A DNA stretch of 64,000 nt from Candidatus Babeliales bacterium. GTDB taxonomy: Bacteria > Babelota > Babeliae > Babelales > RVW-14. Shown one piece after another: positions 1-64,000 of the stretch. The notes under the pieces were generated by a model that did not search any database, had not been told where the DNA came from, and worked only from the letters and a program-made list of their open reading frames with translations. A program made the position numbers and the translations under genes. Within the stretch, counting starts at the first letter, position 1; each line of letters opens with the position of its first letter. The stretch covers positions 15,078 through 79,077 of the forward strand of contig JAIERW010000005.1 in assembly GCA_019746485.1 (NCBI GenBank), written 5' to 3'.

Positions 1-1
1 A

Positions 2-172
2 TACTGCGACAAACCACTGGTTTCATCAGATTTTATTGGCAACCCGCACTCAGCAATTTTTGACAGCCTTTTAACAAACAGCACCGGCAGCATGCATAAA
101 ATCTTTGCATGGTACGACAATGAATTTGGTTACTCATCACGATTGAAAGAGTTTTTACTTCACAACTCCTAA
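2..172 (+). CDS. gap: glyceraldehyde-3-phosphate dehydrogenase, C-terminal fragment (5' end outside window)
   Basis: Frame 2 reads ...SSDFIGNPHSAIFDSLLT...KIFAWYDNEFGYSSRLKEFLLHNS*. This matches the conserved GAPDH C-terminus (WYDNEwGYSxR). Stop TAA is at 170-172. Confidence 0.8.
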   Translation, partial: YCDKPLVSSDFIGNPHSAIFDSLLTNSTGSMHKIFAWYDNEFGYSSRLKEFLLHNS

Positions 173-216
173 AAGTTGATTTACACTGACCTCAATTATA
201 AATCATATGCATGTGG

Positions 217-293
217 GGGCCCATAGCTCAGTTGGTTAGAGCAATCGGCTCATAACCGAAAGGTCCCAGGTTCAAGTCCTGGTGGGCCCACCA
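217..293 (+). tRNA. tRNA with CAT anticodon (elongator Met or lysidine-modified Ile2), CCA encoded
   Basis: Cloverleaf read by eye: acceptor gggccca/tgggccc, D-arm agctcagttggttagagc, anticodon loop ctCATaa, T-arm ccaggttcaagtcctgg, 3' ACCA. G1-C72 pairs, so it is not an initiator. The T-loop resembles E. coli ileX from memory, but Met versus Ile2 cannot be resolved here. Confidence 0.85.
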
Positions 294-331
294 CCTTCTT
301 CATCACATCTTCCACCAAAAGAGAGGGCAGT

Positions 332-1069
332 ATGACGGGAAAAGCTCTTTGGCAAAATTTAAAAATTCTTGCTGAATGTGACCACAACATCCTTAGCCTG
401 GAAAAGCAGAAGCGAGAAGCTCAAAAAATTTTTACTACCGATCAAGAGCTTATTCAAAAGCTTGCCATCAGTATTGAAGAAAAAAAGAATCGTTTTCGCC
501 AAGAACAAAAAAATGTAGATCTTCAAGAACTTCAAGCACACGACCTTAAAATAAAAGAAGAAGCAAAAAGAACACAGCTGGCAAATGTTGGTAGCCAAAA
601 AGAATATCAGGCAGTGCGCAAAGAACTTGACCGCGTGAGCAGAGATCGCGATGAGCAAGAAGATGCTCTCTTAAAAGCATGGCATCAGCTAGAAACAGCA
701 CAAAAAAGCTATGAGCTTGAAGAAAAAAACAGTGTTGGTCGCACAGCAGATCTTACTGAAGACATACAAGCAAAAGCAGCAGCTGTGCAGACACTTGAGC
801 AACAACTTGTTGAATTGCATGCAAAAAGAGAAACGCTGGTGCAAACTATTCCGCCAGAATGGCTGGTGCGTTATGATCGTATGAAACATAATGTTCCCGA
901 CCCAATTGTACCGGTGATACGTTCAAGTTGCAGCTCGTGTTTTTACGCCGTGCTACATCAAGATCTTTATAAATTAAAAAAATCAGACATATTGCCATGC
1001 CGCAGCTGCTACCGCTTTTTGTACTACGATCAAGAAGAAGAAAAGGATGTAGCAAAAGCTGCTTATTAA
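332..1069 (+). CDS. coiled-coil protein with C-terminal C4 zinc ribbon (COG1579/DUF164-like)
   Basis: 245 aa with a long heptad-like E/K/Q-rich region. The C-terminus has CSSCFY...(17 aa)...CRSCYRFLY, a two-CxxC zinc ribbon typical of this family. Confidence 0.6.
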   Translation: MTGKALWQNLKILAECDHNILSLEKQKREAQKIFTTDQELIQKLAISIEEKKNRFRQEQKNVDLQELQAHDLKIKEEAKRTQLANVGSQKEYQAVRKELDRVSRDRDEQEDALLKAWHQLETAQKSYELEEKNSVGRTADLTEDIQAKAAAVQTLEQQLVELHAKRETLVQTIPPEWLVRYDRMKHNVPDPIVPVIRSSCSSCFYAVLHQDLYKLKKSDILPCRSCYRFLYYDQEEEKDVAKAAY

Positions 1070-1087
1070 ACTACCGTTAAGGCCATT

Positions 1088-1609
1088 ATGAAAGAACAAC
1101 AAAACTCATTTTTATCATCACAAGCTACCCAGCCGCAAAGCCTTACCTGGACCGTTTACATTGACGGTGCTGCTCGCGGCAATCCAGGACCAGCAGGAAC
1201 CGGCATTTACGCGGTTGATCATAATGGCAAAGCAATTATTAAACAGGGCTTTTATATCGGCCTGAAGACAAACAATCAGGCAGAATATTTGGCCCTCGTC
1301 TTCGCACTTTTTTTAATTAAAAAAGAAGCAGAAAAACAAGAAGTAAACGATCTTTCTGTTCTGGTAATTTCAGACTCAGAACTGTTAGTTAAGCAAATGC
1401 GTGGCGCTTATAAAATGAAAAATCCCATTTTATTGCAAATCAAAATGGTTATTGAAATACTCTTGCAAGATTTAACCTGCCACTTTAAACACGTTTTGCG
1501 CGAATACAACACCGTGGCAGACGAACTTGCCAACCTGGGCGTTGATCACAAAAAAAAGCTCCCTGCTGCTTTAGCTGCTTTGGCAAAAACTCATCAACTG
1601 CCGCTTTAA
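1088..1609 (+). CDS. RNase H-like protein (RNase HI / RVT_3 type)
   Basis: Motifs YIDGAARGNPGPAGTGIY, NNQAEYLALVFAL, SDSELLVKQMRGAYKMKN and NTVADELANLG follow the DEDD RNase H pattern (DG..RGNPG, NN.AEY.AL, DS.lv, N..AD.LA). Confidence 0.7.
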   Translation: MKEQQNSFLSSQATQPQSLTWTVYIDGAARGNPGPAGTGIYAVDHNGKAIIKQGFYIGLKTNNQAEYLALVFALFLIKKEAEKQEVNDLSVLVISDSELLVKQMRGAYKMKNPILLQIKMVIEILLQDLTCHFKHVLREYNTVADELANLGVDHKKKLPAALAALAKTHQLPL

Positions 1610-1624
1610 ATGGTGTAAAACTTC

Positions 1625-2953
1625 ATGAAAAAAAATAGTACTCCCGTTATTATTTTTTGCTGCACAATTATTTTTGGCGGCACGTTTGTGCAAACAATCT
1701 ATGCAAGCCCCACTAATGAGCTAGAAACAACCAGCCCAGAACAAGAAACTCTTGAAGCAACGCCAGCACCTGATCTGGCCGAACCGCTCAGCAAACCTAT
1801 TTTTATTCATGTTTTGCTCAATGAGCTTGATGCACAAACGCGGAGCTCCCACACTATTAGTTCCAGCAATGGCTTTGTACTAGAAAGCCCAATCGGTCTA
1901 AAAAAAGCACTCTGGAAAAAAAACACGAAGATTACGATTATTGTTAAAGAAAACACGCTCTACTTGCAATGCAAAGACGGCAAGTACCGCAATGTTATTA
2001 ACAACAACCTGGCAGTAACCCCGATAGACGGCATTTTACACTTTGACAACCGATCATACCAAGGAACGCTCAATATACGCGTGGACAAAGAAAACAAGGC
2101 CTTATTGCTCATCAATAAAATTTCGTTGGACGATTATATCTATTCGGTACTCCGCTTTGAAAGCCTTTCGTACTGGCCACTTGAAATGCAAAAAGTACAG
2201 GCGGTAGCCTCTCGCACGTATGCCGTGTACCAAATGCTTGAAGCGCGCACTAAGCGCGGCAAGAATGTTGGGTACGATATAAAAAACACTAATTTTCATC
2301 AAGTTTACCGTGGCGCACACGACTGCACGCATTTGCGCAAGGCTGTTGAAGAGACGCACAACATGATCCTTACCCACAACAAAGGCGTTGCTCTCACTAT
2401 GTTTGATATCTGTTGCGGTGGCGTAGTACCCAGCGATATGAAAAAAGCCGACCCCAAAAAACCCTACCTGTACCGAACCAATCAATGCACCTTCTGTGCA
2501 AAAAAATCGTTGTTCAAATGGCAAGAGCACTTGTGCCCGGTTGAAATGCTCAAGCAGCTCAAAGCAAACAAAAAAGTAGCCCACCACCTCAGGCCCATTA
2601 AAGAAATAACCCACATGGTTGTTCACGAGCGCGACAAGGCCGGCATTGCTCACAAAATTAGAATTGCCAATAATGAGAAAAGTGTTATTGTGCCAGCGGC
2701 CGACGTTAAAGCCAGTCTTGAAACAAAACTCAAAAGCCTGGCCTTGGACATTAAGCTGCGCAACGAAAAAGTAATGCTTACCGGTCGTGGCTTTGGCCAC
2801 AACTTAGGACTGTGCCAACTTGGCGCTCGCGAACTGGTAGCACAAGGATGGAATTTTAAAGACATTCTGGCTTTTTACTATCCTACCACCAATCTGGCCC
2901 GCTTGCGGCCAACCAGCAAAACTACGGTAAACGAAATTAAGATCAATACGTAG
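1625..2953 (+). CDS. SpoIID/LytB-domain protein (peptidoglycan lytic transglycosylase family), secreted
   Basis: N-terminal signal/TM (VIIFCCTIIFGGTFVQTIYA). SpoIID signature LDDYIYSVLRFESLSYWPLEMQKVQAVASRTYAVYQ, and C-terminal GRGFGHNLGLCQLGARELVAQGWNFKDILAFYYP. Confidence 0.75.
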   Translation: MKKNSTPVIIFCCTIIFGGTFVQTIYASPTNELETTSPEQETLEATPAPDLAEPLSKPIFIHVLLNELDAQTRSSHTISSSNGFVLESPIGLKKALWKKNTKITIIVKENTLYLQCKDGKYRNVINNNLAVTPIDGILHFDNRSYQGTLNIRVDKENKALLLINKISLDDYIYSVLRFESLSYWPLEMQKVQAVASRTYAVYQMLEARTKRGKNVGYDIKNTNFHQVYRGAHDCTHLRKAVEETHNMILTHNKGVALTMFDICCGGVVPSDMKKADPKKPYLYRTNQCTFCAKKSLFKWQEHLCPVEMLKQLKANKKVAHHLRPIKEITHMVVHERDKAGIAHKIRIANNEKSVIVPAADVKASLETKLKSLALDIKLRNEKVMLTGRGFGHNLGLCQLGARELVAQGWNFKDILAFYYPTTNLARLRPTSKTTVNEIKINT

Positions 2954-2977
2954 GCACGCAAAAAAAGGAGACAGCGC

Positions 2978-3454
2978 ATGCCTGGTTATAGAGTTCATTT
3001 GTCGGCAGGCCTGGTAACCTGGGTTATAATATGGCAAGTAACCGCACACTTCTTGTTTGCACCAACAACTGCCGACCTGCTCTTTGGACTGGCCTTAAGT
3101 CTTGTTGGCTCTATTTTCCCTGATATTGATGTTCGCAGTAAAATGCAGCGCCTTTTTTATCTCTCGGCAATAGTTATAGTGCCGGTAGCACTTTGGAGCC
3201 ATGCTTGGCAGTTTTTCTTTTGTTTTGCAGCAGCAGCCTTCTTGGTTGCTATCATTCGGCACCGAACTATTACCCACCAAACCTGGTTTTTGGTACTTAT
3301 GCCCGGTTTTTTCGTTTTGTACCTGGGCTATTTTAACCAAGAGTATTTCAACCATATTGTCTCTTTTTACCTCTTTTTTGTGGCCGGCGCACTGAGTCAC
3401 GTCTTACTTGATAAATCGATTACCAAAATGAAGAAGCTCACCAAGCGCTACTAA
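2978..3454 (+). CDS. membrane-bound metal-dependent hydrolase (DUF457/YdjM-like)
   Basis: 158 aa with about 4 TM segments. Motifs YRVHLSAG at the N-terminus, FPDIDVRS, and RHRTITHQ match the DUF457 His/Asp pattern. Confidence 0.55.
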   Translation: MPGYRVHLSAGLVTWVIIWQVTAHFLFAPTTADLLFGLALSLVGSIFPDIDVRSKMQRLFYLSAIVIVPVALWSHAWQFFFCFAAAAFLVAIIRHRTITHQTWFLVLMPGFFVLYLGYFNQEYFNHIVSFYLFFVAGALSHVLLDKSITKMKKLTKRY

Positions 3455-3683
3455 AAAACTTCAATTTCTAACTGAAATTTATAATAAAAAATAATCGTGC
3501 TTTTTTTAAGCAAAACATTCAAAAAGGCCCATTTCATAGGACTTTTTGCCCCTTTAGACCCCTACCCATTTGACGAATAAATCATAACTTCGTAAGCTAG
3601 TTTTATAGTGCCGAAAAGCCTATAAACCCTATCATCAATAATTAAGTATTTTTATTACTTAACTAAGCCAATACAGATTTTTC

Positions 3684-3750
3684 ACGGGGAACTGGAGGTT
3701 ATACCATTTTTCCTAACGGGGAAATGGAGGTTATTTTTTGAGGTTATACG
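3684..3750 (+). repeat. direct repeats acggggaa(c/a)tggaggttat x2 plus a third partial gaggttata, upstream of the MutS-like gene
   Basis: Copies at 3684-3703 and 3716-3735, with partial gaggttatacg at 3740-3750. The second copy contains the mini-ORF atg gag gtt att ttt tga (3724-3741). Confidence 0.6.
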
Positions 3751-3769
3751 TTAGCCGGGGGGCAACGAG

Positions 3770-6565
3770 ATGGTTATTTTTAATAAAAAATTCCTTTTAT
3801 CATCACTATTGGCATTGGGCCTGCTTGCACAGCCAATGCAAACTCATGCCGCTGCACAAAGTTTTGATCCCAGCCAAACAGCTTCATACATTATGGGCGA
3901 GGCGGTAACTAACGGATTGTCTTCAAGAAAGAAACTCTGCATAAAAATTATTACCATTTTAGAAGAAATCAAGACAGCTTTACAAGCAAATACTAATCCA
4001 TTTGGCGCCTTGACCAAACTAAGCAACACCCATCCAACATTGGCAGAAGAGTTACAAACAAAAACAACCAACGAAGAAAAAATAGCATTCATTAATACAG
4101 CATTAGAAAAATTCGGCATCGGTCAAAAACAAATGGAAAACAAACTCAGTGTTAGCGAACAAATTTATACGCTCTTTGCGCAGAATGATCGCGAAACACT
4201 ATCTCCCTTATTTGACTTTAATGCCTACAGCGAAGAATTAGAAATCATTTCAAAAAACGGCAAAAAGAGCCTTCTTACTATTTTAAACAAACACACCCGC
4301 CTAAGCTTGGGAGAGTTTAAACTGGCAAAGACGCTTGGCCAACCAACCGACAACGATACAGAGCTGAGAAGACGCCAAGCTGTTTTAAGAGAATTAGTTG
4401 AAAATAATGTATTGCGCCAACAAATTGTTACCTACCTTGATGAGGTAAAAAAGATTGAACTTGATATTTTATCATTTTGGAATGGCGCTCTTACCAGCCA
4501 CCTGCTTTCAAGCGGCCCTTTTATTGGAGGTTCTCATTCGTTAAGTTCAACAGTAAATGTATTAAAAAAAATACCAGGACTTAAAACATCTCTAAATAAT
4601 GCTGATAAACAGCCATGGACACTTGGCGTTTTTGGCGTATTACTAGCAAGAATACAGGTTGGATTTGTAACTTCTGGTGTTGATACCGTCTGGTCATTTG
4701 CAAAAAATGGCGTAGAAACACTGGCGCAAATTCCTGAATTAGTAAGCCAAGAGCTTGTTCCTTATGTTGGTAGCATTACCGTTTCAACAATACCATTAAT
4801 TATGCACAAACTTTTAACCACGGTAAAAGGAAACGCTTACCTGGAAAGAGAATTAAATGTATGGCTTGGTAAAAACCGCGACATTCGTTCAACAAATATT
4901 ACAACAGATTCCGTACTTGGCGTTTCAAAAAAAATAACTTTTAGCAATAAAACCATTGCACAGAATGCATTGAGCAGATTTGCCAACAACGAAAGATTGT
5001 TTAGCAAACCTGATGCAGACAATGAAAACAGTATTATCGTTTCATACAGACCTGAAGTTGCTGAAGAGGTTTGCAGCCTCATTAATCCTCGCTGGGACAA
5101 TGCATTAAAACTTACTGCTTTCATACTATTCTTGGGTTACTTTGCACCAATTGCCCCAGATTTATTTGGTTCTGTAGCTTTAGAAGCATTAGCGCTGCCT
5201 ACAAGCTGGACCACCATGATCGGCAGCTTTCTTTCTTCTGCGCCTATTGCCATTGCCTGGGCAAGTTCAGAAGTACTCAACAACTTGGCAAGTGGGCTCT
5301 ATGGTTTAGTCAAAAGCACCATTTTTGGAAAAATGTACCTCACCGATCCACTCCAAGAAGGCCTTGTTACCCAAGTTGATATGGTTGAAAAAGCTTATGA
5401 CTTAAACAAGAAATTAGCTTTCTTTGTAAAAAAAACTAAAGCACTCAAAGCAGTTCTTGAACACAACACCGTGTTGCATAACAACTTAACGTGCCTCAAG
5501 CACCTTGATGCACAACGATCAATTGTTACACCAACAACACCAGGCGATTTAAGCACATTACTAAAAACACTCAATACAGCAGATATTACCGGCGCTATTG
5601 AACCACTTGCAACACCTTCGTGGTACAGCCCACGGCGCTACAACCCTTGGCGCATTATTAAAGGCCGCACCGTTGGCGTTGCCGATGCTGCCAACTATAA
5701 AGTTATGACTGAACATAAAAACTCGTTCTCGCACCTGCTTGAAGCTGTTGGCGAACTTGATATGTGGGTTGGCTTGGCTGAATTATATAAAGAACATGAA
5801 ACAGACCAACGACATTGCTTCTGTTTTACTAGCTTTGTAAGCCCATCAACAGGCCCAACCGTCTATGATCCTGCAGCTTCTTTGGGAACTGCTCGTGGCT
5901 ACCTTCGTGCTCATAACTTGTGGTACCCATACCTGCTCAACAGAATGAAAAAACAAGAAATTTCGCCGTACGAATATCTTGAACTTGGTGGGCCAAATCA
6001 TCAAAAAACGGCACTTATGTACGGCGCCAACGCCAAAGGTAAGTCAACATTGTTGCGCGCTATTGCCAACGCAACAATACTTTCATTGTGTTTTGGTATA
6101 GCTCCGGCACAAAATTTTACTATCATGCCACCATCAAAGCTTTTGGTGAGTATTGTGTCAAAAGACAATCCAGCACAAGGACTTTCGGGCTTTACCTCAC
6201 ACTTGGACAAACTAAGAAACATTATTACTCAAGCGGCAACATTGAAAGCACAGAATAAGCATGCGTTGGTAATTATTGATGAGTTGTGCCAAGCCTCAAC
6301 AGCTCTTGCTGGTGAACTTGCTTCTAAAAAAATGTTGGAACAAAACTTTGCAAACCCAGACAATAACGCACTGAGTTTTATAACGGTACACAAAGAAAGT
6401 CCTGCTGAACTGATTAACACCATGCCAAACGACTTTAAATTTTATGGGTTTATGGAAAATCGCAGCATAAAAACATTAACAACTTTAGACCAGATTAGAG
6501 AGCTCTTACAGAGCGCAAACGTAGAATCTTTGGGAAAAGCATTTGCATACGGCCTTATTAAATAA
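3770..6565 (+). CDS. MutS-family ATPase (domain III/V-like) with N-terminal signal peptide and central hydrophobic segments
   Basis: 931 aa. Signal-like N-terminus MVIFNKKFLLSSLLALGLLAQPMQTHA/AAQ. Hydrophobic stretches occur around residues 280-520. The C-terminus has GPNHQKTALMYGANAKGKSTLLRAIANATILSLCFGIAPA (Walker A at 6023-6049), GLSGFTSHLDKL and ALVIIDELCQAST. These align with the MutS domain V pattern GPNMgGKST..rq.al..ilAq.G.fVPA ... STF..E ... lvllDElGrGTs. Confidence 0.6.
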   Translation: MVIFNKKFLLSSLLALGLLAQPMQTHAAAQSFDPSQTASYIMGEAVTNGLSSRKKLCIKIITILEEIKTALQANTNPFGALTKLSNTHPTLAEELQTKTTNEEKIAFINTALEKFGIGQKQMENKLSVSEQIYTLFAQNDRETLSPLFDFNAYSEELEIISKNGKKSLLTILNKHTRLSLGEFKLAKTLGQPTDNDTELRRRQAVLRELVENNVLRQQIVTYLDEVKKIELDILSFWNGALTSHLLSSGPFIGGSHSLSSTVNVLKKIPGLKTSLNNADKQPWTLGVFGVLLARIQVGFVTSGVDTVWSFAKNGVETLAQIPELVSQELVPYVGSITVSTIPLIMHKLLTTVKGNAYLERELNVWLGKNRDIRSTNITTDSVLGVSKKITFSNKTIAQNALSRFANNERLFSKPDADNENSIIVSYRPEVAEEVCSLINPRWDNALKLTAFILFLGYFAPIAPDLFGSVALEALALPTSWTTMIGSFLSSAPIAIAWASSEVLNNLASGLYGLVKSTIFGKMYLTDPLQEGLVTQVDMVEKAYDLNKKLAFFVKKTKALKAVLEHNTVLHNNLTCLKHLDAQRSIVTPTTPGDLSTLLKTLNTADITGAIEPLATPSWYSPRRYNPWRIIKGRTVGVADAANYKVMTEHKNSFSHLLEAVGELDMWVGLAELYKEHETDQRHCFCFTSFVSPSTGPTVYDPAASLGTARGYLRAHNLWYPYLLNRMKKQEISPYEYLELGGPNHQKTALMYGANAKGKSTLLRAIANATILSLCFGIAPAQNFTIMPPSKLLVSIVSKDNPAQGLSGFTSHLDKLRNIITQAATLKAQNKHALVIIDELCQASTALAGELASKKMLEQNFANPDNNALSFITVHKESPAELINTMPNDFKFYGFMENRSIKTLTTLDQIRELLQSANVESLGKAFAYGLIK

Positions 6566-6581
6566 TTTTTAGGGGAAGAAC

Positions 6582-7961
6582 ATGAAAAGAATATTTTTAG
6601 TACTTATCGCATTAAGTACCGCAACAAACGCGTTGCCTGCAACGCAAACATTTATAGATCCCGTTGAACAAACGGTTAAAGATCTTGAAAGCCGTGTTGG
6701 CATTGAAGAAGATCCGGCTTATACAGCGTGCTGGTTCTGGAACTGTGGCACACCAAAAGCAGTCATGGGCACCATTGACCAAACAATCAATGCTTTCAAA
6801 GGAAAAATAGGCGAACTTAATAAAAGTTTGCAAAATTATAAACAACACAATTTGCCAACTGCGCCAATTGAACAAAAAATACAAGAATACAACAAAGCGA
6901 TAGATTGCTTGCAGCAAAATAAGCCAGCAAGCATTGACGCACAAGACTTCTTACTAAAAAATAAAGCGGCACTTCAAACCATAGAACACAATGGACCAAA
7001 GTCTGAAAAAGACTTTGTGTTGTTGGACATAGCAAACAACCTTTTGTTACGCGGCAACCATGATCTTGAAAATTGTTTGAACACCATCAACTCAAAAATT
7101 ATGGACGCTACAAGCCTTCAAACGGCTCGTAATTTTGTTAATAACGTTGCAAAGCTTAAAAATCAACGCGATGCAATTTCACAAGCTCAAATGTCTTTTG
7201 ACAAAGAACAAGCGCGCATTAAGCAAGAAGCTCTCGATGCAAAGATTTTTGCAGAACAAGAAAAGGTTCTAGCACAAGCCCGTGCTATTGAAAACGCACG
7301 CAAACTTAAGCACGAGCAAGAAACCGCTGCAGAAAAAGCTAAACAAGATGAATTACTCAAAAAAGCTGAAGAAATTGAATACTTAAGAAAAATTGAACAA
7401 GAACAAGAAGAAGCCAAAAAGTTAGCAGAAGAACAAGAACTTCTTGAACGTGCAAAAGTATTAAAAACACAAGAAGAACGACAAAAAGAAGCTGCGAAAG
7501 CAAAACAAGAAAGCATTCTTAAAGAAGCTGAAAAAATTGAGCAAGATAGAAAAGCTCAATTGTCGCAAGAAAGTGTTGCTCAAAAAGCTACCAACGATGA
7601 CATTTTGCAAAAAGCAGAAGCAATCAAAGCCGAATTAGAAAAAGAACAACGCAAGCAAGAAGTCTTGAAAAAGATAGAAGAGCTTGAAAAAGAACTTGAA
7701 AACGAAGAAATCCAAAATAGCTTCTTTGCCAGTCTTGCTGACAAACTGCCGGCATGGGAATCTTACTCAAAATGGACACCAGCTGCCCTTTCAGTAGCTA
7801 TTGCTGCTGTTGGCTACGTGCTTTATACCAAAGTTAAAGCAGGCGTTACCAGCAAACTCAAAGAGAAAAAAGTCAAAAAGATCTTACTGCCAAAAAAGCC
7901 AGTTTTTGTTATTCATGAACCGGTTATAAAGCCAGAACATGAAGCGGCTGCTGCGGCATAA
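6582..7961 (+). CDS. secreted/membrane-anchored coiled-coil protein, E/K-rich repeats, C-terminal TM and poly-Ala end
   Basis: 459 aa. Signal peptide MKRIFLVLIALSTATNA. Three roughly 35-aa repeats ((L/I)L(K/Q)(K/E)AE(E/K/A)I...). TM PAALSVAIAAVGYVLYTKV. The basic tail ends EHEAAAAA*. Confidence 0.7.
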   Translation: MKRIFLVLIALSTATNALPATQTFIDPVEQTVKDLESRVGIEEDPAYTACWFWNCGTPKAVMGTIDQTINAFKGKIGELNKSLQNYKQHNLPTAPIEQKIQEYNKAIDCLQQNKPASIDAQDFLLKNKAALQTIEHNGPKSEKDFVLLDIANNLLLRGNHDLENCLNTINSKIMDATSLQTARNFVNNVAKLKNQRDAISQAQMSFDKEQARIKQEALDAKIFAEQEKVLAQARAIENARKLKHEQETAAEKAKQDELLKKAEEIEYLRKIEQEQEEAKKLAEEQELLERAKVLKTQEERQKEAAKAKQESILKEAEKIEQDRKAQLSQESVAQKATNDDILQKAEAIKAELEKEQRKQEVLKKIEELEKELENEEIQNSFFASLADKLPAWESYSKWTPAALSVAIAAVGYVLYTKVKAGVTSKLKEKKVKKILLPKKPVFVIHEPVIKPEHEAAAAA

Positions 7962-7991
7962 AAAGTAAAAACATAGAAAGAAGTTATCATC

Positions 7992-8609
7992 ATGAAAAAA
8001 GTACTTTTATTAGTCCTTGCTCTCATTGCTTTGGCAAAAAGGGCAGAATCGGCTAATGCTGCGCTGCTTTTGGATGGGATTGGCACGGTAGACGCCGGCC
8101 TATCACTTGTTGGCACGGCATATAAATACTTTAATCCTGAAACAGACCAAAAATGTCGTGAATCAATGATCACTTATGCCACCCAAGAGATTAGAGAGCG
8201 TATTGAGGATGCAACAACAGACCTTACTGAAAATATGGATGCGAAGTTTGAAGAGCTAAAAGACTTACTTGAGCACAAGTGCACCCGCCAACCTGACATT
8301 GATAACGCCAACCAAAAACTTAACGATATAGCGCAAAAAATCACTGATCTTGAAGCATTATTACAAGACAGCAAAGAAAATTCAGAATTAGCATATTTAG
8401 CAAAAAATGATGAAGAACTCAAAAAACTCGTCAAAACATCTGGGGCAATTATTGGAACACTAGCAGCTCTTCCCATTATTACCGGCATAGTTGTTTGGCA
8501 TAAAGTAATGCCACTTTATAAAGAAGCTCTCAAAGTAAAAAAGATGTTCGCCATAGACCCGCTTGATCCAACAGACAAACCTGGGTTTCAAACGGCTGCT
8601 GCAGCATAA
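7992..8609 (+). CDS. secreted/membrane-anchored protein, paralog of the next gene in its C-terminal TM module, poly-Ala end
   Basis: 205 aa. Signal peptide MKKVLLLVLALIALAKRAESANA. The C-terminal module ELKKLVKTSGAIIGTLAALPIITGIVVWHKVMPLYKEALKVKKMF ends FQTAAAA*. Confidence 0.7.
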   Translation: MKKVLLLVLALIALAKRAESANAALLLDGIGTVDAGLSLVGTAYKYFNPETDQKCRESMITYATQEIRERIEDATTDLTENMDAKFEELKDLLEHKCTRQPDIDNANQKLNDIAQKITDLEALLQDSKENSELAYLAKNDEELKKLVKTSGAIIGTLAALPIITGIVVWHKVMPLYKEALKVKKMFAIDPLDPTDKPGFQTAAAA

Positions 8610-8633
8610 CACGTTAAAAAGAAAGAAACGGCC

Positions 8634-8984
8634 ATGAAGAAAGTACTTTTATTAGCACTCGCGCTTGTTACAACAAGCACCTTGTTTTGTGGCCAAAAAG
8701 ACAACATACGGCAGCAAGAGCTCATTGCTGAGTTAGAAAGCGAAATCAACAATCCTGAATACTATTGCCCATGCCCAACAAATAACGATGCAGAACTTAA
8801 AAAACTCATCATACTTTCTGGCTCAATTACCGCAACCTTGTCGGCCATCCCACTGGTTGCTGCTGTAGTTCTTTACCACAAGTTAATACCACTTTACCAA
8901 GAAATGCTCGAAGCAAAAAAAGCTTTTACCGCAGCTCCGGTAGCAACTGCTTATGACCTGGTAAGAACCAATTTATTTGGATAA
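8634..8984 (+). CDS. small secreted/membrane-anchored protein, paralog of 7992..8609
   Basis: 116 aa. It has the same signal start (MKKVLLLALALV) and the same TM module as the previous gene: ELKKLIILSGSITATLSAIPLVAAVVLYHKLIPLYQEMLEAKKAF. Confidence 0.7.
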   Translation: MKKVLLLALALVTTSTLFCGQKDNIRQQELIAELESEINNPEYYCPCPTNNDAELKKLIILSGSITATLSAIPLVAAVVLYHKLIPLYQEMLEAKKAFTAAPVATAYDLVRTNLFG

Positions 8985-8985
8985 C

Positions 8986-9077
8986 CTCCATCCGGCTTCG
9001 CTCTACGAGCTACGGCGCGATTATGCCCTAAAAGGACGGGTGCCGCGGCGTAGTTGTTAACGTAGACGGGCCATTTC
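8986..9077. repeat. GC-rich intergenic imperfect-palindrome element (REP-like)
   Basis: A locally GC-rich island in AT-rich spacer. It contains ggcttcgctctacgagctacggcgcg ... ccgcggcgtagttgttaacgtagacggg. ctacggcgcg and cgcggcgtag form a 9/10 inverted repeat. It shares the cores ggcttcg and ggcgtagt with the elements flanking tRNA-Ser. Confidence 0.5.
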
Positions 9078-9144
9078 CAAAATATCTTTTAACCAAATAG
9101 ACGTTCGTTGAAAATAAACAGCCTAAAAGCTAAAAGATACGTTG

Positions 9145-9176
9145 GGGCCGGGACCTAAAAAGTCCCGGCCTTTTTT
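9145..9176 (+). terminator. rho-independent terminator (between convergent 8634 gene and tatD)
   Basis: Stem ggccgggac / gtcccggcc with loop ctaaaaa, followed by ttttttt. Confidence 0.8.
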
Positions 9177-9181
9177 TATGC

Positions 9182-9988
9182 CTACAAATCAAAAAGCTTA
9201 GTCGCGTTGACCGTTGTCTGACGCGCCAGCTCTTCCAAACTCACGCCTTTCAGATCAGCAATTGTTTGCGCAAAAAGTGGCAAATAGACCGGGCTGTTTT
9301 GCTTACCACGGTATTGCTGCGGCGGCAAAAACGGCGCATCAGTTTCTAAAATAATATGCTCAAGCGGCACAGCTTTTACAATTGCACGTAACTCATCATT
9401 TTTTGGATAGGTAATGGGCCCGTCAATGCCAATATAAAAACCCCAGCCCACAACAATGTCAGCAAAATCTTGTTTCTGACTAAAGCAATGGATAGTCGCT
9501 CCTTTTATTTCTTTAACATATTCTTCCAGCACTCTGAGCAATTCTTCACCAGCATCACGCACGTGAATAACCAACGGCAATTTATATTCAAGCGCCAATT
9601 CAATTTGCGCTTTAAAAGCATCAACTTGCCGTTGCGCATCAAACGGTTTATGATAAAAATCTAAACCAACTTCACCAATCGCTTTAATTTTATTTTCTTC
9701 TTTATTTTTTACCAACCGCACAATCTCTTCAAAATCTTTACGCCAGGTTGGCGTGCAGTCACACGGATGCAAACCAACTGTTGCATAAACATTATCAAAA
9801 CGCTGTGCCAGCGCTACTGAATTCATACTTTCTGGCACACTGGTACCAACGTTAATAATTTGAGTAACGCCAGCCCGCTTGGCTTGTTCTATAATATCGT
9901 GCACGAGCATAAAATGCTCTGGTTTAAGGAGCGTATCAAATTCTTTTTTTACCATCATGTTCAAATGGCAATGAGTGTCAACAAACAT
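9182..9988 (-). CDS. tatD: TatD-family metal-dependent hydrolase/DNase
   Basis: From the internal ATG at 9988 the protein starts MFVDTHCHLN. The family motifs GLHP, IGEVGLDFY, LPLVIHVRDA and LETDAPFLPP are present. The upstream 21 codons of the tracked ORF were discarded. Confidence 0.85.
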   Translation of the reverse strand: MFVDTHCHLNMMVKKEFDTLLKPEHFMLVHDIIEQAKRAGVTQIINVGTSVPESMNSVALAQRFDNVYATVGLHPCDCTPTWRKDFEEIVRLVKNKEENKIKAIGEVGLDFYHKPFDAQRQVDAFKAQIELALEYKLPLVIHVRDAGEELLRVLEEYVKEIKGATIHCFSQKQDFADIVVGWGFYIGIDGPITYPKNDELRAIVKAVPLEHIILETDAPFLPPQQYRGKQNSPVYLPLFAQTIADLKGVSLEELARQTTVNATKLFDL

Positions 9989-10197
9989 ATTTTTCCTTTT
10001 TGTGTACAAAAATGAATCAAAAAAATAAGTGTACCATGAGTAGCTTTTCAAAAAAATTAAAATTTTATTGATGCAAAAAACAACTTACATTCAGAAAAGA
10101 AAAATTAAACAATGGCCAAAACCCACATTTATTTTTCTTTAATAAATAATAATAATACAAAAAAGTAAGAAAAACATTTATGTCTTCGCTCTTTTTC

Positions 10198-10226
10198 TTG
10201 ACAAACCTGCAAACACAATCTAAATT
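10198..10226 (+). promoter_or_regulatory. candidate sigma-70 promoter for hup
   Basis: ttgaca (10198-10203), 17 nt spacer, taaatt (10221-10226), about 50 nt upstream of the hup ATG. Confidence 0.4.
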
Positions 10227-10277
10227 TCACACTGAAACGTAATGTTGATAAGTTACACTCTTTTTCGGGAGACCGTT

Positions 10278-10559
10278 ATGAACAAAAGCGAGTTGATCAA
10301 CGCGCTAAGCGAAGAAACCAACTTCAGCAAGAAAGATGTTGCAAAAGTACTTGCAGCATTCACACGCATCATTGAAAGAACACTTAAAAAAGGTGGTAAG
10401 GTTTCTTTGACAGGATTTGGTACGTACTGGACATCAAAGCGCCCAGCACGTGTTGGTATTAATCCAGCAACCAAAGAAAAAATCAACCTGCCTGCCATCA
10501 AGGTGCCTCGTTTCAAACCAGGCAAACATCTTAAAGAGCAAATCCGCTCAGGTTATTAA
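10278..10559 (+). CDS. hup: DNA-binding protein HU
   Basis: MNKSELINALSEE...KKDVAKVLAAFTRIIERTLKKGGKVSLTGFGTYWTSKRPARVGINPATKEKINLPAIKVPRFKPGKHLKE is canonical HU/IHF sequence. Start is taken at the ATG at 10278. Confidence 0.9.
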   Translation: MNKSELINALSEETNFSKKDVAKVLAAFTRIIERTLKKGGKVSLTGFGTYWTSKRPARVGINPATKEKINLPAIKVPRFKPGKHLKEQIRSGY

Positions 10560-10590
10560 TCGGCACATCAAGTCGTACACTAGCTACAAC

Positions 10591-11436
10591 ATGATACAGC
10601 ACAAAAAATGGAAAAGTTTAGGGCCGGTAGTTTTATCGGCCCTTTCTTTTGGAATCATCTTCGCCATGCTCGAGCCCTTGGCGCGCTTACTCGACCCATC
10701 GCTGACACTCTTTGCAAGCCGCGGCGCGGGCAAAATTGTTCAGACAATCTTGGCAATCAGCCACGTCTTGCTGCTACTCAGCTTGCAGCCGCTCAGTTTT
10801 TTAAGAACATGGTTTAAGCAAAACATTCGCTTTCTTGGTTCAACATCGTGGCTCAAAGATTTTTTTACTATGTTTATTATTTTCTTTACGCTGCACAGCG
10901 CCTTGCTTGGTGCTTTGTGGCTTGCTGGCTACACGCACATCAACCCTGCCTGGGGCAGCTTATCTCTTGGCTTGCTTGCAAGTATGGGCTTTGGTTTTTT
11001 GGCAACGTTCATGCTGGCATGGACCGAAGAGCTTATTTTTCGCGGCACGGTGCTACCGTTTCTTAAACAATTTTTGAGCCCGCTAGAAAGTATCTTTTGG
11101 TCGGCACTGGTATTTATGCTGTGCCACGACTTTTCAAATCCGCTCAACCTGCTCACAGTTGATTATAAACTTGGGCTGGGTCTCTTTTTGCTGGGCTTTA
11201 TGCTCGCACTCATTTTTCATATTTCCGGCAAGCTGTATGCCGGCATGGGCGCGCACGCGGGGCTAGTGTTTGTTAAAGTAATTATGCGCCGCGCGCCATT
11301 ACTGATTTACCTGCCCGCAAGCCAGCTGCCATGGTTTGTAAATGCAGATCTGCGACAATCATTTTTAGTACACGCACTCTTTGTACTCGTTATCATTTCT
11401 CTCATGATCGCGTACCGCGATCGCCTCAAAAACTAA
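10591..11436 (+). CDS. CPBP-family intramembrane glutamic endopeptidase (CAAX protease-like)
   Basis: Polytopic membrane protein with the motifs WTEELIFRG and FMLCHDF. Start is moved to the ATG at 10591 (MIQHKKWKSL), because the longer tracked ORF overlaps hup in another frame. Confidence 0.7.
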   Translation: MIQHKKWKSLGPVVLSALSFGIIFAMLEPLARLLDPSLTLFASRGAGKIVQTILAISHVLLLLSLQPLSFLRTWFKQNIRFLGSTSWLKDFFTMFIIFFTLHSALLGALWLAGYTHINPAWGSLSLGLLASMGFGFLATFMLAWTEELIFRGTVLPFLKQFLSPLESIFWSALVFMLCHDFSNPLNLLTVDYKLGLGLFLLGFMLALIFHISGKLYAGMGAHAGLVFVKVIMRRAPLLIYLPASQLPWFVNADLRQSFLVHALFVLVIISLMIAYRDRLKN

Positions 11437-12542
11437 GAAAAAAAGCGCCGCATGGCAATATTGTTTAACCAGCCAAGGCTTGCCAAGGTAATCCACAAGT
11501 TACTAATGCCATAACTCAGCAGTGGCAACGATTGACCAACAATAGGCAGCAGGCCCACCACCATGCCAATGTTTATGCAGACCGAAAGCAGAATGTGCAT
11601 GATCAAACCAAGCGAAATAATTTGATTGGCAAACGAGGGTATTTGAAAAATCAAATAAATCAGCCGTACGCACAACAGCGCAAAAAGAAAAATAAGAAAG
11701 CAGGCGCCCAGCAAGCCCCACTCTTCACAAATAACTGAAAAAATAAAATCGTTATGATCTTCAGGCAAAAAGCCCAGCTTGCTCTGCGTGCCTTGCAAAA
11801 AACCTTTTCCCAAAACACCGCCCGAGCCAATCGCAATTTTTGACTGCTCAATTTGATAACGTTCGCGCTTAACATCGCCATACCCAAACAGTACCAAAAT
11901 GCGGCGCTGCTGGTAAGGTTTAAGACAGGTCCACAACACCGGCGTTCCTAAAATTGAAACCAAAACAGCAATAACAAAAAACTTGCGCGGCATGCCAATA
12001 AACCAAAACAAAATGAGACCAGAAAACAAAACAATCAACGCGGTACCCAAGTCGGGCTGGCGCGAAATTAAAACAAAGCTCACGAGCAAAATAAAAAGCG
12101 GATACCAAAACTGCTGCATGGTGTACCGCTGGCCGTCGTCACGCGCCACATTATTAAATTCAGTAAAACAGTAGGCAACAAAAAGTGGGAATATTAGTTT
12201 GGTAAGCTCGGACGGCTGAAAGCGAAAGAGATACAGCGAGATCCAGCGCTGAGCGCCCATGCCTACCCAGCCGCCAACAACGGTATAAAGTAGCAGGGCC
12301 AAAATACCAAAGTAAGCCAAATAACCAGCCTGAAGTATTTTGCGCAAATCTACCAGGCACATAACCACATAAATTACCAGGCCAGAAATAACCCCGAACA
12401 GCTGTTTTTTAAAAAACATCGAACAGGGTTTTTCAACTTGATAGGTTGAGCTGAAAACAAACAATAAACCAATGCTCAACAAAATAAGCGTAACAATAAA
12501 ATTAACCCAATCGAAATGACGCATAATACGTTTATCAAACAT
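11433..12542 (-). CDS. rodA: SEDS-family peptidoglycan polymerase (RodA/FtsW)
   Basis: 369 aa with about 10 TM segments. Motifs FQPSELTKL, RQPDLGTALI, LPEDHNDFIFSVICEEWGLLG and GLLPIVGQSLPLLSYG. It does not lie in a dcw cluster, so RodA is favoured over FtsW, but only weakly. Confidence 0.65.
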   Translation of the reverse strand: MFDKRIMRHFDWVNFIVTLILLSIGLLFVFSSTYQVEKPCSMFFKKQLFGVISGLVIYVVMCLVDLRKILQAGYLAYFGILALLLYTVVGGWVGMGAQRWISLYLFRFQPSELTKLIFPLFVAYCFTEFNNVARDDGQRYTMQQFWYPLFILLVSFVLISRQPDLGTALIVLFSGLILFWFIGMPRKFFVIAVLVSILGTPVLWTCLKPYQQRRILVLFGYGDVKRERYQIEQSKIAIGSGGVLGKGFLQGTQSKLGFLPEDHNDFIFSVICEEWGLLGACFLIFLFALLCVRLIYLIFQIPSFANQIISLGLIMHILLSVCINIGMVVGLLPIVGQSLPLLSYGISNLWITLASLGWLNNIAMRRFFS

Positions 12543-12635
12543 ACTCTCTCACTACTACTTTTTACGGTACCAACACTTGTTCATCGCAAGTTCTTAGTAT
12601 ATCCTTGCGCTAGAACAATTTAAAGGACTCACCAC

Positions 12636-15356
12636 ATGATCCCTCGTAAGCTAACGCTAAAAAACTTTTTGTGCTACGGCGACACGGCACAAGAAATAGA
12701 TTTTAAAGATTATTCCCTGATCTGCCTTTCGGGAAAAAATGGTTATGGCAAATCTGCTTTGCTAGACGCCATGACCTGGGCGGTGTGGGGCCAAGCACGC
12801 AAAGTTACCGGCGCCATAAAAGCCGACGACGGGTTGCTGCGCCTGGGCCAGAGCCGCATGATGGTGAGTTTTGAATTTGAACTGGGCAACAAGCGCTACC
12901 ACGTACGCCGCGAATTTGCCAAAACATATGGCAAGCCGTACGCAGCACTGGACTTTGAAGTTTTTGAAGAGCAGGCACAGCGTTTTGTTTCGTTAACCGA
13001 CAAAACAATTAAACAAACGCAAGACAAAATTGACGCAACTATCGGTTTAGATTTTGATACGTTTCTCAACTCGGCGTTTTTACGCCAAAACCAATCTAAC
13101 GAGTTTTCCAAAAAAACACCCAAAGAGCGTAAACAAATTTTGGCCAACATTTTGGGCCTAAGTAAATACGATCTGTTGCAGCAAGCAGCACTAGATAAAG
13201 CAAAAAAATTTATTGACGACATCAAGTTTATTCAAAAACTGCAGGAACAGTACCTGCTCGAGCTTGAAAAAAAACCGGTTGTTGAACAAACTGCCAGTGA
13301 TACAAAAAAAAATCTTATCGCACTCAGCTCTGAGCTTGACCACCAACACAAGCAGTTAATTGCCTTGCAGCAGCAAGAGCAACAGCTGGTGGACCAGCAG
13401 CGCCAGTACGAGTTTTTGACGCAACAGAACGAAACGTTGGCCAAGAAAGCAACACTCAAAAAGGCAGAACTCTTAGAACTACGCGCCGCCTGGCAAACCG
13501 CACACCGCAACGCCCTGCATTTGCCTGATACCAAAAAGCTGGAAGCTAAAAAACAATACCTGCGCGAACAAGAAAAAATTTTTATTACGCAACAACAAGC
13601 TGGCTTGGCTCTGCACGAGCATATTTTACAAAAAAAAGAGAACTACCAAAAAGTAGCACTGGCCTGGCAGCAAGAACAGGAAAAAACGCTGCAGGAGCTG
13701 CGCCGTACACGCGAACGCGCCGAGCTTGAAACAAAGCACTTGGCAACACAGCTGACCAGCAAACAGCGCGAAGCTGGCGAGCGGCAAGCACTCTTAAAAC
13801 AAACAAGCAACTCAATAAAAGAGCTTGCCCAAAAACTGCAAGAAAAGCAGATATTTACACAACAATTTCAGGCACTCAAAAGCCAGTTTGATAAACGACG
13901 TACGTTTTATAACACGCTCGTTCAGCGCGGCAATTATGCCAAAAACACGATTGGCGAGCTTGATCACAAAAAAAAGGCAGTCGACGACCAAACAAGCCCT
14001 TCTTGCCCACTCTGCTTACAAATTTTAACAGCAAAGCGTAAGCAATTTTTGAGCGTGCAATTTAGCAAAGAAGATGATTTTTTAAAGCACCGGCTTACCC
14101 GCGTTACAAACATTATCAAAAAACTTAAGCAGCTGTTGCTCGCCCAACACGAGCAGGTACAGCAGCAAACAGCCAAAGCTGAACAGTTTGCACACCTGCA
14201 GGCACAGCACGAAGAACTAGTAAAAAAAGAAGCACAGCTGATGCAGGAATGTAGCCAACTTGAGCAAGCAAGCGCTCTCTTGCTGCAACAGCACGCACAA
14301 CGTGAGCTTGAATGCACGCAACTGACCAACGCGTATGCTGAACAAGAGAAAGCATTTAGCAAAGAAAGCCCTAAAGCTAAAGAGCTTGAAACTCTCGCCC
14401 AAGAAATTAAAAAATTGGTAACCGAAAAAGAGCAGACGGCTCTTGACCAAAAAGCATATGCTCAGCTGCAAGAAGCGATCAAAAAAATTGAAGCCGCTTG
14501 CCAGCAGGTTCAGGCAACGCAGCACGATCTTGGCAAGCAAGAAAGCCGCAAAGAGCGTGTTACTCAAATTTGTAGCGAACTCAAAGAAGATAAACAACAA
14601 GTAGCCGAGCTTGAACTGCGCATTAAACAACTTGCTTTTAACCCACAAACAGCACTAGCCATGAGCACGACCATTGCTAACTTGGCACAGCAAGCAAGCA
14701 AACTTTCACAAGAAAAAGAACAGCTCTTACAAACACTTGGCCGCTTAGAAAACGAATTGCAACGGCTTGAAAAAGTAAAAAAAGAGCAGATCGACAATAT
14801 TAACAAACTCAATAAGCTTGAAGAAGAACGCGATGAGTACCAAATTATTGCGCAAGCATTTAGCAAAAATGGTATTCAGGCACTGCTAATCGAAGAAGCT
14901 ATTCCTGAAGTTGAAGAAGAAGCAAACGCTATTCTTGGACAACTGACCAACAATCAATCCCAAATTTTTATAGAATCGTTGCATGATTTAAAAAGTGGTG
15001 GCGTTAAAGAAACCTTGGTAATAAAAATTTCTGATGCTGCCGGCATGCGGCCGTACGAGATGTTTTCTGGCGGCGAGGCATTTCGCATTGATTTTGCGTT
15101 ACGCATAGCCATTTCTAAATTGCTGGCACGCCGAGCCGGCACAGCACTACAAACACTCATTATCGACGAAGGCTTTGGCTCGCAAGACGAAGAAGGGCTA
15201 GCACGGCTTATGAATGCCATTCACGCAATTCAACATGATTTTTCGCGGATTATAATCGTTTCGCATCTGCCAGAATTTAAAGATAATTTTCCGGTCCACT
15301 TTATTGTGGAAAAAGGACCAAGCGGTTCTCAGGTTCACATTGAAGAACGCGGCTAG
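12636..15356 (+). CDS. sbcC: SbcC/Rad50-like SMC-type ATPase (exonuclease subunit C)
   Basis: N-terminal Walker A LSGKNGYGKSALLDAMTWAVWG. A long Q/E/K coiled coil has a central zinc hook CPLC (14004-14015). The C-terminus has the signature FSGGEAFRIDFALRIA and Walker B LIIDEGFGSQD. Confidence 0.8.
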   Translation: MIPRKLTLKNFLCYGDTAQEIDFKDYSLICLSGKNGYGKSALLDAMTWAVWGQARKVTGAIKADDGLLRLGQSRMMVSFEFELGNKRYHVRREFAKTYGKPYAALDFEVFEEQAQRFVSLTDKTIKQTQDKIDATIGLDFDTFLNSAFLRQNQSNEFSKKTPKERKQILANILGLSKYDLLQQAALDKAKKFIDDIKFIQKLQEQYLLELEKKPVVEQTASDTKKNLIALSSELDHQHKQLIALQQQEQQLVDQQRQYEFLTQQNETLAKKATLKKAELLELRAAWQTAHRNALHLPDTKKLEAKKQYLREQEKIFITQQQAGLALHEHILQKKENYQKVALAWQQEQEKTLQELRRTRERAELETKHLATQLTSKQREAGERQALLKQTSNSIKELAQKLQEKQIFTQQFQALKSQFDKRRTFYNTLVQRGNYAKNTIGELDHKKKAVDDQTSPSCPLCLQILTAKRKQFLSVQFSKEDDFLKHRLTRVTNIIKKLKQLLLAQHEQVQQQTAKAEQFAHLQAQHEELVKKEAQLMQECSQLEQASALLLQQHAQRELECTQLTNAYAEQEKAFSKESPKAKELETLAQEIKKLVTEKEQTALDQKAYAQLQEAIKKIEAACQQVQATQHDLGKQESRKERVTQICSELKEDKQQVAELELRIKQLAFNPQTALAMSTTIANLAQQASKLSQEKEQLLQTLGRLENELQRLEKVKKEQIDNINKLNKLEEERDEYQIIAQAFSKNGIQALLIEEAIPEVEEEANAILGQLTNNQSQIFIESLHDLKSGGVKETLVIKISDAAGMRPYEMFSGGEAFRIDFALRIAISKLLARRAGTALQTLIIDEGFGSQDEEGLARLMNAIHAIQHDFSRIIIVSHLPEFKDNFPVHFIVEKGPSGSQVHIEERG

Positions 15357-15452
15357 TAAGCTACCCAAATAATCTCTTTTTTTGAACAATTGATTTTGGC
15401 AACCAAGAGGCGCTACGATCATTTTTTCTAGGTCTAAAAAAAGGAGATTTCT

Positions 15453-15662
15453 ATGTTGTTGTCAATGCTCGAAAAACCAGTAGAAACCATTACACAAGAA
15501 ACACAAGGCGTTGTGAGTGGTGCTATCAATTCAATTTACAACATGATTTTGGGCGCTCTTATTCTTAAAATTGCCGTAGCCATTGCTATTGTTATTGGGG
15601 TTGGCGCCGTTATTTATTGGGTTTTAAAAACCTGTAACCATAAGAATAAGCGCAAACGATAG
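15453..15662 (+). CDS. small hydrophobic protein (hypothetical)
   Basis: 69 aa with RBS aaaggag upstream, one or two TM segments (ILGALILKIAVAIAIVIGVGAVIYWVL) and a basic C-terminus. There are no recognisable motifs. Confidence 0.45.
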   Translation: MLLSMLEKPVETITQETQGVVSGAINSIYNMILGALILKIAVAIAIVIGVGAVIYWVLKTCNHKNKRKR

Positions 15663-15811
15663 ACATAAAAAAAGAGGGGTCCGTATCTGACCGATACTTC
15701 CCCCCCCCAAAAGAAAATAGGAGTAATAAACCCAGCTTACCAAAGCCAACAACGCTGTCAAAAGCTGGGCTCAAAGTACCAAAATACCCTTATTTTTAAA
15801 GGATTTAGCTC

Positions 15812-16954
15812 GTGAAAAGGAACAACTACTCCCCCTTTTTTACCGCCTTACTGCTCTTAGCAGCTTTCTGGCCTTTTGTCTCTCTGGGCCAAGAAGTGCT
15901 CCCACAACCCTGGACAACCAGCACCAATGAAATTGTTTTTGGCCAATCAGGCTCTTTTTCTGGCTCATTGGGCCTGTACGGCACCATTATTAAAAACGCA
16001 ATACAGCTTTGTTTTGATGCAGCAAACGAGCAAGGCGGCGTTAACGGCTATAAGTTGCGCCTAGAAAGCATGGAAGACAACGGCGATCCAGCACAAGCGG
16101 CCAATAACATTGCCCAATTGCGTGCCAAGGGCATTGATATGTTTTTGGGCAATATGGGCAGCCGCAGCATCGTAAAACTCTTGCCACAAATTGAAGCACA
16201 CGATATTGCTTTATTCTTTCCGTGGGGCGGCGACGAACAGCTCAGAAGCCAAAAGCTTTCTAGCATGATTAACGGACCAGGGCTTTTGGAGCCACAAATA
16301 AAAACGTTAGTCGACCATATTGTTAATAACGTCAAACAAAAAAAGATCGCTGTTTTTTACGCAGATGATGATTTTTCAGTCGGCGCAAAAGATGATCTGG
16401 TAGCTCAATTGAGTAGGCACGGCATTACACCAGTAGCACTCACTTCGTACAACCGTTTTACCATGGACATTGTTGCGGCAGCAGATCCACTGATCCAAAC
16501 AGACCCCAAGCTGGTAATATGCATTGCAACCAGTATGCCAACGGTACGCTTAATCAAGCATTTTTTTGAGCGCGGACATTACGCAACAACATTTTTTGGC
16601 ATCGATTCAACGTTGTTTGTAGGCAATATTCTGCAATCAAAGGGCATTGATTTTTACTATACATCGGCCACGCCAGACCCAGTTGCAAGCCAACTTTCTA
16701 TTGCAAGGCAGTACCGCGAAGACTTGAAACAATATATGCCAACCGAAACGCCCAACATTCTTTCGTTTACGTATTACCTAAGTGCCGCAATTATTGTTGA
16801 TGCACTCAAAAAACTAGACGGTCAACTAACCAAAGAAAACATTATTAACCAGATCGAAAACATGCAAAATTATAACCTTGGCGGATTTATGGTTAACTTT
16901 GACGCATCAACACGGCACGCTTACGGAAATCAAATTACGTTGATAAAAGGATAA
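15812..16954 (+). CDS. periplasmic binding protein, type I (LivK / ANF-receptor family), secreted
   Basis: GTG start with RBS aaagga. Signal peptide FFTALLLLAAFWPFVSLG. IVFGQSGSFSGSLGLYGTIIKNAIQLCFDAANEQGGVNGYKLRLESMEDNGDPAQAANNIAQL is typical of Leu/Ile/Val-binding-protein-like PBPs. Confidence 0.7.
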   Translation: MKRNNYSPFFTALLLLAAFWPFVSLGQEVLPQPWTTSTNEIVFGQSGSFSGSLGLYGTIIKNAIQLCFDAANEQGGVNGYKLRLESMEDNGDPAQAANNIAQLRAKGIDMFLGNMGSRSIVKLLPQIEAHDIALFFPWGGDEQLRSQKLSSMINGPGLLEPQIKTLVDHIVNNVKQKKIAVFYADDDFSVGAKDDLVAQLSRHGITPVALTSYNRFTMDIVAAADPLIQTDPKLVICIATSMPTVRLIKHFFERGHYATTFFGIDSTLFVGNILQSKGIDFYYTSATPDPVASQLSIARQYREDLKQYMPTETPNILSFTYYLSAAIIVDALKKLDGQLTKENIINQIENMQNYNLGGFMVNFDASTRHAYGNQITLIKG

Positions 16955-16957
16955 GTA

Positions 16958-18043
16958 ATGTTTGACTCACTTTTTGAAAAAACGCGTTATGCCAAAGTAC
17001 AGCTCACGGTAACTACGTTGGCAGCTCTTTACATTTTTCTCATTATTTTGGTGCAATATCGTCAAGAGTTTTACCCAGAACCAATCCCCACCCTGCTTGA
17101 AGTCAGCGTAGAAGAAAAAAAACTTGCTTCACGGATAGAAACCGGCATACACATTAATCATTTCCAAGAGTTTTCTTTCACCAAAAACAAATTTATTCTT
17201 GATGCTATTGTTTGGTTTAAATTTGCAAAAACTACCGAATCGCTGGCAACACTGCAACGCTTTATCATAAAAAATGGCGAACTTCTTGAAACTGAACGGC
17301 TCATTATGCTTTCAGAACCTATTATCAAAATACTTGGCGATGACGTATTGGTCTGCTTTCATGTGTACACCAAATTTATGGCCAATATTCACTACAAGCG
17401 CTTTCCCATAAGCGATCATCGGCTCAATATTATACTTGAAAACCGCTCGGTAACGGCACGCGAAATGTATTTTGAGTCCTCACCTGAAAACATTGCGCTT
17501 TCTGATGATATTTTAGTAAAAAACTGGGAGCCAAAAGCAAAACATACCGTAACTGGCTTTACACAAGCAAATCTTAAAGAATCAGATCCCGCTATGGAAA
17601 TTAACTATCCTGCTGTTGTTTTTTCTATCGACTTTAAAAGCATTGGCGCTCGCGATGTTATTTCTTTGTACTTCCCGCTCTTTGTAATCTTTTTTATTGG
17701 CTTGCTTTCACTCACCGTTAACATTATTAACTCGGTACGCTTGGGCATTATTGCCTCTTCATTGCCCATCTTAGTACTTTTTAGAATGGTTATCGATAAT
17801 ACATCACCAGCAGTTGGCAACACCACCCATATTGATTTTATTTTTTACGCCATCGTCTTTCTGTCATTGCTTATTTTGTTTTTTCAAACGTACGTTATGC
17901 TCGAATTGCAACGCATTAAAGATGTTGAACCAGGCAACACCGCAGAAAAAGCCATGGACAGTCTGGAAAAGCTGAACAACAATATTTTCTTTGGTATTAT
18001 CTTCTTGCTTGTGTGCCTGGTCACCTATAACTACTTTAGATAG
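16958..18043 (+). CDS. pentameric ligand-gated ion channel (Cys-loop/pLGIC, GLIC/ELIC-like) homolog
   Basis: An N-terminal signal-anchor is followed by a beta-rich domain. Motifs are ETGIHINHFQEFSFTKNKFILDAIVWFKF (compare GLIC TGIYLIECYSLDDKAETFKVNAFLSLSW) and YKRFPISDHRLNIILENRS (compare YPFDSQTLHIYLIVRS). Four TM helices follow, with an M2-like segment VRLGIIASSLPILVLFRMVIDNTSP. The comparison to GLIC is from memory. Confidence 0.65.
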   Translation: MFDSLFEKTRYAKVQLTVTTLAALYIFLIILVQYRQEFYPEPIPTLLEVSVEEKKLASRIETGIHINHFQEFSFTKNKFILDAIVWFKFAKTTESLATLQRFIIKNGELLETERLIMLSEPIIKILGDDVLVCFHVYTKFMANIHYKRFPISDHRLNIILENRSVTAREMYFESSPENIALSDDILVKNWEPKAKHTVTGFTQANLKESDPAMEINYPAVVFSIDFKSIGARDVISLYFPLFVIFFIGLLSLTVNIINSVRLGIIASSLPILVLFRMVIDNTSPAVGNTTHIDFIFYAIVFLSLLILFFQTYVMLELQRIKDVEPGNTAEKAMDSLEKLNNNIFFGIIFLLVCLVTYNYFR

Positions 18044-18045
18044 TA

Positions 18046-19227
18046 TCAATACCACGAATCAACATGCTCTAAACTAACCAACCATCCGCCATATTCGGGC
18101 GCAAAATAGCGTCTTGATTGAACTTCAAGCGTACGAAAAAATGGATGCCACTGATCAACAGTCACTCCTTCAAAGGCTCCGTACGGCAATGTTGATTTAT
18201 AAACCATCTGCTTGTCGGCCGAATAGGTAATAATAAATGTGTCACGCGTAATATCGCCGCAATTTGCTTTGTGAATACCATTGGTATCAAAAAGAAATAT
18301 GTCACCAGCTTTACCAAGCGCCTTAAAAACAACCGGTTCTTTACCAAACTTCTTTTGGTAATAGTCCAAATCACCCGGTATTCCAACGTATGTTTCATAA
18401 TCATGCGAAACGGCATGAGAGCCAAGAACGTACGACAAATGACGCGACCGCTCTTCAACATCACCCAACAAGATCATCATTTTCACACGCTGGCCAGATC
18501 TGTCATGATGCCAGTTAAAGATACTTACCGCTTTCCCGCCCGGCATGTAATGCGTAGCCCACCCTTTTACAATATAACCAACTTTGCCAAGATAATTATT
18601 AATTACTGAGCAAACCATTTCATTGCAACAAAAATCAACCAACGTTTGCGATAATTTGAAAGGATTGTTGCAATGGTAAACATTGGTTTCAGGCTCATAA
18701 TAATCATCTCGCCTTTTTTCTACCTTAATACCTCGCGCTCGCTGATCATCAATTGAATCAACAAATTTTTGAAAGTCTTTCTGCAGTTGAGCCAACTCGA
18801 CATCACTAATCAAGCCAGAAATACGAACTATACCATTGGCATTAAGCTCTTCAAGGTAAGCAAGCCCTTTTTCATCAAGTCGATCATCACAAAAACCAGG
18901 CTCTGGCAACCGTTGATAATATTCACGCACGCCATGCACAAAAGCTCTGGGAGCATTTTCAAGAAGTTGCTTATCACACAAACCATGACGCATAAGCAAT
19001 GCCGCAATTCGGTGGTCTGGGTTCTTGCCCCTAACTGCCAACGTAAAAAGATACGGATCAAGTTCTTGATTCTCTTGTCGATTTTCAAGCAACATTTTTA
19101 CCTGATCATAGTCACCCCACTCTATCGCACTGCTCAAATCATGAGAATTCAATTTCGTCGAAAAAACACAGAGCACAAAAAAAATATTCCCAAAAAAATT
19201 CACCCAACGCTTGAACTTTTTATTCAT
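18046..19227 (-). CDS. phytanoyl-CoA dioxygenase (PhyH)-like Fe(II)/2-oxoglutarate oxygenase with N-terminal signal/anchor
   Basis: Hydrophobic N-terminus WVNFFGNIFFVLCVFSTKLNS. HxD motif in NWHHDRSGQRVKMMILLGDV and a distal His in GDIFLFDTNGIHKAN. The N-terminal roughly 80 aa is weakly ankyrin-like (AIEWGDYDQVKMLLEN, LAVRGKNPDHRIAALLMRHG). Confidence 0.6.
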   Translation of the reverse strand: MNKKFKRWVNFFGNIFFVLCVFSTKLNSHDLSSAIEWGDYDQVKMLLENRQENQELDPYLFTLAVRGKNPDHRIAALLMRHGLCDKQLLENAPRAFVHGVREYYQRLPEPGFCDDRLDEKGLAYLEELNANGIVRISGLISDVELAQLQKDFQKFVDSIDDQRARGIKVEKRRDDYYEPETNVYHCNNPFKLSQTLVDFCCNEMVCSVINNYLGKVGYIVKGWATHYMPGGKAVSIFNWHHDRSGQRVKMMILLGDVEERSRHLSYVLGSHAVSHDYETYVGIPGDLDYYQKKFGKEPVVFKALGKAGDIFLFDTNGIHKANCGDITRDTFIITYSADKQMVYKSTLPYGAFEGVTVDQWHPFFRTLEVQSRRYFAPEYGGWLVSLEHVDSWY

Positions 19228-19296
19228 AATTCCTCCTCACACAATCCTTTTTAAAAAAACCACCTACACGCCAAAAAACTTTTATTATCAAGTCCT

Positions 19297-19373
19297 TGAC
19301 AAAGCTTTGTCATTTTAATTAACTTTTCATAATGTTGTCATAATGTTGTCATAGATTTTTAAAATTGACAAAG
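19297..19373. promoter_or_regulatory. operator-like repeats upstream of the Cys-rich family
   Basis: Perfect 16-bp palindrome tgacaaagctttgtca (19297-19312). Tandem tcataatgttg x2 then tcatag (19327-19353). A second ttgacaaag lies at 19365-19373. Confidence 0.45.
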
Positions 19374-19463
19374 ATAGGGAGGAGAATACGCGGAGGACAA
19401 AAAAGTTTTCTGTTCAGTTATGGGTAAGCAAAGACTTTATAATTAAAAAGGGAGAAGATCGCC

Positions 19464-20426
19464 ATGAATATGAAGAAAATTTTAGCACTTGCACTCGCGT
19501 TTGCTGTTTCACAATCAGGCTTGAAAGCAGATGAAACAACGCGCTTAATTGCTAAAGACCGTCAATTAATTACCAAGCATCTTCAAGTTGGTCAAAATGA
19601 AGATGGAAAAAGAAGAAATTTTGAAGCAACCGACAAAGCATTCTTTAGAAGAGGCCTGGTAAACGGTTCTGGCGGCAACCTTGATGAACAAGGTGTTTTT
19701 AAGTGCGGAAAACGTGAAGAAATAATGAGCATGTCATTCAACCCATCAACACAATTGATCTGCGTTGAATTTTGCGATTCAGGAGAAGCTGCGGCAGGCG
19801 CACTTATTGATGGGCTTGTTTTCTGCGGTGCAGCCACAACAGAAGATAACGAATTTGACAGCTCAATCGCACAAGTTATAACCAACATTGAACGCATGTA
19901 CCTCAACAATGGTACTGATGTTGACAATTGCTACCAAGATGGCTTCTATGAAACAATCAACACATCAACAGGTTGCGAAGCACAAGATTGCGACAATTTT
20001 TATGGATCAAATCTGAACAACGTTAGCTTTACCGAACACCCAATTCCACACGTTAACGACAACAAGAAAGTCTACATTGGCCTTTATAACGATGATGCAA
20101 AACAATTTTATTGCCAACAATATCCATTCGTGTTCCAAGATGGTGGCTGCGTGTTCCTAAACGTTAAGAGCTGCAACCTTAAAAGCGTAACCGTCGTTGA
20201 TTTGCCAAATGAAAACTTCAGCTCATTCCAAACAGTTTTGCAAGACAAAATTAAAGTCCAACTTAGCGGCTATAACATTTTCCAAATCTGGGCAGTTGCT
20301 GATGCAATTGTAGCAAACAACTATGCTGCAACATTGACAAACTTATTAGTAACCAACACCGAAGAATCAGTTTTGGAAGCTTGTAACTACATCCAAAACC
20401 TTGCTTGCCAAATATTCGGCTGCTAA
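19464..20426 (+). CDS. secreted cysteine-rich protein, family member 1 (most divergent)
   Basis: 320 aa. Signal peptide MNMKKILALALAFAVSQSGLKA. It shares family blocks with the next three genes: DRQLITKHLQVGQNEDGKRRNFE, FNPSTQLICVEFCD, VFCG, KKVYIGLYNDD, GGCVFLNVKSCNLKSVTVVDLP, VLQDKI and FQIW. Confidence 0.75.
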   Translation: MNMKKILALALAFAVSQSGLKADETTRLIAKDRQLITKHLQVGQNEDGKRRNFEATDKAFFRRGLVNGSGGNLDEQGVFKCGKREEIMSMSFNPSTQLICVEFCDSGEAAAGALIDGLVFCGAATTEDNEFDSSIAQVITNIERMYLNNGTDVDNCYQDGFYETINTSTGCEAQDCDNFYGSNLNNVSFTEHPIPHVNDNKKVYIGLYNDDAKQFYCQQYPFVFQDGGCVFLNVKSCNLKSVTVVDLPNENFSSFQTVLQDKIKVQLSGYNIFQIWAVADAIVANNYAATLTNLLVTNTEESVLEACNYIQNLACQIFGC

Positions 20427-20470
20427 ACGATAAGCAACTTTTGACACACGCAGTATTTTTCAAATCTAAT

Positions 20471-20498
20471 CGGGGCAGGTACAACAGTGCCTGCCCCG
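20471..20498 (+). terminator. conserved ggcagg/cctgcc hairpin after family member 1 (no clear T-tract)
   Basis: cggggcagg, 10 nt loop, cctgccccg. The core is the same as the hairpins after members 2 and 3. Confidence 0.4.
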
Positions 20499-20543
20499 AT
20501 TGACATAAACAAGTTAGCTACAAAAAAAATAAGGATACAGACC

Positions 20544-21527
20544 ATGAAGAATTTATCAGCAAAGATTGTGCTCTTAAGCATAATCGCACTCTCATTGCCA
20601 ACAGCGCATTCAAAAGATATGCCAACCCGCTTGGCCACAACCGATCGTCAAATTATCAATAACAATCTTCAAATTGGTAAAAACGACACCGACAAGACCA
20701 GAAGAGATTTAGAAGTTACACGCGAAACGTTTTTGCGTAAAAACCTGGTAGTTGGCAGTGGCAGTAATTTGGACGAACAAGGCAACAGAAATTGTGGATG
20801 CAACCGAACCATTGGCACCTATGATTTTAATCCCAATACCCAGCTTTTGTGCATAGAATTTTGCAACAATGACTCAGATAGCAATGGCGCTTGGATGGAT
20901 CTAAATTTCTGTGGCAAAGCAGTACCAAGAGATCAACAAGAAGAACTTGAATCAATTATTCCTATTTCTTCTACCTACACCGGCCTCTTTGTGTCAAGCA
21001 GCGATCCTGAAGACAACAGTGGTCTCTGGGCAAACTCCACCGTTATTCGTGACGACCAAGGCAATGACAACGGCCCAAGTGGCACCAGCTTATACAATTT
21101 TCGTTTTATAGAAGACTTATATCCTTATAAAACAGGACCATGCGTAGATAGCACCAAGGTATACGTTGGCATTTACGACAATGATGAAAACGACAAGGCA
21201 TTTTATCTTCAAAATGAATATGACTACGTTTTTCAAGAAGGCTGTCTGTTTGCCGACGTTAAATCTTGTAATATTAAGCACGTAAGCGTTGTCGATATTC
21301 CACAAGAATTTTTTACATTTGATCAAATTCTTCAAGACAAAATCGCATACATTGTGTGCAGCGAACAAAATAATGTTTTCCAAGTTTTTGGCGTTGCACA
21401 TTACATAGCAATCACCGCAGGCCTTGAAGCCGCACTAACAGCACTTCTTAATGGCAATGAGTCAGAAGTAGAACAAGCTTGCACTCAAATTTACGGCATT
21501 TGGCTTAATTTGTATGTTTGTGATTAA
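20544..21527 (+). CDS. secreted cysteine-rich protein, family member 2
   Basis: Start at the ATG at 20544 (RBS aagga, MKNLSAKIVLLSIIALSLPTAHS). Blocks TRLATTDRQIINNNLQIGKND..RRDLEVTRETF, NCGCNRT, FNPNTQLLCIEFCNNDSDSNGAW, NFCGK, LWANSTVIRDDQGNDN and GCLFADVKSCNIKHVSVVDIPQ. Confidence 0.8.
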   Translation: MKNLSAKIVLLSIIALSLPTAHSKDMPTRLATTDRQIINNNLQIGKNDTDKTRRDLEVTRETFLRKNLVVGSGSNLDEQGNRNCGCNRTIGTYDFNPNTQLLCIEFCNNDSDSNGAWMDLNFCGKAVPRDQQEELESIIPISSTYTGLFVSSSDPEDNSGLWANSTVIRDDQGNDNGPSGTSLYNFRFIEDLYPYKTGPCVDSTKVYVGIYDNDENDKAFYLQNEYDYVFQEGCLFADVKSCNIKHVSVVDIPQEFFTFDQILQDKIAYIVCSEQNNVFQVFGVAHYIAITAGLEAALTALLNGNESEVEQACTQIYGIWLNLYVCD

Positions 21528-21569
21528 TTCGTTGCAACTAAAACATTGAAATACATAGAAAAAACAAAG

Positions 21570-21598
21570 CGAGGCAGGTGAACACAACACCTGCCTCG
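21570..21598 (+). terminator. hairpin after family member 2
   Basis: cgaggcaggtg, loop aacacaa, cacctgcctcg, then tttact. Confidence 0.5.
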
Positions 21599-21624
21599 TT
21601 TACTATCCACAAGGACACATGCTT

Positions 21625-22614
21625 ATGAAAACTCTCTATGCAAAGATTGTGCTTTTAAGCATAATCACCTTAACTTTCACCGTAGCCCACGCAGAAGAAA
21701 GTATTACACGTCTCTCCCCAACCAACCGTCAAATCATAGAAAAAAACGTTCAAATTGGCCAAAACGACAAAAATGCCAACCGAAGAGATTTAGAAGTTAC
21801 TCGCGAAACATTTTGTCGCAACAAAGTTGTTATTGGGAGCGGCGGTAATATCGGTGATGATAACACCAGAAATTGTGGTTGCTGCCGAACACTCAGCGAA
21901 TTTGATTTTAACCCAAATACCCAACTTTTGTGCATAGAATTTTGTGATACTGACGTAAATAGTAATGGTGCATGGCTTGACATTAACTTCTGTGGTAAGG
22001 CAATCCCACGCAAAAGTCAATGCTATTTAGACCCAACAATACCTATCTCTTCAACTTATACCCGTTTTTTTGTTTCCTGTAGCGATCCTGCAGATGACAG
22101 CTACCTCTGGGCAAATTCTACCGTTATTCGTGACGACCAAGGAAATGATAACTGCCCAGATGGAACCTGCTTGTACAGTTTTCGTGTCATCGCTGCTCAA
22201 TATCCCTACATTCCAACACCAAGTACGCAAAGCACCAAAGTATATATCGGTCTTTATGACAACGACAGCTCAGACATGGCATTTTATTTAAAGAACTGTT
22301 ATGACTACATCTTTCTTAAAGGTTGTCTTTTTGTAGATGCAGTATCTTGTCAAATAAAACACATGAGCATTGTTAACATCCCACAAAATATTTTTGCTTT
22401 TGAGCAAATACTCCAAAATAAGATTATCAGCACCGTTTGCAACCAAGAAGGCAACAACGTCTTTCAAACTTTTGGCGTTGCAAAAAAAATTGCAGAAACT
22501 CAAGGACTTGCAGAAACACTCACGGATCTTCTTAAAGGTTCGCAAACGCAAGTGCAAAACGCGTGTGACCAAATTTTGGCAATCTGGCAACAGCTGTATA
22601 TCGTCATAACATAA
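21625..22614 (+). CDS. secreted cysteine-rich protein, family member 3
   Basis: MKTLYAKIVLLSIITLTFTVAHA. It has the same blocks as member 2 (NCGCCRT, LLCIEFCDTDVNSNGAW, NFCGK, LWANSTVIRDDQGNDNCPDG, GCLFVDAVSCQIKHMSIVNIPQ). The ATG at 21619 is an alternative start. Confidence 0.8.
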   Translation: MKTLYAKIVLLSIITLTFTVAHAEESITRLSPTNRQIIEKNVQIGQNDKNANRRDLEVTRETFCRNKVVIGSGGNIGDDNTRNCGCCRTLSEFDFNPNTQLLCIEFCDTDVNSNGAWLDINFCGKAIPRKSQCYLDPTIPISSTYTRFFVSCSDPADDSYLWANSTVIRDDQGNDNCPDGTCLYSFRVIAAQYPYIPTPSTQSTKVYIGLYDNDSSDMAFYLKNCYDYIFLKGCLFVDAVSCQIKHMSIVNIPQNIFAFEQILQNKIISTVCNQEGNNVFQTFGVAKKIAETQGLAETLTDLLKGSQTQVQNACDQILAIWQQLYIVIT

Positions 22615-22621
22615 AAAAAAT

Positions 22622-22651
22622 TGAGGCAGGTTTTTTAAAAAACCTGCCTCA
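22622..22651. terminator. perfect 30-nt palindromic hairpin after family member 3
   Basis: tgaggcaggtttttt/aaaaaacctgcctca. Confidence 0.55.
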
Positions 22652-22676
22652 GTCAAAATAACAAGGACACATGATT

Positions 22677-23696
22677 ATGAAAACTTTCTATTCAAAGATT
22701 GTGCTTCTTAGCATAATCACGCTCACAGCACCAACCGCACATGCAAAAGATATGCCAACACGCTTGGCCACAACCGACCGTCAAATTATCAACAACAATC
22801 TTCAAATTGGTAAAAATGACAGCGATAAAACAAGAAGAGACTTAGAAGTTACACGCGAAGCATTTTTGCGTAGTAACCTTATTGTAGGCAGTGGCAGCAA
22901 CTTGGACGAACAAGGCAACAGAAACTGCGGATGCAATAGAACTCTTGGGACATTTCCCTTTAACCCAAACACTCAACTTCTTTGCATAGAATTTTGCAAC
23001 AATGACAGCGACAGCAATGGGGCTTGGCTCAACATGACTTTCTGCGGCAAAGTAGCTCCAAGACCCGAAGAAGCGGAAGAAGCGCAAGAGGAACAAGAAG
23101 AACTGGAAGCGCTTATTCCCATATCTTCTACCTACACACGCCTTTTTGTATCCAGTTCCGATGTTACTGACAGCTATCTTTGGGCAAACTCTACCGTTAT
23201 TCGCGATGACCAAGGCAATGATAACTGTCCAAACGGCGCTTGCATAAGTTCTTTTGACTTCATCAATGACCAATATCCCTACATAACAAATACACAAACA
23301 GAAAGCACAAAAATCTATGTTGGCATTTACGATAACAACCAAAACGATTTTGCTTTTTATCTTCAAAACACCTACGACTATCTCTTTACCCAAGGTTGTC
23401 TCTTTGTTGACCAAATATCGTGCAATATTAAAAATATCAAAGTCGTTGATATTCCACAGGATTTTTTCTCTCTTAGCCCAATTTTACGAGAAAAAATCGT
23501 TTCGGTTATTACTGGGCTGGAAGAAAACCACAATGTCTTTCAGATTTTTGGGGTAGCACAACTGATAGCAACGTACCCAGAACTTGCCAACTTACTCACT
23601 GAATTTCTTCTTTCTGAAGATGAAGAACTAATAGAAGAAGTTTGCTTCTTCATTGAGTTAATTTGGTACTATTTATATGTCGCAATGATAATATAA
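22677..23696 (+). CDS. secreted cysteine-rich protein, family member 4 (with acidic EEAEEAQEEQEELE insert)
   Basis: MKTFYSKIVLLSIITLTAPTAHA. The N-terminal roughly 115 aa is nearly identical to member 2 (KDMPTRLATTDRQIINNNLQIGKND..KTRRDLEVTRE). The ATG at 22671 is an alternative start. Confidence 0.8.
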   Translation: MKTFYSKIVLLSIITLTAPTAHAKDMPTRLATTDRQIINNNLQIGKNDSDKTRRDLEVTREAFLRSNLIVGSGSNLDEQGNRNCGCNRTLGTFPFNPNTQLLCIEFCNNDSDSNGAWLNMTFCGKVAPRPEEAEEAQEEQEELEALIPISSTYTRLFVSSSDVTDSYLWANSTVIRDDQGNDNCPNGACISSFDFINDQYPYITNTQTESTKIYVGIYDNNQNDFAFYLQNTYDYLFTQGCLFVDQISCNIKNIKVVDIPQDFFSLSPILREKIVSVITGLEENHNVFQIFGVAQLIATYPELANLLTEFLLSEDEELIEEVCFFIELIWYYLYVAMII

Positions 23697-23712
23697 ATAT
23701 CCAACGTTCATG

Positions 23713-23750
23713 AAAAAAGGGACTGTCATAACCGACAGTCCCTTTTTTTT
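23713..23750. terminator. bidirectional rho-independent terminator between family member 4 and lon
   Basis: aaaaaa-gggactgtc-ataacc-gacagtccc-tttttttt. Confidence 0.85.
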
Positions 23751-23761
23751 GTTTGCTTTGC

Positions 23762-26215
23762 TTATTTCTTTTTTGACGTTTTCTTAGTCACTGGTGACTT
23801 TTTAGTCGTCTTCTTTTTCTTCTTTTTTGGCGCTACTTTGCGCGTTCTAAACGGCGATTCAGTTAACGCGTGCTTTAATACATCGTCAATGGTAGTTGCG
23901 TAAACAACAGTCAGCTTTGCATCAAGCTCATTTTTGAACTCTTGCACATCTCGCTCATTAGCTTTAGGCACAATAACCGTCATTTTGTCAAAACGAATTG
24001 CTGCCAGCAGCTTTTCTTTAAGCCCACCAATAGCCAACACACGCCCATTTAACGTAGCTTCACCAGTCATGGCTACATCTGCCTTCACGGGAATCTTGGT
24101 CAAAGCTGAAATCAAACCGGTTGCCATGGTAACACCTGCCGAAGGGCCATCTTTTGGAATAGCGCCTTCAGGAATATGAATATGAATATCAACATCAGCA
24201 TAGAAATTGTCTTTAAGGCCAAAATCTTTAGCACGTGAACGAGTATAGCTCATGGCGGCCTGGGCCGACTCTTGCATAACTTCGCCAAGCTGACCGGTAA
24301 GCGTTAAAGCACCCTTGCCCGGCAAAATGGTTACTTCTATTTCTAGAACGTCTCCACCAACTTCTGTCCATGCCAACCCGGTAACTAAACCTATCGCATT
24401 TTCTGCCTTGGTGTCGGGGCGACGGAACGGCGGCGAGCCAAACCATTTTTCAATAAGCTCATCAGTAACTACAACAGATGTGCACTTTTTATTGCTCAGC
24501 ATTTCTTGAATACACTTACGTGCAACTTTTGCCAGGCCCCGCTCAAGCTGACGAACACCCGCTTCCTTGGTGTACTCATCAATAATCTTTACGAGTACCT
24601 TGTCTGACATATTTACATGCGAAGACTCAAGGGCATGCTCTTTAAATACTTTTGGCAACAAAAACTTTTTGGCTATAGCAATTTTTTCTTCAAGCGTATA
24701 ACCAGAAAGATTAATCATTTCCATACGATCAAGCAGCGGATATGGAATATTGTCTGCCACATTGGCGGTAGTAATAAACATAACTTTAGACAAATCGTAT
24801 CCAACTTCTAAAAAGTTGTCTGAAAAGTCTTTGTTTTGTTCCGGATCAAGCACTTCAAGTAACGCTGATGCTGGATCACCTCTAAAATCCATAGCCATTT
24901 TGTCAATTTCGTCGAGCAAAATGATCGGATTAATAACACCAGCTTTTTTCATAACTTGAATAATTTTTCCTGGCATAGCACCAATGTAGGTTCTACGATG
25001 TCCGCGAATTTCTGCTTCATCACGCATACCACCCAACGAAATACGAACCATTTTGCGACCAAGCGCGTCGGCAATTGATTGGGCAAGAGAAGTCTTACCA
25101 ACACCCGGAGGGCCCGCTAAACACAAAATTGGGGCACGCTTGAGCTGATCTTTGGCAAACTTGCGAGCAGCCAAAAATTCAATAACACGCTCTTTTGGTT
25201 TTTTCATGCTGGCATGAGACGAATCAAGCATCGCTTCAGCTTGTTTTAAGCTTACCGTATCTTTAGTTCCCTTGTGCCATGGCAACTCGATAAGCCAGTC
25301 AACATAATTTCTGCTCACCGAAGCTTCTGGCGAAGTTGGCTGCATTTGTTCAAGACGCTTAAGTTCTGCATCAACCTTTTCCATAGCTTCAGCAGGTAAC
25401 TTGCATTTATTAGCACGCTTACGCAAGTCAGCAATCTCAAGCTGATAATCTTCGCGACCAAGTTCGCGCTGAATAGCACGCATCTGTTCGGTAAGATAGT
25501 AATCACGCTGATGCTTTTCAACTTGGCTTTGTACACGCTTACGAATACTTTTTTCAGCCTTTAAAATCTCAAGTTCACTTCTCAGCAAAACCGCCAAGCG
25601 CAAAGCACGTTCTTTAATATCAATAGTTTCTAAAATTTGCTGACGTTCGTAAAAATCAAGGTGCATATGCACCGCAATTGTGTCAGCCAGATAGTCAAGA
25701 TCTTGTGGTCCTTTAAAAAGTCCCAAAACATCGGTAGACATTTTTTCGTTCAAATTGACGTACTCTTTGAATAGCTCATAAAGATTACGCCACAGGGCTG
25801 TGTTATCGGCAGAATCTTCTACCGGAACTGGAATTAAATCTTCAGCCAAAACACTCAAATAATCGTCTGAATTGGTAACTTCAACAATGCGTGAGCGCGC
25901 CAAACCTTCAATCAAAATTTTCAGCGTGCCATTGGCCATGCGAGCAACTTGCAAAATATGCGCACGCGTCCCATAGTCAAAAAGATCTTCCTTGCCAGGC
26001 TTATCAACATCTGAAGACCGCTGAGCAGTTACAAAAACTTGCTTATTGGCAGCCATGGCAGCATCAACCGCTTTAATTGAAAAGTCGCGACCAACAACAA
26101 CAGGGATTATACTCTTGGGTAATGCAACAAGATTACGCAGGGGCAAAACAGGCAAAACAACCTGACTACCCTTTTCATAGCCTTGTTCTATTCCGTGATT
26201 ATCAGGTTTCTTCAT
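23762..26215 (-). CDS. lon: ATP-dependent Lon protease (LonA) with lysine-rich C-terminal extension
   Basis: 817 aa. N-terminal LON domain (LPVLPLRNLVALP). Walker A GPPGVGKTSLAQSIA, Walker B ILLDEIDK, and protease active-site PKDGPSAGVTMATGLISAL. The C-terminal tail is RTRKVAPKKKKKKTTKKSPVTKKTSKKK. Confidence 0.95.
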   Translation of the reverse strand: MKKPDNHGIEQGYEKGSQVVLPVLPLRNLVALPKSIIPVVVGRDFSIKAVDAAMAANKQVFVTAQRSSDVDKPGKEDLFDYGTRAHILQVARMANGTLKILIEGLARSRIVEVTNSDDYLSVLAEDLIPVPVEDSADNTALWRNLYELFKEYVNLNEKMSTDVLGLFKGPQDLDYLADTIAVHMHLDFYERQQILETIDIKERALRLAVLLRSELEILKAEKSIRKRVQSQVEKHQRDYYLTEQMRAIQRELGREDYQLEIADLRKRANKCKLPAEAMEKVDAELKRLEQMQPTSPEASVSRNYVDWLIELPWHKGTKDTVSLKQAEAMLDSSHASMKKPKERVIEFLAARKFAKDQLKRAPILCLAGPPGVGKTSLAQSIADALGRKMVRISLGGMRDEAEIRGHRRTYIGAMPGKIIQVMKKAGVINPIILLDEIDKMAMDFRGDPASALLEVLDPEQNKDFSDNFLEVGYDLSKVMFITTANVADNIPYPLLDRMEMINLSGYTLEEKIAIAKKFLLPKVFKEHALESSHVNMSDKVLVKIIDEYTKEAGVRQLERGLAKVARKCIQEMLSNKKCTSVVVTDELIEKWFGSPPFRRPDTKAENAIGLVTGLAWTEVGGDVLEIEVTILPGKGALTLTGQLGEVMQESAQAAMSYTRSRAKDFGLKDNFYADVDIHIHIPEGAIPKDGPSAGVTMATGLISALTKIPVKADVAMTGEATLNGRVLAIGGLKEKLLAAIRFDKMTVIVPKANERDVQEFKNELDAKLTVVYATTIDDVLKHALTESPFRTRKVAPKKKKKKTTKKSPVTKKTSKKK

Positions 26216-26761
26216 GTTTTATTCTTAATTTTATTAGTTTTAGTAATCAACATACGTTTGAACCCTATGATTTTACAACAATAAAATAGGCTTGTAAATA
26301 CGAGAAAAAAACGACTAGATCGACAAAAAGTCACCCCATCTTACAAACAAGCCTGCACCAACAAAGCACAAATAGTATTCTACCTGAAACAAACACCCTT
26401 ATTTATACGAAAAATCAACAACAATCAACAAAATCCCCACTTTTTCCAATTGACTTTATACCCGAGCACTTTATACTGAAACTATCTAAAACATAGGACT
26501 TGTAGGCCCTTTTATTTAATTTCACCACCATAATGAAGTTTAATAAGTACGATACGTTTAATAAGTACACGGCCATAGCTCTCAGCGGGTGCTCTAATCC
26601 GCCATCACTTTGCACGCCATTATTTCTAGCACAAAAATTTTTTAAATTTCATTTTTCTTTTTTACGAAGTCGGGTATCTTGTTGTTCCCAGCTTTTCTTA
26701 ACAGATAGAAAAGACAGGCGTTACCAAATTATTACCAATAATCCTTTTTTATGGAGTGATC

Positions 26762-28192
26762 ATGCAAGAAAAGCTCTCCGGTAAGTTATATAAGTTATGG
26801 GGCATTAAGCGAGAGTTTCTTCTCAAAATATTGCTACTTTCAGCAACGTACTTCTTTTTAATGGCTTGCCATGTGATTTGGAAGCCACTTAAATACTCGC
26901 TCTTTGGGCAAATTGTTGGCACCAGCTCCGTCCCTTTCGCTAAAATTTCTTCTCTGCTTTTCTTAATTCCTCTGATCTTACTTTACTCCAAACTTGTCGA
27001 CTGGCTCAGACGCCACCATCTCCTCTATTTTTTTACTATATCTCACGCACTTGGCGGTCTATTTTTTTACTACTTCATCTCTCATCCCGTTTACGGCATT
27101 GCAAATACTGACACAGGACCAAGTCGTTATATTGGATGGCTCTTTTATTTCTTTATGGAAAGCTTCGACGCCTTTCTTTCAACAACATTCTGGTCATTTG
27201 CTGACTCAGTAAACAACGCTAATGACGCAAAATATTATTATGGCTTTTTTGTTTCAGGTTCAAAAATTGGTGGCATGCTTACCGCAGCAACATTATACTT
27301 TGTGCTCACGGGCGCAACAACAGAAAGCCAGTTAAGCATTATTCCTAACGCACTTCTGATTGGCAGCTGCATGCTCTTTGCCGCAGCAGCATGTATCTAC
27401 TTTCTCGTCAAAAAAGTTCCTGAAGGCATCATGCACGGCTATGAAAAAGTATATCAACTTGAAAAACATAAAGATGTCGAACACATCCCCACGCCAACGC
27501 GGCTTAAAAGCTTTTTACGCTCAATCACCAGCGCCTTTGATGGCTTAACCATCATGGTAAAGAGTTCTTATGTTATGGGTATTTTTTCACTCGTATTTTT
27601 TTATGAAATTATCATAGCAATTTTTGATTACCTGGTTATGATGCGTGCCGAAAGCGCACATCCTTCAATCGGCTCAATGACGGCTTTTTATGCACTATAT
27701 TTCTTCATCATGAATGGTATTGGCTTGTTGATCAGCTTGTTTGGTACAACCCCATTGTTGCGTATTTTGGGCATTAGAATGTCTCTCTTTGCCTTCCCGC
27801 TTATCTGCCTGATTATGCTCGTAACTACCTTTATATTTCCTCAAGGATGGATTTTGTTTGGTACCTTGATCGGTTTACGCGCCTTTAACTATGCACTCAA
27901 CCACCCAACACGAGAAGTCTTATATATTCCAACCACCAAAGATATCAAGTTTAAAGCAAAAACATGGACCGATGCCTTTGGGTCTCGTATTGCTAAAGGA
28001 TTTGGTTCCTTCTTCAACTTGGCGCTTCAAAGTGTTGCTCCGGCTATTGCCTTATTCTCAAGCATCACATTCAGCCTTGGCTTAACAGGCATCTGGCTGG
28101 TTATTACCTACTTTTTAGGTAAGACATTGCAAAGCGCAATCGATGAAAATCGCATTATCGGCGAAACAGAAGAGTCTAAAACCAATAGGTAG
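26762..28192 (+). CDS. ntt: nucleotide transporter, ATP/ADP translocase (TLC/NTT) family, copy 1
   Basis: About 12 TM segments. FWSFADSVNNANDAKYYYGFFVSGSKIGG resembles the chlamydial/rickettsial FWGFANEIT..EAKRFYALFG.GAN. REVLYIPTTKDIKFKAKTWTDAFGSRIAKGFGS resembles EMAYIPLD.E.K.KGKAAIDVV..R.GKSGGS. The comparison is from memory. Start is the ATG at 26762, with the GTG at 26756 as an alternative. Confidence 0.75.
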   Translation: MQEKLSGKLYKLWGIKREFLLKILLLSATYFFLMACHVIWKPLKYSLFGQIVGTSSVPFAKISSLLFLIPLILLYSKLVDWLRRHHLLYFFTISHALGGLFFYYFISHPVYGIANTDTGPSRYIGWLFYFFMESFDAFLSTTFWSFADSVNNANDAKYYYGFFVSGSKIGGMLTAATLYFVLTGATTESQLSIIPNALLIGSCMLFAAAACIYFLVKKVPEGIMHGYEKVYQLEKHKDVEHIPTPTRLKSFLRSITSAFDGLTIMVKSSYVMGIFSLVFFYEIIIAIFDYLVMMRAESAHPSIGSMTAFYALYFFIMNGIGLLISLFGTTPLLRILGIRMSLFAFPLICLIMLVTTFIFPQGWILFGTLIGLRAFNYALNHPTREVLYIPTTKDIKFKAKTWTDAFGSRIAKGFGSFFNLALQSVAPAIALFSSITFSLGLTGIWLVITYFLGKTLQSAIDENRIIGETEESKTNR

Positions 28193-28222
28193 TAATCAAC
28201 TAAGTACAACAAAAGGAAGAGT

Positions 28223-29617
28223 ATGATTTTTAGATTTGCCAGGCATATTTCACGAACAATGGAAGAAAAATTACAAATAGATTCAAATGAGATAAAAAAA
28301 TTATTTCTTTTGGCGTTTTCATTTTTCTTCATAATAGCGTCATACTCAATTCTTCGCTCACTTAAAACGTCCATCTTTTTAGGGCTTGTAGGCAAAGAAT
28401 ACCAACCAATGACACGCCTTATTGCTATTGTTATTATGTTTCCAGCAATGCTTGGCTACGCCAAACTGGTTGATAAATTTAAACGCGAACAAATTGTTTA
28501 TACCATCATTGGTATTTATGCTGTTGCAAGCCTTGTCTTTGCTGTACTTTTAGCCCATCCCACCATTGGCGTCCAAAACACTTTCACCAGCCCCTACCGC
28601 TTTATTGGCTGGGGTTTTGAAATTTTCATGGATCTTTACTCAGCCCTGGTGGTAAGCACCTTCTGGAGCTTTGTTAACTCAATCTGCACGCCAATGTTTG
28701 CGGAAAAAGGATACGGCACCATTGTAGCTATCTCTAAAATAGGAGGCATTGCTGCAGCTCTTATTGGCTTATTAATAACAAGATCTGGCCTTGAAACATC
28801 ATCATCAATTCCACTTCTTACCGCAAGCGCTGGCATTTTCTTATTCCTTTCAATTCTCTTGGTACGTTCTATTATCAAAACCATCCCAGATTCATATTTG
28901 CACGGTTATCAAGCAGCGTTTGTTGAAGAGAAGAAGGCTGAAAAGCAACTTAAAAAACCGGGTATCTTTGAAGGCTTACGCTTGATGCTTACCGAGCCGT
29001 ATGTTCTTGGAATTTTCGGCATTTTGTACAGCATGGAAATTATTTCAATCATTTTTGACTATCAAATGCAAGTATTAATGTCTGTTGAAATGAACAACCA
29101 CATTGGCTCTATGAGCTCATTTATGTTTATTTATACAGCAACATTTCAAGTCTGCACCTTCTTATTTGCATTTTTGGGCACCTCAACGTTGTTGAAAAAA
29201 ATTGGGGTTCGTGCTTGCTTAATTATCACTCCGCTTGTACTGGGTCTTCTTTCACTCATCATGCTTACCTGGCCATCGCTCTGGATAACCTTTTTCATTT
29301 TGGTTATTTTACGCGCTCTGAACTACGGCTTCAACCAGCCAGTACGCGAAATACTGTATATTCCAACAGTTAAAGATATCCAATTTAAATCAAAAGCTTG
29401 GATCGAGTCGTTTGGTAAAACCTTTTCCAAGGCCTCCGGTTCAGCCTTTAGTTGGATTTCTATAACCACCAACCCGCTCTTGTGCATCCGAACCAACGCT
29501 ATATTTTCCTTTGCCATTAGCGCTTTTTACCTGGTTGTGGTATTTTTCTTGGGCCGACGCTATGCAAAAACAGTTGAAAATAATGAAGTTATCGGCACAA
29601 AGAGATATAAATCTTGA
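28223..29617 (+). CDS. ntt: nucleotide transporter, ATP/ADP translocase (TLC/NTT) family, copy 2
   Basis: A paralog of the previous gene: FWSFVNSICTPMFAEKGYGTIVAISKIGG and REILYIPTVKDIQFKSKAWIESFGKTFSKASGS. About 12 TM segments. Confidence 0.75.
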   Translation: MIFRFARHISRTMEEKLQIDSNEIKKLFLLAFSFFFIIASYSILRSLKTSIFLGLVGKEYQPMTRLIAIVIMFPAMLGYAKLVDKFKREQIVYTIIGIYAVASLVFAVLLAHPTIGVQNTFTSPYRFIGWGFEIFMDLYSALVVSTFWSFVNSICTPMFAEKGYGTIVAISKIGGIAAALIGLLITRSGLETSSSIPLLTASAGIFLFLSILLVRSIIKTIPDSYLHGYQAAFVEEKKAEKQLKKPGIFEGLRLMLTEPYVLGIFGILYSMEIISIIFDYQMQVLMSVEMNNHIGSMSSFMFIYTATFQVCTFLFAFLGTSTLLKKIGVRACLIITPLVLGLLSLIMLTWPSLWITFFILVILRALNYGFNQPVREILYIPTVKDIQFKSKAWIESFGKTFSKASGSAFSWISITTNPLLCIRTNAIFSFAISAFYLVVVFFLGRRYAKTVENNEVIGTKRYKS

Positions 29618-29770
29618 TCTTCAACTCATTTCTGATAGAATTGAGAGCGTTATTGTAAGCATTTTATGCAGTTATTATAATTGGACCTTGTTTCTTATTG
29701 ACGGGTGGTTACCTTACAAAATACGTAAAAAACCAAAGAAACAATAGATATAACCCGAAGAAGGATTTTT

Positions 29771-30628
29771 ATGAACATCGATTTAAAAGATATGCTCAAA
29801 GCTGGCCTTCATTTTGGTCACAAGACTTCACGTTGGTCGCCAAACATGCGTCCCTACATCTGGGGCTCAAAAAATCACGTACATTTGATTGATATCTCCA
29901 AGACTGCCTTCTTGTTAGAAAAAACAGGCCTTGAGTTGAAAAAACTCGCAGCTGAAGGTGGCACATTCTTGTGGATTGGTACTAAAAAGCCTGCTCAAAA
30001 GATCGTTCAAGAAATTGCAACCAAGTTGAATATGCCTTGGGTTATTCATCGCTGGATCGGCGGCACCTTGAGCAACTTTGATCAAGTTAAAAAAGCTATT
30101 ACACGCCTTCTTCATTTGCGCGATGTTATGGCAAAACCTACTGCTCATTACACAAAAAAAGAACTTGTGATGATCCAAAAGGAAATCGAACGTCTTGAAA
30201 AGAATGTTGGCGGTATTATTGAATTGTCATACCCACCAGCAGGTTTGATTGTTGTTGACGCAGGCAGAGAACAATCTGCAATAAAAGAAGCTTCACGTTT
30301 GGGTATTCCAATCGTATCACTCGTCGACACCAACACAGATCCTTCAGGCGTTAACTTTGTTATTCCTGCAAACGATGACTCACCAAAATCGATTCGTTAT
30401 GTTCTTGAATACTTGCAAGCAAAAGTTGAAGAAGGTATGAAAGAATTTAAAGACAACAAAGGCGCAGAAAAAACTGCTAAAAAAGTAGTTGCTAAAGAAG
30501 TTGCCCCAGTTGTTGAACCGGTAATCATTGAAGCGTTGGCTCTTGAAGAAGGTGACGACATTGTTGGTAACACCGCAAAAGTAGAAGCTATTAAAAAGCC
30601 TCTTTCACGATCACCGATCAAGAAATAA
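29771..30628 (+). CDS. rpsB: 30S ribosomal protein S2
   Basis: LKDMLKAGLHFGHKTSRWSPNMRPYIWGSKNHVHLIDISKT..., VDAGREQSAIKEASRLGIPIVSLVDTNTDPSGVNFVIPANDDS. It has a charged C-terminal extension. Confidence 0.95.
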   Translation: MNIDLKDMLKAGLHFGHKTSRWSPNMRPYIWGSKNHVHLIDISKTAFLLEKTGLELKKLAAEGGTFLWIGTKKPAQKIVQEIATKLNMPWVIHRWIGGTLSNFDQVKKAITRLLHLRDVMAKPTAHYTKKELVMIQKEIERLEKNVGGIIELSYPPAGLIVVDAGREQSAIKEASRLGIPIVSLVDTNTDPSGVNFVIPANDDSPKSIRYVLEYLQAKVEEGMKEFKDNKGAEKTAKKVVAKEVAPVVEPVIIEALALEEGDDIVGNTAKVEAIKKPLSRSPIKK

Positions 30629-30653
30629 CGACCCTGTCTTTGACAAAATATCA

Positions 30654-30715
30654 TCCCGAGTGCCCGGCGTAGTCCTGAGCTTGTCGAAAGACGAAGACTG
30701 GGTGTATCGAGGGAA
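30654..30715. repeat. GC-rich intergenic repeat, long copy, abutting the 5' end of tRNA-Ser
   Basis: tcccgagtgcccg-[gcgtagtcctgagcttgtcgaaagacgaagact]-gggtgtatcgagggaa. Both arms recur without the insert at 40241-40271. Confidence 0.6.
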
Positions 30716-30807
30716 GGAGAGGTGGCTGAGTGGCCGAAAGCGCATGATTGGAAATCATGTATGCCCTGAAAGGGGCATCGAGGGTTCGAATCCCTCTCTC
30801 TCCACCA
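30716..30807 (+). tRNA. tRNA-Ser (GGA), class II with long variable arm, CCA encoded
   Basis: Acceptor ggagagg/tctctcc, anticodon stem-loop catga-ttGGAaa-tcatg, variable arm tatgccctgaaaggggcat, T-arm gagggttcgaatccctc, 3' ACCA. Confidence 0.9.
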
Positions 30808-30945
30808 TACTTCGCCAAGGCTTCGTATGGCACGGCCATTTTCTTTAAAAGTTTTAGAAACGGTAGAACAAAGCGAAGTATGTCCTTCGAAGCTCTGAAA
30901 GAGCGTAGTAGGACAGGCCGGATGGCAGGCCAGTTCTTTTAAATG
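30808..30945. repeat. GC-rich intergenic hairpin-forming elements downstream of tRNA-Ser
   Basis: Inverted repeat atacttcgc ... gcgaagtat (about 30808-30882), then gtcct-tcgaagctctgaaagagcgtag-taggac and ggccggatggcaggcc. It shares ggcttcg and gcgtagt cores with 8986-9077 and 30654-30715. Confidence 0.5.
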
Positions 30946-30991
30946 AAATATACCGCTTTTTGCGCGAATAACGCATAAAGCATAGAAAATT

Positions 30992-31074
30992 GGGACAAAA
31001 TAAGTAGTTTTTGTACACAATCTGTCAGATCCGGAAGGAAGCAGCAGGGGTATGAAAATTCTGTATTTTGTCCC
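30992..31074 (+). ncRNA. ffs: signal recognition particle RNA (small bacterial 4.5S type)
   Basis: Contains the universally conserved domain IV sequence tgtcagatccGGAAggaagcagca (E. coli: GUCAGGUCCGGAAGGAAGCAGC). The terminal arms gggacaaaata / tattttgtccc pair to close the hairpin, and a tttttt run follows. Confidence 0.8.
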
Positions 31075-31229
31075 TTTTTTAACCCATCTTGAAAAATACT
31101 TGACTATTATTAAATATAATCTACAATAAAACCATGGGTGATTCAATTTGAATTTATCATAAATAACTAAAAAATCGCCTTTTTGGAGATTTCTAACTCT
31201 TTTTAAAAAAATAACTGGGAGGTTATATC

Positions 31230-31805
31230 ATGAAAAAGTTACCTAATTTAATGTTAATTATAGGCCTGTTAGCAGGCTCATTGCACGGCGCAGCAACATC
31301 ACCATTTGAACACTACTGTCAGCTTGGAAAAAGCAAAAAAGAAAAATTGTTTCAACTCGCAATTGTAAACCAAGACTACATAGCCAGAAAAATAGTGGCG
31401 TTACAAAACGATACAACAAAAACAATAACAGAGCTCAACGAGGAATACCCAAAACTCAGAAAAGAACAAACGCAAGCAGAAGATATCATTGGATGCTACA
31501 GCAATTGTTCATTTGCTCAATTTATTATAGAAAAAACTCGGTTACAACTAAATTATGCTGATGAACAAAAAGAACCAATGATCCACCTCTTACAACAAAT
31601 CACATTAATAACGAACCATATAAACAAGATAAAATTAGAAATGGCTAAATTAGAATGGTGCGTAAAACCACGCAAGAAATTTGAACGGCCATGGAGAGAT
31701 TATCTTGGAAAAACTCCACGAAAAAGCTCACACCGCAAAGCAGCAATGATCAATCACCACAACAACGCACAGTTAAAAAAGAGGTTATACCATGAAAACA
31801 TTTAA
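31230..31805 (+). CDS. secreted coiled-coil protein, six-gene family member 1
   Basis: RBS gggaggttatatc-ATG. Signal peptide MKKLPNLMLIIGLLAGSLHGAATS. C-terminal basic block CVKPRKKFERPWRDYLGKTPRKSSHRK (31659-31739). Confidence 0.75.
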   Translation: MKKLPNLMLIIGLLAGSLHGAATSPFEHYCQLGKSKKEKLFQLAIVNQDYIARKIVALQNDTTKTITELNEEYPKLRKEQTQAEDIIGCYSNCSFAQFIIEKTRLQLNYADEQKEPMIHLLQQITLITNHINKIKLEMAKLEWCVKPRKKFERPWRDYLGKTPRKSSHRKAAMINHHNNAQLKKRLYHENI

Positions 31806-32688
31806 TTATTTATTGTTAATATTAGGCCTTGCTGCCAGCTCACTCTACGGCGCAGCATCATCATCTGGCCCAAGCACACAAGCTACGAAAAAAATTGAAC
31901 ACTACCAAAAACTTGCACAAGACAAAGATAACAGCTATTTGAAGCTGGCAATCATCGAAAGATTTATAGCTGAAAAAAATATAGTACAACTTTCCTCCCT
32001 CAGAGAAAAAGCAAGTAGCGCAGAAGAGATAACAGAGATCGACACACAATTGAAAAATCTCGAAATGCGAATAACCAAAGCACTAGAAATTATTGAACAC
32101 TATGCCACCTATCCATTTGCTGATCGTGTTTCTAAAACAACCAGATTGATAATACTAAGCACACAAGACCAAGCGAAACCAGAACAAGCCCTGCTTAAAC
32201 ATCATGCAGCAACGGAAGAACGCATAGACAAAATAGCATTGGAAATGGCCGAGTTAACCCGAAGCACAGGCTTGGGAATGATCCCGCGTCTAAAATTTGA
32301 AAGGCGCTGGAGAATCTATCTTGGAAAAGCTCCACGAGCTAGTTCAAAACGAAAACCGGTAAGTATCAATAATTGCCATAAAAACTATGAAGCCAACTAC
32401 TTGGCATACGTTCTTTTAAAGGTATTCGTTCTTGAACTAGATCATGAAATAATACGCCAAGATATTATGGATGATGCTGCAGAACAACAACTTAAGGCAA
32501 TATCAAAAGAAATAAAGCGCTTGGAACACTATGCAGAAAAAACAGAGGGCTACTCCTTTCATAAAGAAATAGAGCGCTACGTTGACGACATTATAGAAAA
32601 AAAATACGGACACCTTGAAGGCCAAGAATTAAGAGAAGTAATTCAAGTTGAAGTTGATGCAATCCGGAAAAGACTATCAGCTGATTAA
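31792..32688 (+). CDS. secreted coiled-coil protein, six-gene family member 2
   Basis: aagaggttatacc-ATG. Signal MKTFNYLLLILGLAASSLYGAASSS. Basic block GLGMIPRLKFERRWRIYLGKAPRASSKRK (from 32269) plus an extra roughly 110-aa C-terminal extension. It overlaps member 1 by 14 nt. Confidence 0.75.
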   Translation: MKTFNYLLLILGLAASSLYGAASSSGPSTQATKKIEHYQKLAQDKDNSYLKLAIIERFIAEKNIVQLSSLREKASSAEEITEIDTQLKNLEMRITKALEIIEHYATYPFADRVSKTTRLIILSTQDQAKPEQALLKHHAATEERIDKIALEMAELTRSTGLGMIPRLKFERRWRIYLGKAPRASSKRKPVSINNCHKNYEANYLAYVLLKVFVLELDHEIIRQDIMDDAAEQQLKAISKEIKRLEHYAEKTEGYSFHKEIERYVDDIIEKKYGHLEGQELREVIQVEVDAIRKRLSAD

Positions 32689-32704
32689 AAAAAGAGGTTA
32701 TATC

Positions 32705-33334
32705 ATGAAAAAATTAAATTATTTATTGTTAACATTAGGTCTGGCTGCCAGCTCTCTACGGGGCGCAGCATCATCGTCAAGTTCATCATCATCCTCAAGC
32801 TCGCACGAAGAAGAAAAGCTCAGCAAACAAGAGCTCGAGCAAAGAATGAATGAATATTATGTAACAAAGTTAATTTTCCAAGAAGCTTGGATAGAAAATG
32901 AAGTCCAATATCTTATGAATTTAAAAAAACAAACAAGTGATGCAACAGCACTCGCTAATTTAACCGCGAAAATTCGAGCATACAACACCCAGCGAATAGC
33001 AATAAACAATGCTATAGACAAACACAACAAAGCTTCATTTTTTAAGAAAACCGAAAAAGATATGGAAACAATGATTACTACAATCTTCACCTATGATTCT
33101 TGCCAATTAAAAAAAGCACTTGAACAAAACATACAAGAAGCTTCAGAAAAGCTTGAAGCTACAAAGTTAGCGCTAAAAAGCTTGACAGAACCAATCGAAA
33201 AAACACCAAAACAAAACACCGGATTAGGAATAACACCTCGACCAAAACCATCAAACAAGAAACAACCAGCCCCAAAACCAAAACTTTCTCTTCGTGCAAT
33301 CGCTATGCAAAATTCAGCAAAATTACAAAGCTAA
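32705..33334 (+). CDS. secreted coiled-coil protein, six-gene family member 3 (poly-Ser after signal peptide)
   Basis: aagaggttatatc-ATG at 32705. MKKLNYLLLTLGLAASSLRGAA followed by 11 Ser (32771-32803). Basic tail GLGITPRPKPSNKKQPAPKPK. Confidence 0.75.
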   Translation: MKKLNYLLLTLGLAASSLRGAASSSSSSSSSSSHEEEKLSKQELEQRMNEYYVTKLIFQEAWIENEVQYLMNLKKQTSDATALANLTAKIRAYNTQRIAINNAIDKHNKASFFKKTEKDMETMITTIFTYDSCQLKKALEQNIQEASEKLEATKLALKSLTEPIEKTPKQNTGLGITPRPKPSNKKQPAPKPKLSLRAIAMQNSAKLQS

Positions 33335-33360
33335 AAAAACTTAAAAACCAAGGACAAATC

Positions 33361-33978
33361 ATGAAAAAGTTAAATTATTTATTGTTAACACTAGGCCTGA
33401 TTGCAGGCTCATTACACGGTGCAGCAAGATCAGACTTAGAAAATATTGCAAAACAAACGCAAAGCCCAAGCAAGCAAACGCTCGAAAGCCAACTTCACGA
33501 GTGCAATTTACAGATTTTAATTTTCCAAGAATTCTTATTAGAACAAGAAGTTGCCATGTTCAAATCTTTGCAATCACCAACAACTCCTCCTGACGCACTA
33601 GAACGCATCAAACAAAACATTATACAAATTAACACGCAACGATTTACATTACAACAAGCAATAAAAACCTACAATTCGGCTCCATTTGCCAGCGATATTC
33701 ACACAAGCACAGATATAACAATTCGTGAGTGTAGTGAAGACGAAGATGGAGAAACCCTTGATTATGAAACAACAACAGAAGCAATAAACAAAGAAATCAA
33801 ACAACTCAAAAAAACGGTAGAAAACATACAACTAAGCATGCAGGCAAGCAAAGGGTTAAGCCGAACACCTCGTCAACAATTTGCAACAAATCCAGCACGA
33901 CGCAGACAGACACAAAAATCAGCAGCCGGACCAAAATGGCGTATTGAAGCCCTCAAACAAGATGCCCGCGAAGACTAA
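33361..33978 (+). CDS. secreted coiled-coil protein, six-gene family member 4
   Basis: MKKLNYLLLTLGLIAGSLHGAARS. The first roughly 70 nt are nearly identical to member 3. Basic tail KGLSRTPRQQFATNPARRRQTQKS. Confidence 0.75.
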   Translation: MKKLNYLLLTLGLIAGSLHGAARSDLENIAKQTQSPSKQTLESQLHECNLQILIFQEFLLEQEVAMFKSLQSPTTPPDALERIKQNIIQINTQRFTLQQAIKTYNSAPFASDIHTSTDITIRECSEDEDGETLDYETTTEAINKEIKQLKKTVENIQLSMQASKGLSRTPRQQFATNPARRRQTQKSAAGPKWRIEALKQDARED

Positions 33979-33992
33979 AACGAAAGCTCACC

Positions 33993-34592
33993 ATGAAAAA
34001 AATATACTACGCACTCATGCTTACTTTTATTACCAACAACGCTCACGGTGCTGCCAGCTCAACAGCTGATCGAAAAACTACGCTCGCTGTTACTGATAAA
34101 AAAATTAGCATTATTGGCAATGAAAAAAAGATCATTCTTTTGAGCCACCAGCTAAGTTTTTATGCCGAAGAGCTCCAAAGATATTGCACACAAAAAACAG
34201 CCTTAAACGCTGAGACACAAAAATTAAGTCAAGATGCCGACCAAATTGCTCTTGCACTGTCATTAAACCCGCATGATACAAGCTTAGAAACACAACTGCA
34301 AGAAGCTGAAAAAGCAATAAGCGAAAAAAGCGGTGTAACGATAGAATTAATGTTTGAAAATATGATCATTGAAGAAGAGTGCCAAACAACTGCAAAAAAA
34401 CTTAAAGAGCATCAAAAAAGACGTCCAACTTTGGGCACCATCGACAGCATAGTCAAAGCAACGAAACAAGCAAGAATGGAACTTGAAAGAGACAATATTA
34501 CTCATGAAAAATTAGAACAATTCTATCGCAAAAAATTAGACAAAATAAAGCAAGCACGTCTAGCAGAATTCGATGAAGAAGAGGACAACTAA
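33993..34592 (+). CDS. secreted coiled-coil protein, six-gene family member 5
   Basis: MKKIYYALMLTFITNNAHGAASS. Coiled-coil body with an acidic C-terminus FDEEEDN. Confidence 0.7.
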   Translation: MKKIYYALMLTFITNNAHGAASSTADRKTTLAVTDKKISIIGNEKKIILLSHQLSFYAEELQRYCTQKTALNAETQKLSQDADQIALALSLNPHDTSLETQLQEAEKAISEKSGVTIELMFENMIIEEECQTTAKKLKEHQKRRPTLGTIDSIVKATKQARMELERDNITHEKLEQFYRKKLDKIKQARLAEFDEEEDN

Positions 34593-34605
34593 AAAAGAGG
34601 TTATC

Positions 34606-35628
34606 ATGAAAAAAATATATTACGCACTACTCATGCTCAGCTTTATTGCTGGCAACGCTCACGCAGCCGCAGGCTCACCACAAGAAAACACAAGCTCAAA
34701 ACAAGATCGGCTCGAACGCAGAGAAGCAATTAAAGCAAGCCTGCACCATCCTAATCGTAAGCTGCGCCAAGACATAAACTTACGCGTTATTCTTGGGCAC
34801 AAAGCCGTAGAGCCAACCATAAAAATCGTAGACAACGAAAAAATGATCATTATATTAGGCCACAAACGTAAACTTTATCGCAGTCAAATTAGAGAATATC
34901 GTCACCAAGAAAAACAATTGGCTGACAAAATAGAAAAATTAAGACAAAAAATTTCCGAACTCAAAAAAGAAAAATCATCAAACAAATCGATCAAAAGACA
35001 AATAAAAAACCTGGTAGAGCGAATACGCATAAAAAACAACCAAGCATACAATGTATCCATTGATAAAATGACGCTAAAAAGTACGCTTACCTACATTAAT
35101 AATAAACTTGATGCCCTCATTGCTGAAAGAAGTAGTTACCATGCAAATCCCATGGCTCAACAAGCCAAAGACAAGGCACACCAAGAATTTGTAGAAAGCA
35201 GAATTATTGGTCACGAATTACGCTGCATTTACTTTGATAAATTAGCAAGAGCAAAGCGTGCAGAACTTGCAATGATAAATGATGAGAAAAGCCCATTTGC
35301 AATGGCAAGCTACGAGCCTCAAAGACAATCTCTTTTGGGAATTAACCAGCAGCTTTGCCAATTGTGTGTTTCGCGCCAAGAATATGCCCACTACCCAAAC
35401 CTGCAAGCACTCAAAGAAAAAGCATACACAATTGCACAAAAATTAGAACAAGACGCCAGAGCCAGGCACAACAGACTTGCAACGACAAGCATATTATTTT
35501 CTTGGGATGATAGCGATCAAAAAAATAGTGAACGAGAAGAGCGCATGAAAAAGAATAACGAACATCGAATAATGAAAGACTCCTTAAATCTTCTGGAAAG
35601 AGCAGTCAAAGAGTACATGTTCGAATAA
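34606..35628 (+). CDS. secreted coiled-coil protein, six-gene family member 6
   Basis: aagaggttatc-ATG at 34606. MKKIYYALLMLSFIAGNAHAAAGS. It shares IIGNEKKIILLSHQL / VDNEKMIIILGHKRKL with member 5. Confidence 0.7.
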   Translation: MKKIYYALLMLSFIAGNAHAAAGSPQENTSSKQDRLERREAIKASLHHPNRKLRQDINLRVILGHKAVEPTIKIVDNEKMIIILGHKRKLYRSQIREYRHQEKQLADKIEKLRQKISELKKEKSSNKSIKRQIKNLVERIRIKNNQAYNVSIDKMTLKSTLTYINNKLDALIAERSSYHANPMAQQAKDKAHQEFVESRIIGHELRCIYFDKLARAKRAELAMINDEKSPFAMASYEPQRQSLLGINQQLCQLCVSRQEYAHYPNLQALKEKAYTIAQKLEQDARARHNRLATTSILFSWDDSDQKNSEREERMKKNNEHRIMKDSLNLLERAVKEYMFE

Positions 35629-35660
35629 TAAATCTCATACAACCCCCCAGCTTCAAAAAG

Positions 35661-35686
35661 GGCTTTGCACACGCAAGGCCTTTTTT
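35661..35686 (+). terminator. rho-independent terminator after the six-gene family
   Basis: ggctttgc-acac-gcaaggcc followed by tttttt. Confidence 0.7.
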
Positions 35687-35813
35687 GTTGCCTAAAAAAA
35701 GCTCTTTTTGAACTGAATAATGTTGAAACTTGTAACCAATTTTAAATCAGTGTACATTCGTACAATCCCAAAGAAAGCTTCACATTTTAAAGAATCTATG
35801 GTGGTAATACGGT

Positions 35814-37640
35814 ATGGCTCACGCAACACAGCAAACACTTAACTTAGCACGCAAATGGCGTCCGCAAAACTTTTCGCAAGTAGTGGGACAAGATATTCCC
35901 ATTCGCATGCTCAAAAACAGCTTATACTTAAAAAAATACTTCCCCGTTTATTTGTTTGCTGGTCAACGCGGCTGTGGTAAAACATCAACCGCGCGCGTTT
36001 TTGCTGCAGCGCTCAATTGTCTTAAACTGCCTGCGTTTCAAGAACAGCCAACCAGCCAAGAGATTCCGTGCCTAGAATGTTCGTCATGCACGGCCATGAT
36101 GCGCGGCAACCACCCCGATTTTATTGAAATTGACGCAGCATCCAACACTGGTGTGGACAATGTCCGCCAAATTATTGAAACGGCTTCGTACGTTCCACTT
36201 TCTGGCCAAAAAAAAGTTTATCTGATTGACGAAGCACACATGCTCAGCAAAGCTGCATTTAACGCCTTTTTAAAAATTTTAGAAGAACCACCAGAAACGG
36301 TGCTCTTTATTTTAGCAACAACTGAATTACAAAAAATACCGGAAACGGTTTTGTCTCGTTGTTTTCAGCTTACCTTCCATCCAATCAACAGCATATTTTT
36401 AAAAGACCACCTGCGCACCATGTGCGAGCAAGAAAAAATTAGCATCGACGATGATGCACTACAACTTTTGGTTGAAGAAACAGGCGGCTGCGCGCGCGAT
36501 GCTATTAACCTGCTTGAGCAAGTACGCTTTTCTAGCGCGCACATTAACGCCGACCAGGTTTTACGCGTACTGGGCAAAGTAAGTAACACGGTTGGCCTAA
36601 CCCTTTTTGAACTGTTGCTAGACCGCAAGCCAGACCAAGTACTTACCTATTTGCACGAAATTTCATTTCAAAGTATTGCCCCGCTCACACTCTGGAATAT
36701 GCTTATTGCGCTGTGCCGCGCACTGCTGTGGGCAAAATACGGCGTTACCACCATCCCCAACTCATTCAGCAAAAATCTTGAAACCCTGCAAGCACTCGCA
36801 ACAAAATGTTCGCTCGGCAGACTTCATGGCATTATGCAGCTGATACTCAGCCAAGAAGCTTTGTTTCAGCAAACCAACCAAAAGCATACGTTTTTGGAAG
36901 TGGTCATGCTCCAAATTTGTGAGCAAACGGGTACGCCCAACGCGCCAGGCCAGCCCAAACAATACAACCCAAACAACGATAGCCCTGGTACCAGCACCCC
37001 GCCACCGGCCAAAATAACCAGCCCAACCCCTTCAGCCTTGCCAGCTCAAAGTGAGCAGCACATGCCAAAAGCAACCATTGAAAAAAGCGAAACCAAGCTG
37101 GTAGTAACCATTCCGGTTGACGATTCAGTAGAAAATAGCGAAAAATGGAAGGCCTTTGTAGAAAAGGTCTTGGCCAAAAGCGACGACCAGCTCCTCAACT
37201 CAATTTTAATGCAAACTCGCTTTTTGGGTAACGATAGTACCTCTGGCTCTATAACCATTAAATTGAGTAGCAACAGCAACTTTTTTAAAGAGAAAATTAA
37301 AGAAAGTGCGGCCATGTGGCAAGAGCACCTGAAGCAACATTTTGACCACTTTACCGGCTTCAACTTTGCCCATAATGCCGAGCCAGTAAGCCCAAAGCCT
37401 TCGCCGGCCGCTCAACCAACAATTGACCCGAGCAGCATTAAGCCGGCAGCCCCACGCCCAACCGCAAGTCAGGCCCCAAACACTCAGTACCGCACATTTA
37501 ATGCCCCGCCCAAAAAGCAAGGACCCGCTTTAGAGCCCTTTGACGTGCAGGACAAAGAGAAATGGCCCTTGGCAAACTTGCTTACTAGTCATTTTCCGGG
37601 TACAATAAAGAAGGCTGCAAAGCCTCTCATTAACTCTTAA
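35814..37640 (+). CDS. dnaX: DNA polymerase III subunit gamma/tau
   Basis: LARKWRPQNFSQVVGQD, Walker A GQRGCGKTSTARVFAAALNC, zinc module CLECSSC, Walker B YLIDEAHML, and SRC in ETVLSRCFQ. The C-terminal half is Pro-rich. Confidence 0.9.
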   Translation: MAHATQQTLNLARKWRPQNFSQVVGQDIPIRMLKNSLYLKKYFPVYLFAGQRGCGKTSTARVFAAALNCLKLPAFQEQPTSQEIPCLECSSCTAMMRGNHPDFIEIDAASNTGVDNVRQIIETASYVPLSGQKKVYLIDEAHMLSKAAFNAFLKILEEPPETVLFILATTELQKIPETVLSRCFQLTFHPINSIFLKDHLRTMCEQEKISIDDDALQLLVEETGGCARDAINLLEQVRFSSAHINADQVLRVLGKVSNTVGLTLFELLLDRKPDQVLTYLHEISFQSIAPLTLWNMLIALCRALLWAKYGVTTIPNSFSKNLETLQALATKCSLGRLHGIMQLILSQEALFQQTNQKHTFLEVVMLQICEQTGTPNAPGQPKQYNPNNDSPGTSTPPPAKITSPTPSALPAQSEQHMPKATIEKSETKLVVTIPVDDSVENSEKWKAFVEKVLAKSDDQLLNSILMQTRFLGNDSTSGSITIKLSSNSNFFKEKIKESAAMWQEHLKQHFDHFTGFNFAHNAEPVSPKPSPAAQPTIDPSSIKPAAPRPTASQAPNTQYRTFNAPPKKQGPALEPFDVQDKEKWPLANLLTSHFPGTIKKAAKPLINS

Positions 37641-37680
37641 ATTACATTCCGAACCAAAAGCAGTAAGGACCCGGTAAGCA

Positions 37681-39009
37681 ATGAATAAAAAGGTAAAGTA
37701 CCCAACGGTTGTATTAGTTGGTAGAACAAATGTTGGTAAATCAACATTATTTAACCGCCTTGCAAGCGAACAAAAAAGTATTGTATTTGAACGCGAAGGC
37801 GTAACCCGCGACTACATCGAAGAAAAAATTACGTGGGCCGACAAAACCTTTAAAATCATTGATACCGGTGGTTTTGAGTTTAAACGAAACATGACCGAGA
37901 TCGAAACACGCGTACAAGAAAAAGTATTGCGCTTGCTGGACAACGCGTCACTTCTTTTATTTGTGTGCGATGGTAAAAACGGTTTAACTCAGGGCGACCT
38001 GCACATTGCCAAAATTTTACACAGAACCAGAAAGCCGGTTATCGTTGTCGTTAACAAAGCAGACAACAAACGGGCACTTGAAGACAATGCCGCAGAATTT
38101 TACTCATTAAGCTTTGAAGAGATTCTTAACGTTTCCAGCATTCACGGAACCGGTATTGGCAGACTTCTTGAACGCATTACCGACATTGTGCCACAACCAA
38201 CAACTATTGAAGGCGAAGTACCTCAGTACAAAATGGTAATTGTTGGCAAGCCCAACGTTGGTAAATCGTCACTCATGAACCTACTACTTAACCAAGAACG
38301 CTCTATTGTTTCAGAAGTTGCCGGCACCACACGTGAACCGATTACTGAAATGTTGCAGCGCGCCGACGAGTTGATCCAACTTGTTGATACCGCGGGCGTT
38401 CGTAAAAAAAGCCGCGTTGACGATGAACTAGAACAGCTCATGGTTAAAAGCTCGCTGGAAGCAATTCGCGAAGCAGACGTGGTACTCTTGATGATCGATG
38501 CTTCACAAGGCAAAATATCTGACCAAGAACTGAAATTGCTCTTTTACGTTTACGAAGTCAACAAGCCAGTTTTAGTGCTCTACAACAAAACTGACTTAAT
38601 TAAAGAAGACGACTACACCAAAGCACAGCTTAAAAGTAGTTTGGACGAATATAACTTCGTCTTAAAAAAGACACCTCAAATTAATATCTCGTGTCTTTCA
38701 AGGAAAAACGTAAGCAAAGTTATTGACCAAGTTAACTCACTGGTCAAGCGCTGCGCACAAAGCTTTAACTCAAGCGAACTTGATGAATTGGTAAAACAAA
38801 CATTAACAACCAAGCCGATGTACCACAAACGCATCTTGCTACGCCTGTTCAAAATTCGTAACGTTCCTGCACAAATCCCAACCTTTGTTTTGCATGTAAA
38901 CTACCCAGAATTTTTTGGACCATCACAACTTGGCTTTATCGAAAATATTATTCGATCACATTACGATATTAAAGGCTGCCCAGTTCAGTTTAGTGTACGA
39001 AAAGTATAG
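37681..39009 (+). CDS. der: ribosome-associated GTPase Der (EngA), two G domains plus KH-like domain
   Basis: G1 motifs VVLVGRTNVGKSTLFNRL and IVGKPNVGKSSLMNLLL, DTGG and DTAG, and NKAD and NKTD. Confidence 0.9.
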   Translation: MNKKVKYPTVVLVGRTNVGKSTLFNRLASEQKSIVFEREGVTRDYIEEKITWADKTFKIIDTGGFEFKRNMTEIETRVQEKVLRLLDNASLLLFVCDGKNGLTQGDLHIAKILHRTRKPVIVVVNKADNKRALEDNAAEFYSLSFEEILNVSSIHGTGIGRLLERITDIVPQPTTIEGEVPQYKMVIVGKPNVGKSSLMNLLLNQERSIVSEVAGTTREPITEMLQRADELIQLVDTAGVRKKSRVDDELEQLMVKSSLEAIREADVVLLMIDASQGKISDQELKLLFYVYEVNKPVLVLYNKTDLIKEDDYTKAQLKSSLDEYNFVLKKTPQINISCLSRKNVSKVIDQVNSLVKRCAQSFNSSELDELVKQTLTTKPMYHKRILLRLFKIRNVPAQIPTFVLHVNYPEFFGPSQLGFIENIIRSHYDIKGCPVQFSVRKV

Positions 39010-39012
39010 TTT

Positions 39013-39792
39013 ATGAGCCTGGCTCTTTCGGTCGTTTGTTTAAGCCAAACGTTGAGTAAGAAACAGATTTTACAAAACATTTCGTTTGCTGCACAAAGTG
39101 GTTTAGTTACCGTGCTCTTGGGCCCCAACGGCGCAGGCAAAACAACATTGCTGACTACCATTATGGGCCTGAACCCGGCACCAGCAGCCGACCAAAAGAA
39201 TCAGAAAAATATCATCTCTCTCAATCATGAAATTATCAACGGTTGGCGCATAGATCAACGCGTCAACCGTGGTCTTATCTACCTGCCTCAAAGCAGCTCA
39301 CTGTTTCAAGACATGTCGGTGCACGATAATCTGCAACTCGTTTTTGAATATCATGCTTTTTGGCACAAAAAAACCAAACAAGTTTTTTTTGCCGAACGCA
39401 ACATGTGGCTTGAGCGTACCCAGCTCACGCACAGCCTACAGCAAAAAGCAGGGGTACTTTCGGGCGGGCAAAAGCGCAAGCTTGAAGTGGTTCGCGCACT
39501 ACTTATGCACCCTGAGCTCATTTTATTGGACGAACCATTTGCTGGCGTTGATCCAAAGTCGATCTACGAACTAAAAAAGATATTTACAGATATGGCTCAA
39601 TCTGGTATTGGTATAGTACTTTCAGATCACCATGTTGACCAACTTTTGTCGATAGCCGATTTGGTTTACGTTGTAATGCAAGGCCATGTGGTAACATCGG
39701 GCACCATCAAAGAAATTCTTGCCAACAAAGATACTCAAGAACGCTATCTCGGCGATCAATTTTATAGCGAAATTGCAGAACGATTTTTATAA
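39013..39792 (+). CDS. lptB: ABC transporter ATP-binding protein, LptB-like
   Basis: Walker A LLGPNGAGKTTLL, signature LSGGQKRKLEVVRAL, Walker B LILLDEPFAGVDP and H-loop SDHH. The C-terminal ERYLGDQF resembles the LptB-specific tail, and it sits immediately upstream of hpf, as in lptB-(rpoN)-hpf clusters. Confidence 0.6.
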   Translation: MSLALSVVCLSQTLSKKQILQNISFAAQSGLVTVLLGPNGAGKTTLLTTIMGLNPAPAADQKNQKNIISLNHEIINGWRIDQRVNRGLIYLPQSSSLFQDMSVHDNLQLVFEYHAFWHKKTKQVFFAERNMWLERTQLTHSLQQKAGVLSGGQKRKLEVVRALLMHPELILLDEPFAGVDPKSIYELKKIFTDMAQSGIGIVLSDHHVDQLLSIADLVYVVMQGHVVTSGTIKEILANKDTQERYLGDQFYSEIAERFL

Positions 39793-39816
39793 AAAAGGTA
39801 AAGGGAGAAGGCAGCA

Positions 39817-40173
39817 ATGAATATCAAAATTTCATTTCAAAATATGGATCATTCCAATCCACTCGAAACTCACGCTCGTGAAAAATTGGCCAAACTTAAC
39901 GACATTTTAGAAAATGCAGAAAATCTCAATCCATTCAACATTGAGCTTCATTTACGCGCCAACAAACTCCACCCGCACCATGCGGCACATTTGCACGTTA
40001 AAACACCACGATTTGACTTAAACACGCAGGAAGAAGGTACCGATTTGTACGTGGTTGTTGATGACACTATCGACAAAATGGTCGCACTACTCAAAAAAGA
40101 AAAAGACAAAAAAAACGACAAAGAACGCAAACACGAAAATGAGAAAAATAAGTTTGGATCAGACAAATATTAG
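39817..40173 (+). CDS. hpf: ribosome hibernation-promoting factor / RaiA family (short form)
   Basis: MNIKISFQNMDHSNPLETHAREKLAKL... and DLYVVVDDTIDKMVALLKKEKDK are typical of the sigma-54 modulation protein/S30EA family. 118 aa. Confidence 0.75.
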   Translation: MNIKISFQNMDHSNPLETHAREKLAKLNDILENAENLNPFNIELHLRANKLHPHHAAHLHVKTPRFDLNTQEEGTDLYVVVDDTIDKMVALLKKEKDKKNDKERKHENEKNKFGSDKY

Positions 40174-40240
40174 CCCTTCGATACATTTTTCCTACGGAAA
40201 AACACTCAGGGTGAGCGGGGAAAAATTTTTAGATCGCTCG

Positions 40241-40271
40241 TCCCGAGTGCCCGCAGGGTGTATCGAGGGAA
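40241..40271. repeat. short copy of the GC-rich repeat seen at 30654-30715
   Basis: tcccgagtgcccgcagggtgtatcgagggaa is identical to the two arms of the 30654 copy. It lies between convergent hpf and the 40272 gene. Confidence 0.6.
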
Positions 40272-41240
40272 CTAAAATCTACCATAAACCAACAAAGCCT
40301 TGACCAGCAACGGAAAAACACCCATTAGCAAGCATGCCCCAACGCCCGTGCGCACCGCAGACCACAACACAGGCAGTTTTGATGACGGCCGCAAAAAGAA
40401 TAAGCCTAACAACAAAAACGTTGTTGCTTCAAAAACAAAAAATAAGCTTCGCGGCGCAAACTTCATACTCAAAATGATGCAACAAACTAATGCAACCAGA
40501 CGTAGTTCGCGCAGCCAAAAGATTGAATACTGAGTGGTAGTGGCAAACCAAAGACCAAGCGAAATACCCACTACCACCAGCACCATTAAGCAATAAATGA
40601 CCCAAAACCAATAATCTTTCAAAAAATCCCCCAGCGCATAGCGCACCTGAGCCAAAACCCGAGCAAACGGGTCTAAAAAGAAGAGCTCTTCTTCCGGCAC
40701 TTCAGCCAGACCAACAGAATCTGCAGGTGGCCCGCCCCACTCATGCCGCTCAGCAGCCAAGCTTTGATTTTGGCTACCTGCTGGCAGCTGGCCTGCCAAC
40801 GGCAACACCAAATAATTAAACTTATGCCGCCCCTGCCTATCTAAAGACAAAAGGCTCACATACAACTTTGCTTTTTTAAACCCAGAACCTAACCGCTTGG
40901 TCGAGCTTGAAAAAGTAAACCGTAGCGTCACATTCAACGGCCCCTGCAACACCTTTTTGTCGGCCCGCAGGGCGGCAATGTGACGCACCACCGGCTCACT
41001 GGCTACCTTAAAACCTTTCAGCACTACCCCCTCATAATCGAGCGAAAAGGATAGAGAATCGTAATAAACCACCTGATCGGGCAAAGGCAGGTTGATGCAC
41101 ATCTTAATCCGTTGCGTTGCAACAATACGCTTAAAATCACTCAAAAGCTCGCCGGTTGCACTACGCAAAAACGGACAAAAGAAAGCAAATAATAAAAAAA
41201 TGGCGGCCGGATAACTTTTTTTTATCATAAACTTTACCAA
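40272..41240 (-). CDS. hypothetical membrane protein (N-terminal signal, soluble beta-rich domain, about 4 C-terminal TM)
   Basis: 322 aa with signal AAIFLLFAFFCPFLRSA and C-terminal hydrophobic helices. No motif was recognised. Confidence 0.6.
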   Translation of the reverse strand: MVKFMIKKSYPAAIFLLFAFFCPFLRSATGELLSDFKRIVATQRIKMCINLPLPDQVVYYDSLSFSLDYEGVVLKGFKVASEPVVRHIAALRADKKVLQGPLNVTLRFTFSSSTKRLGSGFKKAKLYVSLLSLDRQGRHKFNYLVLPLAGQLPAGSQNQSLAAERHEWGGPPADSVGLAEVPEEELFFLDPFARVLAQVRYALGDFLKDYWFWVIYCLMVLVVVGISLGLWFATTTQYSIFWLRELRLVALVCCIILSMKFAPRSLFFVFEATTFLLLGLFFLRPSSKLPVLWSAVRTGVGACLLMGVFPLLVKALLVYGRF

Positions 41241-41317
41241 AACTATTTATTTTCTATTTGAAAATACTATACACTAAGGGTGTAGAAATCTGATTGAACT
41301 AAAATAAAGGACGTACC

Positions 41318-43018
41318 ATGAGATTTATGCGCAAACGTAAAACACTTCTTACTACCTGGCTGCTGCTTGTTTGCAGCATAGCTAATCTTATGTCGCTCAA
41401 CCAAGACCTCGTCCAAAAAAGACCAAAACTAACCATTATCATGGTAGTTGACCAGTTTGCACACCACTACATCCAAAAGCTCAGACCCCACCTAAACCAC
41501 GGGATCAAGATGCTTCTTGAGCAAGGCGTTTGTTATGAAAATGCCTGCCACCCCCACGCCATTCCTGAAACCTGCCCAGGCCACAGCTCGTTGAGCACCG
41601 GAACCGTGCCTACCTACCACGGCGTTACCGGCAACCGCTGGTACAACCAAGACGGCAAACCAGTAGAATTTATTGAAGATGAAGGCAGAGCCTGCAGTGC
41701 CGAAGTTTTTAGAGATCAAGAAACAACGTATGATGACCATCAACGCTCTTCAAGCCACATCATGGTCGACGCTTTTGCCGATCAATTTGTACTTTCGTCG
41801 CCACAAGAAAAACGCAATATTGCTATCTCGCTTTCCATAAAATCAAAGGCTGCCATGGCTACCGCTAACCGCATGGGCAAAGCAATTTGGTTTGACGATA
41901 AAACCGGCCGCTTTACCTCAAGCAAACATTATTACAACAAACTGCCCAACTGGCTTGAAGAGTTTAACGAACAAAAGGCGCCCACCAAGCTTGAAAACGT
42001 TCGCTGGGAAACGCTTTACCCACGCACCAGCGCAGCGTATGATTTTCCGCACATTGATAACTATGATTATGCGGCATTAGATTTTCCATTAATTTCAGAA
42101 AAACCAATTCCTATCGATCGCGATAACGAATGCCCGTACGATCTTTACAACAAAACACCCCACTCAAACCAGCTTCTGTTTGATTTAGCAAAAAAATGTA
42201 TCGACAGCACCATCGCCCCCAACGCGCCCAACGATATGGTTATGTGGCTGTGCTTGAGCAGCCTTGATTTACTTGGCCATTATTATGGCCCAGACAGCTT
42301 GGAAGCGATAGACATGGTGTACCATTTAGACCAACAAATTAAAGAGTTTATGTTATATGCACAATACAAAATGGGTAAGTCGAACGTGCTCTTTGCACTA
42401 ACCGGCGACCACGGCATACAACCAATTCAAGAGCTTTCATACAAAAAAGGCATTACGCAGGCCCAGCGCGTTATGGTTCAGCCATTGATTGAAAAAATGA
42501 ATGAGTTTATTGAAGAAAAGTACGATCTTAAAAATGCAGTACAAACATTTGAATCAACCTACTTTGTAATGAACAAACAACAAATGGCAACCAAAAATAC
42601 TGAAGAACAAGCAGCTATCTTGACTGATCTTAAAGACATGTTACTTCAAGAAGCGTCAATCAAGCGCGTGTGGACGCGCGACGAGCTGCACAAAGCAACG
42701 TTTCGTACACAAGATGTTGAAAGCTATTACAAGAACCATTTGTACGACTCGCGCCTGGGCGAGCTGATTATCATGCCACAACCTTACTGCCTGCTCACAC
42801 GTTATCCAAAAGGCTGCTCGCACAATACGCCCTACGACTACGACACACACGTACCGCTTATTGTGTATCAGCACGGGCGCTTTGCGCCAAAAACAATCAC
42901 GCAAAAAGTTTTAATACCACAACTGCCCACCACGCTTTCGTATCTTTTGGGCGTTGTGCAACCATCTGCCGGCACCTTTCCTGTGCTGCCAGGCATTTTT
43001 GACGAGGAAAGCCCATGA
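41318..43018 (+). CDS. alkaline-phosphatase superfamily protein, nucleotide pyrophosphatase/phosphodiesterase (NPP)-like, secreted, copy 1
   Basis: Signal LLTTWLLLVCSIANLMS. VVDQFAHHY; metal/nucleophile region PETCPGHSSLSTGTVPTYHGVTGNRWY (T.P.H..l.TG..P..HG...N); LDLLGHYYGP; LTGDHG; HNTPYDYDTHVPLIVY. Confidence 0.7.
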   Translation: MRFMRKRKTLLTTWLLLVCSIANLMSLNQDLVQKRPKLTIIMVVDQFAHHYIQKLRPHLNHGIKMLLEQGVCYENACHPHAIPETCPGHSSLSTGTVPTYHGVTGNRWYNQDGKPVEFIEDEGRACSAEVFRDQETTYDDHQRSSSHIMVDAFADQFVLSSPQEKRNIAISLSIKSKAAMATANRMGKAIWFDDKTGRFTSSKHYYNKLPNWLEEFNEQKAPTKLENVRWETLYPRTSAAYDFPHIDNYDYAALDFPLISEKPIPIDRDNECPYDLYNKTPHSNQLLFDLAKKCIDSTIAPNAPNDMVMWLCLSSLDLLGHYYGPDSLEAIDMVYHLDQQIKEFMLYAQYKMGKSNVLFALTGDHGIQPIQELSYKKGITQAQRVMVQPLIEKMNEFIEEKYDLKNAVQTFESTYFVMNKQQMATKNTEEQAAILTDLKDMLLQEASIKRVWTRDELHKATFRTQDVESYYKNHLYDSRLGELIIMPQPYCLLTRYPKGCSHNTPYDYDTHVPLIVYQHGRFAPKTITQKVLIPQLPTTLSYLLGVVQPSAGTFPVLPGIFDEESP

Positions 43019-44727
43019 TTAAAAAAATAGCCAAAAGCCTGGCAGCAATTTTTGTGATTAGCATACTGCTGGCATACGTGCGCCCCTCGAGTGAGCTCGG
43101 GACTAAAGGCGAGGTTAAGGTAGCAAAACCAAAAATCGTTCTCGTTTTTGTAGTCGACCAATTTGCCCATCACTACCTGGCTATGCTCAGGCCTTACTTG
43201 AACTTTGGTTTAAAAAAGCTTGTTGAAGACGGCATAAATTTTGAGCGCGCCAACCATCCGCACGGCGCACCGGCAACCGCAACCGGCCACGCTACCTTGA
43301 GCACCGGCACCTGCGCCAAAGACCATGGCTACATTTTAAATGCCTGGGCCGACGGCAACGGTAAAAAGATTCGCGCAACGCAAGACGACGCCCAAACAGC
43401 AGCAGTGCTGGGCCGCAACGGACCTATGAACTATGGCGCTTCGCCAAAGCTTTTAATGGTAGACACACTTTCAGACCAACTGGTAGCACAATCTACACCC
43501 GAGCACAAAAATACCGTTTTCTCGCTCTCGTTTAAAACGCGCGCCGCCATTGCTATGGCAGGCAAGGGGGGGCATGCTATTTGGTTTAACGACGATGAAA
43601 ATATGTTTACCAGCAGCAAAGCATACTACCAAGAAATTCCTGAATGGGTGCAAGATTTTAATAAGCGCAACGACGTTGCAAAAATTAAAGAAATCGACTG
43701 GCAGTTATTCCATCCCGAAAATCATGAAATCTACGAGCAATTTGCCAACAAAGATTACCGCTTTGCCGGCACCACGCTCCGTCTGGCTGGCAATAAAACA
43801 GCCTTAAATTTTGGTCAACGCGAAAAGGCGGGAAAATATGATGATCAGCAATTATTTCAACGTACACCCATGGCCAACGGTATGCTCGCCGATTTAACCA
43901 AAGAATGTATTGATAAGCATTTTGAAAAAGACGGAAGTGAAACACTTTTTGTATGGGTTGGTTTTTCGGCACTGGACAAAATTGGCCACGTGTTTGGGCC
44001 CAACAGCTTAGAAATGATCGACACTATTTGTCATTTGGACAAACAAATTGAAGATTTAATGAACTACGCACAAAACAAAGCAGGCGCACACAATGCTCTT
44101 TTTGCTGTTTCAGGCGACCATGGCGTTTCACCAATTCCTGAGTTAATGCACGAGCGAGGCTTTGGGTTTGTCAGCCGCCTGCTCAATAAAGATTTAACCA
44201 ACGGTATGAACAACCTGATTGAAGAAAAGTATGGCATAAGCGGCATTGTAAAAACATTTAAAACGACCATGTTTTATCTCAACAAGCAAGCTCTGGCAAA
44301 AGTTGATCAAGAAAAACAGAACGCAATTATTGAAGATTTAAGAAATTATTTACAAGCGCAACCGGGCATGTGTAAAGTTTTTACAACAAAAGAATTAGTT
44401 GAGTCAACCTTTGACCCGACTTCGTTTGAATATTTGTATCAAAACCAAACGTATGTGGGCCGTACCGGCGACTTGATTTGCATGCCAAACATGTACTCAT
44501 TTATTGCCAAACGCGCCAACGGCACCTCGCACAAAACGCCGTACGACTACGACACACACGTGCCACTTATTTTGTATCAAGCAGGTTCACTTGAAAAGAA
44601 ACGGATTATTGAAAAGGTTTCTACAACACAACTAGCACCAACACTGGCCAAAATTTTGCAGATTAACAAGCCTTCGGCAGCAGCGCAGCAAGTACTACCA
44701 GGCATTTTTGAAGAAGAAGGAAATTAA
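43015..44727 (+). CDS. alkaline-phosphatase superfamily protein, NPP-like, secreted, copy 2
   Basis: A paralog of copy 1 with a 4-nt ATGA overlap. VVDQFAHHY, HGAPATATGHATLSTGTCAKDHGYILNAW, LDKIGHVFGP, VSGDHG, HKTPYDYDTHVPLILY. Confidence 0.7.
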   Translation: MIKKIAKSLAAIFVISILLAYVRPSSELGTKGEVKVAKPKIVLVFVVDQFAHHYLAMLRPYLNFGLKKLVEDGINFERANHPHGAPATATGHATLSTGTCAKDHGYILNAWADGNGKKIRATQDDAQTAAVLGRNGPMNYGASPKLLMVDTLSDQLVAQSTPEHKNTVFSLSFKTRAAIAMAGKGGHAIWFNDDENMFTSSKAYYQEIPEWVQDFNKRNDVAKIKEIDWQLFHPENHEIYEQFANKDYRFAGTTLRLAGNKTALNFGQREKAGKYDDQQLFQRTPMANGMLADLTKECIDKHFEKDGSETLFVWVGFSALDKIGHVFGPNSLEMIDTICHLDKQIEDLMNYAQNKAGAHNALFAVSGDHGVSPIPELMHERGFGFVSRLLNKDLTNGMNNLIEEKYGISGIVKTFKTTMFYLNKQALAKVDQEKQNAIIEDLRNYLQAQPGMCKVFTTKELVESTFDPTSFEYLYQNQTYVGRTGDLICMPNMYSFIAKRANGTSHKTPYDYDTHVPLILYQAGSLEKKRIIEKVSTTQLAPTLAKILQINKPSAAAQQVLPGIFEEEGN

Positions 44728-44751
44728 CCCTCGACCATAACAGGAGTTTAT

Positions 44752-46833
44752 GTGATGAAGTTTATAAAAAGTACGTTACTTTTTTTGATTACACTTGGTT
44801 TGCATAGCTCTTGCGGCGCAAGTGGCGCGCGAATGAGTGCGCAAAGCATGCGGGGAATGAGCACGCTAGAACAGTACGGCAAACCCTTGCCACCACCACA
44901 CGCAATACCAATGCCACCGCCAGGCGGGCCACCAGCTGTTTCTCAACCGCAAGCAAGACCCACTTCTGAACAAAGCTTTACTCAGCAATTGCAGGCAGTA
45001 AAACGAACTCCTGTAGAACAACCAGTGGGTCAGCCACACGGATTTTTAAGATATACCGACGGTCCTTTACCAGCAACGCCACCAGCCGGCAAACCAAAGG
45101 GATTTCTTGAATATTCAACTCCTAATCAACAAGGCGGCTTGTCCAGATTTGGTACACCGCAAGCTCCACCAGTGCACGCAACGCCAACATCACAGCCCGT
45201 TCAAGCAAAACAAAAAACAAGCATGTGGAGCAACACAAAAACTCAAGCAAAAAGTTTTGGTGCTACACTAAAAAAAGCTTTAGGACTCGGATCTAAAAAA
45301 TCAGCAAAAAAAACTGATCAAGTTTTAACTACGCTCGTTGAACAAAAAACGTCGCCACGCTCTAAGCTCAAAGATATGGCACCTGATTCCATTGCACAGC
45401 AACGCGCACTTACAACGCTACAAATCGTACAACACCCAGGTTCAGACCGACCACTAGATCCGCCAGGAAAACAACGCGATCCAAGTATCATTCGCACACC
45501 AGCAAGCCCGCCAACACCCGAACAGCAAACAAGAATACTCGAACAACAAGTAAGCCAAACGCAAAAAAGAAGTGGAGACCTACTCAAAGAAATGAAAGAA
45601 ATCCAGGCACAACAAAAAAATCCAGACTTAACACCAAAACAACAAGCTAAATTACAGGAGCAGCTTGAACAAAAAACACCAGCTTACGTGCGAGAAATGA
45701 TCAAGTTGGGAAGCTTAGAAAAAGCTCAAAAAACTCAGCAAGCAGAAAGAATTAGCAAAGAAATGGGTGCTTTTCCTTTGCCATCACAGAAACAAACAAC
45801 GCAAGCTCTATTGCCACGACCTGAACCCACAACAACGGTAGCACCTCCAAAACCACCAATGCTTCCAGAACTCTTGCAACCTCGCCCACGCTCACTGCCG
45901 CCAATACCAACTCAGACACCAACTGAGCAGCCAAAGCAACAACAATCAACGCCGCCTCCACCAGTGCCAAGAGATACCCCAAGCAGGCAACCAGAATCAG
46001 AAAAATTTATAGGACCACTACAACCAAAACCAACATTAACAAGATTAAGCGACTTACCAACACCAACGCCACTTGGTCCTAAACCAAGCTCAGTAACCCA
46101 ACAAGAACAACAACCTCCTGCATCACAGCCAACACAAACTCCTCTGCAAAAATTTGGCCCAGCACCACAACCAACACCCCTTCAAATGATGGGACAGGCA
46201 CCGCAACCACCTACATCACAAACACCACCGCCTCCTCCACCAGCACCGGTTGAAACCAAACAATCTGCAAACTTGCTAGAACAAATTCGAGCAGGAGCCC
46301 AGTTGCAAAAAGTTGACCGACCAACTCAGCAAGGGACTCAACCACAATCAACGCCTCCGGCACTAGACCCTGCATTGGTAGCAGGACTACAGGCTCGTAG
46401 AAAGAGCCAAAGATTGGATGTTCAAGATAACCAGGAAATAGCTTCTGCAACCAAAACGCCTCAACCAACAACTACCACACCACCAAGTACAGCAGCAAGC
46501 TTTGGTCAAACACCGCCACCACCAATAGCCGGCACATTTCCGCCAGCTCCACCACCGCCACCGGCACCAAGCCAAGAAAGATCACCACGGCCAGTTAGTT
46601 TAGATACCGGTTTGCAACAACAAATTCAAGCAGGTAATTTTAAACTGAGAACAACTGAACAAAAACCGCGCCCACTCTCAACACCGCCAACAACAGCACC
46701 AAATCTTCAAGGTACACTTGAAGGAGCGCTTGCAGACAGAGGGCTGATACCAGCTGCTCAAACACAAAAAAAACCACCAAAAACAGCAGAAGAAATAGCC
46801 GCAAAACGAGCCAGAAAAGAAGAGTGGCAGTAA
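44752..46833 (+). CDS. secreted Pro/Gln-rich protein with polyproline tracts and two WH2-like / WASP-central-like modules (cluster protein A)
   Basis: GTG at 44752 or ATG at 44755 after RBS aggag. Signal MKFIKSTLLFLITLGLHSSCGA. PPPPPPAP (46225-46248); SANLLEQIRAGAQLQKVD (46264-46317); ALVAGLQARRKSQRLDVQDNQE (46372-46437); PPAPPPPPAP (46540-46569); LQQQIQAGNFKLRTTEQK (46612-46665). It ends KEEWQ*. Confidence 0.8.
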   Translation: MMKFIKSTLLFLITLGLHSSCGASGARMSAQSMRGMSTLEQYGKPLPPPHAIPMPPPGGPPAVSQPQARPTSEQSFTQQLQAVKRTPVEQPVGQPHGFLRYTDGPLPATPPAGKPKGFLEYSTPNQQGGLSRFGTPQAPPVHATPTSQPVQAKQKTSMWSNTKTQAKSFGATLKKALGLGSKKSAKKTDQVLTTLVEQKTSPRSKLKDMAPDSIAQQRALTTLQIVQHPGSDRPLDPPGKQRDPSIIRTPASPPTPEQQTRILEQQVSQTQKRSGDLLKEMKEIQAQQKNPDLTPKQQAKLQEQLEQKTPAYVREMIKLGSLEKAQKTQQAERISKEMGAFPLPSQKQTTQALLPRPEPTTTVAPPKPPMLPELLQPRPRSLPPIPTQTPTEQPKQQQSTPPPPVPRDTPSRQPESEKFIGPLQPKPTLTRLSDLPTPTPLGPKPSSVTQQEQQPPASQPTQTPLQKFGPAPQPTPLQMMGQAPQPPTSQTPPPPPPAPVETKQSANLLEQIRAGAQLQKVDRPTQQGTQPQSTPPALDPALVAGLQARRKSQRLDVQDNQEIASATKTPQPTTTTPPSTAASFGQTPPPPIAGTFPPAPPPPPAPSQERSPRPVSLDTGLQQQIQAGNFKLRTTEQKPRPLSTPPTTAPNLQGTLEGALADRGLIPAAQTQKKPPKTAEEIAAKRARKEEWQ

Positions 46834-46865
46834 AACTAACGTAAACAAAGCAAAAAAAACTATGA

Positions 46866-46892
46866 GGGGATGCATATTGGCATCCCCTTTTT
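46866..46892 (+). terminator. rho-independent terminator after protein A
   Basis: ggggatgc-atattg-gcatcccc followed by ttttt. Confidence 0.85.
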
Positions 46893-46916
46893 CATTAAAG
46901 AAGTTTCCTCAAACCA

Positions 46917-46946
46917 TTGAGTTTGCTGAGTGCAAATTGCTATAAT
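46917..46946 (+). promoter_or_regulatory. candidate sigma-70 promoter for protein B
   Basis: ttgagt, 18 nt spacer, tataat. The same ttgagt-N18-ta(t/c)aat layout recurs at 49183. Confidence 0.5.
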
Positions 46947-47000
46947 TAAGCCATGAATAATGCTGCCAGGAATTTTTGAAAAAGAAAAAGGGAACTGCCC

Positions 47001-49073
47001 ATGAATAAAAGATATTCTTACGTGCTTGTTGTAGCGTTTTTAATGCTGTGCACTCAGCCTTGCCAGGCGTTACCAAACTGGCAAAGTATTCAATTTAAAG
47101 TTGCCGATTTTGCTACTGCTGCAAAACAAAAAATAAGTACTGTGTTTCAAAACGTACAAGATGCACGCAAAACCAAACAAGCAATTCAACAAGAAACAAC
47201 AAGCTTAAAAAAATGGACCCCACAAGACGCAACACCAGCAAGACTTCAGCAAATTGAAGCCGAAAAAAAAGCTGGCCTTGATATCCGTCGTGCAGAACGA
47301 ACCGCAGATTATAACCTGAACGCACAATACCGCCTTCAAACATTTGAGCAACGACAAGCACAAAAAAAAGGTGTTGAGTACTTCGTTCCTTCGCCAACAC
47401 TTCAAAAACGTACAGCACTTACTGAACAAAGTTTAAGTAATATTACCGCAAAGCTACCTGTTTCGTATGGTTCGCCAAATCTTGGCGTCATTACCAGCCC
47501 AACTGTTCGTAACGCATTAAGCAGACAACAAGAAGAAGCAGCCTTGCAACAAAAGCGTCAAGCATTAGGAGCTCCTGCACCAAGTCAAACGGCACCATGG
47601 CGACCAGCATATGAAGCTTCATTTGAACTTGGAGAAAGACCCAATTTTCCTCAAAAGATTGGTATTCAATCACCACAGCAACAAGAGCGGCTTGAACAAA
47701 ACAAACAGTTGCGTGAACAGCGGCTTGCGCAACCAACTAGTCCAACACCAACCTCAATAACAACGGCAATACAGCCGCAACCAGTAGTTACACCACCGGA
47801 ACCACAACCAAGTCAACGCTGGATTAGTGTACGACCTACTGAATTACAAATACCACCAACACCAACGCCTCGCCCTTCCGTTGTTAGTTCAACTCAGGGA
47901 AGAATACAAACGATGCAAGAGTTTCAACGTCTTGTCCCTCAACCTGTCACCACCAAACCAAGTGCTCCAGACATAAAACAACCGGCAACAGAAACAACAC
48001 AGCCATTACAAACCGGTCGCATTTCGCAAGAAGCACAAGCACGGATTAGACCAATACAGCATTTTCAAGAACTCGCAGCAACACAACCAGTAGCCACCGA
48101 ACAACAAAGAACCATGATGCAAAAAGCGCAAGAAGCAGCCAAAACCGCTGGCAAAATGACGCTGAAAGGCCTTGAAAAATTGGCTGATATTTCACAGGCG
48201 CCCTCTCGAGGTATAGCAACCGTTCGCGATGCCGCTTTAGAAAAGGCATGGCAAGGAACCAAAGTTGTTGGCAAAAAAGTTGCCAGCGAAGCTCAAGTTG
48301 CTGGTCAGTGGGTTAAAGAACAAGTAAAACCAACACCAACTTCACAACTCTCACCAACTATGCAAAGAATTGATGCATCAATGAAAAGTACTGGTGCAGA
48401 ATTGGACAAACTCCAACGTAGCTATGAAAAAGAAAAAGACCCCGCAAAACAAGCCGAACTTGCAACTCAAATAAAAGCAAAAACCACAGAATTGAGTCAA
48501 CTGTCTGCAAGTTACACACGACGAGAAATCGAAGAAGCGTCTGCCGTACGGCCAACAACGCCCCTTGAAGGAAGAGCGCAACAACAAAAAACACTTGCTG
48601 AATGGCAAGCTGGTCAAACGCAAAGAAAGCTTCAAGAACAAAGAATAGCCGAGGCTGCTTGGGAAGGCACAAAAGCGCCAGCAACTCCAGCACCTCAAAA
48701 ACCACTATCAACCACGCTAACATCTGAATACAACGCACCTCTTCCTCCACGACCAACAATAACAACAACACCGATGCTCTCAAAACAACCATCAACTCAA
48801 GCTTCTCCACTCACGGGGCTGAGTGAAACACAACCTTTGCCTAAACTTACGCAAGGTCGCGCCGCAATACCAGCTGGCACGCGCAGACCGCCAACGCCTA
48901 GAGCCACAATAGAAACAACACTCGCAGCCCCAGATGCAGCTGGGCCAAGACAAGCCCCAGCGGGACAGACACAGGCACCGGCTCCAGCAGCAACCATGGC
49001 ACCCGGTAGGCCCGGTTTTGGCAACATCGATCTTGGTAGCGTTACTTTGAGAAGAACCGAACCAACGCCATAA
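47001..49073 (+). CDS. secreted Pro/Gln/Thr-rich protein (cluster protein B), C-terminal WH2/thymosin-like motif
   Basis: Signal MNKRYSYVLVVAFLMLCTQPCQA. It shares MMQKAQEAAKTAG (48114-48152) and GQWVKEQVKP with protein C. It ends GNIDLGSVTLRRTEPTP* (motif at 49026-49061). Confidence 0.8.
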   Translation: MNKRYSYVLVVAFLMLCTQPCQALPNWQSIQFKVADFATAAKQKISTVFQNVQDARKTKQAIQQETTSLKKWTPQDATPARLQQIEAEKKAGLDIRRAERTADYNLNAQYRLQTFEQRQAQKKGVEYFVPSPTLQKRTALTEQSLSNITAKLPVSYGSPNLGVITSPTVRNALSRQQEEAALQQKRQALGAPAPSQTAPWRPAYEASFELGERPNFPQKIGIQSPQQQERLEQNKQLREQRLAQPTSPTPTSITTAIQPQPVVTPPEPQPSQRWISVRPTELQIPPTPTPRPSVVSSTQGRIQTMQEFQRLVPQPVTTKPSAPDIKQPATETTQPLQTGRISQEAQARIRPIQHFQELAATQPVATEQQRTMMQKAQEAAKTAGKMTLKGLEKLADISQAPSRGIATVRDAALEKAWQGTKVVGKKVASEAQVAGQWVKEQVKPTPTSQLSPTMQRIDASMKSTGAELDKLQRSYEKEKDPAKQAELATQIKAKTTELSQLSASYTRREIEEASAVRPTTPLEGRAQQQKTLAEWQAGQTQRKLQEQRIAEAAWEGTKAPATPAPQKPLSTTLTSEYNAPLPPRPTITTTPMLSKQPSTQASPLTGLSETQPLPKLTQGRAAIPAGTRRPPTPRATIETTLAAPDAAGPRQAPAGQTQAPAPAATMAPGRPGFGNIDLGSVTLRRTEPTP

Positions 49074-49112
49074 CTCACACCAGCATGAAGCCCACGTAAA
49101 CTGAATAGAATT

Positions 49113-49150
49113 AAAACCAAGAGGGGTGCGCGCGCACCCCTCTTGGTTTT
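49113..49150. terminator. long palindromic terminator after protein B
   Basis: aaaaccaagaggggtgcg/cgcgcacccctcttggtttt. Confidence 0.85.
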
Positions 49151-49182
49151 AATTAAAAATATTTCTTTTATAAATAAATTTA

Positions 49183-49212
49183 TTGAGTTTTATCAACCAC
49201 AACTGCTACAAT
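49183..49212 (+). promoter_or_regulatory. candidate sigma-70 promoter for protein C
   Basis: ttgagt, 18 nt spacer, tacaat. Confidence 0.5.
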
Positions 49213-49280
49213 CAAAGTAGTGAATATGAACAAATACACACATTGGTACTTTTTAAATAGTATTTTAAAGGAGATAAACC

Positions 49281-50714
49281 ATGAAGATTATGCGTAGATT
49301 TATGCTGGCACTTGTTGCTTGCTTGTTTGCAAGCGTAACAGTGCAGGCGGCAGGAAGAAGACCGTCAGGCCCACCAGCAGGGTCTCCTTTCCAACCAGGC
49401 GCCGAAGCATTTCGACAAGCCGCACAACTAAAAACCGTACAAGGACCTCAACAAAGTACTTGGCAAAAAATTAAGGCCGCTGTCGCAAACCCAGTTCAAA
49501 CAGCAAAAAATATCTGGTCAGGCACAACAACTCAACCAAAACAAGTACATAGCGGCGAGTTAAGCTCAGCTCCTGCTGGCGGCATGGTTCGCAGCATGCA
49601 ACAACAAGTAAGAGGGCAAATGACGCAACCGGCAGCACCTGTCACCACCAAAGGCCTTGGTTACTACGTCCAACAACCCTTTCAAGCTGCAAAAACAGCT
49701 GCACAATCAGCTTATCAAAAAGTAACAACGCCAAGCGGACCAGCACGATACACGCCAGCAGTTGGCGAACAACCACAAAAACCACAATACAGCACCGTAC
49801 AAAAGGTTTTAAGTCCTGTTCGCTATTACCAAGATAGCAAAGCTTATAGCGCCGACAAAAAAACAGCACAACAGCAAACTGCCAACTTGCAAGGAGAAAT
49901 GAAAGCCAAAGGGCAATTGCTAACACCGGAAGAAACCGCAAAAAGAACCCTCATGCAAAAAGCTCAAGAAGCTGCAACAGCCGCTGGCAGCAAAGTTGCC
50001 TCCGGAGCACAATTTGTTGGCGGACAAGTTCGTCAGGCAGCAACAGCTACTGGCCAAGCCGTAGGGCAAGCTGGCCAATGGGTTCAACAACAAGTACGAC
50101 CTGCTCGTCGTGAAAATGTTGCAGCACCAACGCCGCTTGTACCCGGAGCTCCAGGCACAGTTACTGGCAGAATGCAAACACCAACTGGTCAGTATGTTGA
50201 TGTAACAAGACGCCAAACACCCGCAGTTGGACCAGTACAACCAGCTTCACCACCACAACCTGAACCAATAACACAAAAAAGTCTTGAAGCACGAGAAAAA
50301 GATGTACAAAAATTAATGGCACAATCAAACCAAACTAACAAAGAAGCTCTTAAAGATCCTTATAATCAAGAAAAACAAGCAGCAGCTCAAGCTGCACAAG
50401 ACACGGCATTTGCAGCACGCACACAGCTAACACAGGACAAAAAGGCCTTTGCAGCCCAAACAGGAGCTACGCCAACGCGACCAGCTGCACAAATACCCGC
50501 TCCATCGCCAGAACAGCAAAGAATCACTGAACAAAATCGCGGCATACTACAAGAGGCTTTAAGCAACCCACTTGGCCGCTATGCAACCCAGCCAGCTCCA
50601 AGCCAACAGCGACAACCTCTGCCTATCCCGCCAGTAGGGCCAGGAAAACCGTCAACCTTTATTCCTCAATCTCGCCCAGTCCAACAAGATGTAGCGCATG
50701 CTACCAACTTCTAA
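49281..50714 (+). CDS. secreted Gln/Pro/Ala-rich protein (cluster protein C), paralog of B
   Basis: Signal MKIMRRFMLALVACLFASVTVQA. LMQKAQEAATAAG (49950-49988) and AGQWVQQQVRP match B. Confidence 0.8.
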   Translation: MKIMRRFMLALVACLFASVTVQAAGRRPSGPPAGSPFQPGAEAFRQAAQLKTVQGPQQSTWQKIKAAVANPVQTAKNIWSGTTTQPKQVHSGELSSAPAGGMVRSMQQQVRGQMTQPAAPVTTKGLGYYVQQPFQAAKTAAQSAYQKVTTPSGPARYTPAVGEQPQKPQYSTVQKVLSPVRYYQDSKAYSADKKTAQQQTANLQGEMKAKGQLLTPEETAKRTLMQKAQEAATAAGSKVASGAQFVGGQVRQAATATGQAVGQAGQWVQQQVRPARRENVAAPTPLVPGAPGTVTGRMQTPTGQYVDVTRRQTPAVGPVQPASPPQPEPITQKSLEAREKDVQKLMAQSNQTNKEALKDPYNQEKQAAAQAAQDTAFAARTQLTQDKKAFAAQTGATPTRPAAQIPAPSPEQQRITEQNRGILQEALSNPLGRYATQPAPSQQRQPLPIPPVGPGKPSTFIPQSRPVQQDVAHATNF

Positions 50715-50734
50715 AAACTTTAAAAACTACTACG

Positions 50735-50772
50735 ACGGGGGATGCATTTGCGCATCCCCCGTTTTCTTTTTT
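50735..50772 (+). terminator. rho-independent terminator after protein C
   Basis: acgggggatgc-atttgc-gcatcccccgt followed by tttctttttt. The stem is related to the terminator after protein A. Confidence 0.85.
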
Positions 50773-50778
50773 AAACCG

Positions 50779-50808
50779 TTGCTTCCGCCCTCTCAACCAT
50801 GCTACAAT
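50779..50808 (+). promoter_or_regulatory. candidate sigma-70 promoter for the small gene and protein D
   Basis: ttgctt, 18 nt spacer, tacaat. The caacca..gctacaat context resembles the 49183 promoter. Confidence 0.4.
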
Positions 50809-50861
50809 TATTACAGATAGAAAGACAAAAACCACATAAAAAATTAAAAAAAGGTACCTAC

Positions 50862-51242
50862 ATGGATGTTGGCATGAAAATAAAACTCTTCGTGGCCGCA
50901 ATAACACTCACGGCATCATATGCCATTACCACTTTTAGCCCGGGGCCTGAAGAACTCCCACAACAAAGCCTTTTTTCTTACGCCGGCAAGACAGTAAAAA
51001 AAACTGCTAAAGACATTATTTTTGTGGTCAGCGGCAACTACACACGCGGCAGCACGCAACCGGTACGCCAACAACGCCAACAAGCAAAGCTAAGCGCTCT
51101 CTACCAACAGATTATTGCAGGACAAGTACACGAAAATGTTGGCAGCAAAATTGCAAAACTTGAGGCTAAAATAAAAATGAATTACGGCAAAAGCACCTTA
51201 CAGGCTCTACAACAAAAATGTGGCATTGCTCTTACCGACTAA
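50862..51242 (+). CDS. small secreted protein (hypothetical) within the Pro-rich cluster
   Basis: Start at MDVGMKIKLFVAAITLTASYA (ATG at 50862 or 50874). About 125 aa. It contains LYQQIIAGQVHENV, which is only weakly WH2-like. Confidence 0.55.
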   Translation: MDVGMKIKLFVAAITLTASYAITTFSPGPEELPQQSLFSYAGKTVKKTAKDIIFVVSGNYTRGSTQPVRQQRQQAKLSALYQQIIAGQVHENVGSKIAKLEAKIKMNYGKSTLQALQQKCGIALTD

Positions 51243-51256
51243 TCAAAAGGAAAAAA

Positions 51257-53548
51257 ATGGTACGTCAACAGCACCTTTTTTTATTCGCACTCATTACCGC
51301 GCTAGGCATAGCGCACACGCCCGTGCAGCCGGCAGCGCTTTTGAGACAGATGTTTAAACCTTTCCAGGCAAAAAGCACCGCTAGCCAAAAAGAAAAAAGT
51401 GATACGAGTGCAGCAGGCGTTTTTGACAAAAGCCCAACAGCGAAAAAACCAAAGACTCTAACCCCCGATGAAGAGCTTGCTCAAAGATTAGGAACACCCC
51501 GCCCAGCGCCAACCCCTGGCGCTCCACAACCATTTATGCCCGTACCTCCCGGCCTTGGGCACCCACCAGCACCCACGGCCGGCATTGGCGCTCCAGCACC
51601 AGTAGCAACGGCAAAGCCACCGACAAGCGGCATGACTAACCAAGGAAAACCCGGTGTGTTTGGCAAAACTAAAGATGCCTATTCTGATATTACAACACGC
51701 CTTGAAACGGCACAAAAAACAGCACGTGATGCAATTGCCACCGGCACTCCTGGCCTTTTTCAACTACAAAAACAAACAACGCAACAACTTCAAACTGGTC
51801 AACAAGTAAACTCTTACAGTGCAGACCCCAAAACAAGTTCTTATGCTGCAACGGGCACTAAAAGTCCTTACGAAGGTGGACAAAGCCGCTACGCAGGTAC
51901 TGGCACTCCAAGCGTTTATACAACAGCACCTGGTTCAAGCGCCTACGCACCAACACCACCACCACTGGTACAACGACCTTCTGCACCAACTCTGCCTCAG
52001 GGCATTCGACCAACGCCAGCGCAACTGGCGCGACGACCACAAGCTTTTGAACCAAGTCCAACAACACCAACCCGTCCGACACTACCACCAAAACCTATGT
52101 ATATGCAGCGCCCAGCAACTCCGCCAGCAACACTACCAAAACCTGCCGGCTCGCCTGCTGCATGGGCAGAAGTTGTGACTAAACGACCAACGCAAACCCC
52201 GCCAACAACTACTCACCCACAAACACCAGCACCAACACTGAGCAAAGCACAAGAAGCAGAACTCAATAAACAAATAAAAGCTCATGCAGCACAGCAAAAA
52301 GCGCAAGCTGCCGCTGACGCACAACAACAAAAAGAACAAGCAGTGATGCAACAACGACTTAAAGAAATCGAAACAGCAATAGCAAAAGGCGACCCCAAAA
52401 CATTAAAAATATATGATGATCGAGCCAAAGCTATGGGCCTTACACGTGACGAATACATACTTGGTCTGCAATCAGGAGCACTTACTCAAGCACAACGCCG
52501 ACAAATGCGCAGCGAACAGGATGCAAGCCGCGGCATGCTTTACAACATGACAATGGGAGATATGCGTCGAGACATTCAACAAGCAAAAGACGCTCTTACA
52601 TCGCCAATCCAAACTATGAAAAAAGAATGGGCACAGTCAATGAGCCAATTCAAAAGCCCGCTACGAGAGTTCCAGCAAGCCACTCAACAATTTCGGACAG
52701 ACAAAGCAACACTACGAACTGATATAACCAGTGCTATAGAAAAAATTAAACAATCAAGTGCTGCCAAAACGATCTTAAGTGCAAAAGATCAAGCCGATAT
52801 CAAAGCAAAAGAAGTTGCACTTAAAGCTCGTTATTATGGCCAACCAGATGCCGCTAAAAAAGTTAAAGCAGAACTTGATGTTTACAAAAAAGGTGTAAGC
52901 GACAAGCGCGCTTTGACAACAATAGAAAATCAATCAATTGTCACCAAACGCCAAGAAATTAAACAAGACTTAATGCAACAGGCACAAGATCATTACCAAG
53001 CAGCTGAAGCACGTGTTACACAAAAACAAGAATCATTAGCTGCTCTTGGCGAACCAAAGCAGGGAGAAGCACCAGATCTCATTGCACGCCGCAAAGCACT
53101 TACAACTTCTCTTGCTGCTGACCAAAAACAACTTGCTAACCTCCATCCAGAATCACCGCAGGTAATGCAGCAGATAGCAAAACTTGAGCAAAAGGCTATG
53201 ACTGACTTTACCAAGCAATTACCGCAAGGACGCGCTGAAGCTCGTCAGATCAGCGAAGAGATAAAGGGCCTTCTTTCAGAACAAACTCGTGCAAATCCTG
53301 CAAGAAAAACAGAGATTACACAACTGATCAACGAAAAAGCGGCACGCTATAACGACGTAACAAGCCCTCCGGTAACAGCAGTACTGCCAACACCAACGCT
53401 CGCACTGCCACTTGGCACAAATCCTGCAACGCGTATTCAACAACAACCAGCACCAACAGCCACTATCACTGGGCAAAGCCCGCCAATCACTCAACAGTCT
53501 GGTATTCAACGTAGTCAGACTACAACGACTGTTACGGTTTATGAATAG
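51257..53548 (+). CDS. secreted Pro/Thr/Gln-rich and coiled-coil protein (cluster protein D)
   Basis: ATG at 51257 after aaagga. Signal MVRQQHLFLFALITALGIAHT. The N-terminal half is P/T/A-rich and the C-terminal half is Q/K/A coiled coil. DEELAQRLGTPRPAP resembles the C-terminus of protein E. Confidence 0.8.
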   Translation: MVRQQHLFLFALITALGIAHTPVQPAALLRQMFKPFQAKSTASQKEKSDTSAAGVFDKSPTAKKPKTLTPDEELAQRLGTPRPAPTPGAPQPFMPVPPGLGHPPAPTAGIGAPAPVATAKPPTSGMTNQGKPGVFGKTKDAYSDITTRLETAQKTARDAIATGTPGLFQLQKQTTQQLQTGQQVNSYSADPKTSSYAATGTKSPYEGGQSRYAGTGTPSVYTTAPGSSAYAPTPPPLVQRPSAPTLPQGIRPTPAQLARRPQAFEPSPTTPTRPTLPPKPMYMQRPATPPATLPKPAGSPAAWAEVVTKRPTQTPPTTTHPQTPAPTLSKAQEAELNKQIKAHAAQQKAQAAADAQQQKEQAVMQQRLKEIETAIAKGDPKTLKIYDDRAKAMGLTRDEYILGLQSGALTQAQRRQMRSEQDASRGMLYNMTMGDMRRDIQQAKDALTSPIQTMKKEWAQSMSQFKSPLREFQQATQQFRTDKATLRTDITSAIEKIKQSSAAKTILSAKDQADIKAKEVALKARYYGQPDAAKKVKAELDVYKKGVSDKRALTTIENQSIVTKRQEIKQDLMQQAQDHYQAAEARVTQKQESLAALGEPKQGEAPDLIARRKALTTSLAADQKQLANLHPESPQVMQQIAKLEQKAMTDFTKQLPQGRAEARQISEEIKGLLSEQTRANPARKTEITQLINEKAARYNDVTSPPVTAVLPTPTLALPLGTNPATRIQQQPAPTATITGQSPPITQQSGIQRSQTTTTVTVYE

Positions 53549-53651
53549 CCCTTCAACACGGTGCCAGCAAATTTTGTTGGATTATTGTTTTATGACAAGC
53601 GTTTGTGCTATTTTAAATAAAAGGAAATCTGTTTTTTGGGGAGAATAGAAA

Positions 53652-62361: not shown

Positions 62362-63349
62362 AGAATTTTGGTCCGAAAAAATCACTATTGGCAACTTGGT
62401 TATTCCCCGTTTTATGGCAGCGCCACTTGATGGCGTTACCGATTCTCCATTGCGTCAGTTGATCCGCGATTTCTGCAAAGAAGAATTGCTGATGACTGAA
62501 ATGCGCCACGTTTCTCACGTTGCCAACGATAAGTTAAAACGCACACTCAAATACAAAGAAGTTGAGCAACCACTTGCGTTTCAATTTTCGGCCAATCGCT
62601 TGGAATGGATTGAACAAAGCGTTGAAAAAGTTATTGAAAACGGCTTTAAACTGATCAACCTCAACAGTGGCTGCCCTTCGCGCACGGTTACCGGCTCAGG
62701 TTCCGGCTCGGCGCTCATGGCAAATATTCCGTTGCTTGAAAAACTATTGAAAGAATTTAATAGAATTATTGGTGACCGCGTTCCTATGACCATTAAAATT
62801 CGAGCCGGTTATAAAGAACGCAACGCGGTAGACGTTGCAAAAGCAGCAGAAGCAGCAGGCGTAAGCTGCATCATGATTCATCCGCGTACCCAACCAGAAG
62901 GCTTTGTTTCACGCTTAGATTTTGAACTAACCAAACAAGTCAAAGAAGCGGTTAAAGTGCCCGTAATTTTTTCTGGCAACGTTAACAACTTTTCACGCGC
63001 TGAAAAAACCTATGAACTGACTGGCGTTGATGGCTTTATGATTGGCCGCGCGCTCTGGGGCGCTCCGTGGAAAATGCGTGAGATTGTTGAAAACTCGCAA
63101 GGCAAAGAATTTTCGGTTGATACCACAACAGCACTCGACTATGCCCGCCGCCATTTTTATTTGAACAAAGATTTTTATGGCAACTCGGGTTTTAGTATTT
63201 TCAAAAAACAATTGCCACAATACATTCGCAGCGTTGAAAATGCTGCTATGTGGCGCAAAACACTTCTTACCACGCAAACCGAAGAAGAGATGCGCCTCAA
63301 GCTTGACCAGCTGTGCCATGAATACAAAGTTGATTCAAACGCTTTATAA
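62354..63349 (+). CDS. dus: tRNA-dihydrouridine synthase
   Basis: Start at MNKEFWSEK (ATG at 62354, 8-nt overlap with gatA). Motifs APLDGVTDSPLRQLIR, INLNSGCPSRTV, MTIKIRAGY and IMIHPRTQPEGF. Confidence 0.85.
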   Translation: MNKEFWSEKITIGNLVIPRFMAAPLDGVTDSPLRQLIRDFCKEELLMTEMRHVSHVANDKLKRTLKYKEVEQPLAFQFSANRLEWIEQSVEKVIENGFKLINLNSGCPSRTVTGSGSGSALMANIPLLEKLLKEFNRIIGDRVPMTIKIRAGYKERNAVDVAKAAEAAGVSCIMIHPRTQPEGFVSRLDFELTKQVKEAVKVPVIFSGNVNNFSRAEKTYELTGVDGFMIGRALWGAPWKMREIVENSQGKEFSVDTTTALDYARRHFYLNKDFYGNSGFSIFKKQLPQYIRSVENAAMWRKTLLTTQTEEEMRLKLDQLCHEYKVDSNAL

Positions 63350-63361
63350 AAGGAACTTGAT

Positions 63362-64000
63362 ATGTTTTTTTTAGATCCAATGAGCGATATTGCATTTAAA
63401 AAACTCTTTGGTGATCAGGCAAAACAAGAGATTGTTATAAGCTTTTTGAACAGCATTTTGGCATGCAAAGAGGGAGAAAAAATTGTTAGTGTGGTAATTA
63501 CTGACCCCTACAATACGCCAGACACAAAATGGCTAAAAACGAGCATTGTTGATGTTCGATGTATTGATCAAAGCGGGAGACATTACATTATCGAGCTACA
63601 AGTTGAATGCCAAAACGATTACCCAGAACGAAGTCAATATTACGCCGCTCTGGCCATGGCTCGACAACTTAAAATTGGTGGTCAATATGGCGAGGTCATG
63701 CCGGTAATTTTTGTTGGCGTTCTTGATTTTAATCTTTTTGAAGATCAAGATTATGTCACTCATCATAAAATTCTCAACACCAAAACATATACACATTCAT
63801 TGCGACATCTAGAATTCCATTTCATTGAACTACAAAAATTTAATAAAACACTTGAAGAACTTGATAACGTGATAGACAAATGGATCTATCTTTTAAAAAA
63901 TGCGGCAACGTTAAACACCATTCCAAAGCAACTCAAAACGCCTGCTGCCCTGGAAGAAGCTATGGAAGTGCTTGAAGAAGGCAATATGTCACCAGCAGAA
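63362..64000 (+). CDS. Rpn/YhgA-like PD-(D/E)XK nuclease family protein (putative transposase family), 3' end outside window
   Basis: This ORF runs off the window and is not in the ORF track. MFFLDPMSDIAFKKLFGDQ...SIVDVRCIDQSGRHYIIELQV...FHFIELQKFNK matches the conserved D...D(x)nE.Q core and N-terminal D..FK.lF of this family. Confidence 0.7.
   Translation, partial: MFFLDPMSDIAFKKLFGDQAKQEIVISFLNSILACKEGEKIVSVVITDPYNTPDTKWLKTSIVDVRCIDQSGRHYIIELQVECQNDYPERSQYYAALAMARQLKIGGQYGEVMPVIFVGVLDFNLFEDQDYVTHHKILNTKTYTHSLRHLEFHFIELQKFNKTLEELDNVIDKWIYLLKNAATLNTIPKQLKTPAALEEAMEVLEEGNMSPAE

Follow-up and report, generated by a model that had tools for sequence, protein, structure and literature searches.

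A predicted exported protein of a Babeliales bacterium carries an N-WASP-like WH2 motif behind a proline tract and is a candidate factor acting on host actin

Gene A, its neighbours and its ortholog

Gene A is a 693-aa open reading frame (44752..46833, + strand) in a 64-kb stretch of a Candidatus Babeliales MAG, hereafter the window, and corresponds to the NCBI hypothetical protein K2X40_01735 of Candidatus Babeliales bacterium. Its start as listed is the GTG at 44752; that of its ortholog corresponds to the ATG at 44755. Directly upstream lie two tandem genes for type I phosphodiesterase / nucleotide pyrophosphatase proteins (41318..44727, +; Pfam PF01663, E = 1e-27 and 1e-34), an order kept at the ortholog locus (L001). 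Both begin with signal-peptide-like segments. Their mutual overlap is 4 bases, the gap from the second to gene A is 24 bases, and the three genes are probably co-transcribed. Consensus scans placed a G+C-rich, terminator-like hairpin with a 10-bp stem 31 bases past the gene A stop codon (46864..46889, +), and, beyond this hairpin and ahead of the next gene, a promoter-like site that scored best in the region (46917-46946).

Gene A heads a conserved island encoding seven orphan low-complexity proteins with signal-peptide-like starts, in which its six neighbours are exported-looking and rich in P, Q, T and A. Two other WH2-like motifs were considered and rejected: one in the C-terminal part of protein B (IDLGSVTLRRTEPTP), which lacks Pfam support and lies in an ending not conserved in the B ortholog, and one at the N-terminus of protein C (AFRQAAQLKTVQ), also without Pfam support. 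ATP/ADP translocase genes occur close to gene A, and a TLC ATP/ADP translocase is encoded in the window. Given this and the Babeliales origin of the MAG, the source organism, which is uncultured, is an energy parasite with an obligately intracellular life.

An exhaustive HMMER search of 1.84 billion representative proteins with a full-length profile, which is blind to relatives sharing just a 17-aa motif, returned a single ortholog. Scans of genome contigs and metagenome contigs found no related locus, and an exact-sequence look-up of the protein (P0001) gave no record. We found no mention of it in the literature, and full-text searches yielded no papers tying Dependentiae/Babelota to WH2 motifs or actin effectors. 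Since the family comprises two sequences only, the evidence from conservation is thin; within this pair, constraint is stronger on the motifs (dN/dS 0.28) than on the linkers (0.82). Transfer of the whole gene from a eukaryote could be ruled out, because the HMMER search gave no eukaryotic homolog, the one Babeliales ortholog being the sole homolog, and because the G+C content fits that of the adjoining genes.

The gene A product is P/Q/T-rich, mostly disordered and, judging by its signal-peptide-like start, exported. Read from the sequence, this N-terminal segment (MMKFIKSTLLFLITLGLHSSCGA, then SG; 44752..44826, +) combines a basic n-region with a hydrophobic core of 11 aa, and small residues occupy positions -3 and -1. 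It shares 83% identity with its counterpart in the ortholog, and aa 3-14 are helical in the AF2 model. A lipoprotein signal was rejected on reading the sequence, neither LHSSC nor VHDSC forming a lipobox. Further on lies a conserved disordered region (aa 90-250; 45019..45501, +; 86% aa identity to the ortholog, dN/dS 0.34) that holds the duplicated tyrosine motifs GFLRYTD and GFLEYST and, at aa 163-176, a basic amphipathic AF2 helix followed by LGLGSKKSAKK; that it binds membranes or host components is only a guess. Mean pLDDT for the whole protein is 47, with 521 of the 693 residues below 50, and the sole confidently folded part is a hairpin of two antiparallel helices (aa 256-288 and 295-337; 45517..45762, +; pLDDT 90-96), a candidate oligomerisation or spacer element in this model. 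AF2 also shows disorder in which short helices fall exactly on the WH2-1, helix 1, helix 2 and C-terminal segments described below, a pattern that is typical of motifs folding upon binding.

The WH2 motif behind the first proline tract

A first-pass annotation had read the end of the protein as a duplicated series of proline tracts, WH2 motifs and central helices closing on a Trp. The peptide it gave is identical to the translation of 46213-46836 (+), and a script recovered every sub-motif at its coordinates, exact to the base. Proline tract 1 (PPPPPPAP; 46225..46248, +) is unchanged in the ortholog and is a candidate profilin-binding site. Behind it lies WH2-1 (SANLLEQIRAGAQLQKVD, aa 505-522; 46264..46317, +), whose fit to the WH2 consensus, as originally proposed, is backed by Pfam (PF02205), PDB searches and a shuffle test. 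All key positions are present: hydrophobic L508, L509 and I512, then G515, then L518-x-K-V. The pattern LLxxI followed by G-x-x-L-[KR]-[KR]-[VT] is matched by LLEQIRAGAQLQKV here and by LLQQIRAGAQLKKA in the ortholog, and the key positions are retained in both proteins. When all six reading frames of the window were scanned with a strict WH2 regular expression, WH2-1 was the sole match. Within the motif, aa 509-513 are a predicted AF2 helix.

The gathering threshold of the Pfam WH2 family is 23.1 bits. The whole gene A protein (16.7 bits, E = 0.006) and its WH2-1 fragment (18.9 bits, E = 0.0012) both score below it, whereas the ortholog (P0002; 27.4 bits, E = 2.4e-6) and its own WH2-1 fragment (23.9 bits) both pass. 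In the PDB, phmmer returned N-WASP WH2 chains as its only matches (E = 0.0024), and a profile search placed N-WASP 2vcp_D first (E = 1.8e-6), followed by the WH2s of Spire, WAVE2 and WAVE1. The N-WASP chains matched were 2vcp_D and 3m3n_W, and the best PDB relatives of WH2-1 are WH2s co-crystallised with actin. Shuffling against the N-WASP WH2 gave z = 10.7, and WH2-1 shares 13 of 17 residues with the first N-WASP WH2 (WH2a), with E-values, corrected for library size, of 1e-3 to 1e-6. On this statistical support, WH2-1 is by sequence a genuine N-WASP/WAVE-type WH2 motif and is predicted to bind G-actin.

The alternative that bears most directly on this assignment is that the protein has no actin role, being a disordered protein of the envelope, the periplasm or the cell surface (spacer, adhesin or matrix protein) in which the WH2 likeness is a chance short motif. 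We consider this unlikely. The degree of identity to WH2a, at the corrected E-values above, speaks against chance, as does a Pfam search of the six composition-matched neighbours, none of which gave a WH2 match, even though gene A heads the same island of seven orphan low-complexity proteins with signal-peptide-like starts. The sub-threshold Pfam score of the window protein and the presence of a Sec signal only would suit a protein of the bacterial envelope, and in a two-member family conservation cannot tell actin binding from other constraint. The motif is, however, duplicated along with its proline tract, a layout expected for the recruitment of actin or profilin-actin, and eukaryotic targets are plausible given the host-dependent lifestyle.

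The central helices, the duplicated module and the tail

Helix 1 (LDPALVAGLQARRKSQRLD, aa 538-556; 46363..46419, +) is amphipathic and basic and occupies the place that the C helix has in WASP or the FAB in Ena/VASP. The first-pass annotation had listed a motif here after the first WH2 (ALVAGLQARRKSQRLDVQDNQE, 46372-46437) and likened it to the WASP central helix. All 19 residues of helix 1 are identical in the ortholog (dN = 0), and AF2 predicts a helix at aa 540-558, spaced from WH2-1 like the C helix of N-WASP. The N-WASP alignments obtained with phmmer and hmmsearch in the PDB extend from WH2-1 through the STPP linker into helix 1, and a V-C stretch of roughly 55 aa, linker included, is about 40% identical to N-WASP. 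When helix 1 was taken alone, the shuffle test against N-WASP C gave p = 0.027, and the PDB search returned unrelated chance matches only, with no WASP/WAVE chain. The likeness to the central helix is weak: the spacing is that of N-WASP, and the resemblance to WASP C in sequence is marginal. Helix 1 is also paralogous to helix 2 (p = 0.009).

EspFU/TccP repeats release WASP autoinhibition, and a similar role for gene A, in which C-like helices would bind the GBD of a host WASP-family protein, is very improbable. The two amphipathic helices beside proline tracts, and the weak C-likeness of helix 1, are what such an activator would present; the PDB searches gave no EspFU similarity, and the bona fide WH2 would be left unexplained.

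The second module begins with proline tract 2 (PPAPPPPPAP; 46540..46569, +), where the ortholog is proline-rich and does not keep the exact sequence. In the same part of the protein, FPPAP (aa 595-599) was rejected as a conserved EVH1 ligand, being missing from the ortholog. WH2-2 (LQQQIQAGNFKLRTTEQK; 46612..46665, +) lies about 95 residues from WH2-1 and is its diverged paralog (p = 0.022 in the window, 0.0004 in the ortholog). It contains LRTTE, an LKKTE-like motif, and one extra residue between Gly and Leu; its core, LQQQIQAGNFKLRTTE, matches the WH2 pattern only if a one-residue insertion is allowed. The ortholog fragment scores 15 bits against Pfam WH2 (E = 0.02), whereas the window fragment has no match in Pfam or the PDB. 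The description of this element as a thymosin-like second WH2 is weakly supported; it is a paralog of WH2-1 with a low domain score in the ortholog and none here. About 17 aa beyond it comes helix 2 (LQGTLEGALADRGLI; 46705..46749, +), the paralog of helix 1, with an AF2 helix at 655-661; in the alignment with ciboulot domain 1, its counterpart is the N-terminal helix of the actin cleft (NLKSQLEGF). WH2-2 and both central helices, each alone, have no significant similarity to any known domain. A module of proline tract, WH2, STPP linker and amphipathic helix is accordingly present twice in the last ~200 residues, and local alignment of module 1 with module 2 (shuffle p = 0.002 in the window, 0.0002 in the ortholog) confirms the duplication originally claimed.

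The protein closes with a C-terminal helix (KTAEEIAAKRARKEEWQ; 46780..46830, +; AF2 helix at 679-692; net charge +1) and ends in AEEIAAKRARKEEWQ (46786-46830), followed by the stop codon. Its Trp is conserved in the ortholog, where it stands 4 residues from the end, and follows an E (KEEW / KKEW). Among the last 17 aa there are five K/R and four D/E, and the ortholog tail is net basic as well. After helix 1 comes LDVQDNQE, with three D/E and neither Trp nor another aromatic residue. The terminal Trp had been taken as WCA-like; this is not supported, as the residue sits in a net-basic predicted helix without an acidic A segment. The C-terminal helix aligns with the C-terminal helix of ciboulot and β-thymosin (PTAEDVAAEKTQQ), and the tail (aa 650-693) aligns over its full length with actin-bound ciboulot domain 1 (3u9z_C). 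This chain was the sole or top PDB match of the tail (E = 0.33 and 0.2 with phmmer and hmmsearch, not significant alone), and no Arp2/3-bound CA peptide was among the PDB matches. Pairwise shuffling against ciboulot gave z = 8.7 for the window protein and 3.2 for the ortholog. The Pfam Thymosin family (PF01290) did not match at E up to 10, and hhalign of module 2 and tail against a small β-thymosin alignment of four references gave P ~0.1, which is not significant. At the LKKT position the window protein has LIPA and the ortholog LLPT. By sequence, the terminal Trp helix resembles the C-terminal helix of β-thymosin and ciboulot more than an Arp2/3-binding A motif.

One alternative to be weighed is that the gene A protein buffers or sequesters G-actin, with WH2-2 and the tail as repeats of the β-thymosin, ciboulot or actobindin type and the C-terminal helix capping the pointed face of the monomer. 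Host actin polymerisation would then be lowered or redirected, with a halt to host motility or to the maturation of phagosomes as examples of a purpose. The end-to-end alignment with ciboulot domain 1, in which the N-helix (NL...LEG) as well as the C-helix (TAE[ED][IV]AA) is matched, points this way, with the E-values of 0.2-0.33 and z = 8.7 just given, as does the thymosin-like LRTTEQK of WH2-2 with its following PRPLS, which may be compared with QEKNPLPS in thymosin β4. The hhalign and Pfam results, the replacement of LKKT and the lower z of the ortholog weigh on the other side, and proline tracts beside WH2 motifs typify promoters of assembly rather than sequesterers. We regard sequestration as quite unlikely.

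The tail bears equally on the view that gene A encodes a class I Arp2/3 nucleation-promoting factor (NPF). WH2-1 would then deliver actin, helix 1 and/or helix 2 would dock as a C helix in the barbed-end groove of Arp2 or Arp3, the Trp would enter the ARPC1/Arp3 pocket, and the duplication would supply two CA elements. The order PRD-W-C and the W-to-C spacing are those of N-WASP, the alignment runs into the C helix, and helix 1, invariant in the ortholog, reaches p = 0.027 against N-WASP C. The conserved Trp with its preceding E would also fit, and RickA provides a bacterial WCA precedent. On the other hand, helix 1 has polar K-S-Q after its RR, where WASP/WAVE C helices are hydrophobic, and no WASP/WAVE chain was retrieved from the PDB with helix 1 alone; the tail found ciboulot and no CA peptide. 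Arp2/3 does bind two CA elements, and the acidic A segment of NPFs carries a conserved Trp that inserts into ARPC1/Arp3 pockets (PMC10944109). Here that segment is missing: the tail is net basic in both orthologs, LDVQDNQE has no aromatic residue, and AF2 places the Trp within a helix and not in a disordered acidic tail. Because the acidic Arp2/3-binding element is absent, gene A does not encode a canonical WCA factor, and an Arp2/3 NPF of this class seems to us improbable. Of the proposal that the protein is an Arp2/3 or actin NPF, the WH2/proline actin-motif module stands and the A element needed for Arp2/3 is not supported. One of the features by which Arp2/3 NPFs have been defined, one or more WH2 motifs downstream of a proline-rich domain (PMC9569871), is found in the gene A protein.

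There is a slim chance that the V-C stretch was taken up as a cassette from the WASP-family gene of a protist, with duplication and rewiring to follow, such that the tail engages Arp2/3 or the actin pointed face via a non-acidic Trp helix. The function of A would then have found a new solution, and no actin-based system for motility or host manipulation would be earlier in the phylum.

Proposed action on host actin and comparison with known systems

The gene A protein probably acts on the host actin skeleton. Our best explanation, to which we would give about an even chance, is that this multivalent WH2/proline-rich factor, exported through Sec, drives host actin assembly independently of Arp2/3. 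The signal peptide, together with reports on Dependentiae, suggests that the Sec pathway would export the protein, which would then reach the bacterial surface or the host cytoplasm. In the cultured member Chromulinavorax, signal peptides are present on 44% of CDS, including most ankyrin-repeat candidate effectors, and the bacterial cell sits in the host cytoplasm (PMC6561590). It counts against this reading that only a Sec signal is present, with no known route past the outer or vacuolar membrane. The sub-threshold Pfam score of WH2-1 in the window protein, the lack of significance of WH2-2, helix 1 and the tail when each is taken singly, the wide gap between the two WH2s and the small size of the family weigh on the same side. 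Next, the proline tracts would recruit profilin-actin; in NPFs, PRD plus WH2 is the part that recruits actin or profilin-actin (PMC9569871). WH2-1, identified by its sequence, would bind the barbed-face cleft of G-actin, and the same is probable for WH2-2, for helix 1 and for the β-thymosin-like tail. Two to four actin monomers held together in this way would promote filament nucleation or elongation without Arp2/3, and/or profilin-actin would be fed to barbed ends from a surface. Analogues of this step would be tandem-WH2 nucleators (VopL/F, TARP, RavH, Spire and Cobl) or PRD-WH2 elongation of the WASP/VASP type. For RavH-type bacterial effectors, tandem WH2-like domains are enough for nucleation (PMC13481308).

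With the WASP family (N-WASP, WASP and WAVE/Scar) the protein shares a proline tract followed by a WH2, a linker of roughly 20 aa with STPP, and an amphipathic helix with an Arg pair at the C-helix position. It differs in having no acidic Trp A region, in a helix 1 that is only marginally C-like, in having no WH1, GBD or SHD by Pfam and no homology beyond the motif, and in its N-terminal Sec signal. Being unusually near N-WASP V-C yet without an acidic tail, gene A may represent a natural variant of PRD-W-C function without A.

The β-thymosins and their relatives (thymosin β4, Drosophila ciboulot and Acanthamoeba actobindin) are alike in the N-terminal cleft helix and C-terminal helix, which align with ciboulot domain 1; unlike them, the protein has LKKT replaced and the domain embedded in a 693-aa exported bacterial protein. 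The Ena/VASP EVH2 region also combines a proline tract, a WH2-like GAB and a basic helix ~20 residues on, and helix 1 has an L-x-A-R-R-K core where the VASP FAB core is LARRRK. This likeness is not significant in shuffle tests (p = 0.03 for GAB-FAB, 0.12 for FAB alone), and Pfam searches at E up to 10 gave neither EVH1 nor the VASP_tetra coiled coil (PF08776) for the gene A protein. Tandem-WH2 nucleators (Spire, Cobl, VopL/F and RavH) have three or more motifs, short linkers and often an oligomerisation or membrane-binding domain, and WH2-WH2 spacing in Spire, Cobl and VopL-type arrays is much shorter than the ~95 residues seen here. Compared with these, gene A has one firm and one paralogous WH2, and two helices that may bind actin.

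Dependentiae/Babelota are widespread intracellular parasites of protists, nearly all uncultured. What is known of their host-manipulation machinery hardly goes past catalogues of secreted orphans and ankyrin-repeat proteins (PMC6561590), and a WH2/proline-rich protein with a signal peptide offers a concrete hypothesis, namely that they act on host actin. In RickA, Sca2, TARP, VopL/VopF, MavH and RavH, one to three WH2 or WH2-like motifs drive host actin assembly (PMC9569871, PMC10381072, PMC13481308, bioRxiv 10.1101/2025.08.14.669974). The gene A protein resembles these effectors of Rickettsia (RickA, Sca2), Chlamydia (TARP), Vibrio (VopL/VopF) and Legionella (MavH, RavH) in its short WH2 motifs, which in these intracellular or host-targeting bacteria are often proline-rich in context and set in otherwise unrelated, largely disordered proteins. 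It differs from them in having no detectable sequence relationship, in belonging to the phylum Babelota/Dependentiae, and in a Sec signal peptide in place of a recognised T3SS or T4SS signal or an autotransporter domain; we identified in it neither a dimerisation domain of the VopL type nor a PI(3)P-binding domain like that of RavH/MavH, and no acidic tail as in RickA. Judged by its sequence, gene A is best read as a further independent family of bacterial WH2 mimics, a class already known, and as the first candidate in its phylum.

Gene A and its genomic setting

Gene A is a plus-strand ORF of 2,082 bases (window 44752-46833) encoding 693 amino acids, and the region picked out for its actin motifs makes up its last 621 bases. 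Translation of 46213-46836 reproduced exactly the peptide reported in the first-pass annotation, and a script found all seven of the sub-motifs quoted there at precisely the coordinates assigned to them. Antisense ORFs around the gene are short and without support. The ORF listing starts at GTG 44752, and NCBI has the same 693-aa product (K2X40_01735, from a 'Candidatus Babeliales bacterium' MAG); the start of the ortholog described below is equivalent to the ATG at 44755, and the true start may lie one codon downstream of the GTG. Protein A is rich in Pro (17%), Gln (13%) and Thr (10%), and its N-terminal segment, MMKFIKSTLLFLITLGLHSSCGASG, resembles a signal peptide. Gene A, at ~45% G+C, matches its neighbours in base composition.

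One ortholog, P0002 (K2W90_03180; Babeliales MAG GCA_019749895.1), came out of a word-indexed search; it shares 61-70% identity with protein A along its whole length, and NCBI annotates both family members as hypothetical. When the two-sequence profile was run exhaustively with HMMER against 1.84 billion representative proteins, no third member appeared, and scans of genome and metagenome contigs revealed no further relative of the locus. Transfer of the whole gene from a eukaryote is excluded, since homologs are limited to the single Babeliales ortholog and the composition is native.

Gene order around gene A is kept in the locus of the ortholog (L001): dnaX, der, an ABC ATPase and hpf are followed by one minus-strand gene, two phosphodiesterase genes, gene A and ORFs without a Pfam match. 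The phosphodiesterase genes (type I phosphodiesterase/nucleotide-pyrophosphatase, PF01663; 41318-43018 and 43015-44727, plus strand) are tandem paralogs with signal-peptide-like starts. They overlap by 4 bases, the second stops 24 bases upstream of gene A, and the equivalent arrangement is found at L001 6309-9975; all three genes are probably co-transcribed. In consensus scans, a plus-strand terminator-like hairpin (46864-46889) and then the region's best promoter-like site (46917-46946) lie 3' of gene A, so that gene A probably closes a transcription unit starting at the phosphodiesterase genes. This hairpin and one after gene C (50734-50763, also on the plus strand) are the strongest of their kind, and their stems are almost the same (GGGGATGC ... 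GCATCCCC), which suggests that a terminator or REP-like element is repeated here.

Gene A is also the first of seven consecutive ORFs that form a same-strand island, genes A to G (44752-58972; starts at 44752, 47001, 49281, 51218, 53652, 54997 and 56075), whose order is kept in the second MAG (L001 10001-22046). None of the seven contains a Pfam domain. The six after gene A (47001-58972) have hydrophobic, signal-peptide-like N-termini and are A/Q/P/T-rich. Proteins B and C have a paralogous segment in common (MQKAQEAAKTAGK...). The C-terminus of protein B (49005-49070; ...GFGNIDLGSVTLRRTEPTP) and that of its ortholog (L001 about 14430-14479; ...ELDTAIREGLALVGTR) look loosely WH2-like by eye; the two endings show no mutual conservation and no Pfam match. 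Protein G (965 aa, 56075-58972) contains a Met/Gly/Ala-rich hydrophobic stretch, GIGMAGIALMGLLPMLADPGMSGMMQSMMMMAAQQGGGMNAQMPGGMQTSMM (57150-57320, approximately aa 360-415), followed by two long alike segments, …PEKLAKKITGDKNLRNYVANVLGVITDISAQLEAAQ… and …PANLMSKLRTNKDVSAYVDNLLGVVETLSGQLKDAQ…, suggestive of an internal duplication.

The rest of the window carries ordinary bacterial genes, including Lon, SbcC, a MutS-like gene, MatE, two tRNAs and the SRP RNA. It also encodes a TLC-family ATP/ADP translocase (26756-28192, plus strand; PF03219, E = 9e-18). Such translocases are a hallmark of energy-parasitic intracellular bacteria, and the gene indicates this lifestyle here; the genomic context is obligately host-dependent. 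An adjoining ORF of similar size (28223-29617) may be a second translocase copy.

A WH2 motif within a duplicated module

The first of the proposed actin motifs, WH2-1 (46264-46317), is a real WH2 motif. With Pfam WH2 (PF02205), the match over aa 507-522 reached 16.7 bits (E = 0.006) and the isolated fragment 18.9 bits, both below the gathering score of 23.1 bits. That score was exceeded by P0002, at 27.4 bits (E = 2.4e-6), as well as by its WH2-1 fragment, at 23.9 bits. The suggested closeness to N-WASP was borne out: with the C-terminal 206 aa as query against all PDB chains, phmmer returned only N-WASP WH2 constructs (E = 0.0024; ANLLEQIRAGAQLQKVD vs AALLDQIREGAQLKKVE). The two-sequence profile matched 2vcp_D (E = 1.8e-6) as well as 3m3n_W, whose E of 3e-9 is inflated because this engineered chain holds the WH2 in triplicate; weak matches to the WH2s of Spire, WAVE2 and WAVE1 came next. 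Shuffled queries gave z = 10.7 for the comparison with N-WASP WH2a and 8.5 for that with WAVE1. Furthermore, WH2-1 was the only match to a strict WH2 regular expression in six frames of the whole window, and six composition-matched neighbour proteins contained no WH2 match. That protein A is an unrelated envelope protein bearing a chance motif would sit easily with its signal-peptide-like start and the sub-gathering Pfam score; we nevertheless regard it as unlikely.

Two modules were compared, each comprising a WH2 motif, a linker and a helix: WH2-1 with helix 1 (46363-46419), and WH2-2 (46612-46665, aa 621-638) with helix 2 (46705-46749). As proposed, they aligned with each other beyond chance in both the window protein (p = 0.002) and the ortholog (p = 0.0002, z about 7), the alignment taking in a common STPP linker. 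On these alignments the duplication is real, and the best reading of WH2-2 is that it arose as a paralog of WH2-1 and diverged. By itself, WH2-2 of the window protein is without a Pfam or PDB match; that of the ortholog reaches 15 bits with Pfam WH2 (E = 0.02). The start of the second proline tract coincides with FPPAP (46534-46548, aa 595-599), which resembles the FPxΦP class of EVH1-domain ligands and is not present in the ortholog.

Constraint between the two orthologs is concentrated on the motifs: dN/dS is 0.28 (79% identity) for the five helical or WH2 motifs and 0.82 (52% identity) for the linkers between them, with small counts from two sequences. AlphaFold2, run on the two-sequence alignment, gave a mean pLDDT of 47, with short helices at the motif positions (aa 509-513, 540-558, 655-661 and 679-692), a predicted picture as expected for short linear motifs that fold upon binding. 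The sole confident fold is an antiparallel two-helix hairpin (aa 256-337, 45517-45762; pLDDT >90) that could mediate oligomerisation, which, if true, would bear on any nucleation model. Nearer the N-terminus lies a duplicated Tyr-containing motif, HGFLRYTD ... KGFLEYST (45040-45117, aa 97-122), unchanged in the ortholog; a likeness to the host kinase or SH2-type sites of TARP or Tir is pure speculation.

The Arp2/3 question and the C-terminal tail

In WCA proteins, the C helix docks into the barbed-end grooves of Arp2 and Arp3, and a conserved Trp of the acidic (A) segment enters pockets of ARPC1 and Arp3 (PMC10944109). Helix 1 (aa 538-556), helical in the AlphaFold2 model and the same in both orthologs at 19/19 residues, had been likened to a WASP C helix. 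Its spacing matches that of N-WASP, and the HMMER alignments to N-WASP extend past the linker into it (ALVAGLQARRK vs ALMEVMQKRSK); taken alone, its similarity to N-WASP C is marginal (p = 0.027). Shuffles gave p = 0.03-0.12 against VASP GAB-FAB/FAB and p = 0.12 against WAVE1 CA, and a PDB search with helix 1 alone returned unrelated proteins only.

The suggestion that the terminal Trp may be that of an Arp2/3-contacting A element was not supported. The Trp is conserved, but within KTAEEIAAKRARKEEWQ, with 5 K/R vs 4 D/E; the ortholog tail (KTAEEIAAKQATKKEWKQN) is net basic too, its Trp standing 4 residues before the end. Nor does an acidic segment follow helix 1, where the residues are LDVQDNQEIASATK, three of them acidic and none aromatic. 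Thus, although the proline-rich domain (PRD) and W are present, we do not file protein A as a WCA protein because an acidic A segment is lacking. This makes an Arp2/3-dependent, WCA-type nucleation-promoting factor improbable; it does not lower the case for an action on actin. An EspFU-like activator of WASP seems to us very unlikely indeed.

For the tail (aa 646-693), the sole PDB match was the first β-thymosin domain of ciboulot in its actin-bound form (3u9z_C), with E = 0.33 by sequence and 0.2 by profile. The N-helices (NLQGTLEG vs NLKSQLEG in ciboulot) and C-helices (KTAEEIAAK vs PTAEDVAAE) align. Pairwise shuffling gave z = 8.7 for the window protein and only 3.2 for the ortholog tail, hhalign against a small β-thymosin alignment gave a P of about 0.1, Pfam Thymosin did not match, and the LKKT position reads LIPA, or LLPT in the ortholog. 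The reading gains weight because, among 177,635 distinct PDB sequences, the lone near-threshold match is a domain of the WH2 class in its actin-bound form, and we treat a β-thymosin domain here as a lead. Such a domain would underlie a β-thymosin-like sequesterer or buffer of actin, a role we hold to be distinctly improbable for protein A.

A candidate actin assembly factor

Protein A has an N-terminus like a signal peptide, contains a PRD-WH2-helix module in duplicate, with one bona fide WH2, and is constrained chiefly at its motifs; we consider it likely that it binds actin. We propose that it would be exported, that its proline tracts would recruit profilin-actin, and that WH2-1, probably also WH2-2, the helices and the tail, would bind actin monomers, the multivalent array then driving filament nucleation and/or barbed-end feeding independently of Arp2/3. 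For this proposal as a whole the balance is even. In Chromulinavorax, a cultured member of the Dependentiae, signal peptides occur in 44% of CDS and 78% of ankyrin-repeat proteins, and the cells sit in the host cytoplasm and release outer-membrane vesicles (PMC6561590).

WH2 mimicry by intracellular bacteria is already well established. What is new is a two-member family from a phylum without a described actin effector: Babeliales belong to Candidatus Babelota (synonyms Dependentiae, TM6), and full-text literature searches returned no paper in which WH2 or actin effectors are tied to Dependentiae, Babeliales or TM6. Its PRD-V-C unit (V, WH2; C, central helix) is unusually close to N-WASP and lacks an A segment; over roughly 53 aligned positions of the V-C stretch, identity to N-WASP is about 40% by our count from the phmmer alignment, which is high for a disordered segment and may reflect either capture of a small cassette or convergence. 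Acting in the way proposed, the array would resemble bacterial tandem WH2-like effectors such as RavH (PMC13481308) or MavH (PMC10381072).
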